A DNA stretch of 63,885 bases, the filler included, from Asterionella formosa (Eukaryota), in assembly GCA_002256025.1 (NCBI GenBank). It is 8 parts of 8 records of this genome, joined end to end, with 100 filler letters (N's around TTAATTAATTAA, not from the genome) between each part and the next. Parts side by side here need not be neighbours in the genome. Positions count along the whole stretch, not along the records: positions 1 to 26,694 come from NKIB01001646.1; 7 more parts are not named here. One strand, written 5' to 3'. The notes below the pieces were generated by a model, which saw nothing but the letters and a program-made list of their open reading frames with translations, made no database searches and was not told the DNA's origin. Both the position numbers and the translations under genes were made by a program. Shown here in pieces: positions 1 through 63,885 of this stretch. The first letter of the stretch is position 1. Each line of letters opens with the position of its first letter.

Positions 1-266
1 TATGCGGTTCCATTTGCCTTGCTTGTAGTATCTTCAGGGAGATTCCAATGACTGATCTGTAGTAACAAATACACAAAAACACTTGGGAGTTATAAGATCG
101 CCAAGTATAACTTTCTGTCTGGTGCTGTATAATTGTATCAATGGTGTTGCTTGGACGATGTACACAGCCAGCATAAAATTGAAGGAATAGTATATGCCAT
201 TAAAATTATCACTGGTGCCTTGCCTTGCAGGCTTATTTTCGGTTATTTTATTAGTGACAACAGAAA

Positions 267-435
267 TGATACCCGCGTGAAAATGTCAGTATCACTGATA
301 CCGTTTTTGGAGGGGGCAAAAAAAGGTATCAATTTTGTATCAATGATACAAAATTGATACCATCAAGTTACCGTTGCTGATACCGTGTTTTGATACCAAC
401 CGTCACTTTTTGCCCGCAACCCGGAAATGATACAG
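267..435. repeat. Cluster of TGATAC/GTATCA motifs including a perfect 18-bp inverted repeat (325-361); probable subterminal region of a DNA transposon
   Basis: About 10 TGATAC/GTATCA copies in both orientations; ggtatcaattttgtatca-a-tgatacaaaattgatacc is a perfect hairpin. Confidence 0.5.
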
Positions 436-881
436 CAAATTCGGAATGATAAGAACGACCATTATATTTCCTTGACTTTCATATTACCAGTATAATGCTG
501 TTACCTGAGACCTGGTACCCGGTACCTGGTATCTGAAATACCAGGTATTGCCCTTCAGGAGTACTCTGCCAATACCTGGAACTGTCCGGTAAACGGAAAC
601 CAGTGTGCATTCGATATGATTCCCTGGTACCTGGTACTGTACCGGGTACCTGTACCGGAATGTCATTATTAATTGCGGTGGTACGTGGTCTATGCAACCA
701 ACATTACAAATTGTGACAACGTGCCCTTCCATTCTGTTGCATCTTCATTATCCAGTGCAAGCTCAACCTGAAGCAGACCCTAAAAACTGGAGACATTGGG
801 CGTTCCTGCGAAGCTACCGGCAGTTGAATAGCGACCACTCTGACTGCACAGAGCTCTGCGCAACGCAACGGAAGCAGCACG

Positions 882-2885
882 ATGGCAAAGGAACTTGCTC
901 AAGAAACATCCAGTTGGTACATTTCGCACCAAGATCCATATGCGTCTCATAGTAGCAATATCAGGAACTTCCTTCGCGGGCCTGTGCTTGCGCTGACGTT
1001 GAGAATGCTCCTGGCACCAGAACACCAACTAGAGATGGAGCAGGCACCCCACGAGGACTCAGACCCAAACAGTTGGACGTCCTACTTGGCCAATGTCGCC
1101 ATAGAACAATGGACCAAGCACGACCAGGACGCATACGATAACCTAGAGAGACGGGCAAGGGCTAGGATGGATGGTTTTATCGCAGGATGCGCCTTGGCTG
1201 TACCGAACGACTTTGACGAAGTCCCCGGTGAAGCTCCGCGGTCCACTAAGAATCTTTTGCCCAACGGGACTGCCGCGCAACAGAAGGATGCCTCTATGGA
1301 TGCAGGCCTTGCTGGGTTCAAGAGCAACATGTATGGATCCCCTATTCTGCTCAATATTCCCGCGGCTCATTCATTGCGTAGAATAACAAGCACAGGCGCC
1401 AGCACCAACCAAACTCGCTGTCCTCAGTTTCATCATTATGAGCTCGCCACCAGACTCGAGTTGTATATTCGGTGCTTAAAACTCGTACGATCAATTGGAA
1501 AGGAAGTTATTGTAGATTTAGAATCACCAAAAGCCATCAAATCAAGAGCGAATGCCGTTGTGCGAAGCTTCGTTGCCACGGTTGGGTGCGTGCGAAGCAT
1601 GCGACCTTGTTTAACGCTACTGTTACAATGTTTGACCCGAGAGCTGCTTGCCGTCGACTCGCTTTGCAACGAAATTTCGAATGTAATTCGGCGATTGGTA
1701 TCGGAATACGAGCATCAGACTTCGTTCGCATCCTTGGCGTTTTTGTCGTCGCCAGAGGACTCGGCAGCGAACCGACTAACCCCTCTAGTTACTTCTTACC
1801 TTCAATACTTACGATCAAATTGGGAAATGATCGTCGAAGGTTGTGAAATAGAACGTATGTTGAGCAAAGTATTGCAGCCAGAGATGCGACATTTGTTCAA
1901 AACTATTGATTTTAAATCAATTGGGCACTTACTGGAAGTATGCCATGGCTTTCACAAGGAACTGCAGTCGATTGAATTACCTCCTGGTATTGGGGGGATA
2001 AGTGGCCAGAATGTTGACTCAGTATGTAGCAATTCCAAAGCGATCCAGCAAGCTATTCGAGATTTACAGCGTGAAGTAATTACAGTGAACGGACACATTC
2101 TTCCACCTGCCAATAGTCGCAAAGAATTGTTGCAACTTTTGTCGCAAATGTTGAACTCGCGTTCTCTTCTTACTACCAGCAATGGCAGACACAAGTCAAA
2201 GAAAAACGGTTTGACTCTTTCTCGCAAGTCCGTCAGTTGTCCATCTCTCATTATAAATGATACGAAGCAGAACCAAGAGCTGGATAGTGAAGGCTTCATT
2301 TCGTCTGGAAATGAAGGTGACACTGATGATGGCAATACGTACATAAGAAGGCCTGTGGAGGTATCACATAGAAATCGCCGGCGTAGTTTTCATGTCAGTA
2401 TGGTTGACTTGATGACAAGACGACTTTTGATTGCTTCAAGTCGAACTGGGATGGGTGGCGATGCATTTTTCATTGTTCGAGACTTATTTGGAGGTGATGA
2501 TGTCGAGGTTGTTCCGTCTCGTGCTGCAACTGCACATGGCCAGCCACGAGTCGGCACGATTGAAATCGTTGTTCGATTGGCCAGTGTGACTATCAAGTGT
2601 CATGGATCTTTGGATGTGTACCCCAAGTCTAGAATTGGCGACTGCGAACCGCTGATTCAACTTCATACGACAACGGCGGAAACTATTAGTTTACAAGAAG
2701 TACGTGCAAGTGATAGTGAGAGAGGGGAGGGGAAAATCGATGCTTACTCATCTGAGGAAGATGGGAATGATGAAGGATCAAAAATGGTTTTGCAAGAGAA
2801 GAAAAATGATCGCACTGGTTGGAGAACATTATCAATCAGTCCAGCCTTGTACGAAGCTGTGGAGAAGTGGACAACACCAAGTTAG
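882..2885 (+). CDS. Hypothetical protein, 667 aa, intronless
   Basis: Long uninterrupted ORF with protein-like composition; no domain recognised. Confidence 0.85.
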   Translation: MAKELAQETSSWYISHQDPYASHSSNIRNFLRGPVLALTLRMLLAPEHQLEMEQAPHEDSDPNSWTSYLANVAIEQWTKHDQDAYDNLERRARARMDGFIAGCALAVPNDFDEVPGEAPRSTKNLLPNGTAAQQKDASMDAGLAGFKSNMYGSPILLNIPAAHSLRRITSTGASTNQTRCPQFHHYELATRLELYIRCLKLVRSIGKEVIVDLESPKAIKSRANAVVRSFVATVGCVRSMRPCLTLLLQCLTRELLAVDSLCNEISNVIRRLVSEYEHQTSFASLAFLSSPEDSAANRLTPLVTSYLQYLRSNWEMIVEGCEIERMLSKVLQPEMRHLFKTIDFKSIGHLLEVCHGFHKELQSIELPPGIGGISGQNVDSVCSNSKAIQQAIRDLQREVITVNGHILPPANSRKELLQLLSQMLNSRSLLTTSNGRHKSKKNGLTLSRKSVSCPSLIINDTKQNQELDSEGFISSGNEGDTDDGNTYIRRPVEVSHRNRRRSFHVSMVDLMTRRLLIASSRTGMGGDAFFIVRDLFGGDDVEVVPSRAATAHGQPRVGTIEIVVRLASVTIKCHGSLDVYPKSRIGDCEPLIQLHTTTAETISLQEVRASDSERGEGKIDAYSSEEDGNDEGSKMVLQEKKNDRTGWRTLSISPALYEAVEKWTTPS

Positions 2886-4905
2886 CTGAAGCCATCAGCA
2901 TTTTTCTATTGAAGGTGTTGTGTTCAATACTTATAATAGAAATACGATATCAATAATAGAAGTCACTTCTGATGTACAGGTGCTTGAGGTAAGTGCTCCT
3001 TAGTAAAGTAGCCATTGCATTGTTTGCAGCTTGCTGCAGCCGGATCTTGTAGTGTGCTAAGAAACTTGTCTGTCGTACAACCATCATGGTGTTTAGACTG
3101 TTTGTTACATTGGCAGCAATTAATCAAGTGCTATATCCTCATTGGCAACCACCATGATCTTCATGGAGTGAGTGAGGAACATTTGTGTTCAAAATATGTA
3201 TTCATATAGCACAACAAATTGAGAATGATAAATTGAAATAAAAAGTTTCCAGTGATGTACCAGTATGGTAAATATACCCACATGTGCTACAAGCTAAGCA
3301 GGATGAATAAAGTTAATGCTACCCAGGATGCTCGAAGAAACATGGGGCACTATGATGGATCACATTAAGTGGAGGAACTCAGACTCAGTAGGTGGTGGAG
3401 AACACTTCCACATGGCAGAATTGTGGTGATCAAAATATGCAATGAGTATGGCAATAATTATATATACACCACCATTCTTCGTTTTTCTGAAGAGCAGTTC
3501 AACCTGGTGTTGTTGATTGTTGATCCTTTTCCAGAGTGGTTTGTTTGAGGGACACTTGATCAGACTAAGTCTCAATGGTCAGCAATGGAGTAGAGAAGAA
3601 ATTTTTTCCCACCCCCACCCTCAGGCATTTAAATTGGATACCTGGTCTGAGGTAACAACAAGTATTGCAGGTTTTCCAATGTTCAGGGGCAACATCATAT
3701 CAACCAAGGAAGTGGACAATTTTTCTGTCAATGAATAATCATTATCATTTCTATCCAAATTGTAGTTGTTAATGAATTCATTATCAGTAGGCTCATTTGC
3801 AACAATCAGAATCAATGGAGAATGGTCTGTTGACATAGAAGAAGAAGACATGGATGATATGTCATCCAGCTGTACTGTAGGATCAACAACAACAGCTGAA
3901 GGGAAAGCATGTTGGAAATTATGAGTTTTCGCTTGCGCCTGTTGTGCCTGTTGCAACTGTTGCATTGCACAGCATGAATTGGTCAGCCTGCACGATGTTC
4001 CCTTTGAAAAGTTATCCGGTTTTCAATTGTTCAAATCAGTTGTGTTGTCTATACAAGCATTGACACAATTAGAGTTGAACAGGCGATATTGTCTTTGTCA
4101 ATGATGAAGAGCGAGTTTTCATTGACAAGGAGACTGTTGATGAAAAGTATAGATAAACGATGTATACTTGTTGTTGAAAAGACTTTTTTGGTTTCCATTC
4201 TAGCGTAGTAATGTATTCATATTTGAAATACAAAGTAGCTTTTTGGCATTAAGATGGCAAACACACCAGTGCACAAGATTGCCTGTGCGTTGCAACACAC
4301 AAGATGGCACCACTAATCGCCCAAAAGCTGTGTATCTGTGTATTTCTGCCAATGATAAGTTATAGCTCTACATCACTGGGTATTTTATTACTGATCAGCA
4401 AAAAGACCAAGCACACGTGTTGGTAGGGTAAACCTGTATGTAACAGGATATCAGCAACATGCAGTAAATTTGCCAAAATCACGATTTCGTCATTGCAGAT
4501 ATTCTCACTTGCTGATCCAATACTTAAATAAATATTCTGGCCAGCTCGGACAGCAGTTATCTTTCAATCGTGGTAGGATTGTTAGTCAAAATTTCCTAGT
4601 TTTCCGGATTCCTAATTAAAGCTAAAACTTGTTTTCGCAGTTTCCCCGCGATTTTTGACGAGGTCAGTCAATAAAACCCTACTATAGTACTTTTTAGACA
4701 GACAATTTTGATTTGATACCCCTATTAATCAATTAACAGAACAAAGCTAGTGCCTCTCAAAAGACCATGATGGTAACTTTTGAGACTTTAATGGATCAAA
4801 AAACAACCTTTAAAGGCAACAGTACTGTTTGTTTGCCTTCATTGGAGACCATGTAAGATTGTTATAGTCATCGGAATAGGTTTGTCTGTAAAAAAAATAG
4901 GGTGT

Positions 4906-5068
4906 ACCGGGTGTCATACATTGTGTTGCTCGCTTTGGACATTGTACTGCACTATGAATATAATACCGGTACGCACCGGGTATCATACCCTGTGGATTAA
5001 TAATAAGCTGGTTGGCTGGTTGCTCGGTTTGGACATCGTACTGTACAATGAATAAAATGCCGGTATGT
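4906..5068. repeat. Imperfect tandem duplication (~70-90 bp units)
   Basis: accgggt(g/a)tcatac...ttgctcg(c/g)tttggacat(t/c)gtactg...atgaata occurs twice. Confidence 0.7.
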
Positions 5069-5088
5069 ATATACTCGGTATATAAATA

Positions 5089-5232
5089 GGAAAATGATAT
5101 TTCGTCCTCCGTAACCCTAACCCGAAGCCCTAACCCTAATCTTCAGCTGCTACATACCTTTGAAGAGTCTAGGGTTAAAATAGGGTTAGGGGGACGAAAT
5201 ATCGAATTTGGGGGGACGAAATATCATTTTCC
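5089..5232. mobile_element. 144-bp MITE with 19-bp TIRs and internal telomere-like CCCTAA/TTAGGG hexamers
   Basis: GGAAAATGATATTTCGTCC...GGACGAAATATCATTTTCC; TATAAATA on both flanks (5081-5088, 5233-5240); second copy at 62618-62764. Confidence 0.85.
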
Positions 5233-5383
5233 TATAAATATATATTTTTATTTTTATTTCATAAATACGTAAATACATAATGTAGCGAGCAAAGGCTGAT
5301 ACAACCAACAGTGATGAAGACCCTCCCTCCCTGTGTGAGTCCGTCGACACACCTAGCTTGAGTCAGCAACCGCGTACCGAACA

Positions 5384-7402
5384 ATGGCACATTCAGGCGC
5401 CCAACATCAGGGTGACGCGCACAGTGTAGCAAGCAAAATGAGCTCGACAACATCGTCGTCGAGGGCCAGTCCAATAAACAGCCGCCTCGAAGTTCCATCT
5501 GTGATTGGCAGCGTCACTCCTCTTCTTCCAGACACGAAACATCGCGCAGTCCATCAGATACGACTGTCAGCACTTACTCACAATTACCATTGCGTGGAAG
5601 CTGCAGCGAATAGGCAAAAGTGTTCTGTAATTGTCGTAGTTAAAGCAGATGGGTATGGGCATGGAGCTGTGGCTACGGCGATTCACTTGGCAGATTCAGC
5701 AGGAGCCGATGCATTTGCTGTTGCAACCTTGGAGGAAGCGATTGTTTTGAGAAAAGCATTTGAAACGACGCCTTTGGGAGGAGCGAAAGACTTGGTGAAC
5801 GGAACACGAAGAAGTGGTGGAGCTGCTACCAGCCAATTATCTTCGTTCTTTCAACCACCAGATATGGATGGAGCAGAGACTGTTTCTACTGTTGGTACTC
5901 GGATATCACAGCCAGAGCCGACGGAACCGAATCAACGTCCTCGAAATATTAGAATTTTGGTCATAGGGCCTCCCGTTGGATATCCTCGCTGTTTCGACGA
6001 TTACTTTTATTACAATATCGAACTAATGGTGTCAGGACCAGAAGTGGCATCAGCCTTGATGGCATGGGTTGCTGATGCTGATCAACGAAAGATGACTCTT
6101 GTTGAGCGAGCTGCTACAGAGTCAAAAGCACAAGCACTTTTGAACTTTACGATTAATCTTGGAAGCGAGGAAGAACCAACCGTTCGAGAAAACAAATCGG
6201 TTTCAGCTACATTATCGAATGTTTCGGGCCAGGACCTGGTTAACGAGGTTCGAAACTATCTCATTAAGCAAGAGAAAAATATGAAGCAATCGAAACCGAA
6301 TTCTAAATCCGGTAGTGGTAGATTGACGCCTGCAAATGGCAACCCAACTCCCTTCGTACCCAAAACACCGCCAAGCAACGAAAATCCAACTCTTAGCTTT
6401 GGTGGTATCGAAGCGGCTGCGAAGAACTCAAGGACGAGGGAGAAGGCGGTGAAGGCCAACGAAATATTTGTAGAAGAATCGACGGAAGTTTCCTCTCTTG
6501 CCCTTTCCACTATTACACACATGGCAGGTCGGGTAAAGCGCGTACTCAGATGGCATGCAGACGTTGAGAGTGGTATGGGTCGACTCGGTTTTAAGATAGA
6601 ACCAGTTCCTAATGGGGATACCACTGGAGCACGTGATACAGTCTCTATTTTGAGAGAACTGGTACTTGCTGAAGTTTGTGGGAATGCACCTTTGGAGTTT
6701 TATGGCATGTGCACACATATGGCAGAAGCGAAGTCAGAGTCAGACTTTACCAATGCTCAAATCGAACGCTTCAAGGGCTTGCTCAAGCGCGTTCGAGATG
6801 CTGGTATTTTGGTTCCTACTGTGAGCACAGACAATTCCGCTGCCTTACTTACAACAACGTTGACACACTTTGATCCCAACGAGCTTCTTTCACAGCCCGA
6901 AACGCCGACGCGTGGGTATGTTCGAACCGGAGGTGCTATTTACGGCCAACGGCCCGCGTTTTCCCAACTTCGAGCTGTTTCAACCTTAAAGGTGGCAGTC
7001 CGTCACGTGGCTATCATCCAACAAGGCGAGAGCGTAGGATACGATCGAGCCTACATTGCACCATATGAAGTTCGGATTGCGACCCTAACGATCGGTTTTG
7101 CCGATGGTTACCCTCGGGAGCTTGGAAATGGTGTGGGCATCGTGTCAATTCGAGGGGAAGTCTTTCCTGTGGTCGGAAACGTTTGTATGGATATGATTAT
7201 GGTTGAACTGGGTCCGGCCGAAGATTTGGGTATTGGATCTGATGTTGTTGTGGGAGATGTCGCTATTCTGTGGGGACCGGAAGACGACGAGGATGGCGAA
7301 GGTTTGGTGAGTCTGCAGTATCTTGCTACAAAGCTAAAGACCACACAATCTGCCATGACTTGTGGACTAGACAGGATTCGGGTGAACCGGTTGTTGATTT
7401 AA
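5384..7402 (+). CDS. alr: Alanine racemase (PLP-dependent, fold type III) with long insertions, 672 aa
   Basis: VVKADGYGHG PLP-lysine motif, FAVATLEEA, SGMGRLG, THMAEA, NSAA, VRTGGAIYG, GESVGY (catalytic Tyr), IGFADGYPR, VGNVCMDMIMV. Confidence 0.93.
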   Translation: MAHSGAQHQGDAHSVASKMSSTTSSSRASPINSRLEVPSVIGSVTPLLPDTKHRAVHQIRLSALTHNYHCVEAAANRQKCSVIVVVKADGYGHGAVATAIHLADSAGADAFAVATLEEAIVLRKAFETTPLGGAKDLVNGTRRSGGAATSQLSSFFQPPDMDGAETVSTVGTRISQPEPTEPNQRPRNIRILVIGPPVGYPRCFDDYFYYNIELMVSGPEVASALMAWVADADQRKMTLVERAATESKAQALLNFTINLGSEEEPTVRENKSVSATLSNVSGQDLVNEVRNYLIKQEKNMKQSKPNSKSGSGRLTPANGNPTPFVPKTPPSNENPTLSFGGIEAAAKNSRTREKAVKANEIFVEESTEVSSLALSTITHMAGRVKRVLRWHADVESGMGRLGFKIEPVPNGDTTGARDTVSILRELVLAEVCGNAPLEFYGMCTHMAEAKSESDFTNAQIERFKGLLKRVRDAGILVPTVSTDNSAALLTTTLTHFDPNELLSQPETPTRGYVRTGGAIYGQRPAFSQLRAVSTLKVAVRHVAIIQQGESVGYDRAYIAPYEVRIATLTIGFADGYPRELGNGVGIVSIRGEVFPVVGNVCMDMIMVELGPAEDLGIGSDVVVGDVAILWGPEDDEDGEGLVSLQYLATKLKTTQSAMTCGLDRIRVNRLLI

Positions 7403-7749
7403 GTCCCGCACTGAGGCACGACACTATCCCTTTCTTTCTGAAAAGGAGTTCGTGGAGAAGAATAAATGATGAACCCTACATTCACATAATTGGTCATTGA
7501 ATAGGGAACATTGGAACCGTTGCCAACATAGTGAACTTCTTATGATACCCAATGTAGTAAATGTGACTTCTCAGCTATAAAATGAGTTGTCAAGCCTTGA
7601 CAACTTAATAGAATGAATGCGAGAAAGTTGTGCCCCACATCTTTCTGGGTCAGATGCCGACACACAGCAATACTGTTCAGAAACACTAGTATAGTAGAGG
7701 GTGCCTACATGAATCACTTGCGATTGTTTGTGAACCCCATTTTATTTTA

Positions 7750-8613
7750 TCAAGTAAACATGATTGCATTTCGGTTTCTTGCAGCAGATTCTTCAAAGTG
7801 TCTTAATGCTGCTGGTACGCACTGTGGGATGATTGTTGGAGGAGCTATCTTTCCACGTCGAGCAGACACATGGAGGTCTAAGAATTCGATCAGTTTGTCC
7901 ACAAACGCACCGGTAGGCCGAAGCAAGGCCTCAATATTATTATGCCCCGCTGCATCGACCCAAAACGGCTTCGCTCGCCATGTTTGAGGCAAAGCGAGGA
8001 AAAGCTCCTCCCCGTGCCAAAAGGGAACGACTTCATCCTGTGTACCGTGAATGATAAAAACGGGGCATCGAATGTACGGTGCATAGTCTATGTTTGGAAA
8101 TCGATCCCCAACCAAGGTAAACCGAAAGTTAAATGCAACACGGTACGCACTGAGCAACGGACTTTGAAGAATCACTCCTCCCACAGGTCTCCCTTCGTTG
8201 GCCGTTTTGGATGCCAAATAGCAGGAAGGCCCAGATCCAAGAGATCGACCGTACAAAACAACTTGTTCCGGCTGAATTCTGCGGACTTCCAACAGATAAC
8301 GGTAGGCAGCTTCAATGTCGGCGTAACAGTTGTCTTCTGTCGGTGTTCCATTTGATTTACCGTACCCTGTATAGTCGTAAGCCATGATATTTACTCTCAA
8401 GACTCTTGCTAAATCATTGAACCAGTCATATATCATGCCTAAATCTTCCGCGTTGCCATGGGAAAACAAGATTGTTACTTGCGCATTCGGTTTCTCGATG
8501 AAAAATGCGGGAACTCGACCTCCTGCAGCTGTATTTAACCAAAAATGTCTGGATGGATGCAGATAGGTAGGAGGTGGAGGCTGAAAAAGCAGCGAGCTAA
8601 TGGCATCACCCAT
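7750..8613 (-). CDS. ABHD17: ABHD17-like alpha/beta hydrolase (depalmitoylase family), 287 aa
   Basis: FSHGNAEDLG, YDYTGYGKSNG, LYGRSLGSGP nucleophile elbow, IIHGTQDEVVP, AGHNNIE; N-terminal MG suggests myristoylation. Confidence 0.92.
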   Translation of the reverse strand: MGDAISSLLFQPPPPTYLHPSRHFWLNTAAGGRVPAFFIEKPNAQVTILFSHGNAEDLGMIYDWFNDLARVLRVNIMAYDYTGYGKSNGTPTEDNCYADIEAAYRYLLEVRRIQPEQVVLYGRSLGSGPSCYLASKTANEGRPVGGVILQSPLLSAYRVAFNFRFTLVGDRFPNIDYAPYIRCPVFIIHGTQDEVVPFWHGEELFLALPQTWRAKPFWVDAAGHNNIEALLRPTGAFVDKLIEFLDLHVSARRGKIAPPTIIPQCVPAALRHFEESAARNRNAIMFT

Positions 8614-9577
8614 TTTCCGTGTTACTCCTTTTCAAAGGTGGATAAAACGATATTGATTTTTTCGTTGTTCCACTTTCTTCCCGTCAAGTAAGCAGTCCCT
8701 CGGTGATTATCTGTATAGGAGATGGAAGGTCAACGTAAAGAAACGCAGAGCGATGAGGAGTTCGTGTGTAAGTTTCGCTGTTCACTAAACCATTTTTGCG
8801 ATTGAATGAAATGCTGTCAGATGCTGCCGTTTGTTTTGTTGTGCTTGCTTCGTACTGTTGTTCGGTGAGGAAGTACCAGGTATCGCTTGTACCTGTTACC
8901 TGGTAACTGGTAGTCTACCTGGGTCTGGGTATACCAGGGTATGGCATATACCACGGTACCAGGTACGAGATATATGTGAATGTTGTAGTAGTCTACCAGT
9001 ACATATATTCGGCACCAATGATATGTACTCCACCTGCAATTCGGAACTGGTTAGGGTGATGTACGGAGTACCAGTATCGGTATACCAGTAATACAATAAT
9101 TCTATCCTTTACTCAGTTTTCTTCGAGTTTGCAAGCAGAACGGCTAATGCCGAGGTTATAAGTAACTGATGGCAAGTTGTGGTCATTTTGCCGAAACTGA
9201 AATTTGGCGCCGGCAGGCAATCAAATTCGACTCCTGTGGTAATATTAATTCAACATTTAGAAATTTTTAATGGTTTCGCCCTGGCACATTAAGTTCAATT
9301 GTGTCTCAAAATCAAATTTTAAAGAATGATTTTCTGAGTCAAGACTCCTTATTGTTTCATACTTTGTACAGAAGTGCAAACAGATGTGGTGCATATGAAC
9401 ATAGATACTGTTAACATGATATTTCTATATGCACATATTTATACAATGAATCAAACAAAAGAAATTTCCCATTACAATTTTGCAGACCAGCATGATGATA
9501 AACAAATGATTTTTAATTTTGTAGAACTGCTTGACAATTTTATTAGTCTCTTAGTCTTAGATAGAGGACAAGAATTG

Positions 9578-11176
9578 CTGAAGGCAATACACGCCCGAGG
9601 TGGTCTCTTGCCTGCGAGTATACATGTCTTCGAGGCTGGGTGGCGCAAGTAGGTTGACCGTATGAGTGGCACCCCCGGTGCTGCGAGAAGGTAAGTACTA
9701 CCCGAATGGCAAGACAAAAGCTTGAGCGGGAATTGCTATAGCAATTTCCATTCCAATCCATTCTGATTGAGTATAATCGCCAGGCTGCTTCAGCACTATC
9801 GACTCCCTCTAGCTGAATATACGTAGCTTCTGATACAAACTTGTAGTAGAAATGTAGCAAAGCGCGTTAGTACAAGAAAAGCATTGCTTGGCGGCAATAT
9901 TGACATCATTGTCAACGACTATACAAATCAACAAATACGATCAACAACGGCACAATACCACATCTTCAATGAGTAGTCATTGATAAATGCACTGGTTCTT
10001 ATGTAGATATATACAATCGAAACAAGACAACAGTGCGGAACAACAAACAACGACGGAAGCGATCAAAACAAAGCATGGAAGCAATCAAATCGGAAAGTCG
10101 ATAAATAGGATCTACAATCCACATTCAGTGTTTCCCTGTTGTACTAACCGATCCGCTTCAACTAGCATAACAAACACCAGGCGATGGGATCAAAGAAAGA
10201 CAAACGTTGCCTATTGCAAGCCCGAATAGAGCAATGGCAGGCAAGATAGCTAGAGTGAGAACTATAATTGTGAGGACGAAATCGGGCATACTGTATGTAA
10301 ATCAATGAATATGTGAACGATATAATTTAACATTCTGGTCTCGTAAAAATTATACCGAGTCTACATACAGAGATAGTATCATAACGTGTTCAAAGTAAGC
10401 GTTAAAGCATAGCTTAAACCATGCATGGTTGTTTTTAGTACCACGTACGTATGTAGACTAGATGAATGCCGGTACCGGCAGAATATCCGTTAAGCATCAT
10501 CACATGCATGACCGGAGCAAAAACTTGCCACCAACATCAGATGTATCAATATCATCGGTCGTCCGACGAGATATGAACGATGCGACTACATGAATTCCTC
10601 GAGAAGACAAGCAATCCAAAAACCAACAACATCCGTTAGACAACGAATCGCTACTGGCGTCATCGTGGAGCTGATTTCGCTTCAAACCGGTCATGATGGA
10701 TGACGATCGGCATGGTGAAAGGTGAATTGCTGGAGTCCACTTTTCAGGAGACGAACAAAAATGAGGTGAAATCTAGATATAAGTTATTAAATTCTGTGTA
10801 GTATATAAAATGGTTTCCTTAAATAGACCCCTTGCCGATTTCGGCAATCCCAGGGCTGGAAAACCGAGGGGCAATTGGCGTCTGTTGTCTTGCCAAAATA
10901 CTAACATATGAAATATACAAAATATATTTTAATGATGGGCAATATCGGACCTTTGGCAATTTTCGAGGTGAAGATAGGAAATATACTTTATATGATGGGC
11001 AATAGTAAGCTAAAATTGACATTTACGATTTATTTGTGGGCAGTAGGTAAGCGAATGACGCGACGATAGCTAGAGCGGGAATTGCCTCAACAATACCATT
11101 CTCAGTGGCTACTTGCATTCTCGTATACATGTGTACTCGCAGGAAAGAGACCACCTCGGGCGTGTATTGCCTTCAG
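9578..11176. mobile_element. ~1.6-kb non-autonomous TIR element (family T)
   Basis: ~56-bp TIRs CTGAAGGCAATACACGCCCGAGGTGGTCTCTT(G/T)CCTGCGAGTA(T/C)ACATGT at 9578 and inverted ending 11176; no coding capacity; inverted copies at 60521-61950 and 29490-30200. Confidence 0.85.
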
Positions 11177-11859
11177 AAAGCAGTGAAACAAATGTTCATG
11201 TGGCTTTAATATTCATTGCAAAATAGCTAAAATAGAAAATTGGTGGAAACAAAGTGGCACTCGACCGCAGCAACAATATCTCCATGATTTAGTGCCAGAT
11301 AAAAACCCGAACTGCCCATGCATAACCTTCGTACTTCAAGTGGACATAAACTACAAGCAACAATTGATTTATGATTCGTGATTTATATGGTAAAATAGGC
11401 GTATCATCATCGTCATGATGTTGCCACTACTACCGGTTCTGGCAAACATCATATTCCAAGAACATAAATACTACATGGAGAACAAATAACAGCACATACC
11501 GGAATATTTGCATTGTATTAGTTCACCAGAATACATATGGTACTAGTAAATATGTATTCAGGAATGTAGAGACTGCATATATTCTACATCTATAAACCGG
11601 CATATATGTTTCCATGCATTTTTAGTCCTTACATAACAATGCATATGCATACTGGCTGGTATGTACCCTTATTGGCGGTTGGTAAACATTTTCTATGGCT
11701 GACTACTCTGTACGCGCTTTGATTGTGGGGTTTTAGTTTCAGGGAATCAGTTTCACCCTAAAATAGGTCTACCACATCGAATTCCAGCATAATAGTGTCA
11801 AAACAATCATGCCACGAATGAAAGATATATATAGTTATCTATATATATATAGAAAGATT

Positions 11860-12000
11860 GAAATTGGCAATTACATTTAAAAAATGTGTTTGTACTTTTT
11901 TCGATTATTGCTTTTGGCCATCTTGAGCAAAGTTGACATGATGCATGAGGATCCTTTTTTCTTGTGACCACCTCTTCTCAACATTCAAACGAAATAGGAT
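11860..12000. repeat. Dispersed repeat fragment shared with ~45062-45200
   Basis: aaattggcaa...tttttcgatt...gagcaaa...gatgcatgagga(t/c)cc...tttttt colinear in both places. Confidence 0.5.
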
Positions 12001-13110
12001 ATAACTGTAGAATCATTGAAAATAGCCTTAAATTAATCGGAATTCACATGCATTATTTTCGATCCTTACGCTGGTACATGCGGGCCAAAAGTATATAGCA
12101 GCCAGTAGCTTCAGTAATTTGTACTGGTCTAGTAGGAATTGCCTTAAAAGAGTACTAGACAAAAGCTATATCTGAGTTTTGGTTACGAAGCTTTAGTTTA
12201 GTACTCGCCAGTATCAAAGGCAGGCTAAAATTCTAGATGCACGTTTGAAGCTCGAAAACTCGGACCACTTGTAGGGAGTACTGGATAGAAAGAAAAAGAA
12301 AGAAACGAGTTTGAGGAAGCACAAAGAAACGTCAGACCCATAATGGGACATGATGACAAACTAAATTCGCGAGCACAAGACAAGAAAGTAGGCACTGGAT
12401 GTGCATAATATCGACTGCTGGCCTCTTCGACTTAAGTAGCCGACCTGGGCCATTGCTCCAGCAATGCTCAATCATGACTCCAGACGTTCGGTCGTCATAC
12501 AGAAGTAATGTTTGTACACCTTTAGTACAGTTGGTTCGAATCGGTCGTCTCTCAATCGATAATTCATGGGAATTCACATGCATTGTCTTCAATACTTACG
12601 CTTGTTGCTTGCTTGTTACAAATATGATATAAGTATTGCATTGTGTCAATGCATATATCACGACAGTAGGATATACCAGTAGGCATTGCGTTGTGTGGAT
12701 GTGGGCTTAACTATGTATGGTACAGTTCATCCACATAGTTTAATAATATGTATATAGAAATAAAAATTCACCGTAATAGTATAACAACGTTAAATATATC
12801 CAGGAGCTCTAGCTACCAAAGTACCCGTAGATAACAAATAACTCGATGGACCTGACTCTTCCTTTATCCCCGCAACAAGCTTGGACTTGATCTCCAAGTA
12901 GCATAGTAGGGCAGGATCCGTATATCGCAACTGTACTAGGATATTGACATTGCATTGTTGTGCTGATGCATGATATATTACCATGCCGTCACTCATTGTT
13001 ATATTGAAGGTTTAACAGCAGCTATCACCTGTTTCATCATGTTGCACGTTTCTCATCATTATGTTAGGTTAACAACAGCGAACACACAGGACGTTATCAT
13101 TATATGTATA

Positions 13111-13326
13111 AAATATTAAATAAATTTTATAGTACGCTATTGTTAAAGAACTCGACATTGTGGAGGTTGTGAAGTCGCACTTGGCCCCCCAGAGGGCCTT
13201 AGACCTCCTGCTTGTTGTCTGCCTCACCACCCAGAACCCAAGGGACTACATAAACAAAGCAGGTGGAGAATGCTCCAATCAAACCCGCAACCTCGGCAGG
13301 TGAGCTAACCAACTAAGCTATTCCCC
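13111..13326 (-). mobile_element. tRNA-Ala-derived SINE-like element, copy 1 (216 bp)
   Basis: Minus strand GGGGAATAGCTTAGTTGG (A box)...GCGGGTTTGATT (B-box-like)...GCATTCTCCA; 17-bp flanking direct repeat ttatcattatatgtata (13094-13110) / ttttcactatatgtata (13327-13343), 15/17 identical; homologous to 16278-16514. Confidence 0.8.
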
Positions 13327-14106
13327 TTTTCACTATATGTATATATCCGATTTGTTTTTCTCTGTTGATCAATTATCGAAATCGGAAAAGGATTTTGGTG
13401 GTACACCAAGCCCTTCACTCATCCACTGTTCAGCCTTATTTTCAAATTGGCTCATTGACAAATTCCAAAAATGTAATGTAATGATGAGGATGAATCAGCA
13501 AGAAGTGAGAAACTTTCCACTTTTACACTTTCCAACCTAATGACAGCGACAAAAGATGGAAAAGCTTCTTAAAGCAGTAGAACAATCTTTTGTGACCTCA
13601 CACAGATCAGATTCATTTGAACTAGTTAATAACTCTCACCATTGCAGAATTTCCTATCCCAAGCAACACTATGGTGGATGACTGACATAGGGCATGATCA
13701 GTGATTTTAGAACTTTTTCTTTCGATTTCAAAATAAATTTTCGACTGTATTACCTTATTAAGGTTGTGCATTAGCAGCAGAGGTGCTTGTCTTAGAGTCA
13801 TGTACTGGAAGAAAATCATAGTATTTTTAACATTAAGAGCTAATGCTCGAAGGAGCGCATAGTATGGTCCCAATGATTCGTTGCATGCCTGCCAGACGAG
13901 ATAGGCCAGGTTTCGATGGAAATAATAATCCTTAAGTAAATCAGAAAAGCGTCACTCTTATTGACCGATGAAGATTTGCAGAATCAGTCTCTGAACACGA
14001 TTCGGATTTGCTGACTGATGAACCTACGTTCCCCAAACCGTCTTCTGGCTTCGTTATAAAAATAGGATTCATCTCTTTCAACGTTTAGAACTTGCTGGCA
14101 ATGACT

Positions 14107-14766
14107 GATGTTTCGATTTGTTTCTATATATTTAACGCTACAGTGTAGTTCTTGTGAGTGGCTGGAGACTCCTGCATCATGCCATCTCCACCTTGACCAT
14201 GTTGAAAATGGAGAATTTCTCCACGATAAAATGAGAATGATACTTTGCAATTGGGTACATATATCCAACACGACATAGATAATACAATTGTCAAACTATT
14301 AATGTAATTGACAACGAAAATTGAAGTCGCCGATGGCCATTTCTTCCTGTAGTTTAGACGATGCACAATTCAAAATGACGAAGTTACGCCGAGATTTAAC
14401 ACTTTCACAGTATGCAACACTCTACACTACTGCAATCTGTAGGTTAAACTAAATTTTTCTCGATTTTTTTAATTCTCCATATAACCATATCAATCATAGA
14501 CCATTGAAATTTTCAATATGTCTCTTTCGTTTAATGTTACTGAACCAGTTGGTGACTAGTACATATGACTAGAAATCTGCTGATAACGACTAGAACTTGC
14601 TGACAACGATAAGAGATTGCTCACTAAGACTAGAAGTTACTGATTGGTGAATTCCATTAATAAATCGTCTTCCAGTTGCTACCAGCTGTAGTAGGTGAAC
14701 ACGATTTCGATGATCAAAGCACGACTTGGATTCAATGATTGATGATTTAACATTATAGAACTTAAC
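14107..14766. repeat. Degenerate dispersed repeat (family R), inverted relative to 19150-19893; fragments at ~13880-13950, ~20220-20350, ~21640-21830, ~25680-25770
   Basis: Colinear reverse-complement similarity, e.g. gtgtagttcttgtg...ctcctgcatcatgcc; internal ~20-bp gactagaa...tgctga tandem units at 14565-14645 and 19345-19455. Confidence 0.75.
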
Positions 14767-14997
14767 TGAAGCGAGTTAGGAATTTAAAGCCAGCCTAGTA
14801 TCTAGTCCGGTAGGCATTGGACGAGTTATTGGGATTGAGTCGAAACTGAGTGAGGGCGCATAAAACGCGCTCTACCGGGCCTTCCAGGTGGGTTTTATTC
14901 TTAGGTAGAATCTTATGAGCTAGCTAGCGGAAATCCCTAGACCACTTACTTTTCTCTTCTAGCCTTCTTGCTAGATAAATTAATTGAAATTCTTTCA
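14767..14997. mobile_element. Possible solo LTR (231 bp)
   Basis: TGAA...TTCA termini; near-duplicated flanks cttaac/attaac; sits where homology of repeat R stops. Confidence 0.4.
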
Positions 14998-16277
14998 ATT
15001 AACACACTGTTTCCTCAATTGCTTATTCCAAAATTATAAGCTTAACAAAATGTTTGCTTTCTATGCATCTTTGCTTCCCCCAAAGTCATTCTAAAAATCT
15101 CTTAGCGAATTTACACTTAACATTTCCATAGAAGTTTTCAATCTTTGATATAGTTAGATAGCTGATTGGCGTGGCAATGCATAATTCAATTTGTTGAATT
15201 ATATTTGACTCCACAATCCTCGTGACTCGAACTTGAAAAATTCTTGACAGCACCACACAGGAAACGAAAATAACTTGTATTGGAATCCAATACAAGGTGA
15301 AAAATAATTTACCAAAACAAAATTGACCTTGTATTGGGTAGCTTCATCGTTAGGGTTGCGAATCCGTGCTTTAGCCGATATAAGGAAATAGGCTCTTTTT
15401 CCCAATACAAGGTTTTTCACGAAATGACCGGATTTTTTCAATACAAGGTATGAATAGTTTACCCGAAATGGGGTTCAATACCCGATACAAGGTTTAACTT
15501 GTATTTTTTTACTATTTCGCATCCACCTTGTATTGGTTAACCAATCAGATCATCAGTTCCAATTGGAGGTATGCCTTGTTTTGGACATGCCCATACAAGG
15601 TGTACCTTGATTTTGACCCAATAAGCAAGTCATTTGCGAATCTCATTATTAAAGTATGAGGATAATCTTTTCAGGCTGGTAGCATAATTCTATATTCTTT
15701 TACCAACATTAATAGTTACTTTGCTACATTACTGACGATTCCTACAGCAATAGATAATTTCAGGAAATGTTTGAATCATCTGTTGGAAATCGAGCCCAAG
15801 CATTGCCATCATCGCAATTCACCAATCATTTACCAATCAATGCGTATTTGAGCTCTCTGAATGATGTTGACAGTGAATCCCTTCAATGACAGAAGCAAGA
15901 GCACAGTTGAGAAATAGCATGCACGAACAATGTAACAACAAAACCTTCACCAACTTGGACTACTTACATCATTTTGCATCAAACAACCGGAGCTGACTGT
16001 TTCCTTTCCAATCACTCAACAATTCACTGATTCATCAATTGCATCGAAAGGAGCATTAAAAGTGAGATGGCGTTTCTGAAGCAATCTTGATCTGAAAAGA
16101 ATCGCGATGATAGTTGAGAAATAACGCACAAGCAAGTTTTTGTTATGTCCAAGAAAATGGCAGGAACGGCATGCTACTATGGCGTGAAACAATTTCAAAA
16201 CAATTTCAATTCCTTTAATATTGCACCTTACCCATGATTGTAAGCATTCCCTGTTCAGCTGAAGACGATGAAACAGT

Positions 16278-16514
16278 CTGGAATGTTTTGATGGTTAGCA
16301 CACCCACTGTGGTGGCGGGTTCGATTCCTGCATTCTCTACCTGTCTTTTTATGTAGTCCCTAAGGTTCCGGGAGGTGCGGCAGACGAAAAGACAGGTCCC
16401 GTTGTACCGTACGGACGAATAAAACCGGTACTAATTGTGTCTATCTAGTTGGTGGGCCCGAGTGCAATTATTGGATAGCTTTAATGTACTATAAAATTTC
16501 ATTGACATTTTTTT
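16278..16514 (+). mobile_element. tRNA-Ala-derived SINE-like element, copy 2 (237 bp)
   Basis: Intact T-arm/B box GCGGGTTCGATTCCTGC then ATTCTCTA; perfect 19-bp TSD ctgaagacgatgaaacagt at 16259-16277 and 16515-16533; shares TGGTTAGC, TATGTAGTCCC, GGCAGAC, AGTGC and GTACTATAAAATTT with copy 1; ends in T7. Confidence 0.82.
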
Positions 16515-17412
16515 CTGAAGACGATGAAACAGTGAGAAATGGTTTCCGCACATCATTGTAAAGGATAAGAAATAACTTGGAGGTATCATTTTTGTTATTT
16601 CAATAAATTGCGTCGACTCAGTGATGATTTGTTCCCTGTATACTGTGCTATAGAATATAGTACAGAATAGTTTTAGGTACAAGATTCATATGCCAGCCAG
16701 ACAAAGAAATTGAAAGTATACATTACTGTATGATCATATGACATAAACCAAAAATGATGGCTTATATGATCAATACGCATTGCAGACCCATAGCCTAGCC
16801 GAATTTTGAAAGTATGCATTAATGAATGATCATATAATTGAAAAAACATTTTTATTTAATCAATATGCATTATTACTTTGATATCGTATGTACATTTGGT
16901 TGACCTTGAATTGCGAAATATTGTCACTTTGTATTGGAAATTTTGACCATGCATAGGGATGAGACTTAGTACTGCCAAAACCCAATACATGGGCAAACTT
17001 TATTGGAAAAAATTGTCACCTTGTATTGGAACTCATGACCTTGGATTGGGATGTGACGTAGTACAGCCAATACCCAATACAGGCGGGGCGACCTTGAATA
17101 GCAAAATGTCACCATCTTGTATTGGGAAATAAAGAGAGCCCATTACAGGGAATACCTTGTATTGGATGATATTCTCATGACAAATAAAGGAACACCTTGA
17201 ATTGGAGTGATACCTGGAGTTGTTTTTCACCTTGTATTGGACTTGACATACCGTCCTTTCGCCAACATTACAAGGTTAACCTTGTATTGGAATGGTATAT
17301 CACCTTGTATTGAAAAAATCAAATGGCCGATATCTTGTATTGGAAAACGTTGCGACGCCCAATACAAGGTATGCCTGGATTTTGAGGACCAAAACCGGTT
17401 GAAAACGTAGTA

Positions 17413-18255
17413 CCAGTAAAAACCTGCATTGACCCCCTGGGAAAATTTTCGAACTGCATTGACCCACTGACGGTATAAAAACACGTTTTGTTATGAAAAA
17501 TCATTCATTTTCTATTTCTTAAGCTCCAGAATGTATCTTGAGCATATACCGGATGGAGTCATACTGTTAGTTCTCAACCGATTTGACGTCGATCTTTCGT
17601 TAATTTAGGTCAAAAGTGGCGATAGGAAAAAAAGTGAAAAGCACAGATTAGTCAAATTTAGAGTTCTCATCTTATATTGTGTACAACGATAGATATAAAT
17701 TTCTCGTGTTTTATGTCTTATCCATAACCTTGTCAATAATAATTCTGTAAATAAAAATTGATGAAACCCGGTGTGGCCATGTAATACCAGTATCTATGTA
17801 GGCAGACCATTATAAGTGGTACGAAGTACATGGTACGTGGTACCTATATGTACCCGTGGCTGGGCACAAAACTGATACATCTATAGTACCAGGAATGGTA
17901 CTGGTACGGTACCGGTACAATGTACCGGTATCACGTATGGAGCATCATGCATTTATGTCTTTTCGCTTTGAACCAAACAGGATAATCCGTGTTCACCAAC
18001 AAATATAAAATTACTCTCAGGTATGTTAAAAATTTCATATACTGCATTGACCCACTGAGACTGAATTTTACGTCTAGATGAATATAAATATCTTCTGAAC
18101 CAGATGTTCAATTTAACTAGGAAATGGATGCTAATGTACCGACGCCTTATGCCATCAATACTTCCGAACAGATTTCAGAGAGAGGTGAGCTAAGTGTTAG
18201 TCGAACTAATCAAACGAATGGGATACAACTGTGGGTCAATGCAGTCTTTTACTGG
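17413..18255. mobile_element. MITE A (843 bp), Tc1/mariner-type TA TSD
   Basis: TA|CCAGTAAAAACCTGCATTGACCC ... GGGTCAATGCAGTCTTTTACTGG|TA; internal ACTGCATTGACCCACTGA repeats at ~17453 and ~18041; diverged partial copy from ~24177. Confidence 0.85.
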
Positions 18256-18257
18256 TA

Positions 18258-18989
18258 CCACTTAAAAACTGTAAGCCACCGTTATTTTGCTCCATCTTCC
18301 GACTAAAAAATATTCAAGTAATATTACAATCGAATCCTGATACAAGTACGAAGTGTATGTTACACGATGCACTCTATTCTACGAATAAGTAATCAGTTTC
18401 GATTCAGTGTATAAAGCCATGAAGATCTAATTTTTTAAAGTCATTAAGATTGTTGCATAGCGGTGGCTTACAGTGTATACTTTTCTATCCATACATGAGT
18501 ATATTTTCCCCCCAAACCGTGATTTTTTTTACTCCGTTTATACTACAGAAATTATTTTCGTATTACTTTACCTTTTTTGCGCGATGCAGTATGCTTTTTG
18601 CGCTTGCATCATCACCGAATTCTTCTGATGCATAATGTATTCGAAAGCAAAATGACTTCGTACACACATTTAATAATACTAAATTAATTCTATGGGAAGA
18701 ATATTAATATTTTTGTCCATATACTTGTGCATGTGTAGAAAAGACGATGCCAGCACAATAGAGTAAACATGAAATTTTCCATTTTTCGCAATTTCGCGTC
18801 GACAGCAACCTTTGGTCCATAAAAAGTAGTTAACAACTTGCTTACACAATGCAACAATACAAGTACGTACGTATTTACTTGCTATATAAATCTGAACAAC
18901 TCCTTTGTCACAATAATTAATGTATCTTCCAAACTAAGTTCAAACCGTGCGTTTACTCCGTTTAGCGGTGGCTTACAGTTTTTAAGTGG
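18258..18989. mobile_element. MITE B (732 bp), Tc1/mariner-type TA TSD
   Basis: Perfect 24-bp TIRs TA|CCACTTAAAAACTGTAAGCCACCG ... CGGTGGCTTACAGTTTTTAAGTGG|TA; internal partial copy at ~18458. Confidence 0.9.
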
Positions 18990-19149
18990 TACCCAAAATG
19001 GGGCGGTACTTTCGTTTCCTGTGTAGTCATGGGGTTACGACATATATACCTGTACCAGGTAGTACTATAGTGGTACCTGGAAGCCTGGAAGGTGCGGTAG
19101 CGCACGTTCTATGCGCACCTTTCACTTTCGACGCATTCCCAAGAGATCG

Positions 19150-19893
19150 TCTCATGCCTGCTGGACGAGATAGACTGGCATTTCAATCCAAACTCTCTTA
19201 AGTAACTTTCTTCAATGTTAAATTAACATTCATTAAATCCAAGTCGTCTTCTGATACTCGAAATCGTGTTCACCTAGTACTCATAGGTAATGGTATTCAG
19301 CAACTGGATGACGGTTTGCTAATGGAATTTACTAATCAATAACTTCTAGTCGTAGTAGTCAGCAGTTTCTGGTCATAGTCAGCAGTTTCTACTTGTAGTC
19401 AGCAGTTTCTACTCGTAGTCAGCAAATTCTCGTCGCCATCATCTGGATTTCTAGTCGCATGTCCATGATCAGCTATCATAAACAAAGAGTTATTTTGAAA
19501 ATGTCAATGTACTATTAATGGACATTACTTAAATAGAGAATCAAACAAAATTTCGTTCGACCGACAGATCACCGTAGTGCAGCGAAAGTGTCAATTCTGT
19601 TTGTACTTTCGTCTTTTTGAATTGTGCATCATCTAAACTACGTAAAGCAATGCGCAATCAGCTTATTCAATTTTCGTTGTCAATATTAGTGTTATTGCAA
19701 TTATTCTTTTCGATTGTATTATTTATGTTATGTTGATATATTTATCGAATAGCGCAGTGTCGTTTTCATTTTCCATGTGAGAAATTCGTTATTTTCGGAA
19801 TGGTTAAACCAGAGACGGCATGATGCAGGATTCTCCAGCTACACACAAGAACTACACTATAGCGTTTAATATACAGAAAGAAATCGCAACCTC
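19150..19893. repeat. Degenerate dispersed repeat (family R), second long copy
   Basis: Reverse complement of 14107-14766 over ~650 bp, plus similarity to 13880-13950. Confidence 0.75.
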
Positions 19894-20407
19894 TAGGCTA
19901 ATTAATTATATACTAGCATTTATAAGGGCTACCTTGTTGGGTACCAGGTACCCTCAAAATATATATCCTATGTAGCTATCACAGTACTATACATCATGTG
20001 ATAGTGATATGTATTATACTGCAACAAGTATGGTAGTATGTATATCGGTACCCCGGTACTAGGCTGTTGCATCTGGAATGATAATGATTGTGACCAAGGA
20101 TATAGATATGACATTACATTTGCTTATCTGTAGTATTCTTGGCAAGGCTATCAGGGGGTAGTGGTTGTGCTTGTTCAAGTAAATACTTCATAGGAATACG
20201 GGTCATTCAGACAATCTATTCTTATTAGCAAATTCTAGTCGTTGTTAGCAAATTCTAGCCGTAGTCAGCAAGTTCTAGTAACGTTTTCCTAAATTACTTA
20301 AGGAATATTATTCTTATGGAAAGCTGGCCTATCTCATCTGGCAGGCATGTGACGGTCCATTGGGTGTGCGTCGAAACTGAAAGATGCACATAGCTTGCGG
20401 TACAACA

Positions 20408-20492
20408 ACCAGATGCAGTTATTTTGCTTAAAAAAAATATTGGATAAAGACAGCTAAATCTCTAGATCACCAAAATTACTGCAACTTGCTGG
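20408..20492. mobile_element. Degenerate ~90-bp mini-MITE (family M)
   Basis: tgcagttattttgcttaaa...ggataaagacagctaaa...caaaattactgcaacttgctgg|ta, colinear with 62421-62516. Confidence 0.6.
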
Positions 20493-20534
20493 TACAGGTA
20501 CCTACCCTGGTACACGCACAAGGGAATGATGCAA

Positions 20535-20760
20535 TGGGCGCGCTTCGAAAAAAAAATATTATATCATGTGTATTATAACATAAATTACTGTACTCATAAC
20601 CCCAAAATTTGGTCAACACAATCACAAATATTATAACAGTTAGAAATAACAGGGCATTATATAAAATTATGTTCATTCATGTATGACTACATATAATTTG
20701 CCGGAATATTTCAAGATTTGCTTGCTTATACCTGAAATGGCCTGCTCTCAGCAAAAAATG
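20535..20760. repeat. ~230-bp repeat, inverted relative to 25197-25426
   Basis: tgggcgcgcttcgaaa...gtactcataacccaaaa...tttcaagatttgc...gaaatggc(c/t)tgctctca in both copies. Confidence 0.75.
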
Positions 20761-21407
20761 TATGCATATATGTGCCTACCAGTACATAAACTCATCAATC
20801 AAACTTAAGGTAGTCTATCTATGTGTTCACCAATGGTTGTCCATTTATGTTGCAATCCTGTCTTCATCCTCATCTGGAAAAAGGATGAAGGGAGGTCAGA
20901 GATGGCATCCCTTCCTTTCCAAGACTTCTTGAATGACAACGACGACATTCAACCACCAAGCAACCGATCTTCTTGTCTTGTTAACCGCTGCAAGCGGTCC
21001 TAAGTAAGATGCTACAATTCGAGCTCAAGTCTTTTTTGACCACATGAAAGATTTTGATTATATTGTTCCCAACACCATCAGTTATAATATCTTAATCTAG
21101 GCATATGCGAAAAATGGAGGTGATAAAACTCTTGGCTCAATTTCAATTTCGTTTAAGAAGCTCACAATGCTGAGGGAGTTTTGCTGGATTCTACTTTTCA
21201 GTGGTGGAATATCGTCTTTTTCATGTTTCGGGATGTGTGGGGCTATGGCGGCAGCAAAGAAAAATGACCAGGAGATCGGAAGAAATATGATGATGGCACA
21301 CTCAGTATGATTGTAGTTGCAACTATCTATAATGCATTGATCATCAGCGTAGCAAAACGGGAGAAATTGATGCTCCTGTAGTACCGTATACTTCATTGTA
21401 CCAGGTA

Positions 21408-21966
21408 CTGGACCCCCCAATGTACACTGCCGTGACTGAATTTGACTGATTTTGCTTAAGGGGGAGGGGGGGCCAGGACAATGAAGAGATTTCCCTTATA
21501 ATGGACCTAAGTAAATTTCTTTAGTTCTACAGGATAGCGCACATTTTTCTAAGATGTTTTAACATGACAATTATTTCCGTCTTGTGAAAAAAGAGAGAGT
21601 TCTTCACCTCGCAAGAAAAACGCGACTTCATGTTGTTATCGGCGATCTCAATTTTCGTTGTCATTATTTGAGTTATTACTTTACTTCTTTTACGATTGTA
21701 TTTTCCATGTTGTTCTTAATACAGGTAGCAAGTAGCAAAGCGTCGTTCTCTATTTTCGTGGAGATATTTCGTATTTTTGTCATGGTCAAGGTTGCGACAA
21801 CATCATGAAGGATTCTCCAGCTGCTCACAGCCACTACCTGTCGTCTGTGGGGTCCAGCAACCATTGGGGGGGGGGGGCCAGNNNNNNNNNNACCCCCCAA
21901 TGTACACTGCCGTGACTGAATTTGACTGATTTTGCTTACGGGGGAGGGGGGTCCAGGACAATGAAG
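21408..21966. repeat. MITE-like element with ctgg(a)cccccc-aatg / catt-G(n)-ccag ends, plus a 75-bp direct repeat across a 10-N gap
   Basis: 21412-21486 repeated at 21892-21966 with 2 mismatches; inverted terminus at ~21862-21881. Confidence 0.5.
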
Positions 21967-21994
21967 TATACGGTACTTGCTGAAGAAAAAGTTT

Positions 21995-22150
21995 GATTTT
22001 AATGGAAAGCAAAGCTGCAAATGGTCTGATGGGCCACTGATTATTTCCGGAAATGATTTTTCAAGCGATGTTCTTGTCGGCGTGGCGAGCTGGGGGATAT
22101 GGATGGGCTATACCCGCCGGATTCCCAGGAGTATCGTTTGCAGTGTATCA
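21995..22150 (+). pseudogene. Trypsin-like (S1) serine protease C-terminal remnant
   Basis: GKQSC..SDGPLII...DVLVGVASWG, then frameshifted YGWA..GFPGV; decayed version of GKDSCQGDSGGPL...LVGVVSWG.GCA...PGVY. Confidence 0.65.
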
Positions 22151-22940
22151 AACAACCTTCCTTCATATTCCGATTGCAATGCGTTGGGAAACAGCCAAAA
22201 TAGTACCGTTTCTAAATGTAAATGAGAAATAAACTAAATACATGAAGACAATAAAATTATGCCTATTACTAGCTCATTCACTTTGGGGGATTCAGATACA
22301 GCTGTTTTGTCATGACAACTCTCTGATCACACAAGGCACAGATTTCGATTTCATTTCATAATCAATCTGCCAGTGGTACAAGCTGCATTCATATTTGATC
22401 CAATTAAAGCCAACATCGTCAGTGACCAATGATGGCAAGATTATGCAACTCAAATCAATGATATTATTATATTTAAAATGAATACCGGTAAGAGGAGGCA
22501 TAGCAAACAGGAGGATGCATTGCTATGAAAATTTGACTTTTAAAAATTATAGTTAAATTTTATTTTATGTCAGATAAGTAATCGAAAATAATAAGAATAT
22601 CATAGTGCAACGACAATATTATACATCAAATCACGAAGGAATATTTGTGATAAAATAATTTTGTCACAAATTAATTTGGTATTTTGAAGCACGCCCAATA
22701 ACAACGATTCTATTGATGCTCAGTCGAAAATACTACACTGTCGAAAACCTGCCCCACCCTATTTTAAATTGGCCATTGAGCACAAATCACGACGACAAAT
22801 CTATCAACGGGCTGATTAATATATGCCGGCACTATATTATTATCAATTTTTTGCTTCTTTTATCAGCATCCAAAGGTGGACACAAACGTTTCATTGCAGT
22901 GTACCTTTCTGTTATTAACGAATTGGAATCCAAAAACCCT

Positions 22941-23465
22941 TCATCCGGCCCATTCGATTCGCTTCAGCTCTTGGAGGATAGCCGCATTGGCAGCGTTGAA
23001 CATCGCTCCGACACAATGGTCCGGTAGTTCGTCGCTCACTTCTCGTGACAGCTTGGAAATTACGGCGGCAACTTCCATGTTGTTGTCGATAAGGCTTGAC
23101 ATGCACACATTTCGTTGCGCCTGTTCTACCTTTCGCCTAATCTTCTTTGAAATCGTCGAGCTACGGTAGTGCGTGTGCAGAGCATCGCGAAGGGCTTGAC
23201 CAACCTTTTCTCGGGCTAATCGGTCTCCCACTTCTCTCCAATGTCCAGAAACTTCGTCCTGTTTGACAAAACCTCCGTTAGGGCTACTAGTTCGGACTGC
23301 ATCAACAATATTTGACACAACAATGGATTTCTCGACTTTGCATGAAGCATCTGCATAAGCATGTAAAAACATTTCCACAATATCTCGAAACTTTCGGTTT
23401 CCGGGGTGTTGAAAGCATTGCTTGCCTCGTCCGCAAATCACATCATCCTCATTCAGACTGTTCAT
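22941..23465 (-). CDS. DUF6824-domain protein (diatom-expanded family), 174 aa
   Basis: DVICGRG..HPGNRKFR...GGFVK...GHWREVGDRLAREKVGQALRD signature. Confidence 0.9.
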   Translation of the reverse strand: MNSLNEDDVICGRGKQCFQHPGNRKFRDIVEMFLHAYADASCKVEKSIVVSNIVDAVRTSSPNGGFVKQDEVSGHWREVGDRLAREKVGQALRDALHTHYRSSTISKKIRRKVEQAQRNVCMSSLIDNNMEVAAVISKLSREVSDELPDHCVGAMFNAANAAILQELKRIEWAG

Positions 23466-24176
23466 GGTTTCGTTGAAATGGTTTTTCTCGCTATTAATAT
23501 GGTAGAGGTTTGTATGGGTTTGGAAAGGAAAATATGGGTAATGGGGCCAATACAGTTTTCATTGTCTCAATTTCTGGGTTGGTTCGGATTGGGTCAAGTG
23601 TGGACACGGTGGTACCGGTATGTATCACATGATATCAACCCATGAGCGGAATAATTACAAGATTTCTCCGAATGCCCCCCCCTGCCTGGAGTTCGATATG
23701 ACCAAAATATGGAAGGCAGAAATCGACGAGTCATAAATCGATCAGCTGAATCTGTGTCCAAATCTGTTGTTATAATTTCAGGTACCTGGTACTAGGTCCT
23801 GGTACCAGGTACCAGTGGTTACTTTCGTACGCACGATCGACTTTGTCTTGGGAAAGGAATACCGTACAGCGTAAGGACCGTACCAGAACAATGAATGCTA
23901 TATAAATCATTCCAGTCCTGGTTTGATCACAAAATCGGACAAACACGAAAACAACGGACCAATTACTTATGAACCAGTACCGGTATGTTAGTACATACTG
24001 GTATATGTGTGTATTGCAGGTCACCAAACAGTACAATTCATTTCTATGTAATGCAGGGCAAGACAAAATCTTTGGATTCTTGTCATCAGGATAGAACAAT
24101 TGTGACCTTTTACATGCCATCAGTTTCACCAGTTTAAAAGTAGGAATCAGGTATACTTTTCAGAGGAAACTGGTAC

Positions 24177-24480
24177 CAGTAAAAAACTGCCATGACCCAT
24201 TGAGATTTTTTTGTACTGCTCTAACCCAATGAATACAGAATAACACATTTTGCTATCAAAACTTACATAAATGTAAATTCTGAGATTTCTGGTTCCTTCC
24301 CATGCATATAGGCTAGTCAGCTATGCAATTAGTTTGAGATTTGGAGCAAGTTGTTCATCTTGATAGATTGCCTGAAATGGTCAATCAACCAAAAAACCAT
24401 GAAGAACATGGATTAGGGTAAGTTTAGAAGTCCCTGCATCATATGATATTTAATGATCAATATAAAATTTTCGATATTGA
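24177..24480. mobile_element. Diverged partial copy of the MITE A left end
   Basis: ta|ccagtaaaaaactgccatgaccc...aacacattttgctatcaaaa colinear with 17413-17500; right boundary approximate. Confidence 0.6.
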
Positions 24481-25196
24481 TTGTTTGAACCTTATGTTCA
24501 TGTTTTAAGTAACTTATATAGCATAGTAGTGTGGTACAATTGGACTGCAGCAACCATCAGCCAGAGGCCAGCTTCGTTTCTGTATTGTTCATGGTTTAAG
24601 TAGCTCATGTAGCTAGCATAGTGTACAATTGGAATGATGCCACCATCAGATGCAATTAACAGTTGGTACCAGATTTTTTCTCTGTATGGTTGTTCTTTGC
24701 TGTTCTTCAACAAGTTTTGGAGTAGACTTGTTTCACTTCAAGCGTGACCCATGATAGACTCACCATATGTTGAATTATAGTCTGCCTTAGAGTTTGTTTT
24801 TGACTTGGAGTTGAAAAATCAGCACTTCATAAATTTGATTGCATATCTTGAAGCAACTTGTCTTTCCCTTCTTATTTATCTTTAATATTGCCGGAAGGAG
24901 GAGCGCAAATACCACAATGAACCCTGCAAAAAGGGCAGCCTTGGGCACCTTGAAAAAACACTGTCCGCAAATCTCTTTATTCATCCGTCATCATTGAGCA
25001 CGAAAAAGACCAGGTTGTAGTACTACTAGCCATGAATATTAGGAGTGGCAACGTGCTTCAGCATAACGGAGCGAGAAGAAAATGTCGTTGATGGAAATCC
25101 TTGACATATGGATGGTAAGCAATACTGGGGCACTGTTCACACCATAGGAAAAAAATAAAACAATCCCTTTTACTCCAGCATCGCTGCCAGTTAACC

Positions 25197-25426
25197 TTTT
25201 TGGGTGAGAGCAAGCCATTTCTCTAATAAGCATGCAAATCTTGAAATTTTCCGGGAATTTATATGCTGTCATTCATGCCTAGACATATTTTTACATATAT
25301 AACTATTATTTATAACTATAAATAAATTTGGTCAACAAAAACACAAATTTTTGGGTTATGAGTACAACGATTTGTGTTATAAAAATGGACATGATATTAT
25401 ATCTTTTTAATTTCGAAGCGCGCCCA
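25197..25426. repeat. ~230-bp repeat, inverted relative to 20535-20760
   Basis: Reverse-complement match as described for 20535-20760. Confidence 0.75.
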
Positions 25427-26694
25427 CTATCAACTAATTTAATGTAAATAACAAAATCATTCACCAGATAATTCGGAGTGCTCATATCATTTCAGCATGA
25501 AATAATTCAGCTGAAATGACGTAAGAGATCATAATCTGAGTACCCTGCAACTTGCGGTCATTTTGCTGAAATGGACAACTTGATGCAGCCCTGTCAGGCA
25601 CTCAAAACGATTAAAAAGAGAACAGGAGTAACTGTGTACCAGTAGCCGTCTTGAGAGGTAGGAGTACGGTAGCTATGCATGGTGCATCATGTCGTCTCTG
25701 CCTTGACCATGACGAAAATAACGAATATCTCCATGAAGAATGAGAACGACGCTTTGCTATTGGGTACATAAAACTTAGTATGTTTTATAGCCCATTCGTA
25801 CTTCCCTATTTCGAGGCAAGTCTGTCATTGTGCTACCTGCCGACAAGACCTGTGCATCCCTAGTTTTGTTAGCATAGGTGAGTCCGTCTGTAAATAAAAA
25901 ATATCATGAAAATATGATCAAGGGTATTGTACGCTAAGTTGCACAGGATTTTCACATATATGATAGTTTTTCGATCAAAAATATGATCAATGTATCATAT
26001 AATTATGATCATGCAGTAAACTTTTACCGAGCTTGAAGTATGATGAGACTACTATCATAGTTATAATACCATTGCATCATATAATTAGTTAAACATGGTC
26101 ATATGATGTGTATACTTTTGTCATACATCTATCTTAGCATGATCGTAATTCTCATCGATATCACTGTCTAAAATAGGATGAAATTGATCGAAATTTAGAA
26201 CTATATTTAGCTAAGAATGGTTCTATGATTCTATCATATCTTAAGTGGCTACAGAATGTTCTACAATGCTCTCATCGCAATGATTGTTGGTTCCGCTTTC
26301 ACTTCCACCTCCCCCTCCCCCAATCCAATTCTGAAGGTTGTTGTACTGGTTGCCTTGCCGTTGTTCCCCTGCTTGCTTTGTTCCATTTACTCCTGACGGA
26401 GCGATCTGAGTTTGCATTCACGCATTTTCCTATTACTATTTAATCCGTTTCGTTGTCCCAATCATACTAACAAAGAGAAGCAATTCATTGTTAGCTGTTC
26501 ATGTTTTGCTTACACAACAACATTCATTTCGCTTCTATCTTCACTTACCACAAATTGAGGAAGTAACTGATGCATATTTCTGTAGAAGAATGTGTCAGTC
26601 GAAGATTGAATGAGAAGCAAAGTATCGATCAATAAATGGGCTCCAACACTGCTGTTTGTAGCTTACAATTACTGTTTGTCTACCATTATCCTGA

Positions 26695-26794
26695 NNNNNN
26701 NNNNNNNNNNNNNNNNNNNNNNNNNNNNNNNNNNNNNNTTAATTAATTAANNNNNNNNNNNNNNNNNNNNNNNNNNNNNNNNNNNNNNNNNNNN
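26695..26794. other. Artificial contig spacer (N44-TTAATTAATTAA-N44); same spacers at 28436-28535, 55194-55293, 56933-57032, 58672-58771, 60410-60509, 62148-62247
   Basis: Identical 100-nt spacer whose 12-mer gives stops in all six frames. Confidence 0.97.
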
Positions 26795-26948
26795 ACACGC
26801 CAAAGATTGGCATTTGGTGGCGCAGGGCGTCTTCTGCGGATGTTTCCGTCCGAATTATTGTATCTATGGCATCTCCGACTCGATAAGAAACACAAGCAAA
26901 TGGAAGGCAGGAAAGAATAGAAAGGACAAAGGCAAGGAAACGCGGCAT
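26795..26948 (-). CDS. 5' part of a secreted/membrane protein gene, truncated by contig end
   Basis: MPRFLAFVLSILSCLPFACVS signal-peptide-like start, then YRVGDAIDT...QMPIFGV, open to the gap. Confidence 0.55.
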
Positions 26949-27330
26949 GTTCAGGACCTGTTTCCCTTTTTTGATATCTGAAGGCTGATACACCTAAAAT
27001 ATTCATAATATAACTAGAGGTTATTTATACCAAGTCTGGACTTGAGTCCAAAGTCTGACGCCACCAAGTCAGACTTGATGACAAATAACCACGGTTATTA
27101 TAGTAAAGCAGTATATACCAAGTCAGAAACACTTTACACTATTATACAGTGATGAACATCAGTATAAACCAGATTGTCGCTCACCATCATCATAGTCTTA
27201 CCGGTGGTACTACAATACAGGCACCGATATGGTAAATTCAATATTGTAGTAATCCTATCTTCCATTAAAATCGCAAAACAATCATCCCAATCCATTCCTC
27301 CTGCTCCGAAGTCGTCATCATCGTGATCGT

Positions 27331-27370
27331 GCTCATGCTCATGCTCATGCTCATGCTCATGCTCATGCTC
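27331..27370. repeat. (GCTCAT)n microsatellite
   Basis: About 6.7 perfect hexamer units. Confidence 0.9.
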
Positions 27371-27605
27371 GAGGCATAAATTCACGCCTTGTATCATTTG
27401 TCATTGTGGATTTTTTTTAGCAGGAGTGCGATGAGCCTTGGCTTTGCAGAACTTTTTCAAAAGCGACTGCTGTGAGAGCCACACCTCCTCGTCGTTGCGT
27501 TGTTGCTACGCAACCACGTCGTCTTCATGTTATCCTTTGTTGTATCTTTTTGAATGCACATTCAAATACAAATGCAAGAAACGTTGGCCTTTTTGGCACT
27601 TTGCT

Positions 27606-28435
27606 TGTTGTAACAACTACCGTATTCGACCGTATCGTAGGCCTTGAACCTAGTACTGTGTTAATCGAATACAGTTGATGAAATTGATAGCAACGAGGAA
27701 GTTGTCAAACTTAAACTTTACTAACTGGATTGTTTCGAGATAATGGTCTCGAAACACTCTTATTACTCACACTGCACTTTAACATATTTTCTTGACCTCT
27801 GATTGCTTTTCCTTGCGTGGTGCCTTTTACCACGTCAGCCCAGGTAACTCTTGTTAGCGGCTGTACGGTTTTAACTGTAGTACTGTACTCTCTTGTGTCT
27901 ACTATACCCTTCACGCCTGTCCTGTGGCAGTCAGCTCGAATTTTTCCAACACGCTCCTCGGCTGTTGCCAGGGAACTGGCAGTCAGGGTATCGACGTGCG
28001 CAGCTCCTAGAAGCACATTTCGGAATGTTCTGAACAGGTTTCCTTGCAGTGGTTTCGTAAAGAAGTCCCCCAACATTTCCAACGTTGGACAATGGCGAAT
28101 GGTGATTCCTTCATCTACCGATCGATCCTTAATCCAGAAATAGCGGATGTTGATATGCCGAGACTTTGGCCCTGCCGAAATTCGTCCGTTCTTCTCGAGT
28201 TTAATTGCGCTCTCGTTGTCTTGTTCGAAGAAACTTTCTTGAATCTTGTATCCCTGTGCTTCAAGAAACATTTTTACCCACAGCGTGTTCGGGAGATAAT
28301 CGCTGGCGCCCACAAATTCAGCCTCCGTCGAACTCTTTGTGTTCAATTTCTGCTTGGTCGACTTGCATATGATGCCTCCAGTTCCAAAAGACATCACGCC
28401 ACCGGTGTGGCTCTTCATGTCAGGGTGCACGGCAA
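27606..28435 (-). mobile_element. 3' end of a Ty1/copia (CoDi-like) retrotransposon: RNase H, PPT and probable 3' LTR (27606-27951)
   Basis: KSHTGG, KQKLNTKSSTEAE, QDNESAI, SRHINIRYFW, MLGDFFTKPLQG; minus-strand GAGGAGCG then TGTTG...CAACA (346 bp). Confidence 0.88.
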
Positions 28436-28799
28436 NNNNNNNNNNNNNNNNNNNNNNNNNNNNNNNNNNNNNNNNNNNNTTAATTAATTAANNNNNNNNN
28501 NNNNNNNNNNNNNNNNNNNNNNNNNNNNNNNNNNNGATTTGTGGTAAGTGAAGCAAGAGGATACGATGGAATTGCGTGTCGTTGTTTCAATGTAACATGA
28601 CTACTAGCTAACAAATCATTCCTTCTCATTGTTTCTGTAACTGCATAGGACCATAAAACCAATCAAACAACGGAATAGTCGGCGAGTTCAGAGTGACACT
28701 AACAGCAGGGAAAGAGACGTAACATTAGTAGGCCCTGCCTGACACATGATTCAGAATAGAGGAAGGAAAGGACAAGACAGGAACAATATACATTGAGAA

Positions 28800-29140
28800 A
28801 ACTCACACTGATCTTCCTCTACATTCAATTGACATTGCAGCAAACCCTTTCAATTCAGGAGCATTCGGATGAAATCCAAAAGAACTCTGCGATACAGTTG
28901 AATGGTGAGTGTGTTCTTGTTGTTTACCTAAATGCTAGTATGGCTTGTCAGCTCACGCATTGTTGTTGACAACAGGCAGGGACAATGAGGTCCGGAATGA
29001 ACGTTGTTCTGGTAAGATTACTGCGCTATTTTGATGGCTATATGAGCAACGCTACTGATAACTCACACTGATCTTCCTCTTCATTCAATTGACATTGCAG
29101 CAAACCCTTTCAGTGCAGGAGCATTCGCATGCCATTCCGA
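28800..29140 (+). repeat. Duplicated intron-end/exon unit (28800-28878 and 29060-29138); remnant of a multi-exon gene
   Basis: aactcacactgatcttcctct.cattcaattgacattgcagcaaaccctttca...caggagcattcg twice; GTGAGT and GTAAGA donor-like sites and CTCAC branch-like sites between. Confidence 0.55.
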
Positions 29141-29489
29141 ATGAGCAGGCTTTATTTCATTAATGAAACTCTTTAGTTTAGTTGAATGAACTCCAGAAAA
29201 TTACGTAAACAAATGTTACATATTAAGTGAACTTTATTCTAGAATTATGTGAACGAAATTACAGAATTACGTGAAGTATTTCAAATAATTATGTGAAGGT
29301 GATCACATAATATAGTGATGATCAGGAATGCATTCATGATACTTTGATCAAATATTTAACGTGATGTATTCAGATAATATATAGATACATTCAACTACGT
29401 ATTTTGATGTATTCAACTAATTCATGTGATGCATTCAAAATCAACTAGGCTTATTTATGTGATGGTCACTTCACGTAATACGCGGCTTA

Positions 29490-30388
29490 GATGTTGGTGG
29501 CAAGTTTTTGCTCCGGTGATGCATCTGATGATGCTGCCTGAAAGGATACTCTACCGGTAGTCAACATTTCTACATACGTACGTGGTACCTGGTACTAAAA
29601 ATAATGCATGGTTTAAGCTATACTTTAACGCTTACTTTGAACACGTTATAATATTATCTCTGTAGACTCGGTATTTTTTTACGAGACCTGAAATGTTGAA
29701 TTATATCGTTCACATATTCATTGATTTTACCTACCATATGCCCGATTTTGTCCTCACAAATATAGTTCTCACTCTATCTTGCCTGCCTTTGCTCTATTCG
29801 GGCTTGCAATAAGCAATGTTCGTCTTTCTTTCTTGATCCCATTGTCTTCTGCTTGTTATGCTAGTTAAAGCGGATCGCTGAGTACAAGAGTGAAACACTG
29901 AATGTGGATTTGATTGCTTCCGTGGTTTTTTTGATCGCTTCCATCGTTGTTTGTCGTTACGCACTGTCGTTTTGTTTCGATTGTACATATCTCCATAAGA
30001 ACCAATGCAATTATCAATGACTACTCATTGAAGATGTGGTATTGTGCCGTCAATATTGCCGCCAAGCAATGCTTTTCTTGTACTAACGCGCTTTGCTACA
30101 TTTCTACTACGAGTTCGTATCAGAAGCTACATGAGTACTCAGCTAGATAGAGTCAATAGTGCTGGAGCAGTGTGGCAATCACGCTTGCTCAGAATGGAAT
30201 GATCAGGGTTGCCTGTTAAGTGGGCGGAGAGGAATGACTGTGGCGGAAATACTGCTACTGGTGTCAGACTACTTAAGCGATGCAAATGGTTACAGCAACC
30301 AGACAATTGAAGCTAAATAACAATACAGGTCTACATTGGGTTGAGCTTTTTTCTTCTTCTTTCGGTCTTCAATTGTATGGCGATGGAA
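29490..30388. mobile_element. Partial copy of TIR element family T
   Basis: Colinear with 61172-62147 and reverse complement of ~9760-10540. Confidence 0.85.
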
Positions 30389-31257
30389 AGTCAATGTTGC
30401 CTGTGTAAGTACTACAATGATTCACAATGCATACGTCTCCAATGGAACTCTTCTTTTTTTATTTCATTTCTAACACAATTTTTTTCTATTTCTCATATGA
30501 TGCTACTTATTACATCGCATTTCATACTTTGGTTGCTCCAAACATCATGTTCAATTTTCATTGATGTTGCATGTTACTATCATTCTCGTTTGTTTTACGC
30601 TTGTTGTACCATCTCTATACACACCGTATTACCGTTCTTGTTTTGGTTGTCAGGCTAAAATCGGCAATTTTATTGCCGAAAAATTCGATATGCCCCATAT
30701 TGCCCTTAAATAAGAATTACTTAAGAAATTACTTAGAGACTAAAAATTACTTTTAAGTACCCGAATGGCAAGACGATAGCTGGAGCGGGAATTTGCTCTT
30801 TGAAAAAAACACGCAGCGAGGTCTGTGCATCAGAAGGATACGACATGCACATACTGAACACAAGAAAGTTTTCGACGTACTTACAACATATCGAGGAAGT
30901 ACGGAGCGAGTTTCCCGTTTCCTTACCACCCAATGCCTCATATTTTATGATTTTAGGCTACATAGCTATTAGTAATGCACCACACAGTTTAAGATCATTA
31001 TTTTATGAATAACTATATCTATACCGGAAAATACAGATATACATGTAGAGCTATTTAAAATCGAAACTATCACGCTCTTGTTTTTGGGGTCGCGGTCCGC
31101 AGCATACTAATTGCGTGTTGTTGAAATTCATTTTTTAATGTGCTCTCACCACACTCCATGTTCTATAAACTACCGGTACCAATATACCTAGACTACATAG
31201 GTAACATACAATAACCACCACATTCCATTCCACTCTGAGTTTCATTCCGTATCGCCA

Positions 31258-34200
31258 ATGTCTACCATGTTGAAACATGCTGCAATGACAGTACTAAGTA
31301 AGACATTGCAAACATTTCTATACAAATATTTATTGGAAGTCGACGTGGAAGGTGTTGCAATGCCAAGTTTATTATCATCTGATGCATCAGGATGGGGAGT
31401 ACGATTGTCCAATGTTCAATTACGTCATGGTGTCATGTTGATGACATTGCCAGGAACCAAGCAAAGACGATGTGGTCAGAAGAAGCCAAAACCACCGGAC
31501 AATGACAGTACAGATGCAAATACAAATACAAATTCAACGAATAATACAACTTCTCAAAACGAGAAGGAAATGACAAAGGACACTCCATTTCTCAATCAAC
31601 AACAACAAAAGCAATCCACAAATGGCAATGACGAGAATACTACTACAATTATGAATTCAAACATGTCCTCGAGAGCACCAACTCCTCCCGTGAAATGTTC
31701 TCAACAAATGATGTCGTGTTTGAATCGAGATCAGACATCGGCATCTACAGCAGACTCATCCGAAGATGAAGCTGTAAATGGTATGGTTCCATCAATAGTG
31801 CGAAGAAATTCAAGGACAGCATTTATGCCCATTCCAACAAAACCTACTACTCCTACTACTCCTACTCCTACTAAAACATCTGCTGACCCATTGATACAAC
31901 ATAATGTTGCCTTTGATACAACACAATTGAAACAAGATCATGCCGAACATTTTATAAACAACAACAACAAAACGACAAATAATGAAAATGAGTCAACAAA
32001 CGAACAAACCAACAACAATGAGGAGGAATACGATTGGATGGAACAAGAAATGGTTTTGAAATTAGGAACTGGTGGTCGTATTGGAACATTAGATATACGA
32101 TTGGTAGGAAAAGATTTGCATATCATGGTAGAGGGTGCATGTTTGACTGTGGAAGCTTGCCCCAAGGAGGAGGAAGAACAATCCAATACGGATACAACAA
32201 CAACTTCCAACAACAATACAACCGATGATACAGAAGACCAAAAGACAAGTGGTGGTGGTACGAAGAAAACAAAACCACCCACGACAAATTCAAGTTCAAG
32301 CAGTAGTAGCACAAAGAAACAACCATCAGAACTCAACATGGCCGAACGAATTTTGGAAAATTCGGTCATTGCCAAGGCACTTTCGGCCATTCCTCATTTG
32401 TTATTACGAGATTGTACCGTTCGGTTGATTGTGAGAGAAAACAGTGACTCCTTCGGAAAGGATGTTGGACCAGAAGATACGGTGGTTGAATTTGGAGTCG
32501 AATTATTTTCTGTTACTAGTGGTGATGACTTTATGGAAGGCTTTGGCACTGACGAAGAGAAGGAAAAGCAAGCCTCGGATGTCGCGGAACAAACGGAAGC
32601 ACCACGGAAACCATCATTGAAACGTTTGGAGGAAGAAGATGAGAATGAATATCTATTGAAAAGGATCCGAACAGGCAAAGGACATGAAAGTGGTATTTCC
32701 GTCAAGGTTTACCCTCCTGCTGGGAAAATTCGGGGACCAACTGCAAAACCAGCATCACCGGCATGGGCCATCCATTCCTATCTAGAGCGCTCCAAGTTTT
32801 GTTTCTTTCGGTGTTCAGGGCTGGATATTCGTGCACGAATATACTTGGGTAAGATAATGGAGATTGCTCGTCGGAACAACGATTATGCGTGGTACGGAGA
32901 AGAATACGATGAATATACCATTGATTCCATGCTTTTTGGAGTAGATTATATTGCGCCTGGTCCACCACCACCTCCACCTCCTCCGCTGAATCGAATTGTG
33001 TCGGATGGTTTACACAAGAAACGAGCTACTGGAACGGAGTTGTACACGATGGATGAAAATGGAGTCCAGTCTAACAAAGTTCGCAGTGCCTTCCACAAAG
33101 TTGCCCGCGGGTTGATTCCCACCCTTTGCAAAAAAAATCATTTGCCGGGTGATCATTGCCCATATTGCTGGGAAAACACCGCACGTCCCAATTCGTATTC
33201 AGTACATCCGTTGGATTCCAAGACTCCTCTACCTGGCGTAGTATTTAGCTTGTCACTCCATGAACCATTGGAAATCAATGTGGACCGCTCCAGTCTCGAG
33301 GTCTTGGGTAACCTCAACTCACTATTTACTAAAAAGGAAGATCCTGCCCAGGTTCCAACCAGCTCGTCCGCGGAAAACACGGGGAACAATGCCAAACACA
33401 ACAACGAAGAAAAGAGTGGAAGTAAGAAATGGAGCTTTGGACGACACGCTCCACCTAAGAAAGAGTCATTGAAAGATGCCTATCCGTCTTATATGGTTCC
33501 AGAAAACATTGAATTTATGGGAGTGTATTTGTCCAAAATTATTCTACGATTGCACGTAATGCGTGGCGATGGTCGCAAGGATACTCACTTATCGTTTCGA
33601 TATTGGGAAACAGTGGCAAATTGTGTCACAGCAGATCTTCAGTCCATGAAGGCAAAACAAAAGGTATTCCGGGATGTGCGACTCGGTCTAGGATTCTTTT
33701 CGATGACAGAATTTCGTGGTATCGAAAGCAAGAAACTGATTTCTTTGGGTCTCGCCTGTGAGAAATCACTGTCGGAAGCTGACTCGGCAACCACAAAACT
33801 GACTTCAAAGTCATCGTGGCCATCTATGGCGGCACTTCTTTTGCACGTCCCGGCCACTGCAGAAAGCGTCAAATACGAGTCGAAAGAAAAACATGGAATG
33901 CAGATGAGATACGTGTCTGTACTTTCCAAAAGTAGTTCTGTTCATGCGGAACGATCCAGTGTCAACATTCGACTCGGTGTTGCCATAGTTGCCACCAATT
34001 ATTCTGTTATTCAGGACGTGTCAAATATTGTTAGTCAATCCACGCAATCAATTTTCGGTGTTCCCCGAACTCAATCTATTCCACAAAAGAATAGACAAGA
34101 AAACGCTGTAGCGGTGGCAAATGACAAGAATCACCAGTCAAGTGGTTTAGTTTCGTCATCACTGATGCAGTACAAGGTACAAATTGATGGTGGATCGTTG

Positions 34201-34725
34201 GTTTTGGCTCCTCTTGTTCATGCTCAATTGCCTTCCACAAAGTTTTGTGGTGAACTATCCTCTGAAAGTGGTATGTTTTTTGAAACAGTACTGAAAAATA
34301 TGGAGTTAGAATATGGCGTTCGTGCGGCACGGCCAGAAAGAAACGAACAAATGTTGACCCTGACTCAACTGGCTGCACTTCCTGAGAGCGTTCGATTACG
34401 AATATTATTGTTACTTAAAGACTTGAGCCCAGTCGAGAAAGCCTTGGAGGTGACGAAGGAATCCAATTCCTTCTTGCGGTGCCGTGCCGTGAACAGGGCT
34501 ATTTTGTCGTATGGGACTCAGCCGAACAAGGCTATTTTGTCGTATGGGACTCAGCCGAACAAGTCAGTAGTCACACCAAAGAAGAAATCGGATCTAAATA
34601 GGCCAAGTCAGCGCCAAGAGATGCTGGCCGAGTTTATGAAATTAGATGATCATGCCTTGGAGGAACTTTGGAAGACACACCAATCCATTCGTAACAAGAA
34701 GAAGGCGTTGCAAATGGATAAATAA
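31258..34725 (+). CDS. Hypothetical protein, 1155 aa; N-terminus weakly resembles Chorein_N (VPS13/BLTP-like)
   Basis: Long intact ORF; N-terminal LSKTLQTFLYKYL...GVRLSNVQLR and GRIGTLDI motifs; low-complexity N/T/E tracts. Confidence 0.85.
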   Translation: MSTMLKHAAMTVLSKTLQTFLYKYLLEVDVEGVAMPSLLSSDASGWGVRLSNVQLRHGVMLMTLPGTKQRRCGQKKPKPPDNDSTDANTNTNSTNNTTSQNEKEMTKDTPFLNQQQQKQSTNGNDENTTTIMNSNMSSRAPTPPVKCSQQMMSCLNRDQTSASTADSSEDEAVNGMVPSIVRRNSRTAFMPIPTKPTTPTTPTPTKTSADPLIQHNVAFDTTQLKQDHAEHFINNNNKTTNNENESTNEQTNNNEEEYDWMEQEMVLKLGTGGRIGTLDIRLVGKDLHIMVEGACLTVEACPKEEEEQSNTDTTTTSNNNTTDDTEDQKTSGGGTKKTKPPTTNSSSSSSSTKKQPSELNMAERILENSVIAKALSAIPHLLLRDCTVRLIVRENSDSFGKDVGPEDTVVEFGVELFSVTSGDDFMEGFGTDEEKEKQASDVAEQTEAPRKPSLKRLEEEDENEYLLKRIRTGKGHESGISVKVYPPAGKIRGPTAKPASPAWAIHSYLERSKFCFFRCSGLDIRARIYLGKIMEIARRNNDYAWYGEEYDEYTIDSMLFGVDYIAPGPPPPPPPPLNRIVSDGLHKKRATGTELYTMDENGVQSNKVRSAFHKVARGLIPTLCKKNHLPGDHCPYCWENTARPNSYSVHPLDSKTPLPGVVFSLSLHEPLEINVDRSSLEVLGNLNSLFTKKEDPAQVPTSSSAENTGNNAKHNNEEKSGSKKWSFGRHAPPKKESLKDAYPSYMVPENIEFMGVYLSKIILRLHVMRGDGRKDTHLSFRYWETVANCVTADLQSMKAKQKVFRDVRLGLGFFSMTEFRGIESKKLISLGLACEKSLSEADSATTKLTSKSSWPSMAALLLHVPATAESVKYESKEKHGMQMRYVSVLSKSSSVHAERSSVNIRLGVAIVATNYSVIQDVSNIVSQSTQSIFGVPRTQSIPQKNRQENAVAVANDKNHQSSGLVSSSLMQYKVQIDGGSLVLAPLVHAQLPSTKFCGELSSESGMFFETVLKNMELEYGVRAARPERNEQMLTLTQLAALPESVRLRILLLLKDLSPVEKALEVTKESNSFLRCRAVNRAILSYGTQPNKAILSYGTQPNKSVVTPKKKSDLNRPSQRQEMLAEFMKLDDHALEELWKTHQSIRNKKKALQMDK

Positions 34726-34801
34726 TCCAAAGATTATAGTCGACGACCACTCTGTGTCGTTGATGGGTGACACGATACTTTGACGTTATTTTGAAATTTT
34801 A

Positions 34802-36367
34802 TTATATTAGTCTCATTTGCAAATCATGGATTTGATTCAGCAGAGTTTGTGCAATGTGTATAGCTTCATTTGCTTGTGATCCAGATTCCAACACAGCTTT
34901 TAATCTATAATGGAGATTCAATTCTTGATCCATTATTACCTTTTCCATCATGGAACCTAATCGAAAAATATCAAAATAGGTTTCCCATGTAGGATTCTGT
35001 TCTTGTTTCATCACTATTTTCAATAAACTTGTCATACATAAAAGGAAAAACATGGTAACATCCATTCCAGTACATCCATGAAGCATTCGTTCTTGCACTT
35101 GTTCGTCGTATGTTGTTATTGTTGTTGTTCCTACCATGGTGGACGACCATTTCTGTAATTCATTTTGAATGGCCACCATTTCCGTTTGTAAACAATCCCA
35201 TGTATAATGAATATTGGCAGTTGTTATCCAATTATGATTAATAGATAATGTTTCAACAACATTTTCTACCTCATGTTTCCATGTAGATGGGATGAACATG
35301 GTTTCTCCTGCACATTGATGAACAACAATTGTAGAAGTAGTGGTGGTACTACTACTAGTAGTAGTGTTGGGTACTACCAACGTCCAACGTTTTTCTCCAA
35401 TGACATTATAGGACCATGAAAACGAATTCAATACATCTGAATGAAGTAGTGTTTTGGATCCAGCTGGTCCCCAATATACAAATTGATAATCACCATGCGG
35501 AATAAAGTCATGACAAAAAGAATGTAATAAATCATGTTGAAAAAAAGGTGGGACAGTGTATAATGGTTTTGGTGGTGGTGGTAGTATGGTTTCGTCATCA
35601 TGATGATGATTGTTGTTGAACTGCTGTAGCAAATGCCAATCTTTCAGATATGCTGTAGAATCCAAACGTAATGGCACCGAGGATACGTCATGATTGTTAT
35701 TATTGTTGTCCAGCCATTTATAAAGAGGTGTAGGTATGGTAAGACATTCTTCATCAGCAGTATCACTATGATTATTAGTTGTGTCAATCCTTCTGTTTTG
35801 TTTTTGAAAAGTCACTGGTACTAATGTATGATTTCCAATATGTGTACGAAACCATTCGATATTAATTTCCAAGTCGTTGGTTGTCGTAATCCATTCTTCC
35901 TGTATCCGTGAAAAGTACGTAGTACCAAGTCCTCGTATCAAACATGGCATGTTTGCATGTAGATATTCTTTTCTAAATTGAATTGGTGTCATGCTTTCAT
36001 TATTGGTATCAACAATTGGAATAGTTTCCTGCAAGATTCGTTCTGTAGTAGCAGTTGTTGCTGTTGTCGCATATACGAATGCATCATTTATGAGTTGTTT
36101 AGTAGCTGTCATGTCGTCGTCGTCATCATCGTCTTGTTTGTTGTAACGATGAAATGATTTTGAAAGAATGTTGTTTGTAGTACCGGTATCATTATTCAGC
36201 ATGCTATTGATGCAATACGTCAAGGCGCATCTCATGGATTTGGTATGATTGGAAACGAATTCGAACTTGTCATTGTTGTCACTATCATCATTGGTGTCAT
36301 TGTTGGTAGCTGGTGGAAGCAGATCCTCAATTGAAACATTATTCTTCATATCAATCGTCTTCATCAC
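34802..36367 (-). CDS. JMJD4: JmjC-domain 2-oxoglutarate/Fe oxygenase, JMJD4-like, 521 aa
   Basis: YLKDWH, DYQFVYWGPAGSKTLLHSDV (HxD), SFSWSYNVIGEKRW, GETMFIPSTWKHEVEN, SINHNW. Confidence 0.88.
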   Translation of the reverse strand: MMKTIDMKNNVSIEDLLPPATNNDTNDDSDNNDKFEFVSNHTKSMRCALTYCINSMLNNDTGTTNNILSKSFHRYNKQDDDDDDDMTATKQLINDAFVYATTATTATTERILQETIPIVDTNNESMTPIQFRKEYLHANMPCLIRGLGTTYFSRIQEEWITTTNDLEINIEWFRTHIGNHTLVPVTFQKQNRRIDTTNNHSDTADEECLTIPTPLYKWLDNNNNNHDVSSVPLRLDSTAYLKDWHLLQQFNNNHHHDDETILPPPPKPLYTVPPFFQHDLLHSFCHDFIPHGDYQFVYWGPAGSKTLLHSDVLNSFSWSYNVIGEKRWTLVVPNTTTSSSTTTTSTIVVHQCAGETMFIPSTWKHEVENVVETLSINHNWITTANIHYTWDCLQTEMVAIQNELQKWSSTMVGTTTITTYDEQVQERMLHGCTGMDVTMFFLLCMTSLLKIVMKQEQNPTWETYFDIFRLGSMMEKVIMDQELNLHYRLKAVLESGSQANEAIHIAQTLLNQIHDLQMRLI

Positions 36368-37067
36368 GTAGTGACAGTTTACTAGCAGTATTACCTATAC
36401 ACCGGTACCGGTAGTCATGTCTGATATGTACTCCATATCTATCGTCTGTCATAGATTTTTATGTCTCATTTAATTGATAGCTTTGTTTTCCATTTCTTTC
36501 TGGTTTGCCTATGTACCGGTCAGTTTGTTTCTGTTGTTTGTGTAGAGCGCGCAAGGACGAACGAAAGCAACAATGATGCATCATGATGTACCCAAGGTAT
36601 CTACTATGATGGTACCGGCCGTAATACTATACATTTTTCGCGGAATAATAATAAAATGATGCTATGATATAGACCGGTAATACATACGACATTCTCGATA
36701 TCAGTGTGTACAGGCCTTACTAATATATTGCCCCAGAAAACCAGTGTGGTACGCAGATGGACATAAATATATACCGGTATAACATAGAATATAGACTACA
36801 AGTACCAGGTCCCTGTAGTTTACGTCTTGCCAACTACCAGTACCGATACTTACAGTACGTACACAAACTAGACCAGTAATTTATTCTCACCATCTTGCGT
36901 GATGAGCAATGAATGCTTCATGATGCGATCCTCAGGATATACGGTATACCTATACATAAAATATGTACTACCGGTATCCATAAATAGACACACCAGGAAC
37001 GTCAAAGGAAACAAAAGCAATCAATTTGTTATAATCATCATTCCTTGTCATTTGTGTTCCATCAACC

Positions 37068-38054
37068 ATGACAGCATCTACTACTACTGTCCCAACTTCC
37101 TTTGGACGTGGAACAGTTACTATTCAATGTAATAGTAGTAGTATATGTAACAACAATCCAACAACACATTCATTATTAATTGTGACATTGAACCGTCCCA
37201 AGGTCAAGAATGCAATGAACGATCACGTGTATTTAGATTTATTGGATTGTATGGAGTTGGTACTATCCAACAATAACAACTATGCTGGAATACTTTTGAC
37301 AGGAACCGGTGATTACTTTAGCAGTGGTGCAGATTTAACCTCCAGTCATGACGTTGTTGTCACCACAAATGATACTCATGACAACGATACAACAGACACT
37401 ATCAGTACCTTACAACATCGTCCTGCTGGTCAATTTATGAAACAATGGATATCCTTTCCTAAATTAAAATGTGCTGCAGTGAATGGTCCAGCCATTGGGA
37501 TTGCTGTGACATTATTATTTCATTGTGATTTAGTATGGTGTTCAGGAATGGCAACATTTTGGACACCCTTTGCACGTTTGGCATTGGTACCAGAATTATG
37601 TTCCTCAGTTACCATGGTGGAAACTATGGGCATATCCAAAGCCAATGAATTGTTATTATTGGGAAGAAAGATTGATGCAACGACAGCATTGAATTGGAAT
37701 ATTGTAAGTCGTGTTGTGGATATTGCTGATTATACTACTGCTACTACAATTCAGCAGCAGGAGCAGTCCTTGGCCATGATCATGGCACATGACATTACAT
37801 CCAATTTATTATCCTTGGTCCATAGTGATGGCACGATTGCAGTATTTTGTCAATTGATTCGAGGAAAGTCAAGAATGGAGCGATTGCAACGTATTTGTGA
37901 AGAAGAATTAATTGAATTGGACAAGAGAATGATGGCAGGCGAATGTTTGGAAGCTGCTATGCAATTACATCTTGGAAAGAAGAAGAGAAGTGGTACTAGT
38001 ACAACTACTACTACTGATAGTGAGGAACATTTTCATCAGCAGAGCAAGTTGTAA
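37068..38054 (+). CDS. ECI2: Peroxisomal enoyl-CoA delta isomerase (crotonase fold, ECI2-like), 328 aa
   Basis: LNRPKVKNAMN, YFSSGADL, AAVNGPAIGIAVTLLFHCDLV, FWTPFARLALVPE; C-terminal SKL (PTS1). Confidence 0.88.
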   Translation: MTASTTTVPTSFGRGTVTIQCNSSSICNNNPTTHSLLIVTLNRPKVKNAMNDHVYLDLLDCMELVLSNNNNYAGILLTGTGDYFSSGADLTSSHDVVVTTNDTHDNDTTDTISTLQHRPAGQFMKQWISFPKLKCAAVNGPAIGIAVTLLFHCDLVWCSGMATFWTPFARLALVPELCSSVTMVETMGISKANELLLLGRKIDATTALNWNIVSRVVDIADYTTATTIQQQEQSLAMIMAHDITSNLLSLVHSDGTIAVFCQLIRGKSRMERLQRICEEELIELDKRMMAGECLEAAMQLHLGKKKRSGTSTTTTTDSEEHFHQQSKL

Positions 38055-39570
38055 TAATGGCGGCAGCAGGTGTGATTTCGTCGAGGTAGATCTTATATTG
38101 CCCCTGTATTGAGATCGACTAATAGTATTTATTTGATATCCATCTTTGTTGAATCAGTATATTACCATTGCCTAGTCGACTAAAATCAATAAGTAGTGAC
38201 CATAATGTGCTTTAGCCGCAAGGCCTTTTATATGTTCTCCATACAGAGTTGCTCCTTGCCATGGTGGTATTTGATGCTCCTTCCTGGTGTTTCATGCTGG
38301 TCATCCATGGACGTCGTTTTATACTTCTAGCTCCTATATTACCCATAACATATTCTGGTACTAGTATGCGGCTAGTACTTACTTTCACATGGAGCACTTG
38401 TTGTTATGGATGGAATTCTGATGCTAGGGCAATAACATCGTAAAAACTACCATCGTGCCAAGGAAAAAAAAACCCTCACTATCCAGTCATACAATTTTCA
38501 ATTTCTGAAAAATGACATGAACTATAAGCTAACGATTCCTTGAGATGTTGGTTCATGTGAGTCAGGTCAAATATCTAGCTAAAGGTGTTACCAGTTAAAG
38601 TCATTATTGCGAAAGTTAGTATTTCTGGCAGATCATCTCGAAAACGTCATTCTCACATAGGGGCAATATTTGGTTTTTAAGTAATTTCTTTTCAATATTT
38701 GATAAAAATATATGTAATCAACCTTTATATTCAAATTCACTGGCAACAATAGTACTTTTGCCTGTGATTGGCTAAATGTATGATGGGTGAGAAACACCTC
38801 CGGCCAAAGTGTAAATTCATTGCTGTAGCATCATCTAGCAAGAAAACAAAAGGAGATGAGGAAAACAGAGAAAAGGGAAATTATAAAAGAGGATAAACAA
38901 CTACTGTAATAGTGATCGAGATTCTAGCTGTGCCACATCTGCACTACATCAGTACATCTGCATGTACAGGATGAGCATGGTGAGAATTCAATAGTCACAA
39001 TCCTCAGGGCCTGGGCCTATCCTCATGGTTGATGGTCAATTGTCATTGCTGGAATGTCCTATCATGTTCTGTTTTCTTTTATAAACTTTCCTGAAGTTGG
39101 CACACTTTGCCATCTAGTGCAACATGAAAACATAGCTATAGAAGGGCACAACTGAGGAAAAATCTTGGCAATGGAGTCTTGGGTGTTGTGATGATGACTT
39201 GGCTGTATCTTTGATCCATCATCATGTTCAGGGACTGGGACTAGGATTGGAGCAATTCGGGATTGCTGTTTGAGAAGGAGGTTGTTTGGTGCAGGTGGAA
39301 GAGAATGTGCCTGCTGTCTCATGACGAGGTGTCCAGCCATATCCAACAATCTTTCAATGTCACCTATTCACTCTATATTGTGTTAATAGAAATTAAACTA
39401 ACAAATAAAGGCTTTATAGTGTTAATCAATGCATCTACTGCTCCCTTATTCACAACAGTAGTACCTTCATAGTCTCAGTAGAAGGAACAAAGAAATGGTT
39501 GGATAATCTTTGGGGGAACGAACACGCAGATATGTTGGATTTTCAGGTCTGGAGTCAAGGGACCTAATTC

Positions 39571-41295
39571 TCACATTTCAGAATTTTTATCTGGTCCCCA
39601 TGTTCGTGGTGCACACCTGATGCTCTTAACAGTGGCATTCTCAACATCAGCAACAAATTCAGGTACTTGTCCAGCCTGCAAAGCCTTGAAATACACACCA
39701 ACCTTTGTACCAATAGTCGAACAAAGCTGCGCCCCACCTGTCACAGCCGCATCATAGTGCAAACCACCGTTGAGACGAGAAATTCCACAGCGATCAGCAA
39801 CTTGACTCCATGTATCCCAGGTTAAGGTAAAATTGGCTGCGGGTTTTCCACTTTCGTAGGTAGAAGATCCACTAATGATAGGTACATTTAAAGGTCCACC
39901 TAAAGCAGCCAAAACACTATCGGATCCAGTTAATTCAATCATCCCCTTCGCGAATGCTGTGCAAACGCAAGCGCTTCCAGAAGGGAAGTCGGAGTGGGGC
40001 ATTACACGAACATATCCTTTCCAATCTTTCGCGGGAATCCATCCGGCAATCATTTCTTTGTTTCCCAAATATGAGAAAACCTTTTGACTCCCAAATTTTT
40101 TGTTGACGTATGTGGTTGGACGGACACGATCATGAAATACTTTTTCTTTCCATGCCACAATGACGCTTTCGTAAGCTGCGCCGAAAATGGCAGCATCCAG
40201 TTGGATGAACTCAAAGCTATCCAGACTGATATTTCTTCTCTGAAAGTACTGAACCTCAAGGAGACCAAGAGATGTCAGCTTAGCTAGGGTCGAAATATTC
40301 AACTTCTGCTTTGGTGACATCCGTTAAGTTTGCCATGCGTGCCAAACTTAGCTTGGATGCAGTTACATAATCGAAAGTTGGCGATGGCAAGAAGCGACTA
40401 CAAATGTCGGTGTCCCCGAGGAAGAAGGACTTGGCAGAAGCGCCAATGTGAGGGACAACGTGCCGCTGATTAACGAGGTAACCGTATGCATCCTCAGTCA
40501 AAGGCTCCCAGCATTCCAAATCAGTGCAAGTCCTGGGTGCGTAGGGAATAGGCCTCCAGTCCTCGTAGGGAACAAGATTGTACTCGCGCGACAGCTTGCC
40601 GTCGGCATTCCACCCATCCTTGGCGAAGATGTCGATGGCATCGTCAACAAGCGAACGCGCCAATCCCCAGGGAGTAGTAATATCGGCACAGCTGCGAGTA
40701 GCGCAAATGTTAAGATCTACCTTCCAAGTTTCAGCAAGCCCTGTCAACGCACTTTGGACAGTAGGAACGAATGCTCCAAATCCCCAGAGGGTCGCATATG
40801 CAAGCGTGAGAGTTCTGTGTTGATTATACAAAGACTGACTAAAGATATTGGATGGCTGGCAGCGACGACGCGCTGTGCTGACGCTTGTGCGACCAAACAT
40901 TTCCAAAGCCTGGGGATGGAAGGCTGCTGCTGTTCCATAAACAGACGAAACCGAAGCAAGGAGGAGTCGAAACAAAATCGGGGTTTCATAAACTCCAAAG
41001 CCCGGCTTCACAGCCAACATTTCTGAAATCGTGGTCTGTTAAAGCAGTGGTGCGACAGGAGACAAGTTAGAGCTCGCAACTCGGCTCGACAACTATACAG
41101 AGCGGCATTTTTGCTGTAACATACACCGAAAATGCCCAAAGTCGCTCCATCAAAGTTGTAATCGCTGTAAATCACACCGTTGCTGTCGCCTATTCCAGTG
41201 GGAGTAATGCATTGACCGTTCTGAGCGTGGCCACCACTCAGAAGGATGGACACCAATAAAAATTGAAGGAAGGAAGGATACCGGCAAGTTTTCAT
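39571..41295 (-). pseudogene. Secreted vanadium-dependent haloperoxidase-like gene (DUF6851/PAP2-type) with one intron (41036-41124) and a frameshift at ~40281-40286
   Basis: Signal peptide; GTATGT...CTAAC...AACAG 89-bp phase-0 intron joins IFG|TTISEM; vanadate motifs WKEKVFHDRVRP, HSDFPSGS, SRLNGGLHY; removing 4 nt at TAGCTA gives a 543-aa frame reading EYFDPKLTSLG. Confidence 0.8.
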
Positions 41296-41348
41296 TTAAG
41301 CCCGAAAGAATTGTGAGGTTTTATGAGCATAGCTTGTTGCATTTATCA

Positions 41349-42085
41349 ATTTTGACTCCTCTAATACCTTATGTACTGTACTTCTTCTTGGAGATTCCTT
41401 TTTTTTCGTCGTCGCTCCTGCTTTGATATTTCCTTAGCTGTTACTTGCTGGTATCTCTCCACGAATAAATATATTCTGGTATGTGTATATGCTGTACCAG
41501 ACAGGGGAGAATTCTGTCGTGTCACTTAAATTCTGATTCTCTTATGCCCCCTGACATATGGTACATGGTACAGTAAGCGACACGCGAGGTCTTCCTATAT
41601 AACGTTAACCTTATAGGATCTTAAAAACATACACAGTGGAGATTCACACAATACACACGGCGTATGTTACAAATTCAGCTCTACGTGAAAGGTGCTCCAT
41701 ATTTTGACTCCTCTAATACCGAACGGTACTTCTTCTTGGAGGGGTTCCTTTTTTTCGTCGTCGCTCCTGCTTTGATATTTCCTTTGCTGGTACTTGCTGG
41801 GATGTTTATCTCTCCACGAATAAATATATTCTGGTACCGTTATATATATGCTGTCTCAGACAGGCGAGAATTCTGTCGTGTCACTTAAATTCTGATTCTC
41901 CTATGCCCTCTGACATATGGTACCTGGTACCAGTATCTGGTTCAGTACGTGACAGGCGAGATATTCTGCCGGTATAATGGACAGTACGTATAAGTACTAT
42001 ATAAAGTTAACCTTATAGGCTCTTATACACACACCATAAACTTTTTTCTCTCACTGTGGAGATTTACACAATACACACGGTGTAT
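41349..42085. repeat. Tandem duplication (~320 and ~385 bp units) upstream of the haloperoxidase-like gene
   Basis: attttgactcctctaatacc...gagaattctgtcgtgtcacttaaattctgattct...cacaatacacacgg at 41349-41665 and 41701-42085. Confidence 0.85.
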
Positions 42086-42599
42086 GTATACCAATGCAAC
42101 TCTATCCATATACCGGTAAGTGAAAGGTGTTCCCTTTTACATTCCGAACACGACTAACTACCAGATGGTACCAGGTACCCATATCTGGAGAACACATGTA
42201 CCGGTACATGTACACGGGACTGATCATGATTACCGGGTACCGTTAGGTAATGCTACATACACAATTTCTAGTATGTAGCTCGTATTACATATTGCATATA
42301 CCGGTAAACTATGTGCATCGATTTCAAATTTAACCATGGCCATTTCGACTCATATCATACGATTTTCTCCGGCTCAATTGCCCCATTGGGCGGCTTGCTC
42401 TAAGTTAGTGATCCTTGTATAATATATTTCAATCATTTTGACATTCATTTAGTCTATTCCTAGATTTGTCTTCGTTGCACTCCATCATGGCCCATACGAG
42501 GTGGGGTGCGCTGTGGACGAGGGTTAGGGTTATTTGTCTCTTCCTCGTGTGGAAGTCTTGGTAAAAAAATTGTGGTAGCTTTGTTCTTGAAGCTCTTGG

Positions 42600-44940
42600 G
42601 CTGCACTCCTCATGTCATTTGGAGAATTGGTTATTTATGGTGGATTGCATGTATAATCGCCCTTTTTCTCGCACTTCCTGTGGTTCGTCTTGTTGTTGTG
42701 TTTCGTGCAGTTTTGGTGGAAAATACGCCTGAATTGATTGTTCTCCTGTTTCTGCTGCTCTCTTGGAAGCGGAGAAGATATATTTTGCTCCTTCTAAAAA
42801 TCTCAGTTTTTTTGCTAAGCCTAGCTGTCAATAACTCCTCTATCTTTGTTCCGAATAGATGAACATCTCTACTGGTTATTTCCCCCTTTTCTGCTGTAGT
42901 ACCTCTTAAGTTTTTCATCATGTTCCGATTGGGAAATCGAGTTGTTTTTCCCATCATGAATCACCTCGTTTCTATCGTTCCATGCTGCAATGATTACTTT
43001 CCAAAATTGATGTATTGCCAATGTAGCCCAAGTGCTGCGCTGCGCTTCTGTTGGTTGCTGATCTTCCTCTGAATGGTAAACCGCGCTTTTCCATCCCTTG
43101 CTAAGATAACCCTCAGCGTTAAAATCAGGCCCAGTTGGTTTTGTTGTTCTATTGCCTTTAAAACCCTTCCTTTCATTGTTTCCGAAGTTCCCGGGTCGAA
43201 GTTGATTTTAAATTTCTCCTTGCGTTGTGATAGTATGTGTTTTATGTACTGTAGCCATGCAGACGATGAGACGCATTTTCCCACTTGAACTTGCTGCGCT
43301 CTGGAGGACATTGCTGATAACCTTGTCTCTTGCTTGTAAATATTTTTTGGACTTTGGACTTTTTTATGTTCATTTGTTTCCCTATTTCCACACATCGGAC
43401 AATTTTTATTTCCTTGGAACATTGACTTCCTTCGGACTCCTGTGGGGAGCCATCCATGTAGGTATCTAGCGATAAATATTTTTTTTGTGCATTTCTGATT
43501 TTTGTATGCTTTAGTAAGATTGTCCCAATGCACTAATGTTGCTTTTGAGTTTCCATTATATTTTCCCCCAAAATAGTTAGTGTCCTTTCTTAACTTTATC
43601 CTCTGTCTCATCCGCTCTGCTGTCGAAATGTGTATACCCTGATTATTGATAATAAGACTTGCCTGCATTGTAGGAAAATAGTTGGAGCTATTTCTTGGCC
43701 CTCCTTTGGCAACCGAAGGACATCTTTCAAGAAAATTCGATGTTATTACGTCGGCCATCATGTTCATTTGCGCCTCCACTGTCAATTTCTTAGCTGTTTT
43801 GTCTGCATCCTGATGTGCCTTGATCCAATTCAGTCTAACTCTTACTGGTATGGTTTTGATGATCCTCAAAATTAGAGATACAATGTCTGCATTGGCTGGT
43901 GGTCTCCCAATATGTAAACTCCACGATCTGATATTCGACTTGGCAGTTGCACTGTCAGTCCATATCTGTACCTCTGACATCCTCGTGTCTATCTAAAAAT
44001 AATTTATAAATGCCTGTAAAAACTTTAGAACCGAGGCTAGTCCGAATAGTTCCGCTCTGATTGAGCTGTTTTGAGACGAATCGCCATCGATCGGCGGTCC
44101 CTCGCATGCTGCTGTTTGAGTAGGAATGGAGTTTCGAGATCTCTGAGTATACAGCGTCCACGCATAGGAGCATCTAGAGTCCGATTCCATGGACCCCTCT
44201 GTAGCCACCTTAATTTTTAGTCCTAGCTGTAATGAAGTCGTAGCCTTGTTTCTGACGCTGGGCTCATGACTATCCTTAACCAATCTTTGTTCTTGCTGTG
44301 GTAGTAGTGATCGAATTGTATTACTCCATGTATGTACTCCTGGTCTTTGCATTTGCTTCCATGGATTAAGTTCAAGGGTGCGATAGTAGGCAACACTCAC
44401 ATTGTCATTTATATCACATGGTAAACTATTCTTCGGTAAGTCGAACCCCCTGTTGCCCCTTTCTGTTTGATCAAATTGCATAGTATTCAGCCCTTGCGAC
44501 TTATTTGTACACCTTTCAATGTGTTGTGTTCTTATCCAAAACCCATAATTTTTTTCTAACTAGATGTATGCATGTTGACCAGTCGTGGGTTGGCGGTGTT
44601 TTCCCCCATCTTCCCAGCAGTTTTCGTAGCATCAGCTTTCTCTTAGAGCCATTAGTAAGAAAGTATCTTTGCATTGCTAGCTTGCAATCCTGTTTTTGCT
44701 GGTCCATATGTTTAGGTTGGTTAGGCCATCATTCCCATTTTGTTGATCTGTGTGTGATTCTTTCGCATACTAGAATGTCTGGTCTGAGTCGTTTCCCATC
44801 TGCTGTTGCAATGTCTGCAACCGATGAGACTTGAAGACGATACATTCTGCATTTGTCTAGATGAAATAGTCTGTGTTTGGCTGCTCAAACCTCTTTCTGC
44901 TATAATTTGCATGATCATTGAGTCTCGATAACATTAAAGA
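42600..44940 (-). mobile_element. Degenerate 3' part of a non-LTR retrotransposon with RNase H (Ambal-like)
   Basis: Frameshifted fragments KVATEGS, SSIRAELFGL, IWTDS, WIKAHQD, MNMMAD (RNase H), CPMCGNRETNEH (Zn knuckle) and WNDRNEVIH; boundaries approximate. Confidence 0.75.
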
Positions 44941-46368
44941 CCTGGACTCCAGGCATTGCTGATTTCAATCTGAAAGTTATGTTTCCCCAAAAATTCTCAT
45001 GTTTGTGAGCCATGTGTCTGTGAAAAGTAAGGTATCATGGCCACCTTTTGATTCTTCTATTTAAAATTGGCAACTAAATATCTAAAAGACATTTTTGGGC
45101 TTTTTCGATTTTCACTTTTATGGCTGGTGCCTATCTAGAGCAAAATGCAGATGCATGAGGACCCACTTTTTTCTTCAAACCAAGTGCAAAGTAAGATATA
45201 AGAGTAGAACTATGTATAGATGACATACCAGCAGGGTAAAATTTCCATCTGTCAGGAGGACTGCTTGACGTGTTTTTATATTCAAAATAATTCTGGCTAA
45301 AAATAATGCTGTGTGATGGGGTGTCATGGGCGGACGATGTGACCAACAAGAGGAAACTGACAATCTGTTCGACTCGTGCGACCGTTTCTCCTATCATTCT
45401 CTTGCAAGCAAACACATGCACATGTAGTAAGTACCAGGTATGCCTACTACGCACTGTATCATAAAATCCAATGTTTACTAAAATGCGGCACAAAGAAAAT
45501 GTATATATATAAATTATTCTACAGTGTATGCGTTGTGCAAATATTCGAGAATAGCCAGTACAAGAAATGGAGTGAAATGTTATTTATCTATATATGAATA
45601 TATCAATGTAAATACAGCAAGATTGGAAGGCGTTCAAACTTCCGTTACATTTTTAGGATACTCTCCAGATAGATCATGTGCTACATAAAAATAAAATTAT
45701 TATGCTGATGTCATGGCTAGAAATCTCCATATATTGGTTTTATTAGAATGTGATAGATACCCTGGTGTATGGAAGTCTACTACCGGGTACGGTACTCATG
45801 GCTAACATTGATTGTAAAGCATTTGGAGAACCGGTACAGCTATACATTTTTGAGAACATTTTAACAATTAATTCTATACATTTATGAAGATGTATATACA
45901 TGGACTGGGCAGGGTATGTATATTATTAGCTGATTTTATATACAAAGGATGGGTCCCGCAAAAGAAAAGCAGAGATCCCAGTTATCTTTTTGTGATTTTC
46001 GCCACACAAGACACCAAGGAAGAATTGTTCATACTATTTAAACTACATATATATTCATTATAGTCTAACTGCTACTACGTATACAGTATTTACAATATCA
46101 TTTCTTTATTCTTTGTCACGTCGCCGTACGGGTATACCTGGCCGTCGCTGTACAAAACTCCGTCATTGTTCGTCATTCCTCGCCCTTGCTTGTTGGCTGT
46201 ATGATTTAAGCAGCAGCAGAGAGAGAGAGAGTCTATCTCAGTTGGATTGGTTGTACATGTAACAAAGCAACAGTACAAGTCCATAGAACCACGGCCTACC
46301 GTCATTGCCAGCACAGCACAACACAACACACCCAACTCCTAGTACTACCTTCCGGTACTACTAGCAAC

Positions 46369-47837
46369 ATGAACAAGCCAGCAGCGGCAGCAGCAGCAGC
46401 AGCAGCAGACAAGGAACAGCATCATGACGCTGTTGTAACGCCCGAATTGCTAGTGGATGCTCTGTCAGGACATGAAGATGGACTATTGGCCATTGCAGAA
46501 AAGCTGATGGAATCCTATGATGCTGGATACGATGTCATGGGGGAATGCATCATTGATGCCTTTGCTGATGTACAGAAACTGTTTCAACATGTGGTGGAAG
46601 CTGCGCATATGGAAGGAGCCGCGTTTGAAGCATCTCGTAGAGAAGCGGAAATGGCAAATGCGCAGCGGTCGGGAGACAATACTCACAACAACGCAGCGAT
46701 CATGACATCTGGTAGTGCTGCGGATCCACAACAACAGACATCGGCTGGACCCTCCAGACACGATGAATTCATTGATCAAGATGTCAAGGATGTATTGACA
46801 GAAGCCATTCGGACTGGAACCTCACTGCGGGAACTGCACAAGCATCTAGAGTGCTATCACTTGTATGAGCATGCATGTCAGAATGCATCCTCGCTACTGC
46901 CAGTGGATTCGGACCATCGAGGAAGACTTCAACTTAGCATTGCCAGGGCCGAAAGTATGTCTCCTGATAGAGCATGTGCTATCCTCAGGTATGCCATGGA
47001 TGATGTACTGAGATCGGGATTGAGATCCGGCAAGGGGGCGGCACTGCCCGACACCTCCAAACGCGGAGACTGTGTCTTGTCCAAACCAAAGGACTACCCC
47101 TCGCTCAATGGGTCTGCAAGAGTTGGTGTCGTGCAGTCCAGTGAAGAAGCGTTGGCCAGTCTGGTGGAGGAAATGAAGGAAGTTTTGGCGGCACCCATTT
47201 ACGATAACACGCCATTGCAGTCGGTGGCAGAGCGATTTTGGTTGGCTCTTGGTGAAGCACAGCGACACCAACTCAAAAATGAGGAACGGTTGGAGCAGAG
47301 TTTGGGAAAACTAAAGGGAGATTTTTTGTTGGCGAGAGCTGTAAGTGGAGAAGAGAATAATGTCACTACAACTCATTTGCCTTTATGCATCACTAATTTG
47401 AATTTACCTTAAAATCAATATACATACAGGAATGGGAAGAAAAATTAACTTCATCCCAAGAACAAGCGGACTTTTGGAAGAAAAAGTACAACACTATCAA
47501 GGACGCCAACAAGGGTGAATCGTACATGGAACAAGCACGTTTGAATGCCTCCAAACTGCACGAAACAAGAGATGCATCTGACGGGGTCGACTTGATGTTT
47601 GATTCCATGCCAGCCAAGAAGAACTCGTCAGGTTCGGTTGCATCACTCTCCACTGGCCTAGCACAACATGCTAGATCGATTGTTGGTTCCTTCAATTGTG
47701 CTGGAACTTCGGACCCGGAACAGATTGAGTCACTCAACAGGAGAGCTCCAGTCTCGTTTTCCAAGTCATTTTCTAGTCAAGCGTCCTCTCGACGAGGACG
47801 ATCACGAACGCAACGCAATTCACTGGAGGATGACTAA
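46369..47837 (+). CDS. Hypothetical protein, two exons (46369-47340, 47430-47837), ~459 aa, C-terminal coiled coil
   Basis: 89-bp intron GTAAGT...CTAAT...ATACAG joins LARA|EWEEKL in frame with the 47526 ORF. Confidence 0.85.
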
Positions 47838-48190
47838 TTGTCGATATAGTGCTTTCTCATATATCTACTGATGAAGAGATTTTGGGGAGGTTTGTTGTGT
47901 TTGGTATTAAAGGTTAAACACTTTTATTTTGGTTATTCTGGTTTTGAGCAATCATGATTTGAATAAATAGTTGCATTCTCACTTCTACACGCGCTCCTAC
48001 CATGTAATAGGTCTTGAGTTCAAAAAGATGGAAAGGGACACATTATGTTTACCATTCATACATAAAATGCTACTCTGATACGGCTTCCATTATTCTCAAT
48101 ACATTCGAATCCATGATTTACACAATTGGATAGCTATCCCTTGCTTCTATATTTGTTTTATATCGCTTTCCTACATTGTCATTATTACCT

Positions 48191-49459
48191 TTATTTGCAT
48201 ACTCCACTTTTACAAAGATGTTGTAATCCTTGAAAATTCATATTTTTTCGTTTTTTCTTCACCGTTATTAAGGAGCTATTATTCCCCTGTTGCTGGTTAC
48301 CACTACTCGCCGTCAACAACAACAATGATTGTGGAGCATCGTTGGTATTGCTGATATTCATTTTCTTCACATTTTTGTTGTTGTTGGATGGATGCAGCTC
48401 CCATACATCTTGTGTTAATGCATCGGCACATTCCTTCCATTCCTTGTCACCACATTGCTTCGGAAACAATTGCATCCCAAGGACAGTCTCCAAATCACTC
48501 CATTGTACTAAATAATCATGCAATTGTTTCTTTGGATCTGGTTCTTGATTTGGAATGACAAAGCACGCGAACTTACAAACAACACTATTATGATAAGGCA
48601 TGGTAGTGATGGTTTTTGTTGTAGTAGGAATTGTTGTTGTTGTTGTAGGGTGGTGGTGGTTGACAACAACAATAATAACTTTGAAAAAATGTGTTGGCAC
48701 TGAAATAATAGTTGGAGGTGTCCCAATCGCAGGATATTGATATTCTCCCCAATGAATTGTGGGCAACCATAGTGGACCAGTGACAACGTAAGTTTCCATC
48801 TTACTACTACTACTACTACTATTATTTGTAGTAGTAGTAGCAGTACTATTATTGTTATTATCATCATCATCATCATTAAACTCATGAGTGGATGTTGTTG
48901 CTGCGACACGACGGACCCATCCTTCCAAACTGGCCCAAAGTGTACGATTCAATGTAGATTGTTGTGGACAAATGTTGGTTAATACAAACGTATCTTTTTG
49001 TTGTTTTGTACCATCCATTGCATCAAAATCAGCAGCAGGTGCCATATGACCACGATCATATCCAGAAAATTTATAGTGTGAATTTCGTGAACGAAACATT
49101 TCTGGTAGCGAAAGCTCTTCATAAAAGTGTGGTCGACGACGGTGATTGGCAGACACATGTTGTTGTTGTTGTTGTTGTTGTTGTGAGGGTAGACGTACTA
49201 CTACTGGTACTACTATCCTCTCCAAGGCATACACTGGAGTACGTGTACGTGCATCGTAGGCTATTTGAAGATTTGGATTCGGTTGAAAAATCGTAATGGG
49301 AAGTGTTGGTGCCATGTCGGATAATAAGTGGCCATTTTGATTCATAGAAGGATGATGATGATGATCATCATCATCATCAATGCTATTGGATGCGATGGTT
49401 GGGAGTGAGAAAATCGAACCTACCCATCGATGAAAGAAATTGGTGATGCGAAGAGACAT
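48191..49459 (-). CDS. ENDOG: DNA/RNA non-specific endonuclease (endonuclease G family), 422 aa
   Basis: YDRGHMAPAAD (DRGH), TFVLTNICPQ, LNRTLWASLE, VVTGPLWLP, VPTHFFKV, FACFVIPN. Confidence 0.9.
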   Translation of the reverse strand: MSLRITNFFHRWVGSIFSLPTIASNSIDDDDDHHHHPSMNQNGHLLSDMAPTLPITIFQPNPNLQIAYDARTRTPVYALERIVVPVVVRLPSQQQQQQQQHVSANHRRRPHFYEELSLPEMFRSRNSHYKFSGYDRGHMAPAADFDAMDGTKQQKDTFVLTNICPQQSTLNRTLWASLEGWVRRVAATTSTHEFNDDDDDNNNNSTATTTTNNSSSSSSKMETYVVTGPLWLPTIHWGEYQYPAIGTPPTIISVPTHFFKVIIVVVNHHHPTTTTTIPTTTKTITTMPYHNSVVCKFACFVIPNQEPDPKKQLHDYLVQWSDLETVLGMQLFPKQCGDKEWKECADALTQDVWELHPSNNNKNVKKMNISNTNDAPQSLLLLTASSGNQQQGNNSSLITVKKKRKNMNFQGLQHLCKSGVCK

Positions 49460-49693
49460 TTAAATGAAAAAATGTAGTTTCGTTTTGGATCTTGACTACC
49501 GGTATATATACCGGTATATCTTTGAAGATACTGAAATATAATACCGGTAAATATATTTTGAACACGACGACTTCACGCAACAATAATTCGCCGAGTCCTC
49601 AACACCACTGCCTCCTTGCTTTGATTAAGTGAATGTGAATGCGAATGTGAATGCGAATGCGAGGGAGAATCAATAGAATCGAGTGATTGAGGT

Positions 49694-49787
49694 CTGCAAG
49701 TTGCGGTATTTTTGCGGAAACTAAATATTTAGCTTTTTAAATTCGAGATTAAAATGTTATTTTATGCAAAATGACCGCAACTTGCTG
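49694..49787. mobile_element. ~95-bp mini-MITE (family M)
   Basis: ctgcaagttgcggtatttttgc...gcaaaatgaccgcaacttgctg; reverse complement of 62421-62516; TIR fragments also at ~9172 and ~25545. Confidence 0.8.
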
Positions 49788-50345
49788 ATGTTGATCTGTT
49801 CGGTACATTTGACCTAAGATAGCATATCGTAGACATATACCGGTATTAAATGTCGTCGTATCATTTGGAGAAGCAAAATATTTAAAACTAGTAGGTATCT
49901 TGGTACATAAGATTTTGCCTGGTACCCCTGATACATGACAGTCAACTACCATACTACATAGAGACAACGAGTGGTGCAGTACACAAAAACTCCTTTAACA
50001 GTACCATTGGAAAACAACAAGTGCCAGTCCAAGACCATGAGTTGTGACAGAGTTGCTGGCTTCAGATTTTCAACCCTCCCTTCAAGTCTTCAAGATGACC
50101 TGTTTTATCTTTACTACAGCTATCTGCTTGTTACTTTCCAGAAAATATACTCAACGTCGCTAGAAGGTACTCTCACTCTATACTACCCAATATCTCATAT
50201 TGTAGCAGGACCGAACTTTAGAATGCTTTGTAATTTACCACATTGCTGGGATGGCGTGTTCAACCTCAAACTCCCTTTATCCAAACACAAGTCTGTTGTT
50301 CAACTAACTATTTATGCGGAGCACATGATAAACACTATTGATACC

Positions 50346-51773
50346 TCAAGTCCGTTGTTTCTTGTTATTGTCCCCATAGTCATCGTCACCATCTTTATAT
50401 GCATTCTCCAAAGTGGACACAACTTTTTTCATACCCTCCGATTCAAAGGTATTTGTATATGCCTTGATCTTTAGGATCCACTTGGATGCATATATTTTAC
50501 TTTTGAAATCTCCCAAACTCACCAAAGATCGAGCAACTCCAATCATACTGTACGATAACACATGTCCCATGTGCAGCTTCAAATCCAACGATTGTATAAA
50601 TCGCTCCAAACGTTCAATTGAATCAATAACCTGCGCCACATCTTCCATGGATGGTGGTTCGCTGGTCTGAATCATGGTGGTATGTTGTTCCTTGAGAATT
50701 GCATCCGTTCGCAACAAGGACAAGAGGTTTGTAGTCCAGTGTTTTGTCCCCAGTGTCATGGTGGCCAATTCTAATAATTGTTCTTGAAGGTCCAAGTCAT
50801 CATCCTCAACACTACGAGTATCTAGAAAGTGAATAACCTTGGCGGAAACGAGTGAGCTCACTTCTGATAGTGCTGGGGAATACCTTTGCTCCAGATTGCC
50901 ACATTTCTCGCAGTTGTACAAGCTACTATCTCCCAAGACAGACAATGGCAGACAATAATGGACCATCAAATCATCGTCATAAGCCACATCATCTTCCAAA
51001 TATCGTCCTTGTCGCTCGTGACATTTTGGACATGGAACTGCAGCAGCAGTGTTAGGGTAAGTGGTGCATCGTGTACATTGACATACAAAATGCTTGTCGA
51101 CCTGCAATTTTGATTGTCGTGTGGCAGTATCGGCATACAACCAAGTTCCAAGATAGGAAATCGTCAATTCTTCACCATCTGTAATATCACATGCTGCCAC
51201 AATGGATTGCGCATCTCCCTGCGGGACAACGACACAATTTGGATTGCAAGAGTGATTCAATCGAGAGGATCGGTCGTAGATCCGACCGCCTGCAAAACTA
51301 TTGCTAGTGTATACTAACATGACTCCGAGCAGAAACTCTGGATCCATGGTCCGTAAGGAAGACTCTCCTTTGCTATGATGCTGAATGTACTTGATCCCTT
51401 CCTTGGCCACGGATACAATCACATCGTTGTCGTCTGGACGGCACAAGGCACTCAAGTCAGACTGACACGAAGGATCCGCAAATTCCGCAAAGCAAGCGGC
51501 GGCTTGAAGCATGCACTTGTATTTGTTCGCATACTCGGGCGGCACGGAATTCGGAACTTGAATGGTATCGAGGAAGAGAGCATCCTTGTTCTTTTTCTTG
51601 CTAGGAGGAGGCAGAACTTGCAGGAGTCTCGCTTCTTGTTCGTCGTCGACAGGAGCCAATCGAGCAATGCTCGACGATTCAGCGAAGATCGTGGTTCCTT
51701 CCTTGATCTCCTGAGTGGCAAAGAGACCTAGTCCACCGGCATAGACAGTGGCCTTCACTTCTGGTGCTGTCAT
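50346..51773 (-). CDS. SET-domain lysine methyltransferase (SMYD-like), 475 aa
   Basis: GLGLFATQEI, SRLNHSCNPNC, GEELTISYL, post-SET FVCQCTRC, further CxxC pairs. Confidence 0.9.
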   Translation of the reverse strand: MTAPEVKATVYAGGLGLFATQEIKEGTTIFAESSSIARLAPVDDEQEARLLQVLPPPSKKKNKDALFLDTIQVPNSVPPEYANKYKCMLQAAACFAEFADPSCQSDLSALCRPDDNDVIVSVAKEGIKYIQHHSKGESSLRTMDPEFLLGVMLVYTSNSFAGGRIYDRSSRLNHSCNPNCVVVPQGDAQSIVAACDITDGEELTISYLGTWLYADTATRQSKLQVDKHFVCQCTRCTTYPNTAAAVPCPKCHERQGRYLEDDVAYDDDLMVHYCLPLSVLGDSSLYNCEKCGNLEQRYSPALSEVSSLVSAKVIHFLDTRSVEDDDLDLQEQLLELATMTLGTKHWTTNLLSLLRTDAILKEQHTTMIQTSEPPSMEDVAQVIDSIERLERFIQSLDLKLHMGHVLSYSMIGVARSLVSLGDFKSKIYASKWILKIKAYTNTFESEGMKKVVSTLENAYKDGDDDYGDNNKKQRT

Positions 51774-52433
51774 GGTGGTCGTAGTGGCTAAATGCTTCGG
51801 CTATCGAGTGACAGATGAAGCATAACCTAATGTAGTTCGATGATAAATTTTGTTTTTAACATTATTAATTAATGAATAATACATACACTTATTTTGTGAG
51901 CTGAATACACATTATAGTAAGTACACCGTATCACTACAATCAATGATCATTTAAAAATACCCGTATATATTATTATGCACCGGTACCTGGTACCAGGTAT
52001 TATCAACTGGAGAACACATACCCGTAGAAAGCGAATGGTGAAGCATCCACATACAAATACCGGTATGGTGAACTGACCAAAATGGAGCGAATGGGACAAA
52101 TCGTGGTCCTACGTCGCCTGGTCTGTGCAGCGTACGCAAAACAGAACTTTTATGGATGAAATTGCAAATGATAGATTTGTCTCCTTCATTTACGGTAACC
52201 TTGCAAGCAATCTGTTCCAATATTCCCAGACTTGGTCCAAAGCAAGTCAGAAAGAGAAAATGGATCATTGGAATTTATTATAACTATCTACCGGTATTCA
52301 AAGGAATGGCTTAGTGGTTTAGCTACCTAAAAGAGTGCAAATGAGATATTACCGGTATTTCCATGAAATCACAACGATCACGCGTGAAATGCATGACGAG
52401 TTGAAACAAGGAGGACTACCGGTAAGCAATAAC

Positions 52434-52864
52434 AAATGATTTAGCGAGTTGAGTACCCTTTTCATGTATATATATATATATATATAAATCAGAACGAAAT
52501 ACCACTGAATACGGTTACCGGTAAATTGCTCCATCAAAGAAATATTAAGTAAAATTTTAAAATGTGATTCACGCTTACCTAGCTAATCGCAAAAACTCAA
52601 ATCAGATATTGAATATACCCCGGTGTAAATATTTGTACTGCTGAAATATATTAATACAACATGCTAACAAGTACCACCAGGTACCAAATGATTTAGCGAG
52701 TTGAGTATCCTTTGTTTGTATCTATGTATGTATATATTTATCGAAATCAGAACGAAATACAGTTGAATACTGTTAAATTGCTTTATCAAAGGTATAATAA
52801 GTAAATTTTGAAATGTGATTCTCGCTTATCCATAGTTAATCGCAAAAACTCAAATCAGATATTA
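52434..52864. repeat. Tandem duplication (~180-bp units, 52434-52610 and 52687-52864)
   Basis: aaatgatttagcgagttgagta...aaatcagaacgaaatac...aatcgcaaaaactcaaatcagatatt twice. Confidence 0.85.
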
Positions 52865-53206
52865 TGTGAAATAGTTGTTTTGTATTTTGGTGGGCGCATC
52901 CTGTGGGCGGTTGGCGAGATTCAAATTACTGACAGTTTCATATCAGCGATGTGTAATAACGCATATGTCTTTTACTATTACTTAATATGTCGATGCAACT
53001 ATCAGTACTCACACAAAAAGGTATATCCTAATAGTATATACGTGTACAAGCGGTAGTTCATTAGCTATCATACTAGATACCGTCGCGCCTGTGAAGAGTT
53101 AATGAATTACGGAGTACAAAGTATACGCCGTATATCTACTTAATAATGATGAGTGAATGGGTAGTGGTGTCATCTCTCCATTTGCTTTTTATACCTTCAA
53201 TTTTCT

Positions 53207-54301
53207 TTGTTTTCCCTCCATCATTCATTGAAACAGCAATCGTTGTTTCTTTTCACGCAGCAAGAACTTTGTCTTCGGAAGACCATTTCTTTTGTCGCAA
53301 GTCGAATTACTTGTAGATTTCCAATGAAGACTATTCGAGCGATTATTCCCATTTGTGCAATCATGATGATCCTTGGTATGGTTTTCACGACAAACCTGGA
53401 CAGCTACTCAACAAACAGCCTTTATCTGTTAGATACCCTCTCTCAGGCTCCTCAGCAACTGGTCAGAAATCTCACAGAGGAGGAGAAGAGTATATCTCCT
53501 CCACTTTTCCAGTCCCTCACCAATGGCTGGACAGAGGTGGAGTACGGTTCAATGATTCCATCTATGCAGTTCCCTTGCAAATCAAACATCTCCGATCACT
53601 ATACCATTGTTAATGGGGTGAGTACGTTTACCGTGAAGAGCTCGGACCGGCCCTTTGACTGCTCCAATCCGCCCAAGACTCGCCCCCGCTGTGAGGCGAC
53701 TTTCCGTAAAGTCAGATATAGCACAGGCCAACATCAGTTCCAAGCCTTTTTCAAAGTCCCTTCAAACACTTCAAACGCGAGCCTCATGCAGATACTAGGA
53801 GGTACCGTGAATGCCACCTCATTCATGTTAGGGATCATCGATAGGAATGGAGGCACGATCGCCAGATACCTTCAAGATTTCATTCAAGAAAACTTATATG
53901 AACGCTGGTTCCAGCTCAACGTGATCCACAATACCACCAACCACCAAATAGATGTATACATCAATGGTCAACACAGGTTGACATCACAAGATCACGGTTT
54001 ATCCCCAAAAGGTTTCTGGTATTTCAAGGTTGGTGTATATATGCAAATCCATGGCAGCCCTACAATGCAGGTGCAGGTCAAGAACATCACTCTTTGGAAA
54101 TTTGAAAACGAACGTCAGACCCTCTTAGATGAGAAAGTACATCTGGAAAAAGAAACTGTTCTTGTTGCCTCCCAGGACGAGGGCAGGAAAGTCTCAGGGA
54201 AACACCATCAGCTGGGACAAAACATGAGTACCAGCTTATCGGCCTTGACAGCTTCCCAAAATTTGCGCCAGTTATCACTTCCAAATCGAACTTCTGCATG
54301 A
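53207..54301 (+). CDS. PL7 alginate-lyase-like / plant citrate-binding-protein-like protein with N-terminal membrane anchor (ATG start probably 53323)
   Basis: TRPRCE, SLMQILGG, WFQLNVIH, WYFKVGVYMQ; hydrophobic IIPICAIMMILGMVF. Confidence 0.82.
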   Translation: MFSLHHSLKQQSLFLFTQQELCLRKTISFVASRITCRFPMKTIRAIIPICAIMMILGMVFTTNLDSYSTNSLYLLDTLSQAPQQLVRNLTEEEKSISPPLFQSLTNGWTEVEYGSMIPSMQFPCKSNISDHYTIVNGVSTFTVKSSDRPFDCSNPPKTRPRCEATFRKVRYSTGQHQFQAFFKVPSNTSNASLMQILGGTVNATSFMLGIIDRNGGTIARYLQDFIQENLYERWFQLNVIHNTTNHQIDVYINGQHRLTSQDHGLSPKGFWYFKVGVYMQIHGSPTMQVQVKNITLWKFENERQTLLDEKVHLEKETVLVASQDEGRKVSGKHHQLGQNMSTSLSALTASQNLRQLSLPNRTSA

Positions 54302-55448
54302 CCATAGCTATCATCATCCTGCTAGACTACCATTTAGTCTTGCATTTGTTTAAAATAAATGTTCACTTCCTTCAAAACACATGTACAATAATGAACCAAC
54401 GTCACAGCATTTTTGACGTAACTCATACTTTTTATGTACTATTCATGTATACCGGTATGTTGATTCTTTGTGTCCACGATTGCTTCCAAGAATATATACC
54501 GGCAGTATATAGGAATGTAGGTATAATGCAGTACCGGTATATGATATGAGCAACCTATATACGGTATTTAGTTGACATTGTAGCATGTACTACATGAATG
54601 CAGACAGAACAGGGTGGTTTGGTTGTGCACTAGATAACTAGTTTGCTTAGTATGCTATATACCAGGTACCGTCAACACTAATACTCTGGATACGTTTTAG
54701 ATGTGCGCCGTTGTATCCTAAACAGTATACCACAGTTAATTGTTATGCATATCACTTTTGCCCTTTTTGAATTCTCCAATAATAGTGGTTTATTTTAATG
54801 ACGACAGTTTTCTTAAATTGTGAGAGATCTTTTTCACAACATGCAGCATATATTCCTGTAGATATATCAATCAATAAATGAGACGAACAAGATCGCTCAC
54901 CAGCATCAAAAATGAAAAATGTAACTCCGCCGAGTGTATGTACAATGGCAGCCCGACAAAATTGGGACGATCATCATTCTTAAATATTGGTACCCGGTAT
55001 GAGAATAAAGAATCAGGTGATCGGGCATACATAACGGTAATTCTCGGAGTACTTTTTTACACACTTAGGGTCGTTCTTATCATTTTCGATTTGGTATCAT
55101 TTTTTTTGAAAAAGTATCATGTAACGGCTACTCGATTTAAACCGAAAAAATCCATTCTCCACAAAAATAAAAATGAAATTGTATCACCCAAAANNNNNNN
55201 NNNNNNNNNNNNNNNNNNNNNNNNNNNNNNNNNNNNNTTAATTAATTAANNNNNNNNNNNNNNNNNNNNNNNNNNNNNNNNNNNNNNNNNNNNTCTTCAC
55301 AAAGATACATAACTTTCAGGGTACTGCTTAATATAAATTTTCCACGGATACTCAGGAAAATGTAGGCCTCTGTGCTGCCATGTATGCCATGTAGAAGACA
55401 CTTTCTTTGCTTACTTAAATGGTGCTTGTACGATCTAACTGGACCCAG

Positions 55449-56932
55449 TTAATATTGATCATGAGTCTTGATTCCTGTTCGGAAAAGGAGAAAAGCCCAG
55501 TAGTGTTCGGATGAACGATCACAGGTTGGTGTCCAGATGGGTAAACTGTTACAGAGAAGTAGCCCAAACAGTAAAATCGGATTTACTGTATTCCCTCTGT
55601 GACTTCCAATGCTTCGAAATTGTTGACTCGGCATTTTTGCAAGCCGATTAATGCTTCTCTCCATTTGTCCCATACCCTTGCTAACAGTGCTGGTTAGTAC
55701 TGCTATTTGAGTTTTCATTTCCACAACATCGCGTTGTGTCTCTTTTTGCTGTGAGTCAAGTCCAATTATTTCGTTGCTTGACTGTTGCAGACGATCTTGG
55801 TGTTCCCCTCTTTGTCCTCCTGCCAGAACTCCACCACTTTGTACTGCACCATCTTGACCACCAAGGACATTGACTATGTTGCCTTCAATTGCAGCTGACC
55901 CCCAAACCTCGTCAATGTACACCTCTGCTTCATGCCCGGTTACAACAACCAACCGCTTCTCAACTGGATTTACATCTGGTTCCAGATGCCGAACAAATGC
56001 ATACGCATTTTTAACGCTAGTCGTCATAGCAACTGGCAAGTAACCCTGAAGACTGGGCTCAAAAGCCGCCCAAAGAAGTGGCCTTGCCAGCGTCAATGCT
56101 ACACCACGTTGGTACTAAGAAAGAATGTTTGGCACAACATGCTCAAGAAGCCAATCATCTGCAATTCCACAATTCTCTTTCATGACATACTTACATGCTC
56201 CACCGATGCACAATGCTGCTGCCACCTTGGCATCAGGGTAGGGTAGATCTACATCAATGTAAGTGTCCACTTGCTCTTTTGATCGTTTCCAGCGACCTCG
56301 AGAGCTGATGTCATCCCGTGAGCACCCATTTCGTCGTGCATGTGTTGATGGGAATTTTCGTAGGCTGTGCGTGCCAATTGGCCCATTGTTCAATCTGACA
56401 AACTCATCTTTTTCCCACACATGGTCCTGCAGAATTCTATAGGCTTTGTTCTTCGCGTTGTCTGGTGTATTGGTGCCTAGAGAAAACACATAAGGATTTT
56501 GCGGTGCTGCACCGGATTTCATGCCTTTTGTTTCAAGGTGGATGGCAAGGGCAAGTAAAACACAGTAGGTTGTTGACATGCATCCAATGAGGAATTGATC
56601 AGGAGCTTCTCTCTCATCATCTACATTCTTTGACCAACAGAGCTGTGCAATCAGGGTAAAGGGAAACCGGTCATTGGGTTTTAGATTTTTCTTCTTTAGT
56701 TGGACACAGTCGGGCCAACCATATGGAATTGGAATGCACAAAGGGCGGACATTTCATAACGATGAATACTGTCAGGATAGGTGTGTAGTATTGCAATTGT
56801 ATTGCTGAATTCTTCGAATTGCAGAGGACGGCGTGCTGCTGAAGGTTTCCCAAGTTTGCGAACTTCCTTTTTTCTTACTGCTTTAATGAGGTCAATGATG
56901 ATTTGGGATCTGGTTGGGTTGCCTGCTTTGTT
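55449..56932 (-). mobile_element. Degenerate tyrosine-recombinase transposon (CryptonS-like)
   Basis: GNPTRS..IIDLIKAVRKKEVRKLGKPSAARRPL, WSKNVDDEREAPDQ, GTHSLRKFPSTHARRNG, RGRWK..VDTYIDVDLPYPDAKVAAALCIGG, LARPLLWAAF; in-frame stop at 56115 and a frameshift near 56740. Confidence 0.8.
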
Positions 56933-57032
56933 NNNNNNNNNNNNNNNNNNNNNNNNNNNNNNNNNNNNNNNNNNNNTTAATTAATTAANNNNNNNNNNNN
57001 NNNNNNNNNNNNNNNNNNNNNNNNNNNNNNNN

Positions 57033-58671
57033 TTTATTGGTGACACATTTCGCAAACGTCCTGGACCAGCATCGTGGAGCTTGTACTATCCCGTACATAG
57101 CCTTCACAAGCTTGCAAACATGTGTATCGGAATCGACTCCGATCAAACCTTGAGGGGGCTCAATATAAATGTCCTCATCGACGTCAGCATTTAGAAATGC
57201 TGCTTCCACATCAATAGCCTCCGCTCGCCAACCGTTGTACATCGTCACTGCGAGTACCGTTTTGATTGTCGCATCGCTTGCAACTGGAGCAAATGTCTCA
57301 GTAAAATCGACACCTGGGATTTGCTCATATCCCTTCACGACCAATCTTGCCTTGTAAATGGTCTTCCCGGTTAACACATCTTCTTTAATTCGAAACACCC
57401 ATCTCGTTTTTAGTGTTCGCTTCTTAACAGTATCACGTTTGACAACTTTCCACACTCCTCTCGACTGGAAGTTTTCATATTCTTTGTTGATCGCCTTGAT
57501 CCACTCTTTCTTGTCTGGTCTTGCCATTGCTTCATCGTAGCTTGTTGGTAATCCTGGATCAGAAGCCAGACTTGCGTTGTACACAAAATTCACCTGTGTA
57601 TTCTTCGTAATTTCCTTCATGTTATCCTCCTCGATAACACCAGGCATCTCAGTATCTCCTGAAAATTTCACAATTTTCGTACTCGTAGGATTGAACGATG
57701 AGTCCAATCTTCGCATTTCACGTGCCAACTTCGCTTGCTTAGACTGAGCACTTTCCGCACGTTTAGCCTTCACAATTGGGGTATTGGTACCTGTAACCTC
57801 GTATTTCGTAGTACAATCTATCTTAGTTGATTGTTCAGTTTTCCTCCCCAATTCTTGCTTGTCATCATCTTCATCTTCATTATCGGACATTTCTCGAGGT
57901 TCGAACTCGTCGTAAAAATCGTCATGTAACTCTTCATTATCTTCTTGTACTGATATCTCCGTATCCTGTTGGTTGGTGACTGGTTTGAACATTTTCTCTA
58001 GTCCATCCATTGGTACGTTTGTTCCATGCCACTCACTCCACTTTACTTCACGTGTATTGACCACAGTATTTGTCTTGTGATTATACATGCGATACATATC
58101 TTGAGAGTGGTCATCTGAGTATCCCAAAAAGACACACTTGATGGAACGTGCATCTAATTTTTTGACACCTTCTCTTACAGTAACCCAACCAACATGTCCA
58201 AATTGCCTGTAGAGCTTGTAGGGCCTCCTTGTATTCGTTTCTCCATAGAACACATCATCAGGACTCTTCTTAGTCACTGAATTCACTGTACTGTTTGTCA
58301 ATCTTGTCGCAGTATGTACAGCTTCTGCCCACAATAGCCCCTGATATTCATCTGTGAACTTCGCACTTAACATCATAGCGAGTGCTCTCTGATGCACTGT
58401 AACAAAACCACGTTCCACAACACCGTTGTGCTGCGGAGTATGAGGTGCCGTAAATTCCATCTTGACACCTTGGTTTTCGCATACTTTCTTTAGTTGCTTG
58501 GAGTTCTCACCTGCGTCATCACATCGGACAAACTTAGTCTTATGTCCCGCACCTGCAAGTTTTGTGAGTAACGCTCCAATGACAATTCCGATGTCACTTT
58601 TCTTCTTAATAAAATAACTCCAGCGTTTCCTTGTATAATCGTCCACGGCCATCACCCAATACTGATTTCCC
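57033..58671 (-). mobile_element. Internal fragment of a Ty1/copia pol (integrase then RT), open across the whole contig
   Basis: VDDYTR, RCDDAGE, TPQHNGVVER, LWAEAV, KLDARSIKCVFLGY, YKARLVVKGYEQIPGVDF, IDVEAAFLN, LVKAMYGIVQAPRCW. Confidence 0.93.
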
Positions 58672-58773
58672 NNNNNNNNNNNNNNNNNNNNNNNNNNNNN
58701 NNNNNNNNNNNNNNNTTAATTAATTAANNNNNNNNNNNNNNNNNNNNNNNNNNNNNNNNNNNNNNNNNNNNTC

Positions 58774-58953
58774 GATCAGAGAAAGGCAAATATTGGAGCT
58801 ATCAGGCGTAATGCGTCTTTAACGGACTCGGAAGATTTAGAGATGGTTGACCAGCAAGATTCAGGACCGAATGAAGGCGCCATCGAAGGTGACGAATTCG
58901 CACCTTTGACAATTGGCACCCCTTCAAAATCCAAGACTATCAATGTAGTGTAA
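58774..58953 (+). CDS. Probable 3' end of a host gene cut by contig start
   Basis: Open 59 codons from the contig edge (DQRKANIG...KTINVV*), then AT-richer non-coding DNA. Confidence 0.5.
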   Translation, partial: DQRKANIGAIRRNASLTDSEDLEMVDQQDSGPNEGAIEGDEFAPLTIGTPSKSKTINVV

Positions 58954-60103
58954 AATAACGAAGACTACCAAAGGACTTGAAATTCCTTAGAAAGAATATG
59001 TTTCACGAAAAGGAAGTCGTGTCAATCAGCGTCCACATTTCTCAGTCGCTGCATGGTGAGTGCCGATCAATGGTGTGGTTGGTTGACAAAGCTCAATTAC
59101 CCGCAGTCCGGCAAATTTGTTGAGATTTGGATGAAATCAGCAATATTGATTTTTTAAATCAAACAATGACTGTATTTCATCCTCCTTCTGCATCGAGTTA
59201 AATAATTACAAGAATAAGTCGATGATGGTTGCAGAAAAAAATGTGAAGGAGGGTTTGCTTCATAGAAAACGAAGGTACCAGAACGAGGAGTCACGGACAA
59301 ATACTATTGATTAACTAAAGCAGATAAATCAGTAGGTTCATTTAAACTTTTAGTGCAAGTCTGAAAGTTTCCCCATAAAGGAGCAGGTTTTTTCCCTCGT
59401 GGCGTTTCTCTTGTGCTGAGGTCGTTGTAAAGGTCGGTTTAAGGTGTCACATTTGCGTTTTGTGTCGGTATTTCAAAGAAGAAATCGACATGTGCTTTAA
59501 ACTAATGATGTGAAGTTCAGATTCATTCTCAAGCATGTTTTAGAGAACAAACATTACTACAGTTCTGGGATCTGGCGTATGCTCATACATATGACACAAA
59601 AGCTAATAGTGCGTGTGAGTGAAACTATGAAATAGACTCAATAGAAAGCATGTATTATACAGCTTTCTTTTTGCAAAGGTTAAGAATCGTCAATATAGAT
59701 AGCTTATCCTCGTGTTGATGTCATTTATATAACATAGCAGTTAATTGACTCGCCCTCAATTTAAACTTGATATTAACTTTTATTTGATACTGCCATCATG
59801 AAAGATACAGTAAAGCAAAGGGCTTTGCCTACAGAAAACGCAGATGAAACCTTGAGTAAGTAATACACACTGCAACATGATACATGATGTACAAACTAAA
59901 GAAGATCTAGTCATCGTGTGATGCAACGCATATTGCACGCAACTGGAGCTCTCTACGAATATCCCATGGAGTGTTCTTCAAGTAACCATGAGCATATCCA
60001 CACTACCGGTACTATGTTACGATCAACCAACAGAACCAGAGTATACACACCGGTCAAGCAAATATACAAAGAATAATACATGGACCTTGCACCAATGATT
60101 AAC

Positions 60104-60409
60104 TCAGCACTGCCCTGTCGGGAAACAGCACGAGAATATGTTCTTCTTTTCGGGACGTGGCAGGATTTCAACAGGATGCTTCGTACTGTCGTCTGACAAG
60201 AGATCAACCAGTTCTGGAGCTGCTCGATGTATTGATTGATGATCTTGCGCTACACTGGATTCTATAGGCGACACAGCAATGAGTTTTCTCGCTTCATCCT
60301 CGTTCACTAGCATGTTTTTTGACATAGCCATCAACAATGCTTCCGAACCTTTGCCACCACTATGACTCCTTAGCATTTCTGCAGCCTTGGTTGGGTCCTT
60401 TTCAAAGCA
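60104..60409 (-). CDS. Probable 3' end of a host gene cut by contig end
   Basis: Open frame from the gap (FEKDPTKAAEMLRSH...KKNIFSCCFPTGQC*). Confidence 0.55.
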   Translation of the reverse strand, partial: CFEKDPTKAAEMLRSHSGGKGSEALLMAMSKNMLVNEDEARKLIAVSPIESSVAQDHQSIHRAAPELVDLLSDDSTKHPVEILPRPEKKNIFSCCFPTGQC

Positions 60410-60520
60410 NNNNNNNNNNNNNNNNNNNNNNNNNNNNNNNNNNNNNNNNNNNNTTAATTAATTAANNNNNNNNNNNNNNNNNNNNNNNNNNNNNNNNNNN
60501 NNNNNNNNNTTCCCCGACTA

Positions 60521-62147
60521 AATTGCTGAAGGCAATACATGCCCGAGGTGGTCTCTTGCCTGCAAGTACACATGTATATGAGAAGGCAAGTAGCCGCCGA
60601 GAAGGGTATTGTTGAGGCAATTCCCGCTCTAGCTATTGTCGCGTCATTCGCTTACCTACTGCCCACAAATTTAGCATAAATGTCAATTTCAGCCTACTAT
60701 TGCCCATCATATAAAATATATTTTGCATATTTCCTATCTTCACCTCAAAAATTGCCAAAGGTCCGATATTGCCCATCATTAAAATATATTTAGTATATTT
60801 CATATGTTCGCATTTTGGCAAGACATCAGACACCAATTGCCCCTAGGTTTTCCAGCCCTGGGATTGCCGAAATCAGCAAGGGGTCTACTTAAGGAAAGTA
60901 TTTTATATACTATTCAGTTTTTAATAATTTATATCTAGAATTCACCTCGTTGTTGTTCGTCTCCTGAAAAGTGGACTCCGGCAATTCACCTTTCACTATG
61001 CCAGTCGTTGTCCATCATGACCAGTTTGAAGCGAAATCAGTTCCGCGATGACGCCAGTAGCGATTCTTTGCCTAAAGGATACAGTTGATTGTTGGATTGC
61101 TTGACTTCTCGAGGTATTCATGTAGTCGCATCGTCCATTTTTCGTGTGACAAACGATGATATCGATACAGCTGATGTTGGTGGCAAGTTTTTGCTCCGGT
61201 CATGTATGTAATGATGCTTTACAGATATTCTACCGGTTACCGGCAGTCATCTAGTCTACATATGTACGTGGCACTAAAAACAACCATGCATGGTTTATGC
61301 TATGCTTTAACGCTTACTTTGAACACGTTATAATATTATCTCTGTAGACTCGGTATTATTTTTACGAGACCTGAAATGTTGAATTATATTGTTCACATAT
61401 TCATTGATTTTACATACCATATGCCCGATTTCGTCCTCACAAATATAGTTCTCACTCTATCTTGCCTGCCTTTGCTCTATTCGGCCTTGCAATAGGCAAC
61501 GTTCGTCTTTCTTTGATCCCATCGTCTGCTGCTTGTTATGCTAGTTGAAGCGGATCGGTAAGTACAACAGTGAAACACTGAATGTGGGTTGTAGATCGTA
61601 TTTATCGACTTTCCGATTTCATTGCTTCTGTGGTTTGTTTTGATCGCTTCCATCGTTGTTTGTTGTTACGCACTGTCGTTTTGTTTTGATTGTACATATC
61701 TACATAAGAACCAATGCATTTATCAATGACTACTCATTGAAGATGTGGTATTGTGCCGTTGTTGATCGTATTTGTTGATTTGTATAGTTGTTGACAATGA
61801 TGTCAATACTGCCACCAAGCAATGCATTTCTTGTACTAACGCGCTTTGCTACATTTCTACTGCGAGTTCGTATCAGAAGCTACATGAATACTCAGCTAGA
61901 GAGAGTCAATAGTTCTGGAGCAGCGTGGCGATCACGCTTGCTCAGAATGGAATGATCAGGGTTGCTTGTTTGGTGGGCAGCGGAGAGGAAGAATGACTGT
62001 GGCGGAAATACTGCTACTGGTGTCAGGCTACTACAGCGATGCGCATGGTTGCAGAAACCAGACCATTTACGCTAAATAACGGTGTAGGTCAAGATTGGGT
62101 TCAGCTTTTCCCTTCTTATTTTGGTCTTCAATTGTGTGGTGATGGAA
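60521..62147. mobile_element. Copy of TIR element family T (inverted relative to 9578-11176), truncated by contig end
   Basis: Starts aattgctgaaggcaatacatgcccgaggtggtctcttgcc; reverse complement of 9760-11176 up to ~61950, then follows the 30200-30388 version. Confidence 0.88.
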
Positions 62148-62420
62148 NNNNNNNNNNNNNNNNNNNNNNNNNNNNNNNNNNNNNNNNNNNNTTAATTAAT
62201 TAANNNNNNNNNNNNNNNNNNNNNNNNNNNNNNNNNNNNNNNNNNNNCACAATTTGGTTTTCTACGTTGTTACAAGAAGCTCAAGTTAGAAGATGAATAC
62301 GTCTCTTTGTAGATGTTCAACTATGGGAGTGTTATCCTTGCTCGTTTCGTTACAGTTGATCAATGTTACACACATTATCAGTGAAGGAAAAGTGTGCTCT
62401 TGTAGGGGTACATGGGAGCA

Positions 62421-62516
62421 CCTGCAAGTTGCGGTCATTTTGCTTAAACTAACATTTTGATCTGGGATAAAGATAGCTAAAGCTTTAGTTTTTGCAAAAT
62501 TACTGCAACTTGCTGG
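62421..62516. mobile_element. 96-bp mini-MITE (family M)
   Basis: CCTGCAAGTTGCGGTCATTTTGC ... GCAAAATTACTGCAACTTGCTGG|TA. Confidence 0.8.
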
Positions 62517-62617
62517 TAATATCTGTAGGTACCAGGTACCTGGTACCGTAACTCCTCCTGCAATCAATCAGTATATAAAATCGTACATACGTGAACAGTA
62601 TCATGTACCGGCATTTA

Positions 62618-62764
62618 GGAAAATGATATTTCGTTCCCCTAAAATATGCATTTCGACATCTCGTACCCCGAACCTAACCTACATACCCTACATACATACA
62701 TAGACTCTTCCAAGGTAGCATCTGAAGATAGAGTTAGGGTTAGGGGATCGAAAGATCATTTTCC
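62618..62764. mobile_element. Second copy of the telomere-repeat-bearing MITE (inverted)
   Basis: TA|GGAAAATGATATTTCGTTCCCC...GGGGATCGAAAGATCATTTTCC|TA; core tagactcttccaaggtagc matches the reverse complement of 5148-5171; cctaacc and ttagggttaggg present. Confidence 0.8.
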
Positions 62765-63169
62765 TATGTACATATGATATTAATATCTCGGGACTCGCTA
62801 GCGGTACCTGTTACCAGGTACCTTTGCGTATCCTTACCTGTTACGCTAAGACATATTGGTACCAGGTAAGTAATTTCCTTCTCTGTTTCGTATGTAGAGC
62901 ATCTGGTACTGGTACGAGGTCCCAGGTACTCCTGGTAGTATACTTTACAGCTTGTTCTTCAGTTTTCTCTGGATTCTACACGGTGCTGGTATGGTCAAGA
63001 AAAATATCGTTGTGGTTACATAGCGGTACATATATTTTTTTAAATTTCAATAATTTTTGGAGGGCAATAGTATTACCGGTCGCCTATTCGCTACAGGATT
63101 ATATTGATTTCGCTCCATGGACCAGAAAAATGTGGTGGGGTGGTGGGTGGAGAGTTTTAGAGTGATCAC

Positions 63170-63885
63170 TGTTGAGGGGAACCTTATCGTGAATAAAGGT
63201 GAACTACAATATTATGACTATTCTATTGCTGTTCCAAGTACATCGTTGTCAGCACTCACGCATGTACCTAATCTGGTGGCTGCGCCGGTATGGTTCGTAC
63301 GGCGCATGTATGGAGCATCATATGCAGATATTAACACACCCTCACCAACAGATGCAGGCAGGAGAACAGGAGCGGGGAGGGAGATGCTATCAGCATCGGA
63401 AGCCAAGCACGCATAATAGTTAGGAGGACTAGGGAGGGATGGAGGGCAATGGAGGTAGTGCGGGCGCATCAACATATGATGGGAAGCGGGATGATGTTTA
63501 GTGAAATAATCAGCACGATTCAAACTACCTTTTTTCCAATATACAAGAAATTGGCCTTGGCGAACCCGATCGCGTACCCAGTAATAACGCATATCCATAG
63601 CTTTGGAACGTTTTTGTCGGACAGTATCATTGGCGATGCCACTGGCAGTGCTATTATCGGTGACAATACGGGTAGAAGGTTGGGGATGACCAAGCTCAGC
63701 AAGAATGGTGCGAATAGCATATGCCTCTTTGCCATTGTGGAATAAAGCAGCTAATTCGGCCTCAGCAGCACTTGATACAACCTCCTTAAGAATTTGACAG
63801 TGGACGTAAATAGCACCGTTAAGAGGAGGGATGGATGTAGTGAGGCTAGGTGGAGACACGGGTTTACAGCTGAGAAAGTGAATGC
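63170..63885 (-). mobile_element. 3' end of a second CoDi-like copia lineage: RNase H, PPT and short 3' LTR (63170-63336)
   Basis: VSSAAEAELAALF, ELGHPQP, TDNSTASGIAN, KRSKAMDMRYYW, NRADYFTKHH; minus-strand GGTGAGGGTG then TGTT...AACA (167 bp). Confidence 0.88.

Follow-up and report, generated by a model that had tools for sequence, protein, structure and literature searches.

A probable tRNA-derived SINE family of a diatom, with AT/T-rich tails and two subfamilies

The Au-like SINEs of flowering plants are derived from tRNAs and mobilised by RTE-clade LINEs (PMC6007223), and they are the best functional analogue of SINEs that rely on their 3' sequence being recognised. Going by their description in that source, these plant elements are short, carry boxes A and B in a tRNA-derived head, keep a conserved 3'-terminal region, end in a short tail other than poly(A), and lie between target-site duplications; the diatom family reported here resembles them in each respect, with a head that is probably tRNA-derived. 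RTE insertions carry a signature in which the duplication starts with T and a stretch of T lies about 10 nt upstream (PMC6007223). This signature was not evident at the three insertion sites of the diatom family, where the duplication began with T, C, and T/A and none of the three had an upstream T stretch (three sites only), and the host is a diatom rather than a flowering plant.

SINEs have long been held to be missing from most unicellular eukaryotes, a view credited to Kramerov and Vassetzky 2011 (PMC5859163, PMC7466962). Thirteen "putative SINE" copies, 1,454 bp in total, are annotated in Phaeodactylum tricornutum (PMC5859163), and Cyclotella cryptica likewise has "putative SINE" annotations (PMC7466962). 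Like the present family, these are SINE-class sequences in diatom nuclear genomes, but they are labels from automated pipelines that come, in the article text, without anatomy, duplications or a consensus. The P. tricornutum supplement lists coordinates only, so the contrast drawn here goes by the description of the annotations. In the present family a head, a core and a tail can be delimited, and, measured as summed contig depth, it is about two orders of magnitude more abundant than these annotated elements. Our literature search for a described diatom SINE family returned, in the texts retrieved, pipeline-level mentions only. The element type is ordinary, with a tRNA-like promoter region and copy-and-paste spread, and in diatoms it is barely described. 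Elsewhere among stramenopiles, the oomycete Phytophthora infestans has tRNA-related SINEs (infSINE and others); oomycetes are a different class of organisms.

The window analysed here, that is, the whole stretch of 63,885 nt, contains two insertions that very probably belong to a single family of tRNA-derived SINEs, non-coding and non-autonomous, residing in a diatom nuclear genome. The repeat family is real; it is very probably tRNA-derived, has two subfamilies, and carries AT/T-rich tails. An earlier note had located and described both copies, and re-examination of the sequence returned their coordinates and features as first described:

13111..13326, minus strand: SINE copy A, A-type subfamily, 216 nt (likeness to copy B; nhmmer E 2e-58; contig depth)
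16278..16514, plus strand: SINE copy B, B-type subfamily, 237 nt (nhmmer E 2e-73; likeness to L075 and L038; contig depth)

The repeat family and its boundaries are directly established. BLAST aligned the two copies over their first ~120 nt (119-nt alignment, 78.2% identity, E 4.6e-20) and separately over 25-26 nt near the 3' end (84-85% identical, E 0.01-0.04), and detected no similarity across the central ~70-90 nt. The claim that the copies are homologous end to end therefore holds for the 5' ~120 nt and the 25-nt 3' motif, but not for the middles, which are not detectably alike. Since the middles differ, we assigned the two copies to two subfamilies. The order of motifs reported earlier (ATGTAGTCCC, GGCAGAC, AGTGC, GTACTATAAAATTT) was the same in both copies by sequence inspection.

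The family plan begins with a tRNA-like head of ~65 nt that carries A and B boxes and is built from an acceptor-like stem, D and T arms and an anticodon arm that is shortened. A core hairpin around ATGTAGTCCC comes next, and then a body in at least two versions, the A-type (copy A) and the B-type (copy B and the metagenome copies L075 and L038). Both versions share a 3' motif, after which comes an AT-rich tail that varies in length and contains T runs. All elements are short, at 216 nt (copy A), 237 nt (copy B) and ~250 nt (L075), and fall below ~600 bp. No open reading frame of at least 110 aa was found anywhere in 8.6-21.1 kb, and Pfam gave no match for reading frames overlapping the SINE copies. 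The window holds no further copies, as the next best nhmmer match with the family HMM had an E-value of 0.39; weak look-alikes of the head (52303-52329, E 0.04-1.7) and of the tail (19498-19527, E 0.04 to 8) were not significant. The surroundings at 13.8-16.6 kb are packed with other short high-copy repeats.

Each copy had been said to carry its own long target-site duplication. Both duplications were confirmed, that of copy B being perfect (19/19) and that of copy A matching at 15/17 with a 13/14 core:

13094..13110, unstranded: duplication of copy A, 3' side (15/17 match to 13327-13343)
13327..13343, unstranded: duplication of copy A, 5' side (15/17 match; shuffle test)
16259..16277, unstranded: duplication of copy B, 5' side, CTGAAGACGATGAAACAGT (19/19; shuffle test; empty sites)
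16515..16533, unstranded: duplication of copy B, 3' side, CTGAAGACGATGAAACAGT (19/19; shuffle test)

Boundary-anchored repeats this good arose in 0 of 500 shuffled flanks for copy A (13/14 core) and in 0 of 500 for copy B. The flanking repeat of L075 spans 12-13 bp and matches at 11/13 ungapped by eye; scripted comparison gave an 8/9 core, which 15 of 500 shuffles also attained. Variable-length flanking duplications of 12-19 bp are a classical mark of target-primed reverse transcription. The lengths of the duplications vary (19, 17 and ~12-13 bp; n = 3 readable copies), and terminal inverted repeats were absent from all three copies examined; both the variable duplications and this absence are direct observations. 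Together with the A and B boxes in the head, these lengths and the absence of terminal inverted repeats fit a retroposed Pol III-type element, a reading advanced in the earlier note that the sequence features appear to support.

The same observations bear on whether the insertions could be MITEs, or other derivatives of cut-and-paste DNA transposons, with a tRNA-like stretch by chance. MITEs have been reported in diatoms (PMC5859163), and the repeat-filled neighbourhood would suit them. However, none of the three copies has terminal inverted repeats, the duplications are neither fixed nor short and exceed the lengths of cut-and-paste superfamilies, and the length of the 3' tail varies. We consider a DNA-transposon origin extremely improbable.

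Empty sites provided further evidence for the insertion of copy B. Contig joints ran from 16251/16261 to 16537-16539 with 24-34 intervening letters that resemble a single copy-B target. These are related copies of the repeat hosting copy B, without the element, rather than the same locus, and as such they are directly established.

We compared the window with contigs from three DNA runs (X1, X2 and X6) and one RNA run (X17), using matches of at least 80% likeness. Abundance here is summed contig depth rather than copy number, and the runs may hold other organisms. Across the four runs, summed depth over both elements was ~100-560 times that of unique flanks. Unique contigs in X1 had a depth of ~1,000 and the bins flanking copy A summed to 1.7-2.1k, while the element bins reached 396k for copy A (13154-13280) and 567k for copy B (16329-16455). 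The ratio of element to flank was ~200-330 in X2 and ~110-200 in X6. The RNA run resembled the DNA runs (~150-250), with no enrichment beyond them, and its contigs reveal neither the ends nor the strand of transcripts. In each run the element was covered by more than 100 distinct contigs, and a C replaced the T of copy B at 16338 in 112, 91, 65 and 55 contigs of X1, X2, X6 and X17, respectively. The A-type body is also multi-copy: in X2, 11 contigs gave a loose-end consensus at 13207. In all four runs, loose ends before 16292 carried the family 5' consensus GGGGAATGGCTTAG preceded by differing sequence, and homology in other contigs stopped at 5' GGGGAATGG.

We also scanned metagenomes with an 18-letter core pattern having 16 specified bases, which returned at least 119 loci. 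Among the matches listed, two are real relatives: L075, a third full copy that is 78% identical to copy B over 245 nt, and L038, a fourth copy that is cut by its contig end and is 81% identical over 201 nt. Both metagenome copies have unrelated flanks. The other loci among the matches listed were rejected as chance, their blastn rows spanning only 19-29 nt around the pattern. A head pattern had 0 matches in prokaryote genomes and 0 in viral contigs. Thus, multi-contig coverage and two unrelated metagenome loci demonstrate other copies, contrary to the first of the doubts raised at the outset. Nor does homology run past the duplications, the second such doubt, given the single-copy depth of the copy A flanks, the heterogeneous sequence preceding GGGGAATGGCTTAG, and the host repeat without the element.

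These data also address whether the elements might belong to some larger composite repeat or segmental duplication, or be tRNA pseudogenes scattered through the genome, with the direct repeats being incidental. Copy B does lie inside another repeat family, its flanks having ~9x unique depth, and the unlike middles of A and B could be taken the same way. Yet the flanks of copy A sit at single-copy depth, homology in other contigs halts at the 5' GGGG, related host-repeat contigs have one target copy and no element, and L075 has unrelated flanks. Moreover, past the tRNA-like part the elements continue for ~150-190 nt, and their core and tail are conserved. The contig data largely refute a composite or pseudogene origin, which we regard as very improbable.

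Evidence for a probable tRNA ancestry of the SINE family comes from the head, whose motifs and fold are observed directly:

13262..13326, minus strand: tRNA-like head, copy A (sequence and fold)
13309-13320, minus strand: A box of copy A, TAGCTTAGTTGG (box consensus)
13275-13285, minus strand: decayed B box of copy A, GGTTTGATTGG (box consensus)
16278..16343, plus strand: tRNA-like head, copy B (sequence)
16284-16294, plus strand: decayed A box of copy B, TGTTTTGATGG (box consensus)
16318-16328, plus strand: perfect B box of copy B, GGTTCGATTCC (box consensus)

We identified these boxes by the general A- and B-box consensus sequences. The family consensus A box TGGCTTAGTGG, obtained from contig loose ends, and the B box GGTTCGATTCC match those sequences, and the B box is present in copy B and L075 and in part in L038. 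Copy A has an acceptor-like stem (GGGGAAT/ATTCTCC), and the L075 head forms a cloverleaf in its minimum-energy structure. In the folds, the anticodon arm is cut to a stem of 4-5 bp and a loop of 4-6 nt, about 10 nt short. The spacing from A to B box is ~10 nt less than in a normal tRNA, which counts against the tRNA-derived reading, and the fold-energy z-scores of the head were not significant. A functional tRNA gene was ruled out, since ARAGORN called 0 tRNA genes in the window, L075 and L038 and there is no complete cloverleaf with a 7-nt anticodon loop. The negative ARAGORN result also weighs against a tRNA-derived head.

No Rfam family reached its gathering score in the 4.7-kb region or in single copies, which is a further point against it. 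The best weak match was antisense to the Plastid-ycf2 model (E 0.073), which seems to be tRNA-like going by its printed consensus, and others were to mascRNA and to the T arm of tmRNA. Weakly, these matches all point to tRNA-like shapes. The mascRNA model (RF01684) and the SINE head both form a cloverleaf in which the acceptor, D and T arms are present and the anticodon arm is shortened, but a match of 13.5 versus a gathering score of 42.5 bits (E 5.1) amounts to a resemblance in shape rather than membership.

Downstream of the head lies the core hairpin:

13204..13266, minus strand: hairpin around core ATGTAGTCCC, copy A, with the core at 13241-13251 (inverted repeat; MFE fold)
16339..16397, plus strand: hairpin ACCTGTCTTTT / AAAAGACAGGT, 11 bp perfect, copy B, with core ATGTAGTCCC at 16351-16360 (inverted repeat; fold)

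The closing stem of this hairpin had the same topology in the MFE folds of all four copies, and its energy z-scores (-1.37 to +0.65) were not significant. MAFFT placed a paired indel of A and B inconsistently. The 5' arm of the copy B hairpin contains an internal T5 run. Such a run directly follows the head in two of the four copies (B and L038), as well as in 54 contigs of X1 with a loose end following 16350. Its position right after the head raises the possibility of early Pol III termination and is a point against full-length Pol III transcription.

The two subfamilies converge again at the 3' tail:

13122..13135, minus strand: 3' tail motif GTACTATAAAATTT, common to both subfamilies (inverted repeat; BLAST; motif search)
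16486..16514, plus strand: 3' tail of copy B, with GTACTATAAAATTT at 16486-16499, then CATTGACA, and T7 at 16508-16514

The 3' motif reads GGATAGCTTTAAYGTACTATAARATT in B-type copies and GTACTATAAAATTT in both types, the tail of the family is GTACTATAARATT, and copy A ends in ...TTTATTTAATATTT. Both copies had been described as ending in T-rich sequence rather than poly(A). T runs are present and poly(A) is absent, although "T-tailed" is better replaced by an AT-rich tail of variable length containing T runs. An alifold of three B-type 3' halves showed compensatory changes in 0 of 29 pairs of the 3' structure.

For this SINE family we infer Pol III transcription, an RNA intermediate and a partner element. 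RNA polymerase III would start at the internal promoter and probably stop at the T run that closes the tail. An autonomous non-LTR element would then supply a reverse transcriptase and an endonuclease, which would bind the shared 3' motif instead of poly(A). Through target-primed reverse transcription these enzymes would copy the SINE RNA into a staggered nick, leaving the flanking duplications of 12-19 bp. A tail that is T-rich rather than A-rich would imply that the partner is a LINE recognising 3' sequence (RTE-like). Among 46 reading frames across the window that were searched against Pfam, only a Copia-type reverse transcriptase/integrase was recognised; none of them encoded a LINE or any other non-LTR reverse transcriptase.

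Alternatively, the tRNA-like module might be carried by a non-autonomous element moved by an agent other than a LINE, such as a Penelope-like element, a tyrosine-recombinase retroelement or another mechanism, in which case "SINE" would describe the form and not the partner. The window without a LINE, the 3' end that is not poly(A), and the internal T5 run, which argues against simple full-length Pol III transcription, are all in keeping with such a mover. Conversely, the variable duplications bear the classical mark of target-primed reverse transcription, mobilisation of plant SINEs with T-rich tails by RTE-clade LINEs is documented (PMC6007223), and other diatoms have annotated LINEs (PMC7466962). 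On balance, we judge a non-LINE mover unlikely and favor mobilisation by a LINE.

Taken together, this may be the first high-copy SINE family of diatoms with a defined anatomy, numbering some 10^2 copies in order of magnitude. The family would be tRNA-derived, with two subfamilies having the same head and ~25-nt 3' recognition motif but different bodies, and its T-rich rather than A-rich tail would imply an RTE-like, 3'-sequence-recognising partner LINE active in a unicellular stramenopile alga. We advance this combined claim tentatively, with slightly less than even confidence. The finding leaves the understanding of how SINEs work unchanged. That copy B has a perfect 19-bp duplication points to recent insertion in some cases; in natural freshwater populations the family could therefore still be mobile and polymorphic. 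With its head, core and tail, its duplications and empty sites, and an abundance in the hundreds, the family would supply a curated SINE consensus for repeat masking in diatoms. Strains and populations of a bloom-forming freshwater diatom may be studied with presence/absence markers drawn from it, and it may also lead to the non-LTR retrotransposon machinery that is active in diatoms and to their rules for Pol III promoters and terminators.

Re-reading the sequence bore out the earlier note's description of 13094-16533 as two diverged copies of a candidate T-tailed, tRNA-derived SINE family, copy A (13111-13326, minus) and copy B (16278-16514, plus). The short motifs it listed occur in identical order in both, and each copy is bracketed by its own direct repeat:

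Direct repeats around the two copies
13094-13110 and 13327-13343: repeat around copy A, 15/17 matching
16259-16277 and 16515-16533: repeat around copy B, 19 bp, perfect

In a boundary-anchored test, equally good repeats arose in 0/500 shuffled flanks for copy A and 0/500 for copy B. The claim that the copies are homologous end to end stands for the 5' ends (78.2% identity over 119 nt, E = 4.6e-20) and for the 3' ends, which form a second match of 25-26 nt (84-85%, E = 0.01-0.04), but the middle ~70-90 nt had no similarity detectable by alignment. A family HMM found no copies beyond these two within the 63,885-nt window, the next match having an E value of 0.39.

Other genomic copies, which the earlier note had proposed to look for, were found on contigs of public sequencing runs. 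Twenty such runs, mainly freshwater or algal metagenomes, contain some or all of the 3.8 kb around both copies, and contigs from three DNA runs (X1, X2 and X6) and one metatranscriptome run (X17) were placed on it at a likeness of at least 80%. Unique contigs in X1 have a depth of ~1,000 and the bins beside copy A sum to 1.7-2.1k, whereas element bins sum to 396k (13154-13280, copy A) and 567k (16329-16455, copy B). The same bins reach 30k and 49k in X2 against about 150 outside the elements, and 735 and 1,318 in X6 against about 6-7. Summed depth is not copy number, and we take from it only a family size of the order of 10^2 copies. Distinct contigs carrying C instead of copy B's T at 16338 numbered 112, 91, 65 and 55 in X1, X2, X6 and X17, respectively. 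The A-type body, which defines one of two subfamilies, is likewise multi-copy, as the loose-end consensus at 13207 (11 contigs, X2) reproduces the body of copy A.

Homology does not continue past the target-site duplications. Loose ends before 16292 share GGGGAATGGCTTAG in all four runs, and because the sequence preceding it differs, with low agreement, homology stops at the element's 5' end. By contig depth, copy A has single-copy flanks. The sequence around copy B is a different, moderately repeated one, with flanks at ~9 times the unique depth. In contigs of this host repeat, 16251/16261 is connected to 16537-16539 by 24-34 letters resembling a single 19-bp target of copy B; these joints without the element are related empty sites. 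The single-copy flanks of copy A, the empty sites related to copy B and ~150-190 nt of conserved sequence of a non-tRNA kind make a larger composite repeat, or a scatter of tRNA pseudogenes, very unlikely.

The DNA separating and adjoining the two SINE copies (13789-16260 and 16534-16700) is almost all repetitive in the placed runs. It shows distinct high-copy peaks at 13916-14042, 14297-14423, 14551-14677 and 15059-15185; in X1 the peak at 15059-15185 matches the SINE in height (460k summed depth). The peaks belong to further short repeat families, one of which contains copy B. Short-motif arrays of CCAATACAAGG / CCTTGTATTGG, direct and inverted, occupy 15268-15614 and 16900-17170 and include 92-96-nt tandem units (16902-17128). 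Across the 12.5 kb of 8632-21099 there is no stop-to-stop ORF of at least 110 aa in any frame, and 14 shorter ORFs had no Pfam match above threshold. This island, poor in genes and rich in repeats, is bounded by an alpha/beta-hydrolase ORF (7750-8631) on one side and by the next ORFs on the other.

Scanning metagenomes by the core pattern returned at least 119 loci, and two among those listed are true relatives. One, L075, is a full copy with 78% identity to copy B over 245 nt and unrelated flanks. It has its own direct repeat of 12-13 bp (11/13 by eye; the scripted core, 8/9, was reached in 15/500 shuffles). The other, L038, has 81% identity to copy B and is cut by the contig end.

The family 5' end reads GGGGAATGGCTTAGTGGTTAGCAC. 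Within it, TGGCTTAGTGG matches the A-box consensus, TRGCNNAGTGG, and GGTTCGATTCC is a perfect B box in copy B and L075 and, in part, in L038. Copy A has kept its A box (13309-13320) and its B box has decayed; copy B has a perfect B box and a decayed A box. An acceptor stem forms between GGGGAAT and ATTCTCC, and the predicted minimum-energy structure of the L075 head is a cloverleaf in which a 5-bp stem with a 4-nt loop replaces the anticodon arm. The head is ~10 nt shorter than a tRNA, with short A-to-B box spacing. It was not recognised by ARAGORN and had no Rfam match at the gathering threshold; its weak Rfam matches are all tRNA-shaped, comprising the Plastid-ycf2 model (antisense, E = 0.073, with a gap at the expected anticodon region), mascRNA (E = 5.1) and the tmRNA T arm. 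We read the Plastid-ycf2 model as tRNA-like from its printed consensus.

Elsewhere, ~30 nt at 52303-52335 (GGAATGGCTTAGTGGTTTAGCTACCTAAAAGAG) are closely similar to the head consensus and the L075 head before diverging. This match, not significant alone (E = 0.04-1.7), may represent either a piece of the head or what is left of the parent tRNA-like gene. It is surrounded by repeats that contain ACCGGTA and by a pair of direct repeats of ~250 nt (about 52430-52610 and 52680-52860).

Downstream of the head, all four copies share a core hairpin, whose closing stem, ACCTG...CAGGT, encloses the invariant core ATGTAGTCCC:

Core hairpin positions
16339-16397: copy B
13204-13266: copy A
386-447: L075
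18-77: L038

Its 5' arm is the T run after the head and its 3' arm an A run. The stems of copies A and B are distinguished by a paired T/A insertion, which leaves base pairing intact, and hairpin energies did not differ from those of shuffles. A T5 run directly follows the head in copy B, L038 and 54 X1 contigs with a loose end after 16350, and could stop Pol III early. Both subfamilies share the 3' motif GTACTATAAAATTT. After it comes an AT-rich tail, with T runs, of 11, 15 or ~22 nt; copy B ends in T7. Terminal inverted repeats were absent from all three copies examined. The lack of such repeats and the long duplications of variable length all but exclude a MITE.

Protein similarity also places the host among the diatoms: the coding region at 37035-38054 specifies an enoyl-CoA isomerase whose top named relatives come from Epithemia, Mayamaea, Seminavis and Fistulifera (46-49% identity). 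The passages available from earlier diatom papers use SINE only as a pipeline label: 13 copies labelled 'putative SINE', together 1,454 bp, in Phaeodactylum tricornutum, with coordinates alone in the supplement (PMC5859163), SINEs 'identified' in C. cryptica (PMC7466962) and a remark on GC content in Pleurosigma (PMC12803021). In searches of full-text literature, we found no diatom SINE family described with its anatomy. The present family is well supported and probably uncatalogued.

Pfam scans of ORFs found no LINE within the window, the sole reverse transcriptase being of Copia type:

Other Pfam-scanned features of the window
55449-58715, minus: Copia-type LTR retrotransposon fragment
56985-58715, minus: ORF with RVT_2 (E = 8e-37), retroviral SH3-like domain and integrase core
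55452-56753: ORFs adjoining the Copia-type ORF, no Pfam match
22944-23558 and 39574-41038, minus: ORFs with DUF6824 (E = 1e-26), VCPO second helical-bundle domain (E = 2e-20) and DUF6851

The VCPO and DUF6851 ORFs are adjacent and could be exons of a single vanadium-haloperoxidase-like gene.

Plant Au-like SINEs combine a tRNA-type head and boxes A and B with a conserved 3' region common to RTE-clade LINEs, and are the closest functional analogue found (PMC6007223). Their insertion signature, as given there, is not evident at three sites of the diatom family, too few to judge. A partner from outside the LINEs, for instance a Penelope-like element, seems improbable, if less so than the composite repeat or the MITE.

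With its DNA-level hallmarks observed, the family is best read as a tRNA-derived SINE, for which we infer both transcription and a partner. Transcription would start at the internal Pol III promoter, and an autonomous retroelement would recognise the 3' motif common to both subfamilies; the 12-19 bp duplications would then arise by target-primed reverse transcription. The T5 run after the head, the short box spacing and the lack of a LINE in the window speak against this reading or are left unexplained by it. Copy B's A box has decayed, yet its 19-bp duplication is perfect; therefore, much of its ~20% distance to other copies may be subfamily difference rather than post-insertion decay.

What the first reader, a model, noticed from the sequence alone, without database searches (positions are those of the whole stretch)
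13207..13326. SINE head is a ~63-nt anticodon-less alanine-acceptor tRNA mimic with hairpins that covary between copies
Seen: the copy 1 head GGGGAAT.../ATTCTCC-A forms a 7-bp acceptor stem with a G3:U70 wobble and A73. The anticodon arm is replaced by a mini-hairpin that covaries (CCT-gccg-AGG vs CCA-ctg-TGG). Copy 2 has an intact T-arm, while the copy 1 T-stem is disrupted. The following long stem also covaries (CCTGCTT/AAGCAGG vs CCTGTCTTTT/AAAAGACAGG), as does a further GG(C/T)CC/GGGCC stem around loops of different length. Known: G3:U70 is the AlaRS identity element, and anticodon-less tRNA-like domains occur in tmRNA and mascRNA. Inference: RNA structure was maintained during family divergence, and the RNA might be processed by RNase P/Z or alanylated. 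Only two sequences support this.
Basis: partly seen in the sequence, partly recalled or inferred. Interest (0 to 1): 0.72.

Follow-up and report, generated by a model that had tools for sequence, protein, structure and literature searches.

The report
Diatom SINE with shrunken tRNA head
This is one copy of a short, highly repeated jumping element (SINE) of a freshwater diatom, and its front end is an alanine-tRNA-like sequence that has lost its anticodon and most likely serves as the element's built-in promoter rather than as a working tRNA mimic.

Summary
The feature is real and lies on the minus strand. Window 13111-13326 is a 216-nt tRNA-derived SINE with a 17-nt target-site duplication. 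A second copy lies at 16278-16514 and has a perfect 19-nt duplication. Contigs from three DNA runs pile up on the element at about 130-450 times the flanking depth. The host is a diatom.

The 63-nt head has a 7-bp acceptor stem with G3:U70 and A73, plus A- and B-box matches. Against a real tRNA-Ala it shows a single 10-nt gap that removes the anticodon. The copy-1 T-stem break is private to that copy. With the family-majority letters the head folds as a four-arm mini-cloverleaf.

The long stem after A73 has two both-sided changes among 4 sequences. The third stem is not conserved.

No tRNA, mascRNA or tmRNA model reaches its threshold. A73 is followed by CC in 5 of 5 sequences, which is a known RNase Z antideterminant. 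No specific transcript was seen.

Verdict: an ordinary SINE, but a new family in a lineage where SINEs are barely described. Processing or alanylation of the head is unsupported.

The parts
13111..13326 (-). SINE copy 1, whole element (216 nt)
   Evidence: Its borders are set by a 17-nt target-site duplication. Contig pieces laid on it run 13109/13110 to 13327, and contigs turn unrelated (agreement 0.44-0.5) beyond 13326.
13327..13343 (-). Target-site duplication of copy 1, upstream copy
   Evidence: By my reading, 15 of 17 bases are identical to 13094-13110.
13094..13110 (-). Target-site duplication of copy 1, downstream copy
13264..13326 (-). 63-nt tRNA-like head. Acceptor 5' strand 13320-13326, D-like arm 13304-13318, mini-hairpin 13289-13302, T arm 13272-13288, acceptor 3' strand 13265-13271, A73 equivalent 13264.
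   Evidence: With the family-majority letters it folds as a four-arm mini-cloverleaf.
13309..13320 (-). Box A-like Pol III promoter element (TAGCTTAGTTGG)
   Evidence: Read from the sequence. It is unique in the window with up to 3 mismatches allowed. The box A consensus is recalled, not from a call.
13275..13285 (-). Box B-like element. It is degenerate in this copy (GGTTTGATTGG) and reads GGTTCGATTCC in copy 2, L001-L003 and the contig majority.
13262..13263 (-). C-C directly after the discriminator A. These are the first two pairs of the next helix and an RNase Z antideterminant-type dinucleotide.
   Evidence: Present in 5 of 5 sequences and paired C-G, C-G in 4 of 4. The rule comes from passages of PMC11649783.
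13207..13263 (-). Long-stem domain: an outer helix of 6-11 bp around a conserved core
   Evidence: Pairs 5 and 6 are changed on both sides between copy 1 and copy 2/L002.
13111..13206 (-). 3' body and tail of copy 1. The body differs from the copy-2 type, but the last ~26 nt of tail are shared.
   Evidence: tail 84.6% identical over 26 nt.
16278..16514 (+). SINE copy 2 (237 nt): head 16278-16339, long-stem domain 16340-16396. T runs lie at element positions 9 (T4), 69 (T5) and 231 (T7).
16259..16277 (+). Target-site duplication of copy 2, upstream copy (19 nt)
   Evidence: 19 of 19 identical to 16515-16533.
16515..16533 (+). Target-site duplication of copy 2, downstream copy
52303..52328 (+). 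26-nt fragment resembling the 5' part of the head (weak match)
   Evidence: 85% over 27 nt, E 0.043; nhmmer E 0.4.

Best explanation
Window 13111-13326 (minus strand) is one decayed copy of a high-copy, tRNA-derived SINE family of a freshwater diatom.

The 63-nt head is an alanine-type tRNA that lost about 10 nt: the anticodon loop and the 3' strand of the anticodon stem. What remains is the acceptor stem with G3:U70 and A73, a D-like arm carrying box A, and a T arm carrying box B. A new 4-5-bp hairpin has formed between the old 5' anticodon-stem strand and the old variable-loop bases.

The head's main job (inferred) is to act as the internal RNA polymerase III promoter that travels with the element. 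Transcripts would start at or near G1, run through the long-stem domain, body and tail, and stop at the terminal T run. The 3' tail would be used by a LINE reverse transcriptase for target-primed reverse transcription, which leaves the 17-19-bp target-site duplications.

The alanine identity marks are inherited, not evolved for mimicry. The C-C after A73 is paired into the next helix. It probably helps keep RNase Z from cutting the promoter head away from the body. Stem conservation between subfamilies reflects selection on the few master RNAs that could still be copied. Individual copies such as copy 1 then decay neutrally.
For: SHOWN.
1. It is an interspersed repeat. Summed contig depth on the element against its flanks is about 484,000 versus 1,000-2,600 in X1, 38,900 versus 142-300 in X3 and 3,127 versus 16.7 in X5. 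53-100 distinct contigs of X1 carry each listed majority letter. This is no exact copy number.
2. It has target-site duplications: 19 of 19 for copy 2 and 15 of 17 for copy 1.
3. The 5' border is sharp at G1. Contigs become unrelated beyond 13326 in 16 (X1), 10 (X5), 16 (X3) and 6 (X17) loose ends.
4. L003 is a 5'-truncated copy.
5. The elements are 216 and 237 nt long, and the two subfamilies share a tail.
6. GGTTCGATTCC is present in 4 of 5 sequences and in the contig majority. TGGCTTAGTGG is present in L001.
7. A single 10-column gap separates the heads from a real tRNA-Ala.
8. No insertion in that place appears among the listed indels.
9. The family-majority head folds as a mini-cloverleaf: -24.9 kcal/mol, z -2.7 against mononucleotide shuffles. 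The L002 head does so too.
10. Four of the six copy-1 departures from the majority fall in paired positions, so that copy is decaying.
11. The host is a diatom. All named relatives of the neighbouring enoyl-CoA isomerase ORF are diatoms, at 43-49% identity.

INFERRED: Pol III transcription, the LINE partner and protection from RNase Z (rule).
Against: - No LINE was found in the window. Among the 15 ORFs scanned with Pfam (of 25 ORFs of 150 aa or more), the only reverse transcriptase is a Copia-type RVT_2. No genome is held, so the partner and the shared tail are untested.
- No discrete transcript was seen.
- Copy 2 carries T4 and T5 runs inside the element, which would stop Pol III in many eukaryotes. 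The T5 run is matched by an A run on the other strand of the stem, so it looks ancestral to that subfamily.
- The acceptor stem and the mini-hairpin stem are kept across subfamilies although no promoter box needs them. Something beyond the promoter may therefore constrain the head.
- The alanine assignment rests on the acceptor stem. With the 31 distinct tRNAs of one bacterial genome as stand-ins, the 5' half scores no better for Ala(TGC) (11.0) than for Val(TAC) (12.0).
Confidence: 0.8

Rival explanations
1. The head is released from the SINE RNA by RNase P and RNase Z, receives CCA, and acts as an anticodon-less alanine-acceptor mini-tRNA (mascRNA- or tmRNA-TLD-like), possibly alanylated. 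Its shape is kept by selection for that role.
For: - G3:U70 is present in 4 of 4 heads and A73 in 5 of 5.
- The T arm is intact in the family majority.
- The L002 and family-majority heads fold as a mini-cloverleaf.
- The L001 head gives sub-threshold matches to tmRNA (16.4 bits, E 4.6e-4) and to mascRNA-menRNA (17.6 bits, E 2.9).
- L002 differs from the family majority mostly in unpaired positions: 2 of 9 differences fall in stems, P 0.014, post hoc.
Against: - Both Rfam matches lie far below gathering (47 and 42.5 bits), and nothing reaches gathering in the window.
- 0 of 20 head pairs covary.
- The other two comparisons show no sparing of stems: L001 4 of 9 differences in stems (P 0.20), copy 2 7 of 13 (P 0.33).
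- A73 is followed by C-C-U in 5 of 5 sequences. That is the antideterminant pattern for eukaryotic RNase Z, and it is sequestered in a helix.
- Cutting there would separate the promoter from the tail and end retroposition, yet the family has amplified.
- RNA-library contigs show no excess over DNA runs.
Confidence: 0.07
2. The repeat is not LINE-dependent. It is instead a solo LTR or non-autonomous LTR retrotransposon carrying a tRNA-like sequence, of the Helenus type.
For: Such elements exist and carry A and B boxes in their LTRs (passages of PMC10886601). The only reverse transcriptase among the 15 ORFs scanned in the window is Copia-type.
Against: - The target-site duplications are 17 and 19 bp, not 4-6 bp.
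- The element starts at G1 of the tRNA-like part and ends in a T run, with no TG...CA ends.
- L003 is a 5'-truncated copy.
- No second LTR lies nearby.
Confidence: 0.02
3. It is a degenerate tRNA pseudogene lying next to an unrelated repeat, or a MITE-type DNA element.
For: The head alone occurs in L001 without the body.
Against: - Head, stem domain and tail are co-linear in copy 1, copy 2 and L002 and sit inside one pair of target-site duplications.
- No terminal inverted repeats were seen in my reading of the element ends.
Confidence: 0.02

Closest known systems
tRNA-derived SINEs in general (head with A and B boxes, body, LINE-related tail)
   Same: It is short, non-coding and highly repeated. 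It has a tRNA-like 5' head with A and B boxes, a modular body and tail, 5'-truncated copies and long target-site duplications.
   Different: The head is 63 nt, not ~73 nt. It looks like the product of one clean 10-nt deletion and still folds as a four-arm mini-cloverleaf. The host is a diatom. The two genome papers read in passages report only 13 'putative SINE' copies in P. tricornutum and RepeatModeler-level SINEs in C. cryptica.
Rodent ID elements / BC1 RNA (a SINE family derived from tRNA-Ala; recalled, not tested here)
   Same: The parent is an alanine-type tRNA, so the acceptor-stem marks are carried along as baggage.
   Different: It is an unrelated lineage and sequence. No comparison was run because no sequence of that family was available from a tool.
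mascRNA / MEN-beta tRNA-like RNA (Rfam RF01684)
   Same: It is a tRNA-like fold with a reduced anticodon arm. The L001 head gives a weak model match of 17.6 bits.
   Different: The score is far below the gathering value of 42.5. mascRNA lies at the 3' end of a long Pol II transcript and is released by RNase P and RNase Z (recalled). Here the tRNA-like part is at the 5' end of a repeat and is followed by an RNase Z antideterminant.
tmRNA tRNA-like domain (Rfam RF00023)
   Same: It has an alanine-type acceptor stem with G3:U70, a T arm and no anticodon. The L001 head scores 16.4 bits, E 4.6e-4.
   Different: The score is below the gathering value of 47. It has no tag reading frame, is not bacterial or organellar, sits in a multi-copy element and is not split around a long insert.

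Membership tests
tRNA-derived SINE | Internal Pol III promoter: box A and box B in a tRNA-like 5' head | tested here: met
   TGGCTTAGTGG (L001) and TAGCTTAGTTGG (copy 1) match box A. GGTTCGATTCC is present in copy 2, L001-L003 and the contig majority. The consensus motifs themselves are recalled.
tRNA-derived SINE | Dispersed, high copy number | tested here: met
   Summed contig depth is 130-450 times the flanks in three DNA runs, and 2276 contigs were laid in X1. There are two copies in the window plus three in metagenome contigs.
tRNA-derived SINE | Target-site duplications of variable sequence, with 5'-truncated copies | tested here: met
   19 of 19 and 15 of 17; L003 is 5'-truncated.
tRNA-derived SINE | 3' tail shared with a partner LINE | not testable with these tools
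   No genome is held. None of the 15 ORFs scanned in the window matches a LINE reverse transcriptase or endonuclease. The tail is shared between the two subfamilies.
tRNA-derived SINE | Transcribed by Pol III as a discrete RNA | tested here: inconclusive
   Only contigs were available. The SINE-to-flank ratio in RNA-library run X17 (about 95-180) is like that of the DNA runs, and its contigs cross the element's borders.
tRNA / tRNA-Ala gene (Rfam RF00005) | Detected as a tRNA; anticodon arm present | tested here: not met
   ARAGORN finds 0 genes in the window. Rfam at gathering gives 0 matches. At E up to 10 no tRNA-clan match falls on the copy-1 head, and the best clan matches on other heads score 7.9-16.4 bits against a tRNA gathering score of 29. 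A 10-nt gap removes the anticodon.
Alanine-type parent tRNA | G3:U70 and A73 in a 7-bp acceptor stem | tested here: met
   G:U is present at 3:70 in 4 of 4 heads and A73 in 5 of 5.
Alanine-type parent tRNA | Best overall match to tRNA-Ala among isotypes | tested here: inconclusive
   The test used 31 distinct tRNAs of one bacterial genome as stand-ins. Full length: Ala(TGC) 25.9 against the next best 17.4, but that gene had been found with a pattern taken from the SINE. 5' half only: Val(TAC) 12.0, Ala(TGC) 11.0. No diatom nuclear tRNA set was available.
mascRNA-menRNA (RF01684) | Covariance-model score at or above gathering | tested here: not met
   17.6 bits against 42.5, on L001 only. There is no such match on either window copy.
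tmRNA tRNA-like domain (RF00023) | Covariance-model score at or above gathering; tag reading frame | tested here: not met
   16.4 bits (L001) and 7.9 bits (copy 2, L003) against 47. ARAGORN finds no tmRNA.
AlaRS substrate (charged mini-tRNA) | Free 3' end at A73 plus CCA, produced by RNase Z and the CCA-adding enzyme | not testable with these tools
   There are no raw small-RNA reads. The sequence argues against it: C-C-U follows A73 in 5 of 5, which is the antideterminant rule quoted in PMC11649783.

The most novel reading that the evidence does not exclude
The master RNA of this diatom SINE family is a two-part molecule. Its 63-nt head would be a genuine anticodon-less mini-tRNA(Ala) handled by the tRNA machinery: RNase P, modification enzymes, La or exportin-t, and after some 3' processing the CCA-adding enzyme and AlaRS. 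That would make it the first SINE-borne, mascRNA-like tRNA mimic in a protist. The evidence does not exclude this. The stems of the mini-cloverleaf are kept across subfamilies without any promoter reason, and the next helix keeps pairing through two both-sided changes.
Probability: 0.06. Interest if true: 0.65.

Novelty: new member of a known kind. Interest (0 to 1): 0.3.

Why it matters
SINEs were long thought to be missing from most unicellular eukaryotes. The diatom genome papers read here say so, and they report only a handful of putative copies. A clearly bounded SINE with hundreds of copies in a bloom-forming freshwater diatom would give diatom genomics several things: a defined family for repeat annotation, a marker system for strains and populations, and a handle on the still unknown LINE partner. 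The head is also a tidy natural example of how far a tRNA can be trimmed while keeping a Pol III promoter and a cloverleaf-like fold. It suggests a testable idea: the CC after the discriminator shields SINE RNA from RNase Z. The tRNA-mimic idea itself adds little unless a processed head RNA is found.

Tried and rejected
- First metagenome pattern, from the conserved core: 0 matches.
- Four viral-contig scans: 0 matches.
- First genome-contig scan: 0 matches.
- Second genome-contig scan: 7 loci. I read six as chance matches in bacterial DNA (nhmmer hits of only 22-38 positions around the pattern). One is a real Bacteroidia tRNA-Ala, used as comparator.
- The window's genome is not held.
- The earlier-findings index held nothing on this genome or sequence. 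The word search returned only phage and bacterial alanine-tRNA mimics from other genomes, which were not used.
- Two protein-atlas look-ups did not place the host.
- nhmmer and BLAST in the window found no further copies beyond a weak 26-nt fragment.
- MAFFT misplaces gaps in the 5' strand of the long stem. The RNAalifold result (2 of 17 pairs compensatory, -2.47 kcal/mol) was set aside, and pairs were counted from the two ends instead.
- Isotype assignment with bacterial stand-ins was inconclusive.
- RNA contigs of X17 cover the SINE, but this is no evidence of expression. Parts of the flanks without RNA cover are not evidence either.
- Literature searches found no paper on charging or RNase Z processing of SINE heads and no described diatom SINE family. 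Four SINE-structure or tRNA-like searches were made and two diatom searches. Only listings and passages were read.
- The mollusc SINE paper PMC4758252 holds none of my six search terms.
- PMC3242629 is not held.
- Supplementary tables of PMC5859163 (its TE annotation) were not seen and may hold P. tricornutum SINE sequences.

Full report
WHAT IS THERE

The finding lies on the minus strand. Read 5' to 3' from 13326, the sequence starts with GGGGAAT. It then runs through a D-like arm, a short hairpin and a T-like arm, then ATTCTCC, then A at 13264. Next comes a 57-nt stem-loop domain (13263-13207) and a further 96 nt.

The element is bounded by a 17-nt direct repeat, 13327-13343 and 13094-13110, with 15 of 17 bases identical. 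That makes it 216 nt long (13111-13326).

It is 78% identical to copy 1 over 119 nt and 84.6% identical over the last 26 nt. It is flanked by a perfect 19-nt duplication. BLAST and a profile search find no other copy in the window, apart from a weak 26-nt head fragment at 52303-52328.

IT IS A HIGH-COPY INTERSPERSED REPEAT OF A DIATOM

- No genome is held for the window.
- The stretch 12600-14000 is held by 20 of the 24 runs listed. Eight of them hold half or more of its words. They are labelled freshwater, lake, riverine or algae metagenomes.
- I laid the contigs of three DNA runs and one RNA-library run at 80% likeness or more. Summed contig depth jumps exactly over the element. In X1 it is about 230,000-484,000 against 1,000-2,600 in the flanks. 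In X3 it is 18,000-38,900 against 142-300. In X5 it is 1,477-3,127 against 16.7. The tool warns that this is no copy number, so I take it as 'hundreds'.
- Contigs become unrelated just beyond 13326, so G1 is the family's 5' border. A second, unrelated high-copy repeat begins at 13868.
- A neighbouring ORF, an enoyl-CoA isomerase at 37035-38054, has only diatoms among its named relatives: Epithemia, Mayamaea, Seminavis, Fistulifera, and Nitzschia- and Leptocylindrus-labelled transcripts, at 43-49% identity.

MORE COPIES

The first metagenome pattern found nothing. The second found three loci:
- L002, a full copy of the copy-2 type;
- L003, a 5'-truncated copy;
- L001, from a marine assembly, which has the head plus about 12 nt and then unrelated sequence.

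Four scans of viral contigs gave nothing. The first scan of prokaryote genomes also gave nothing. The second gave seven loci, one of them a real Bacteroidia tRNA-Ala(TGC).

THE HEAD

Aligned with that real tRNA-Ala, all four heads show one contiguous 10-column gap. The gap removes the anticodon loop and the 3' strand of the anticodon stem. The 3' part of that comparison is similar by construction, because the gene was found with a pattern taken from the SINE.

What is left folds as a four-arm mini-cloverleaf:
- an acceptor stem of 7 bp;
- a D-like arm of 3 bp;
- a CACC(U)/(A)GGUG hairpin of 4-5 bp;
- a T arm of 5 bp with a 7-nt loop.

This is the minimum-energy fold of the L002 head. It is also the minimum-energy fold of the copy-1 head once the six contig-majority letters are put in: -24.9 kcal/mol, z -2.7 against mononucleotide shuffles.

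Those majority letters (X1) restore the T stem at 13274 (62% of depth, 53 contigs), 13275 (97%, 75 contigs) and 13276 (87%, 65 contigs). They restore the canonical box B at 13281 (72%) and the fifth pair of the mini-hairpin at 13289 (90%). The broken T stem of copy 1 is therefore a private decay.

No insertion in the anticodon place is among the listed indels, although single-contig indels are listed there.

IS THE STRUCTURE MORE THAN INHERITANCE?

On four heads the mini-cloverleaf pairs 87.5% of 80 cells, against 45-52.5% when partners are slid. However, 0 of 20 pairs change on both sides, and 103 of 500 column shuffles pair as well. RNAalifold gives 0 of 17 compensatory pairs and a covariation term of -0.06.

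In homologous columns copy 2 and L001 have C opposite T there, and the CCA/TGG pairing uses a register slid by one base.

Differences from the family-majority head fall mostly outside stems for L002 (2 of 9 in stems, P 0.014, post hoc). They do not for L001 (4 of 9, P 0.20) or copy 2 (7 of 13, P 0.33). Single-sequence energies are unremarkable, with z from -0.5 to -2.0.

The long stem after A73 does better. All four sequences form 6-11 bp. Pairs 5 and 6 read C-G, U-A in copy 1 and U-A, C-G in copy 2 and L002. L003 has U-G at pair 6. That is two both-sided changes in four sequences: suggestive, but not a statistic.

The third stem is not there. Its 3' partner reads GGGCA in L002 and L003, and the body of copy 1 after the long stem does not align with the other copies.

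KNOWN RNA FAMILIES

- ARAGORN finds no tRNA or tmRNA in the window.
- Rfam at gathering finds nothing.
- At E up to 10 the copy-1 head matches no tRNA-clan family.
- Copy 2 and L003 match only 17 nt of the tmRNA T arm, at 7.9 bits.
- L001 matches tmRNA at 16.4 bits (gathering 47) and mascRNA-menRNA at 17.6 bits (gathering 42.5).

These weak matches reflect the generic alanine-type acceptor plus T arm. They do not show membership.

PARENT tRNA

G3:U70 is present in 4 of 4 heads and A73 in 5 of 5, which points to alanine.

I tested this with the 31 distinct tRNAs of one bacterial genome as stand-ins. At full length Ala(TGC) is best, 25.9 against 17.4, but that comparison is biased by how the gene was found. 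On the independent 5' half, Val(TAC) (12.0) and Ala(TGC) (11.0) tie. The alanine origin is likely but rests on the acceptor stem.

PROCESSING AND CHARGING

The RNA-library run X17 covers the element at 390-676 against 3.7-7.1 in the flanks. That ratio is like those of the DNA runs. Its contigs cross the element's borders or embed other copies in longer records. This is no evidence for a discrete SINE RNA. Contigs cannot show ends in any case.

A73 is followed by C-C-U in 5 of 5 sequences. For eukaryotic RNase Z, a C at the first trailer position and a C or U at the second form the antideterminant that stops cleavage. I read this in passages of PMC11649783, which cites Mohan 1999 and Nashimoto 1997. 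That work is on human enzymes; diatom enzymes are untested. The same two C's open the next helix.

Cutting there would also sever the promoter from the tail. I therefore read the CC-plus-hairpin as protection of the full-length RNA. This is an inference.

MECHANISM

My reading is a Pol III-transcribed, LINE-dependent SINE. The repeat structure, borders, duplications, promoter-box matches and 5' truncation are shown. Pol III transcription, the LINE partner and the RNase Z shielding are inferred.

Two open points remain:
- Copy 2 carries T4 and T5 runs inside the element. The T5 run is matched by an A run across the stem. This sits badly with Pol III unless this diatom needs longer terminators.
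- None of the 15 ORFs scanned in the window matches a LINE. The only reverse transcriptase is a Copia-type RVT_2.

An LTR-type element with a tRNA-like sequence (passages of PMC10886601) is rejected on the 17-19-bp duplications and the element's ends.

NOVELTY

The two diatom genome papers I read in passages report 13 'putative SINE' copies in P. tricornutum and RepeatModeler-level SINEs in C. cryptica. Both note that SINEs were thought absent from most unicellular eukaryotes.

My searches found no described diatom SINE family. They also found no report of a charged or RNase Z-processed SINE head. Only listings and passages were read, and supplements were not seen.

This is a new member of a known kind, with a neat trimmed head. 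The tRNA-mimic reading stays a long shot.

Noticed in passing
window 26695-26794, 28436-28535, 55194-55293, 56933-57032, 58672-58771, 60410-60509, 62148-62247: Seven identical 100-base blocks of N runs around TTAATTAATTAA. I recall this as a six-frame stop linker; no call tested that. The window would then be several contigs strung together, some only about 1.6 kb long. The 'tandem' and 'inverted' repeats that the repeat finder reports there are these blocks. Both SINE copies lie in the first piece (1-26694), which also holds a 10-N gap at 21882-21891.
   Followed up: yes
window 13868-14000 and beyond: A second, unrelated high-copy repeat starts sharply at 13868. Depth is about 75,000-218,000 in X1 against 1,000-2,000 just before it. 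It may continue into the 159-nt inverted repeat pair 14107-14265 / 19735-19893. Its family was not determined.
   Followed up: no
L001:362-436: A marine-metagenome contig carries a well-kept head plus about 12 nt and then unrelated, coding-looking sequence. This may be a truncated copy or a different element using the same head module.
   Followed up: partly
window 16286-16289 and 16346-16350: Copy 2 has a perfect 19-nt duplication, so it looks young. Yet it carries T4 and T5 runs inside the element, and its box A region is degenerate. The T5 run is paired with an A run in the stem. This is odd for a Pol III template.
   Followed up: partly
window 5357-7402, 39571-41038, 48191-49459, 53165-54301: Long open frames with alanine racemase, vanadium chloroperoxidase-like, non-specific endonuclease and alginate lyase domains lie in a diatom contig. 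These are possible genes of bacterial origin.
   Followed up: no
window 56985-58715: A Copia-type retrotransposon fragment (RVT_2, integrase, SH3-like domain) lies on one of the short joined pieces.
   Followed up: no
window 16400-16440; L002 and L003 equivalents: The copy-2-type body has a further hairpin, GTACCG...CGGTAC. In L003 it reads GTACCA...TGGTAC, a both-sided change. This was seen by eye and not tested.
   Followed up: no
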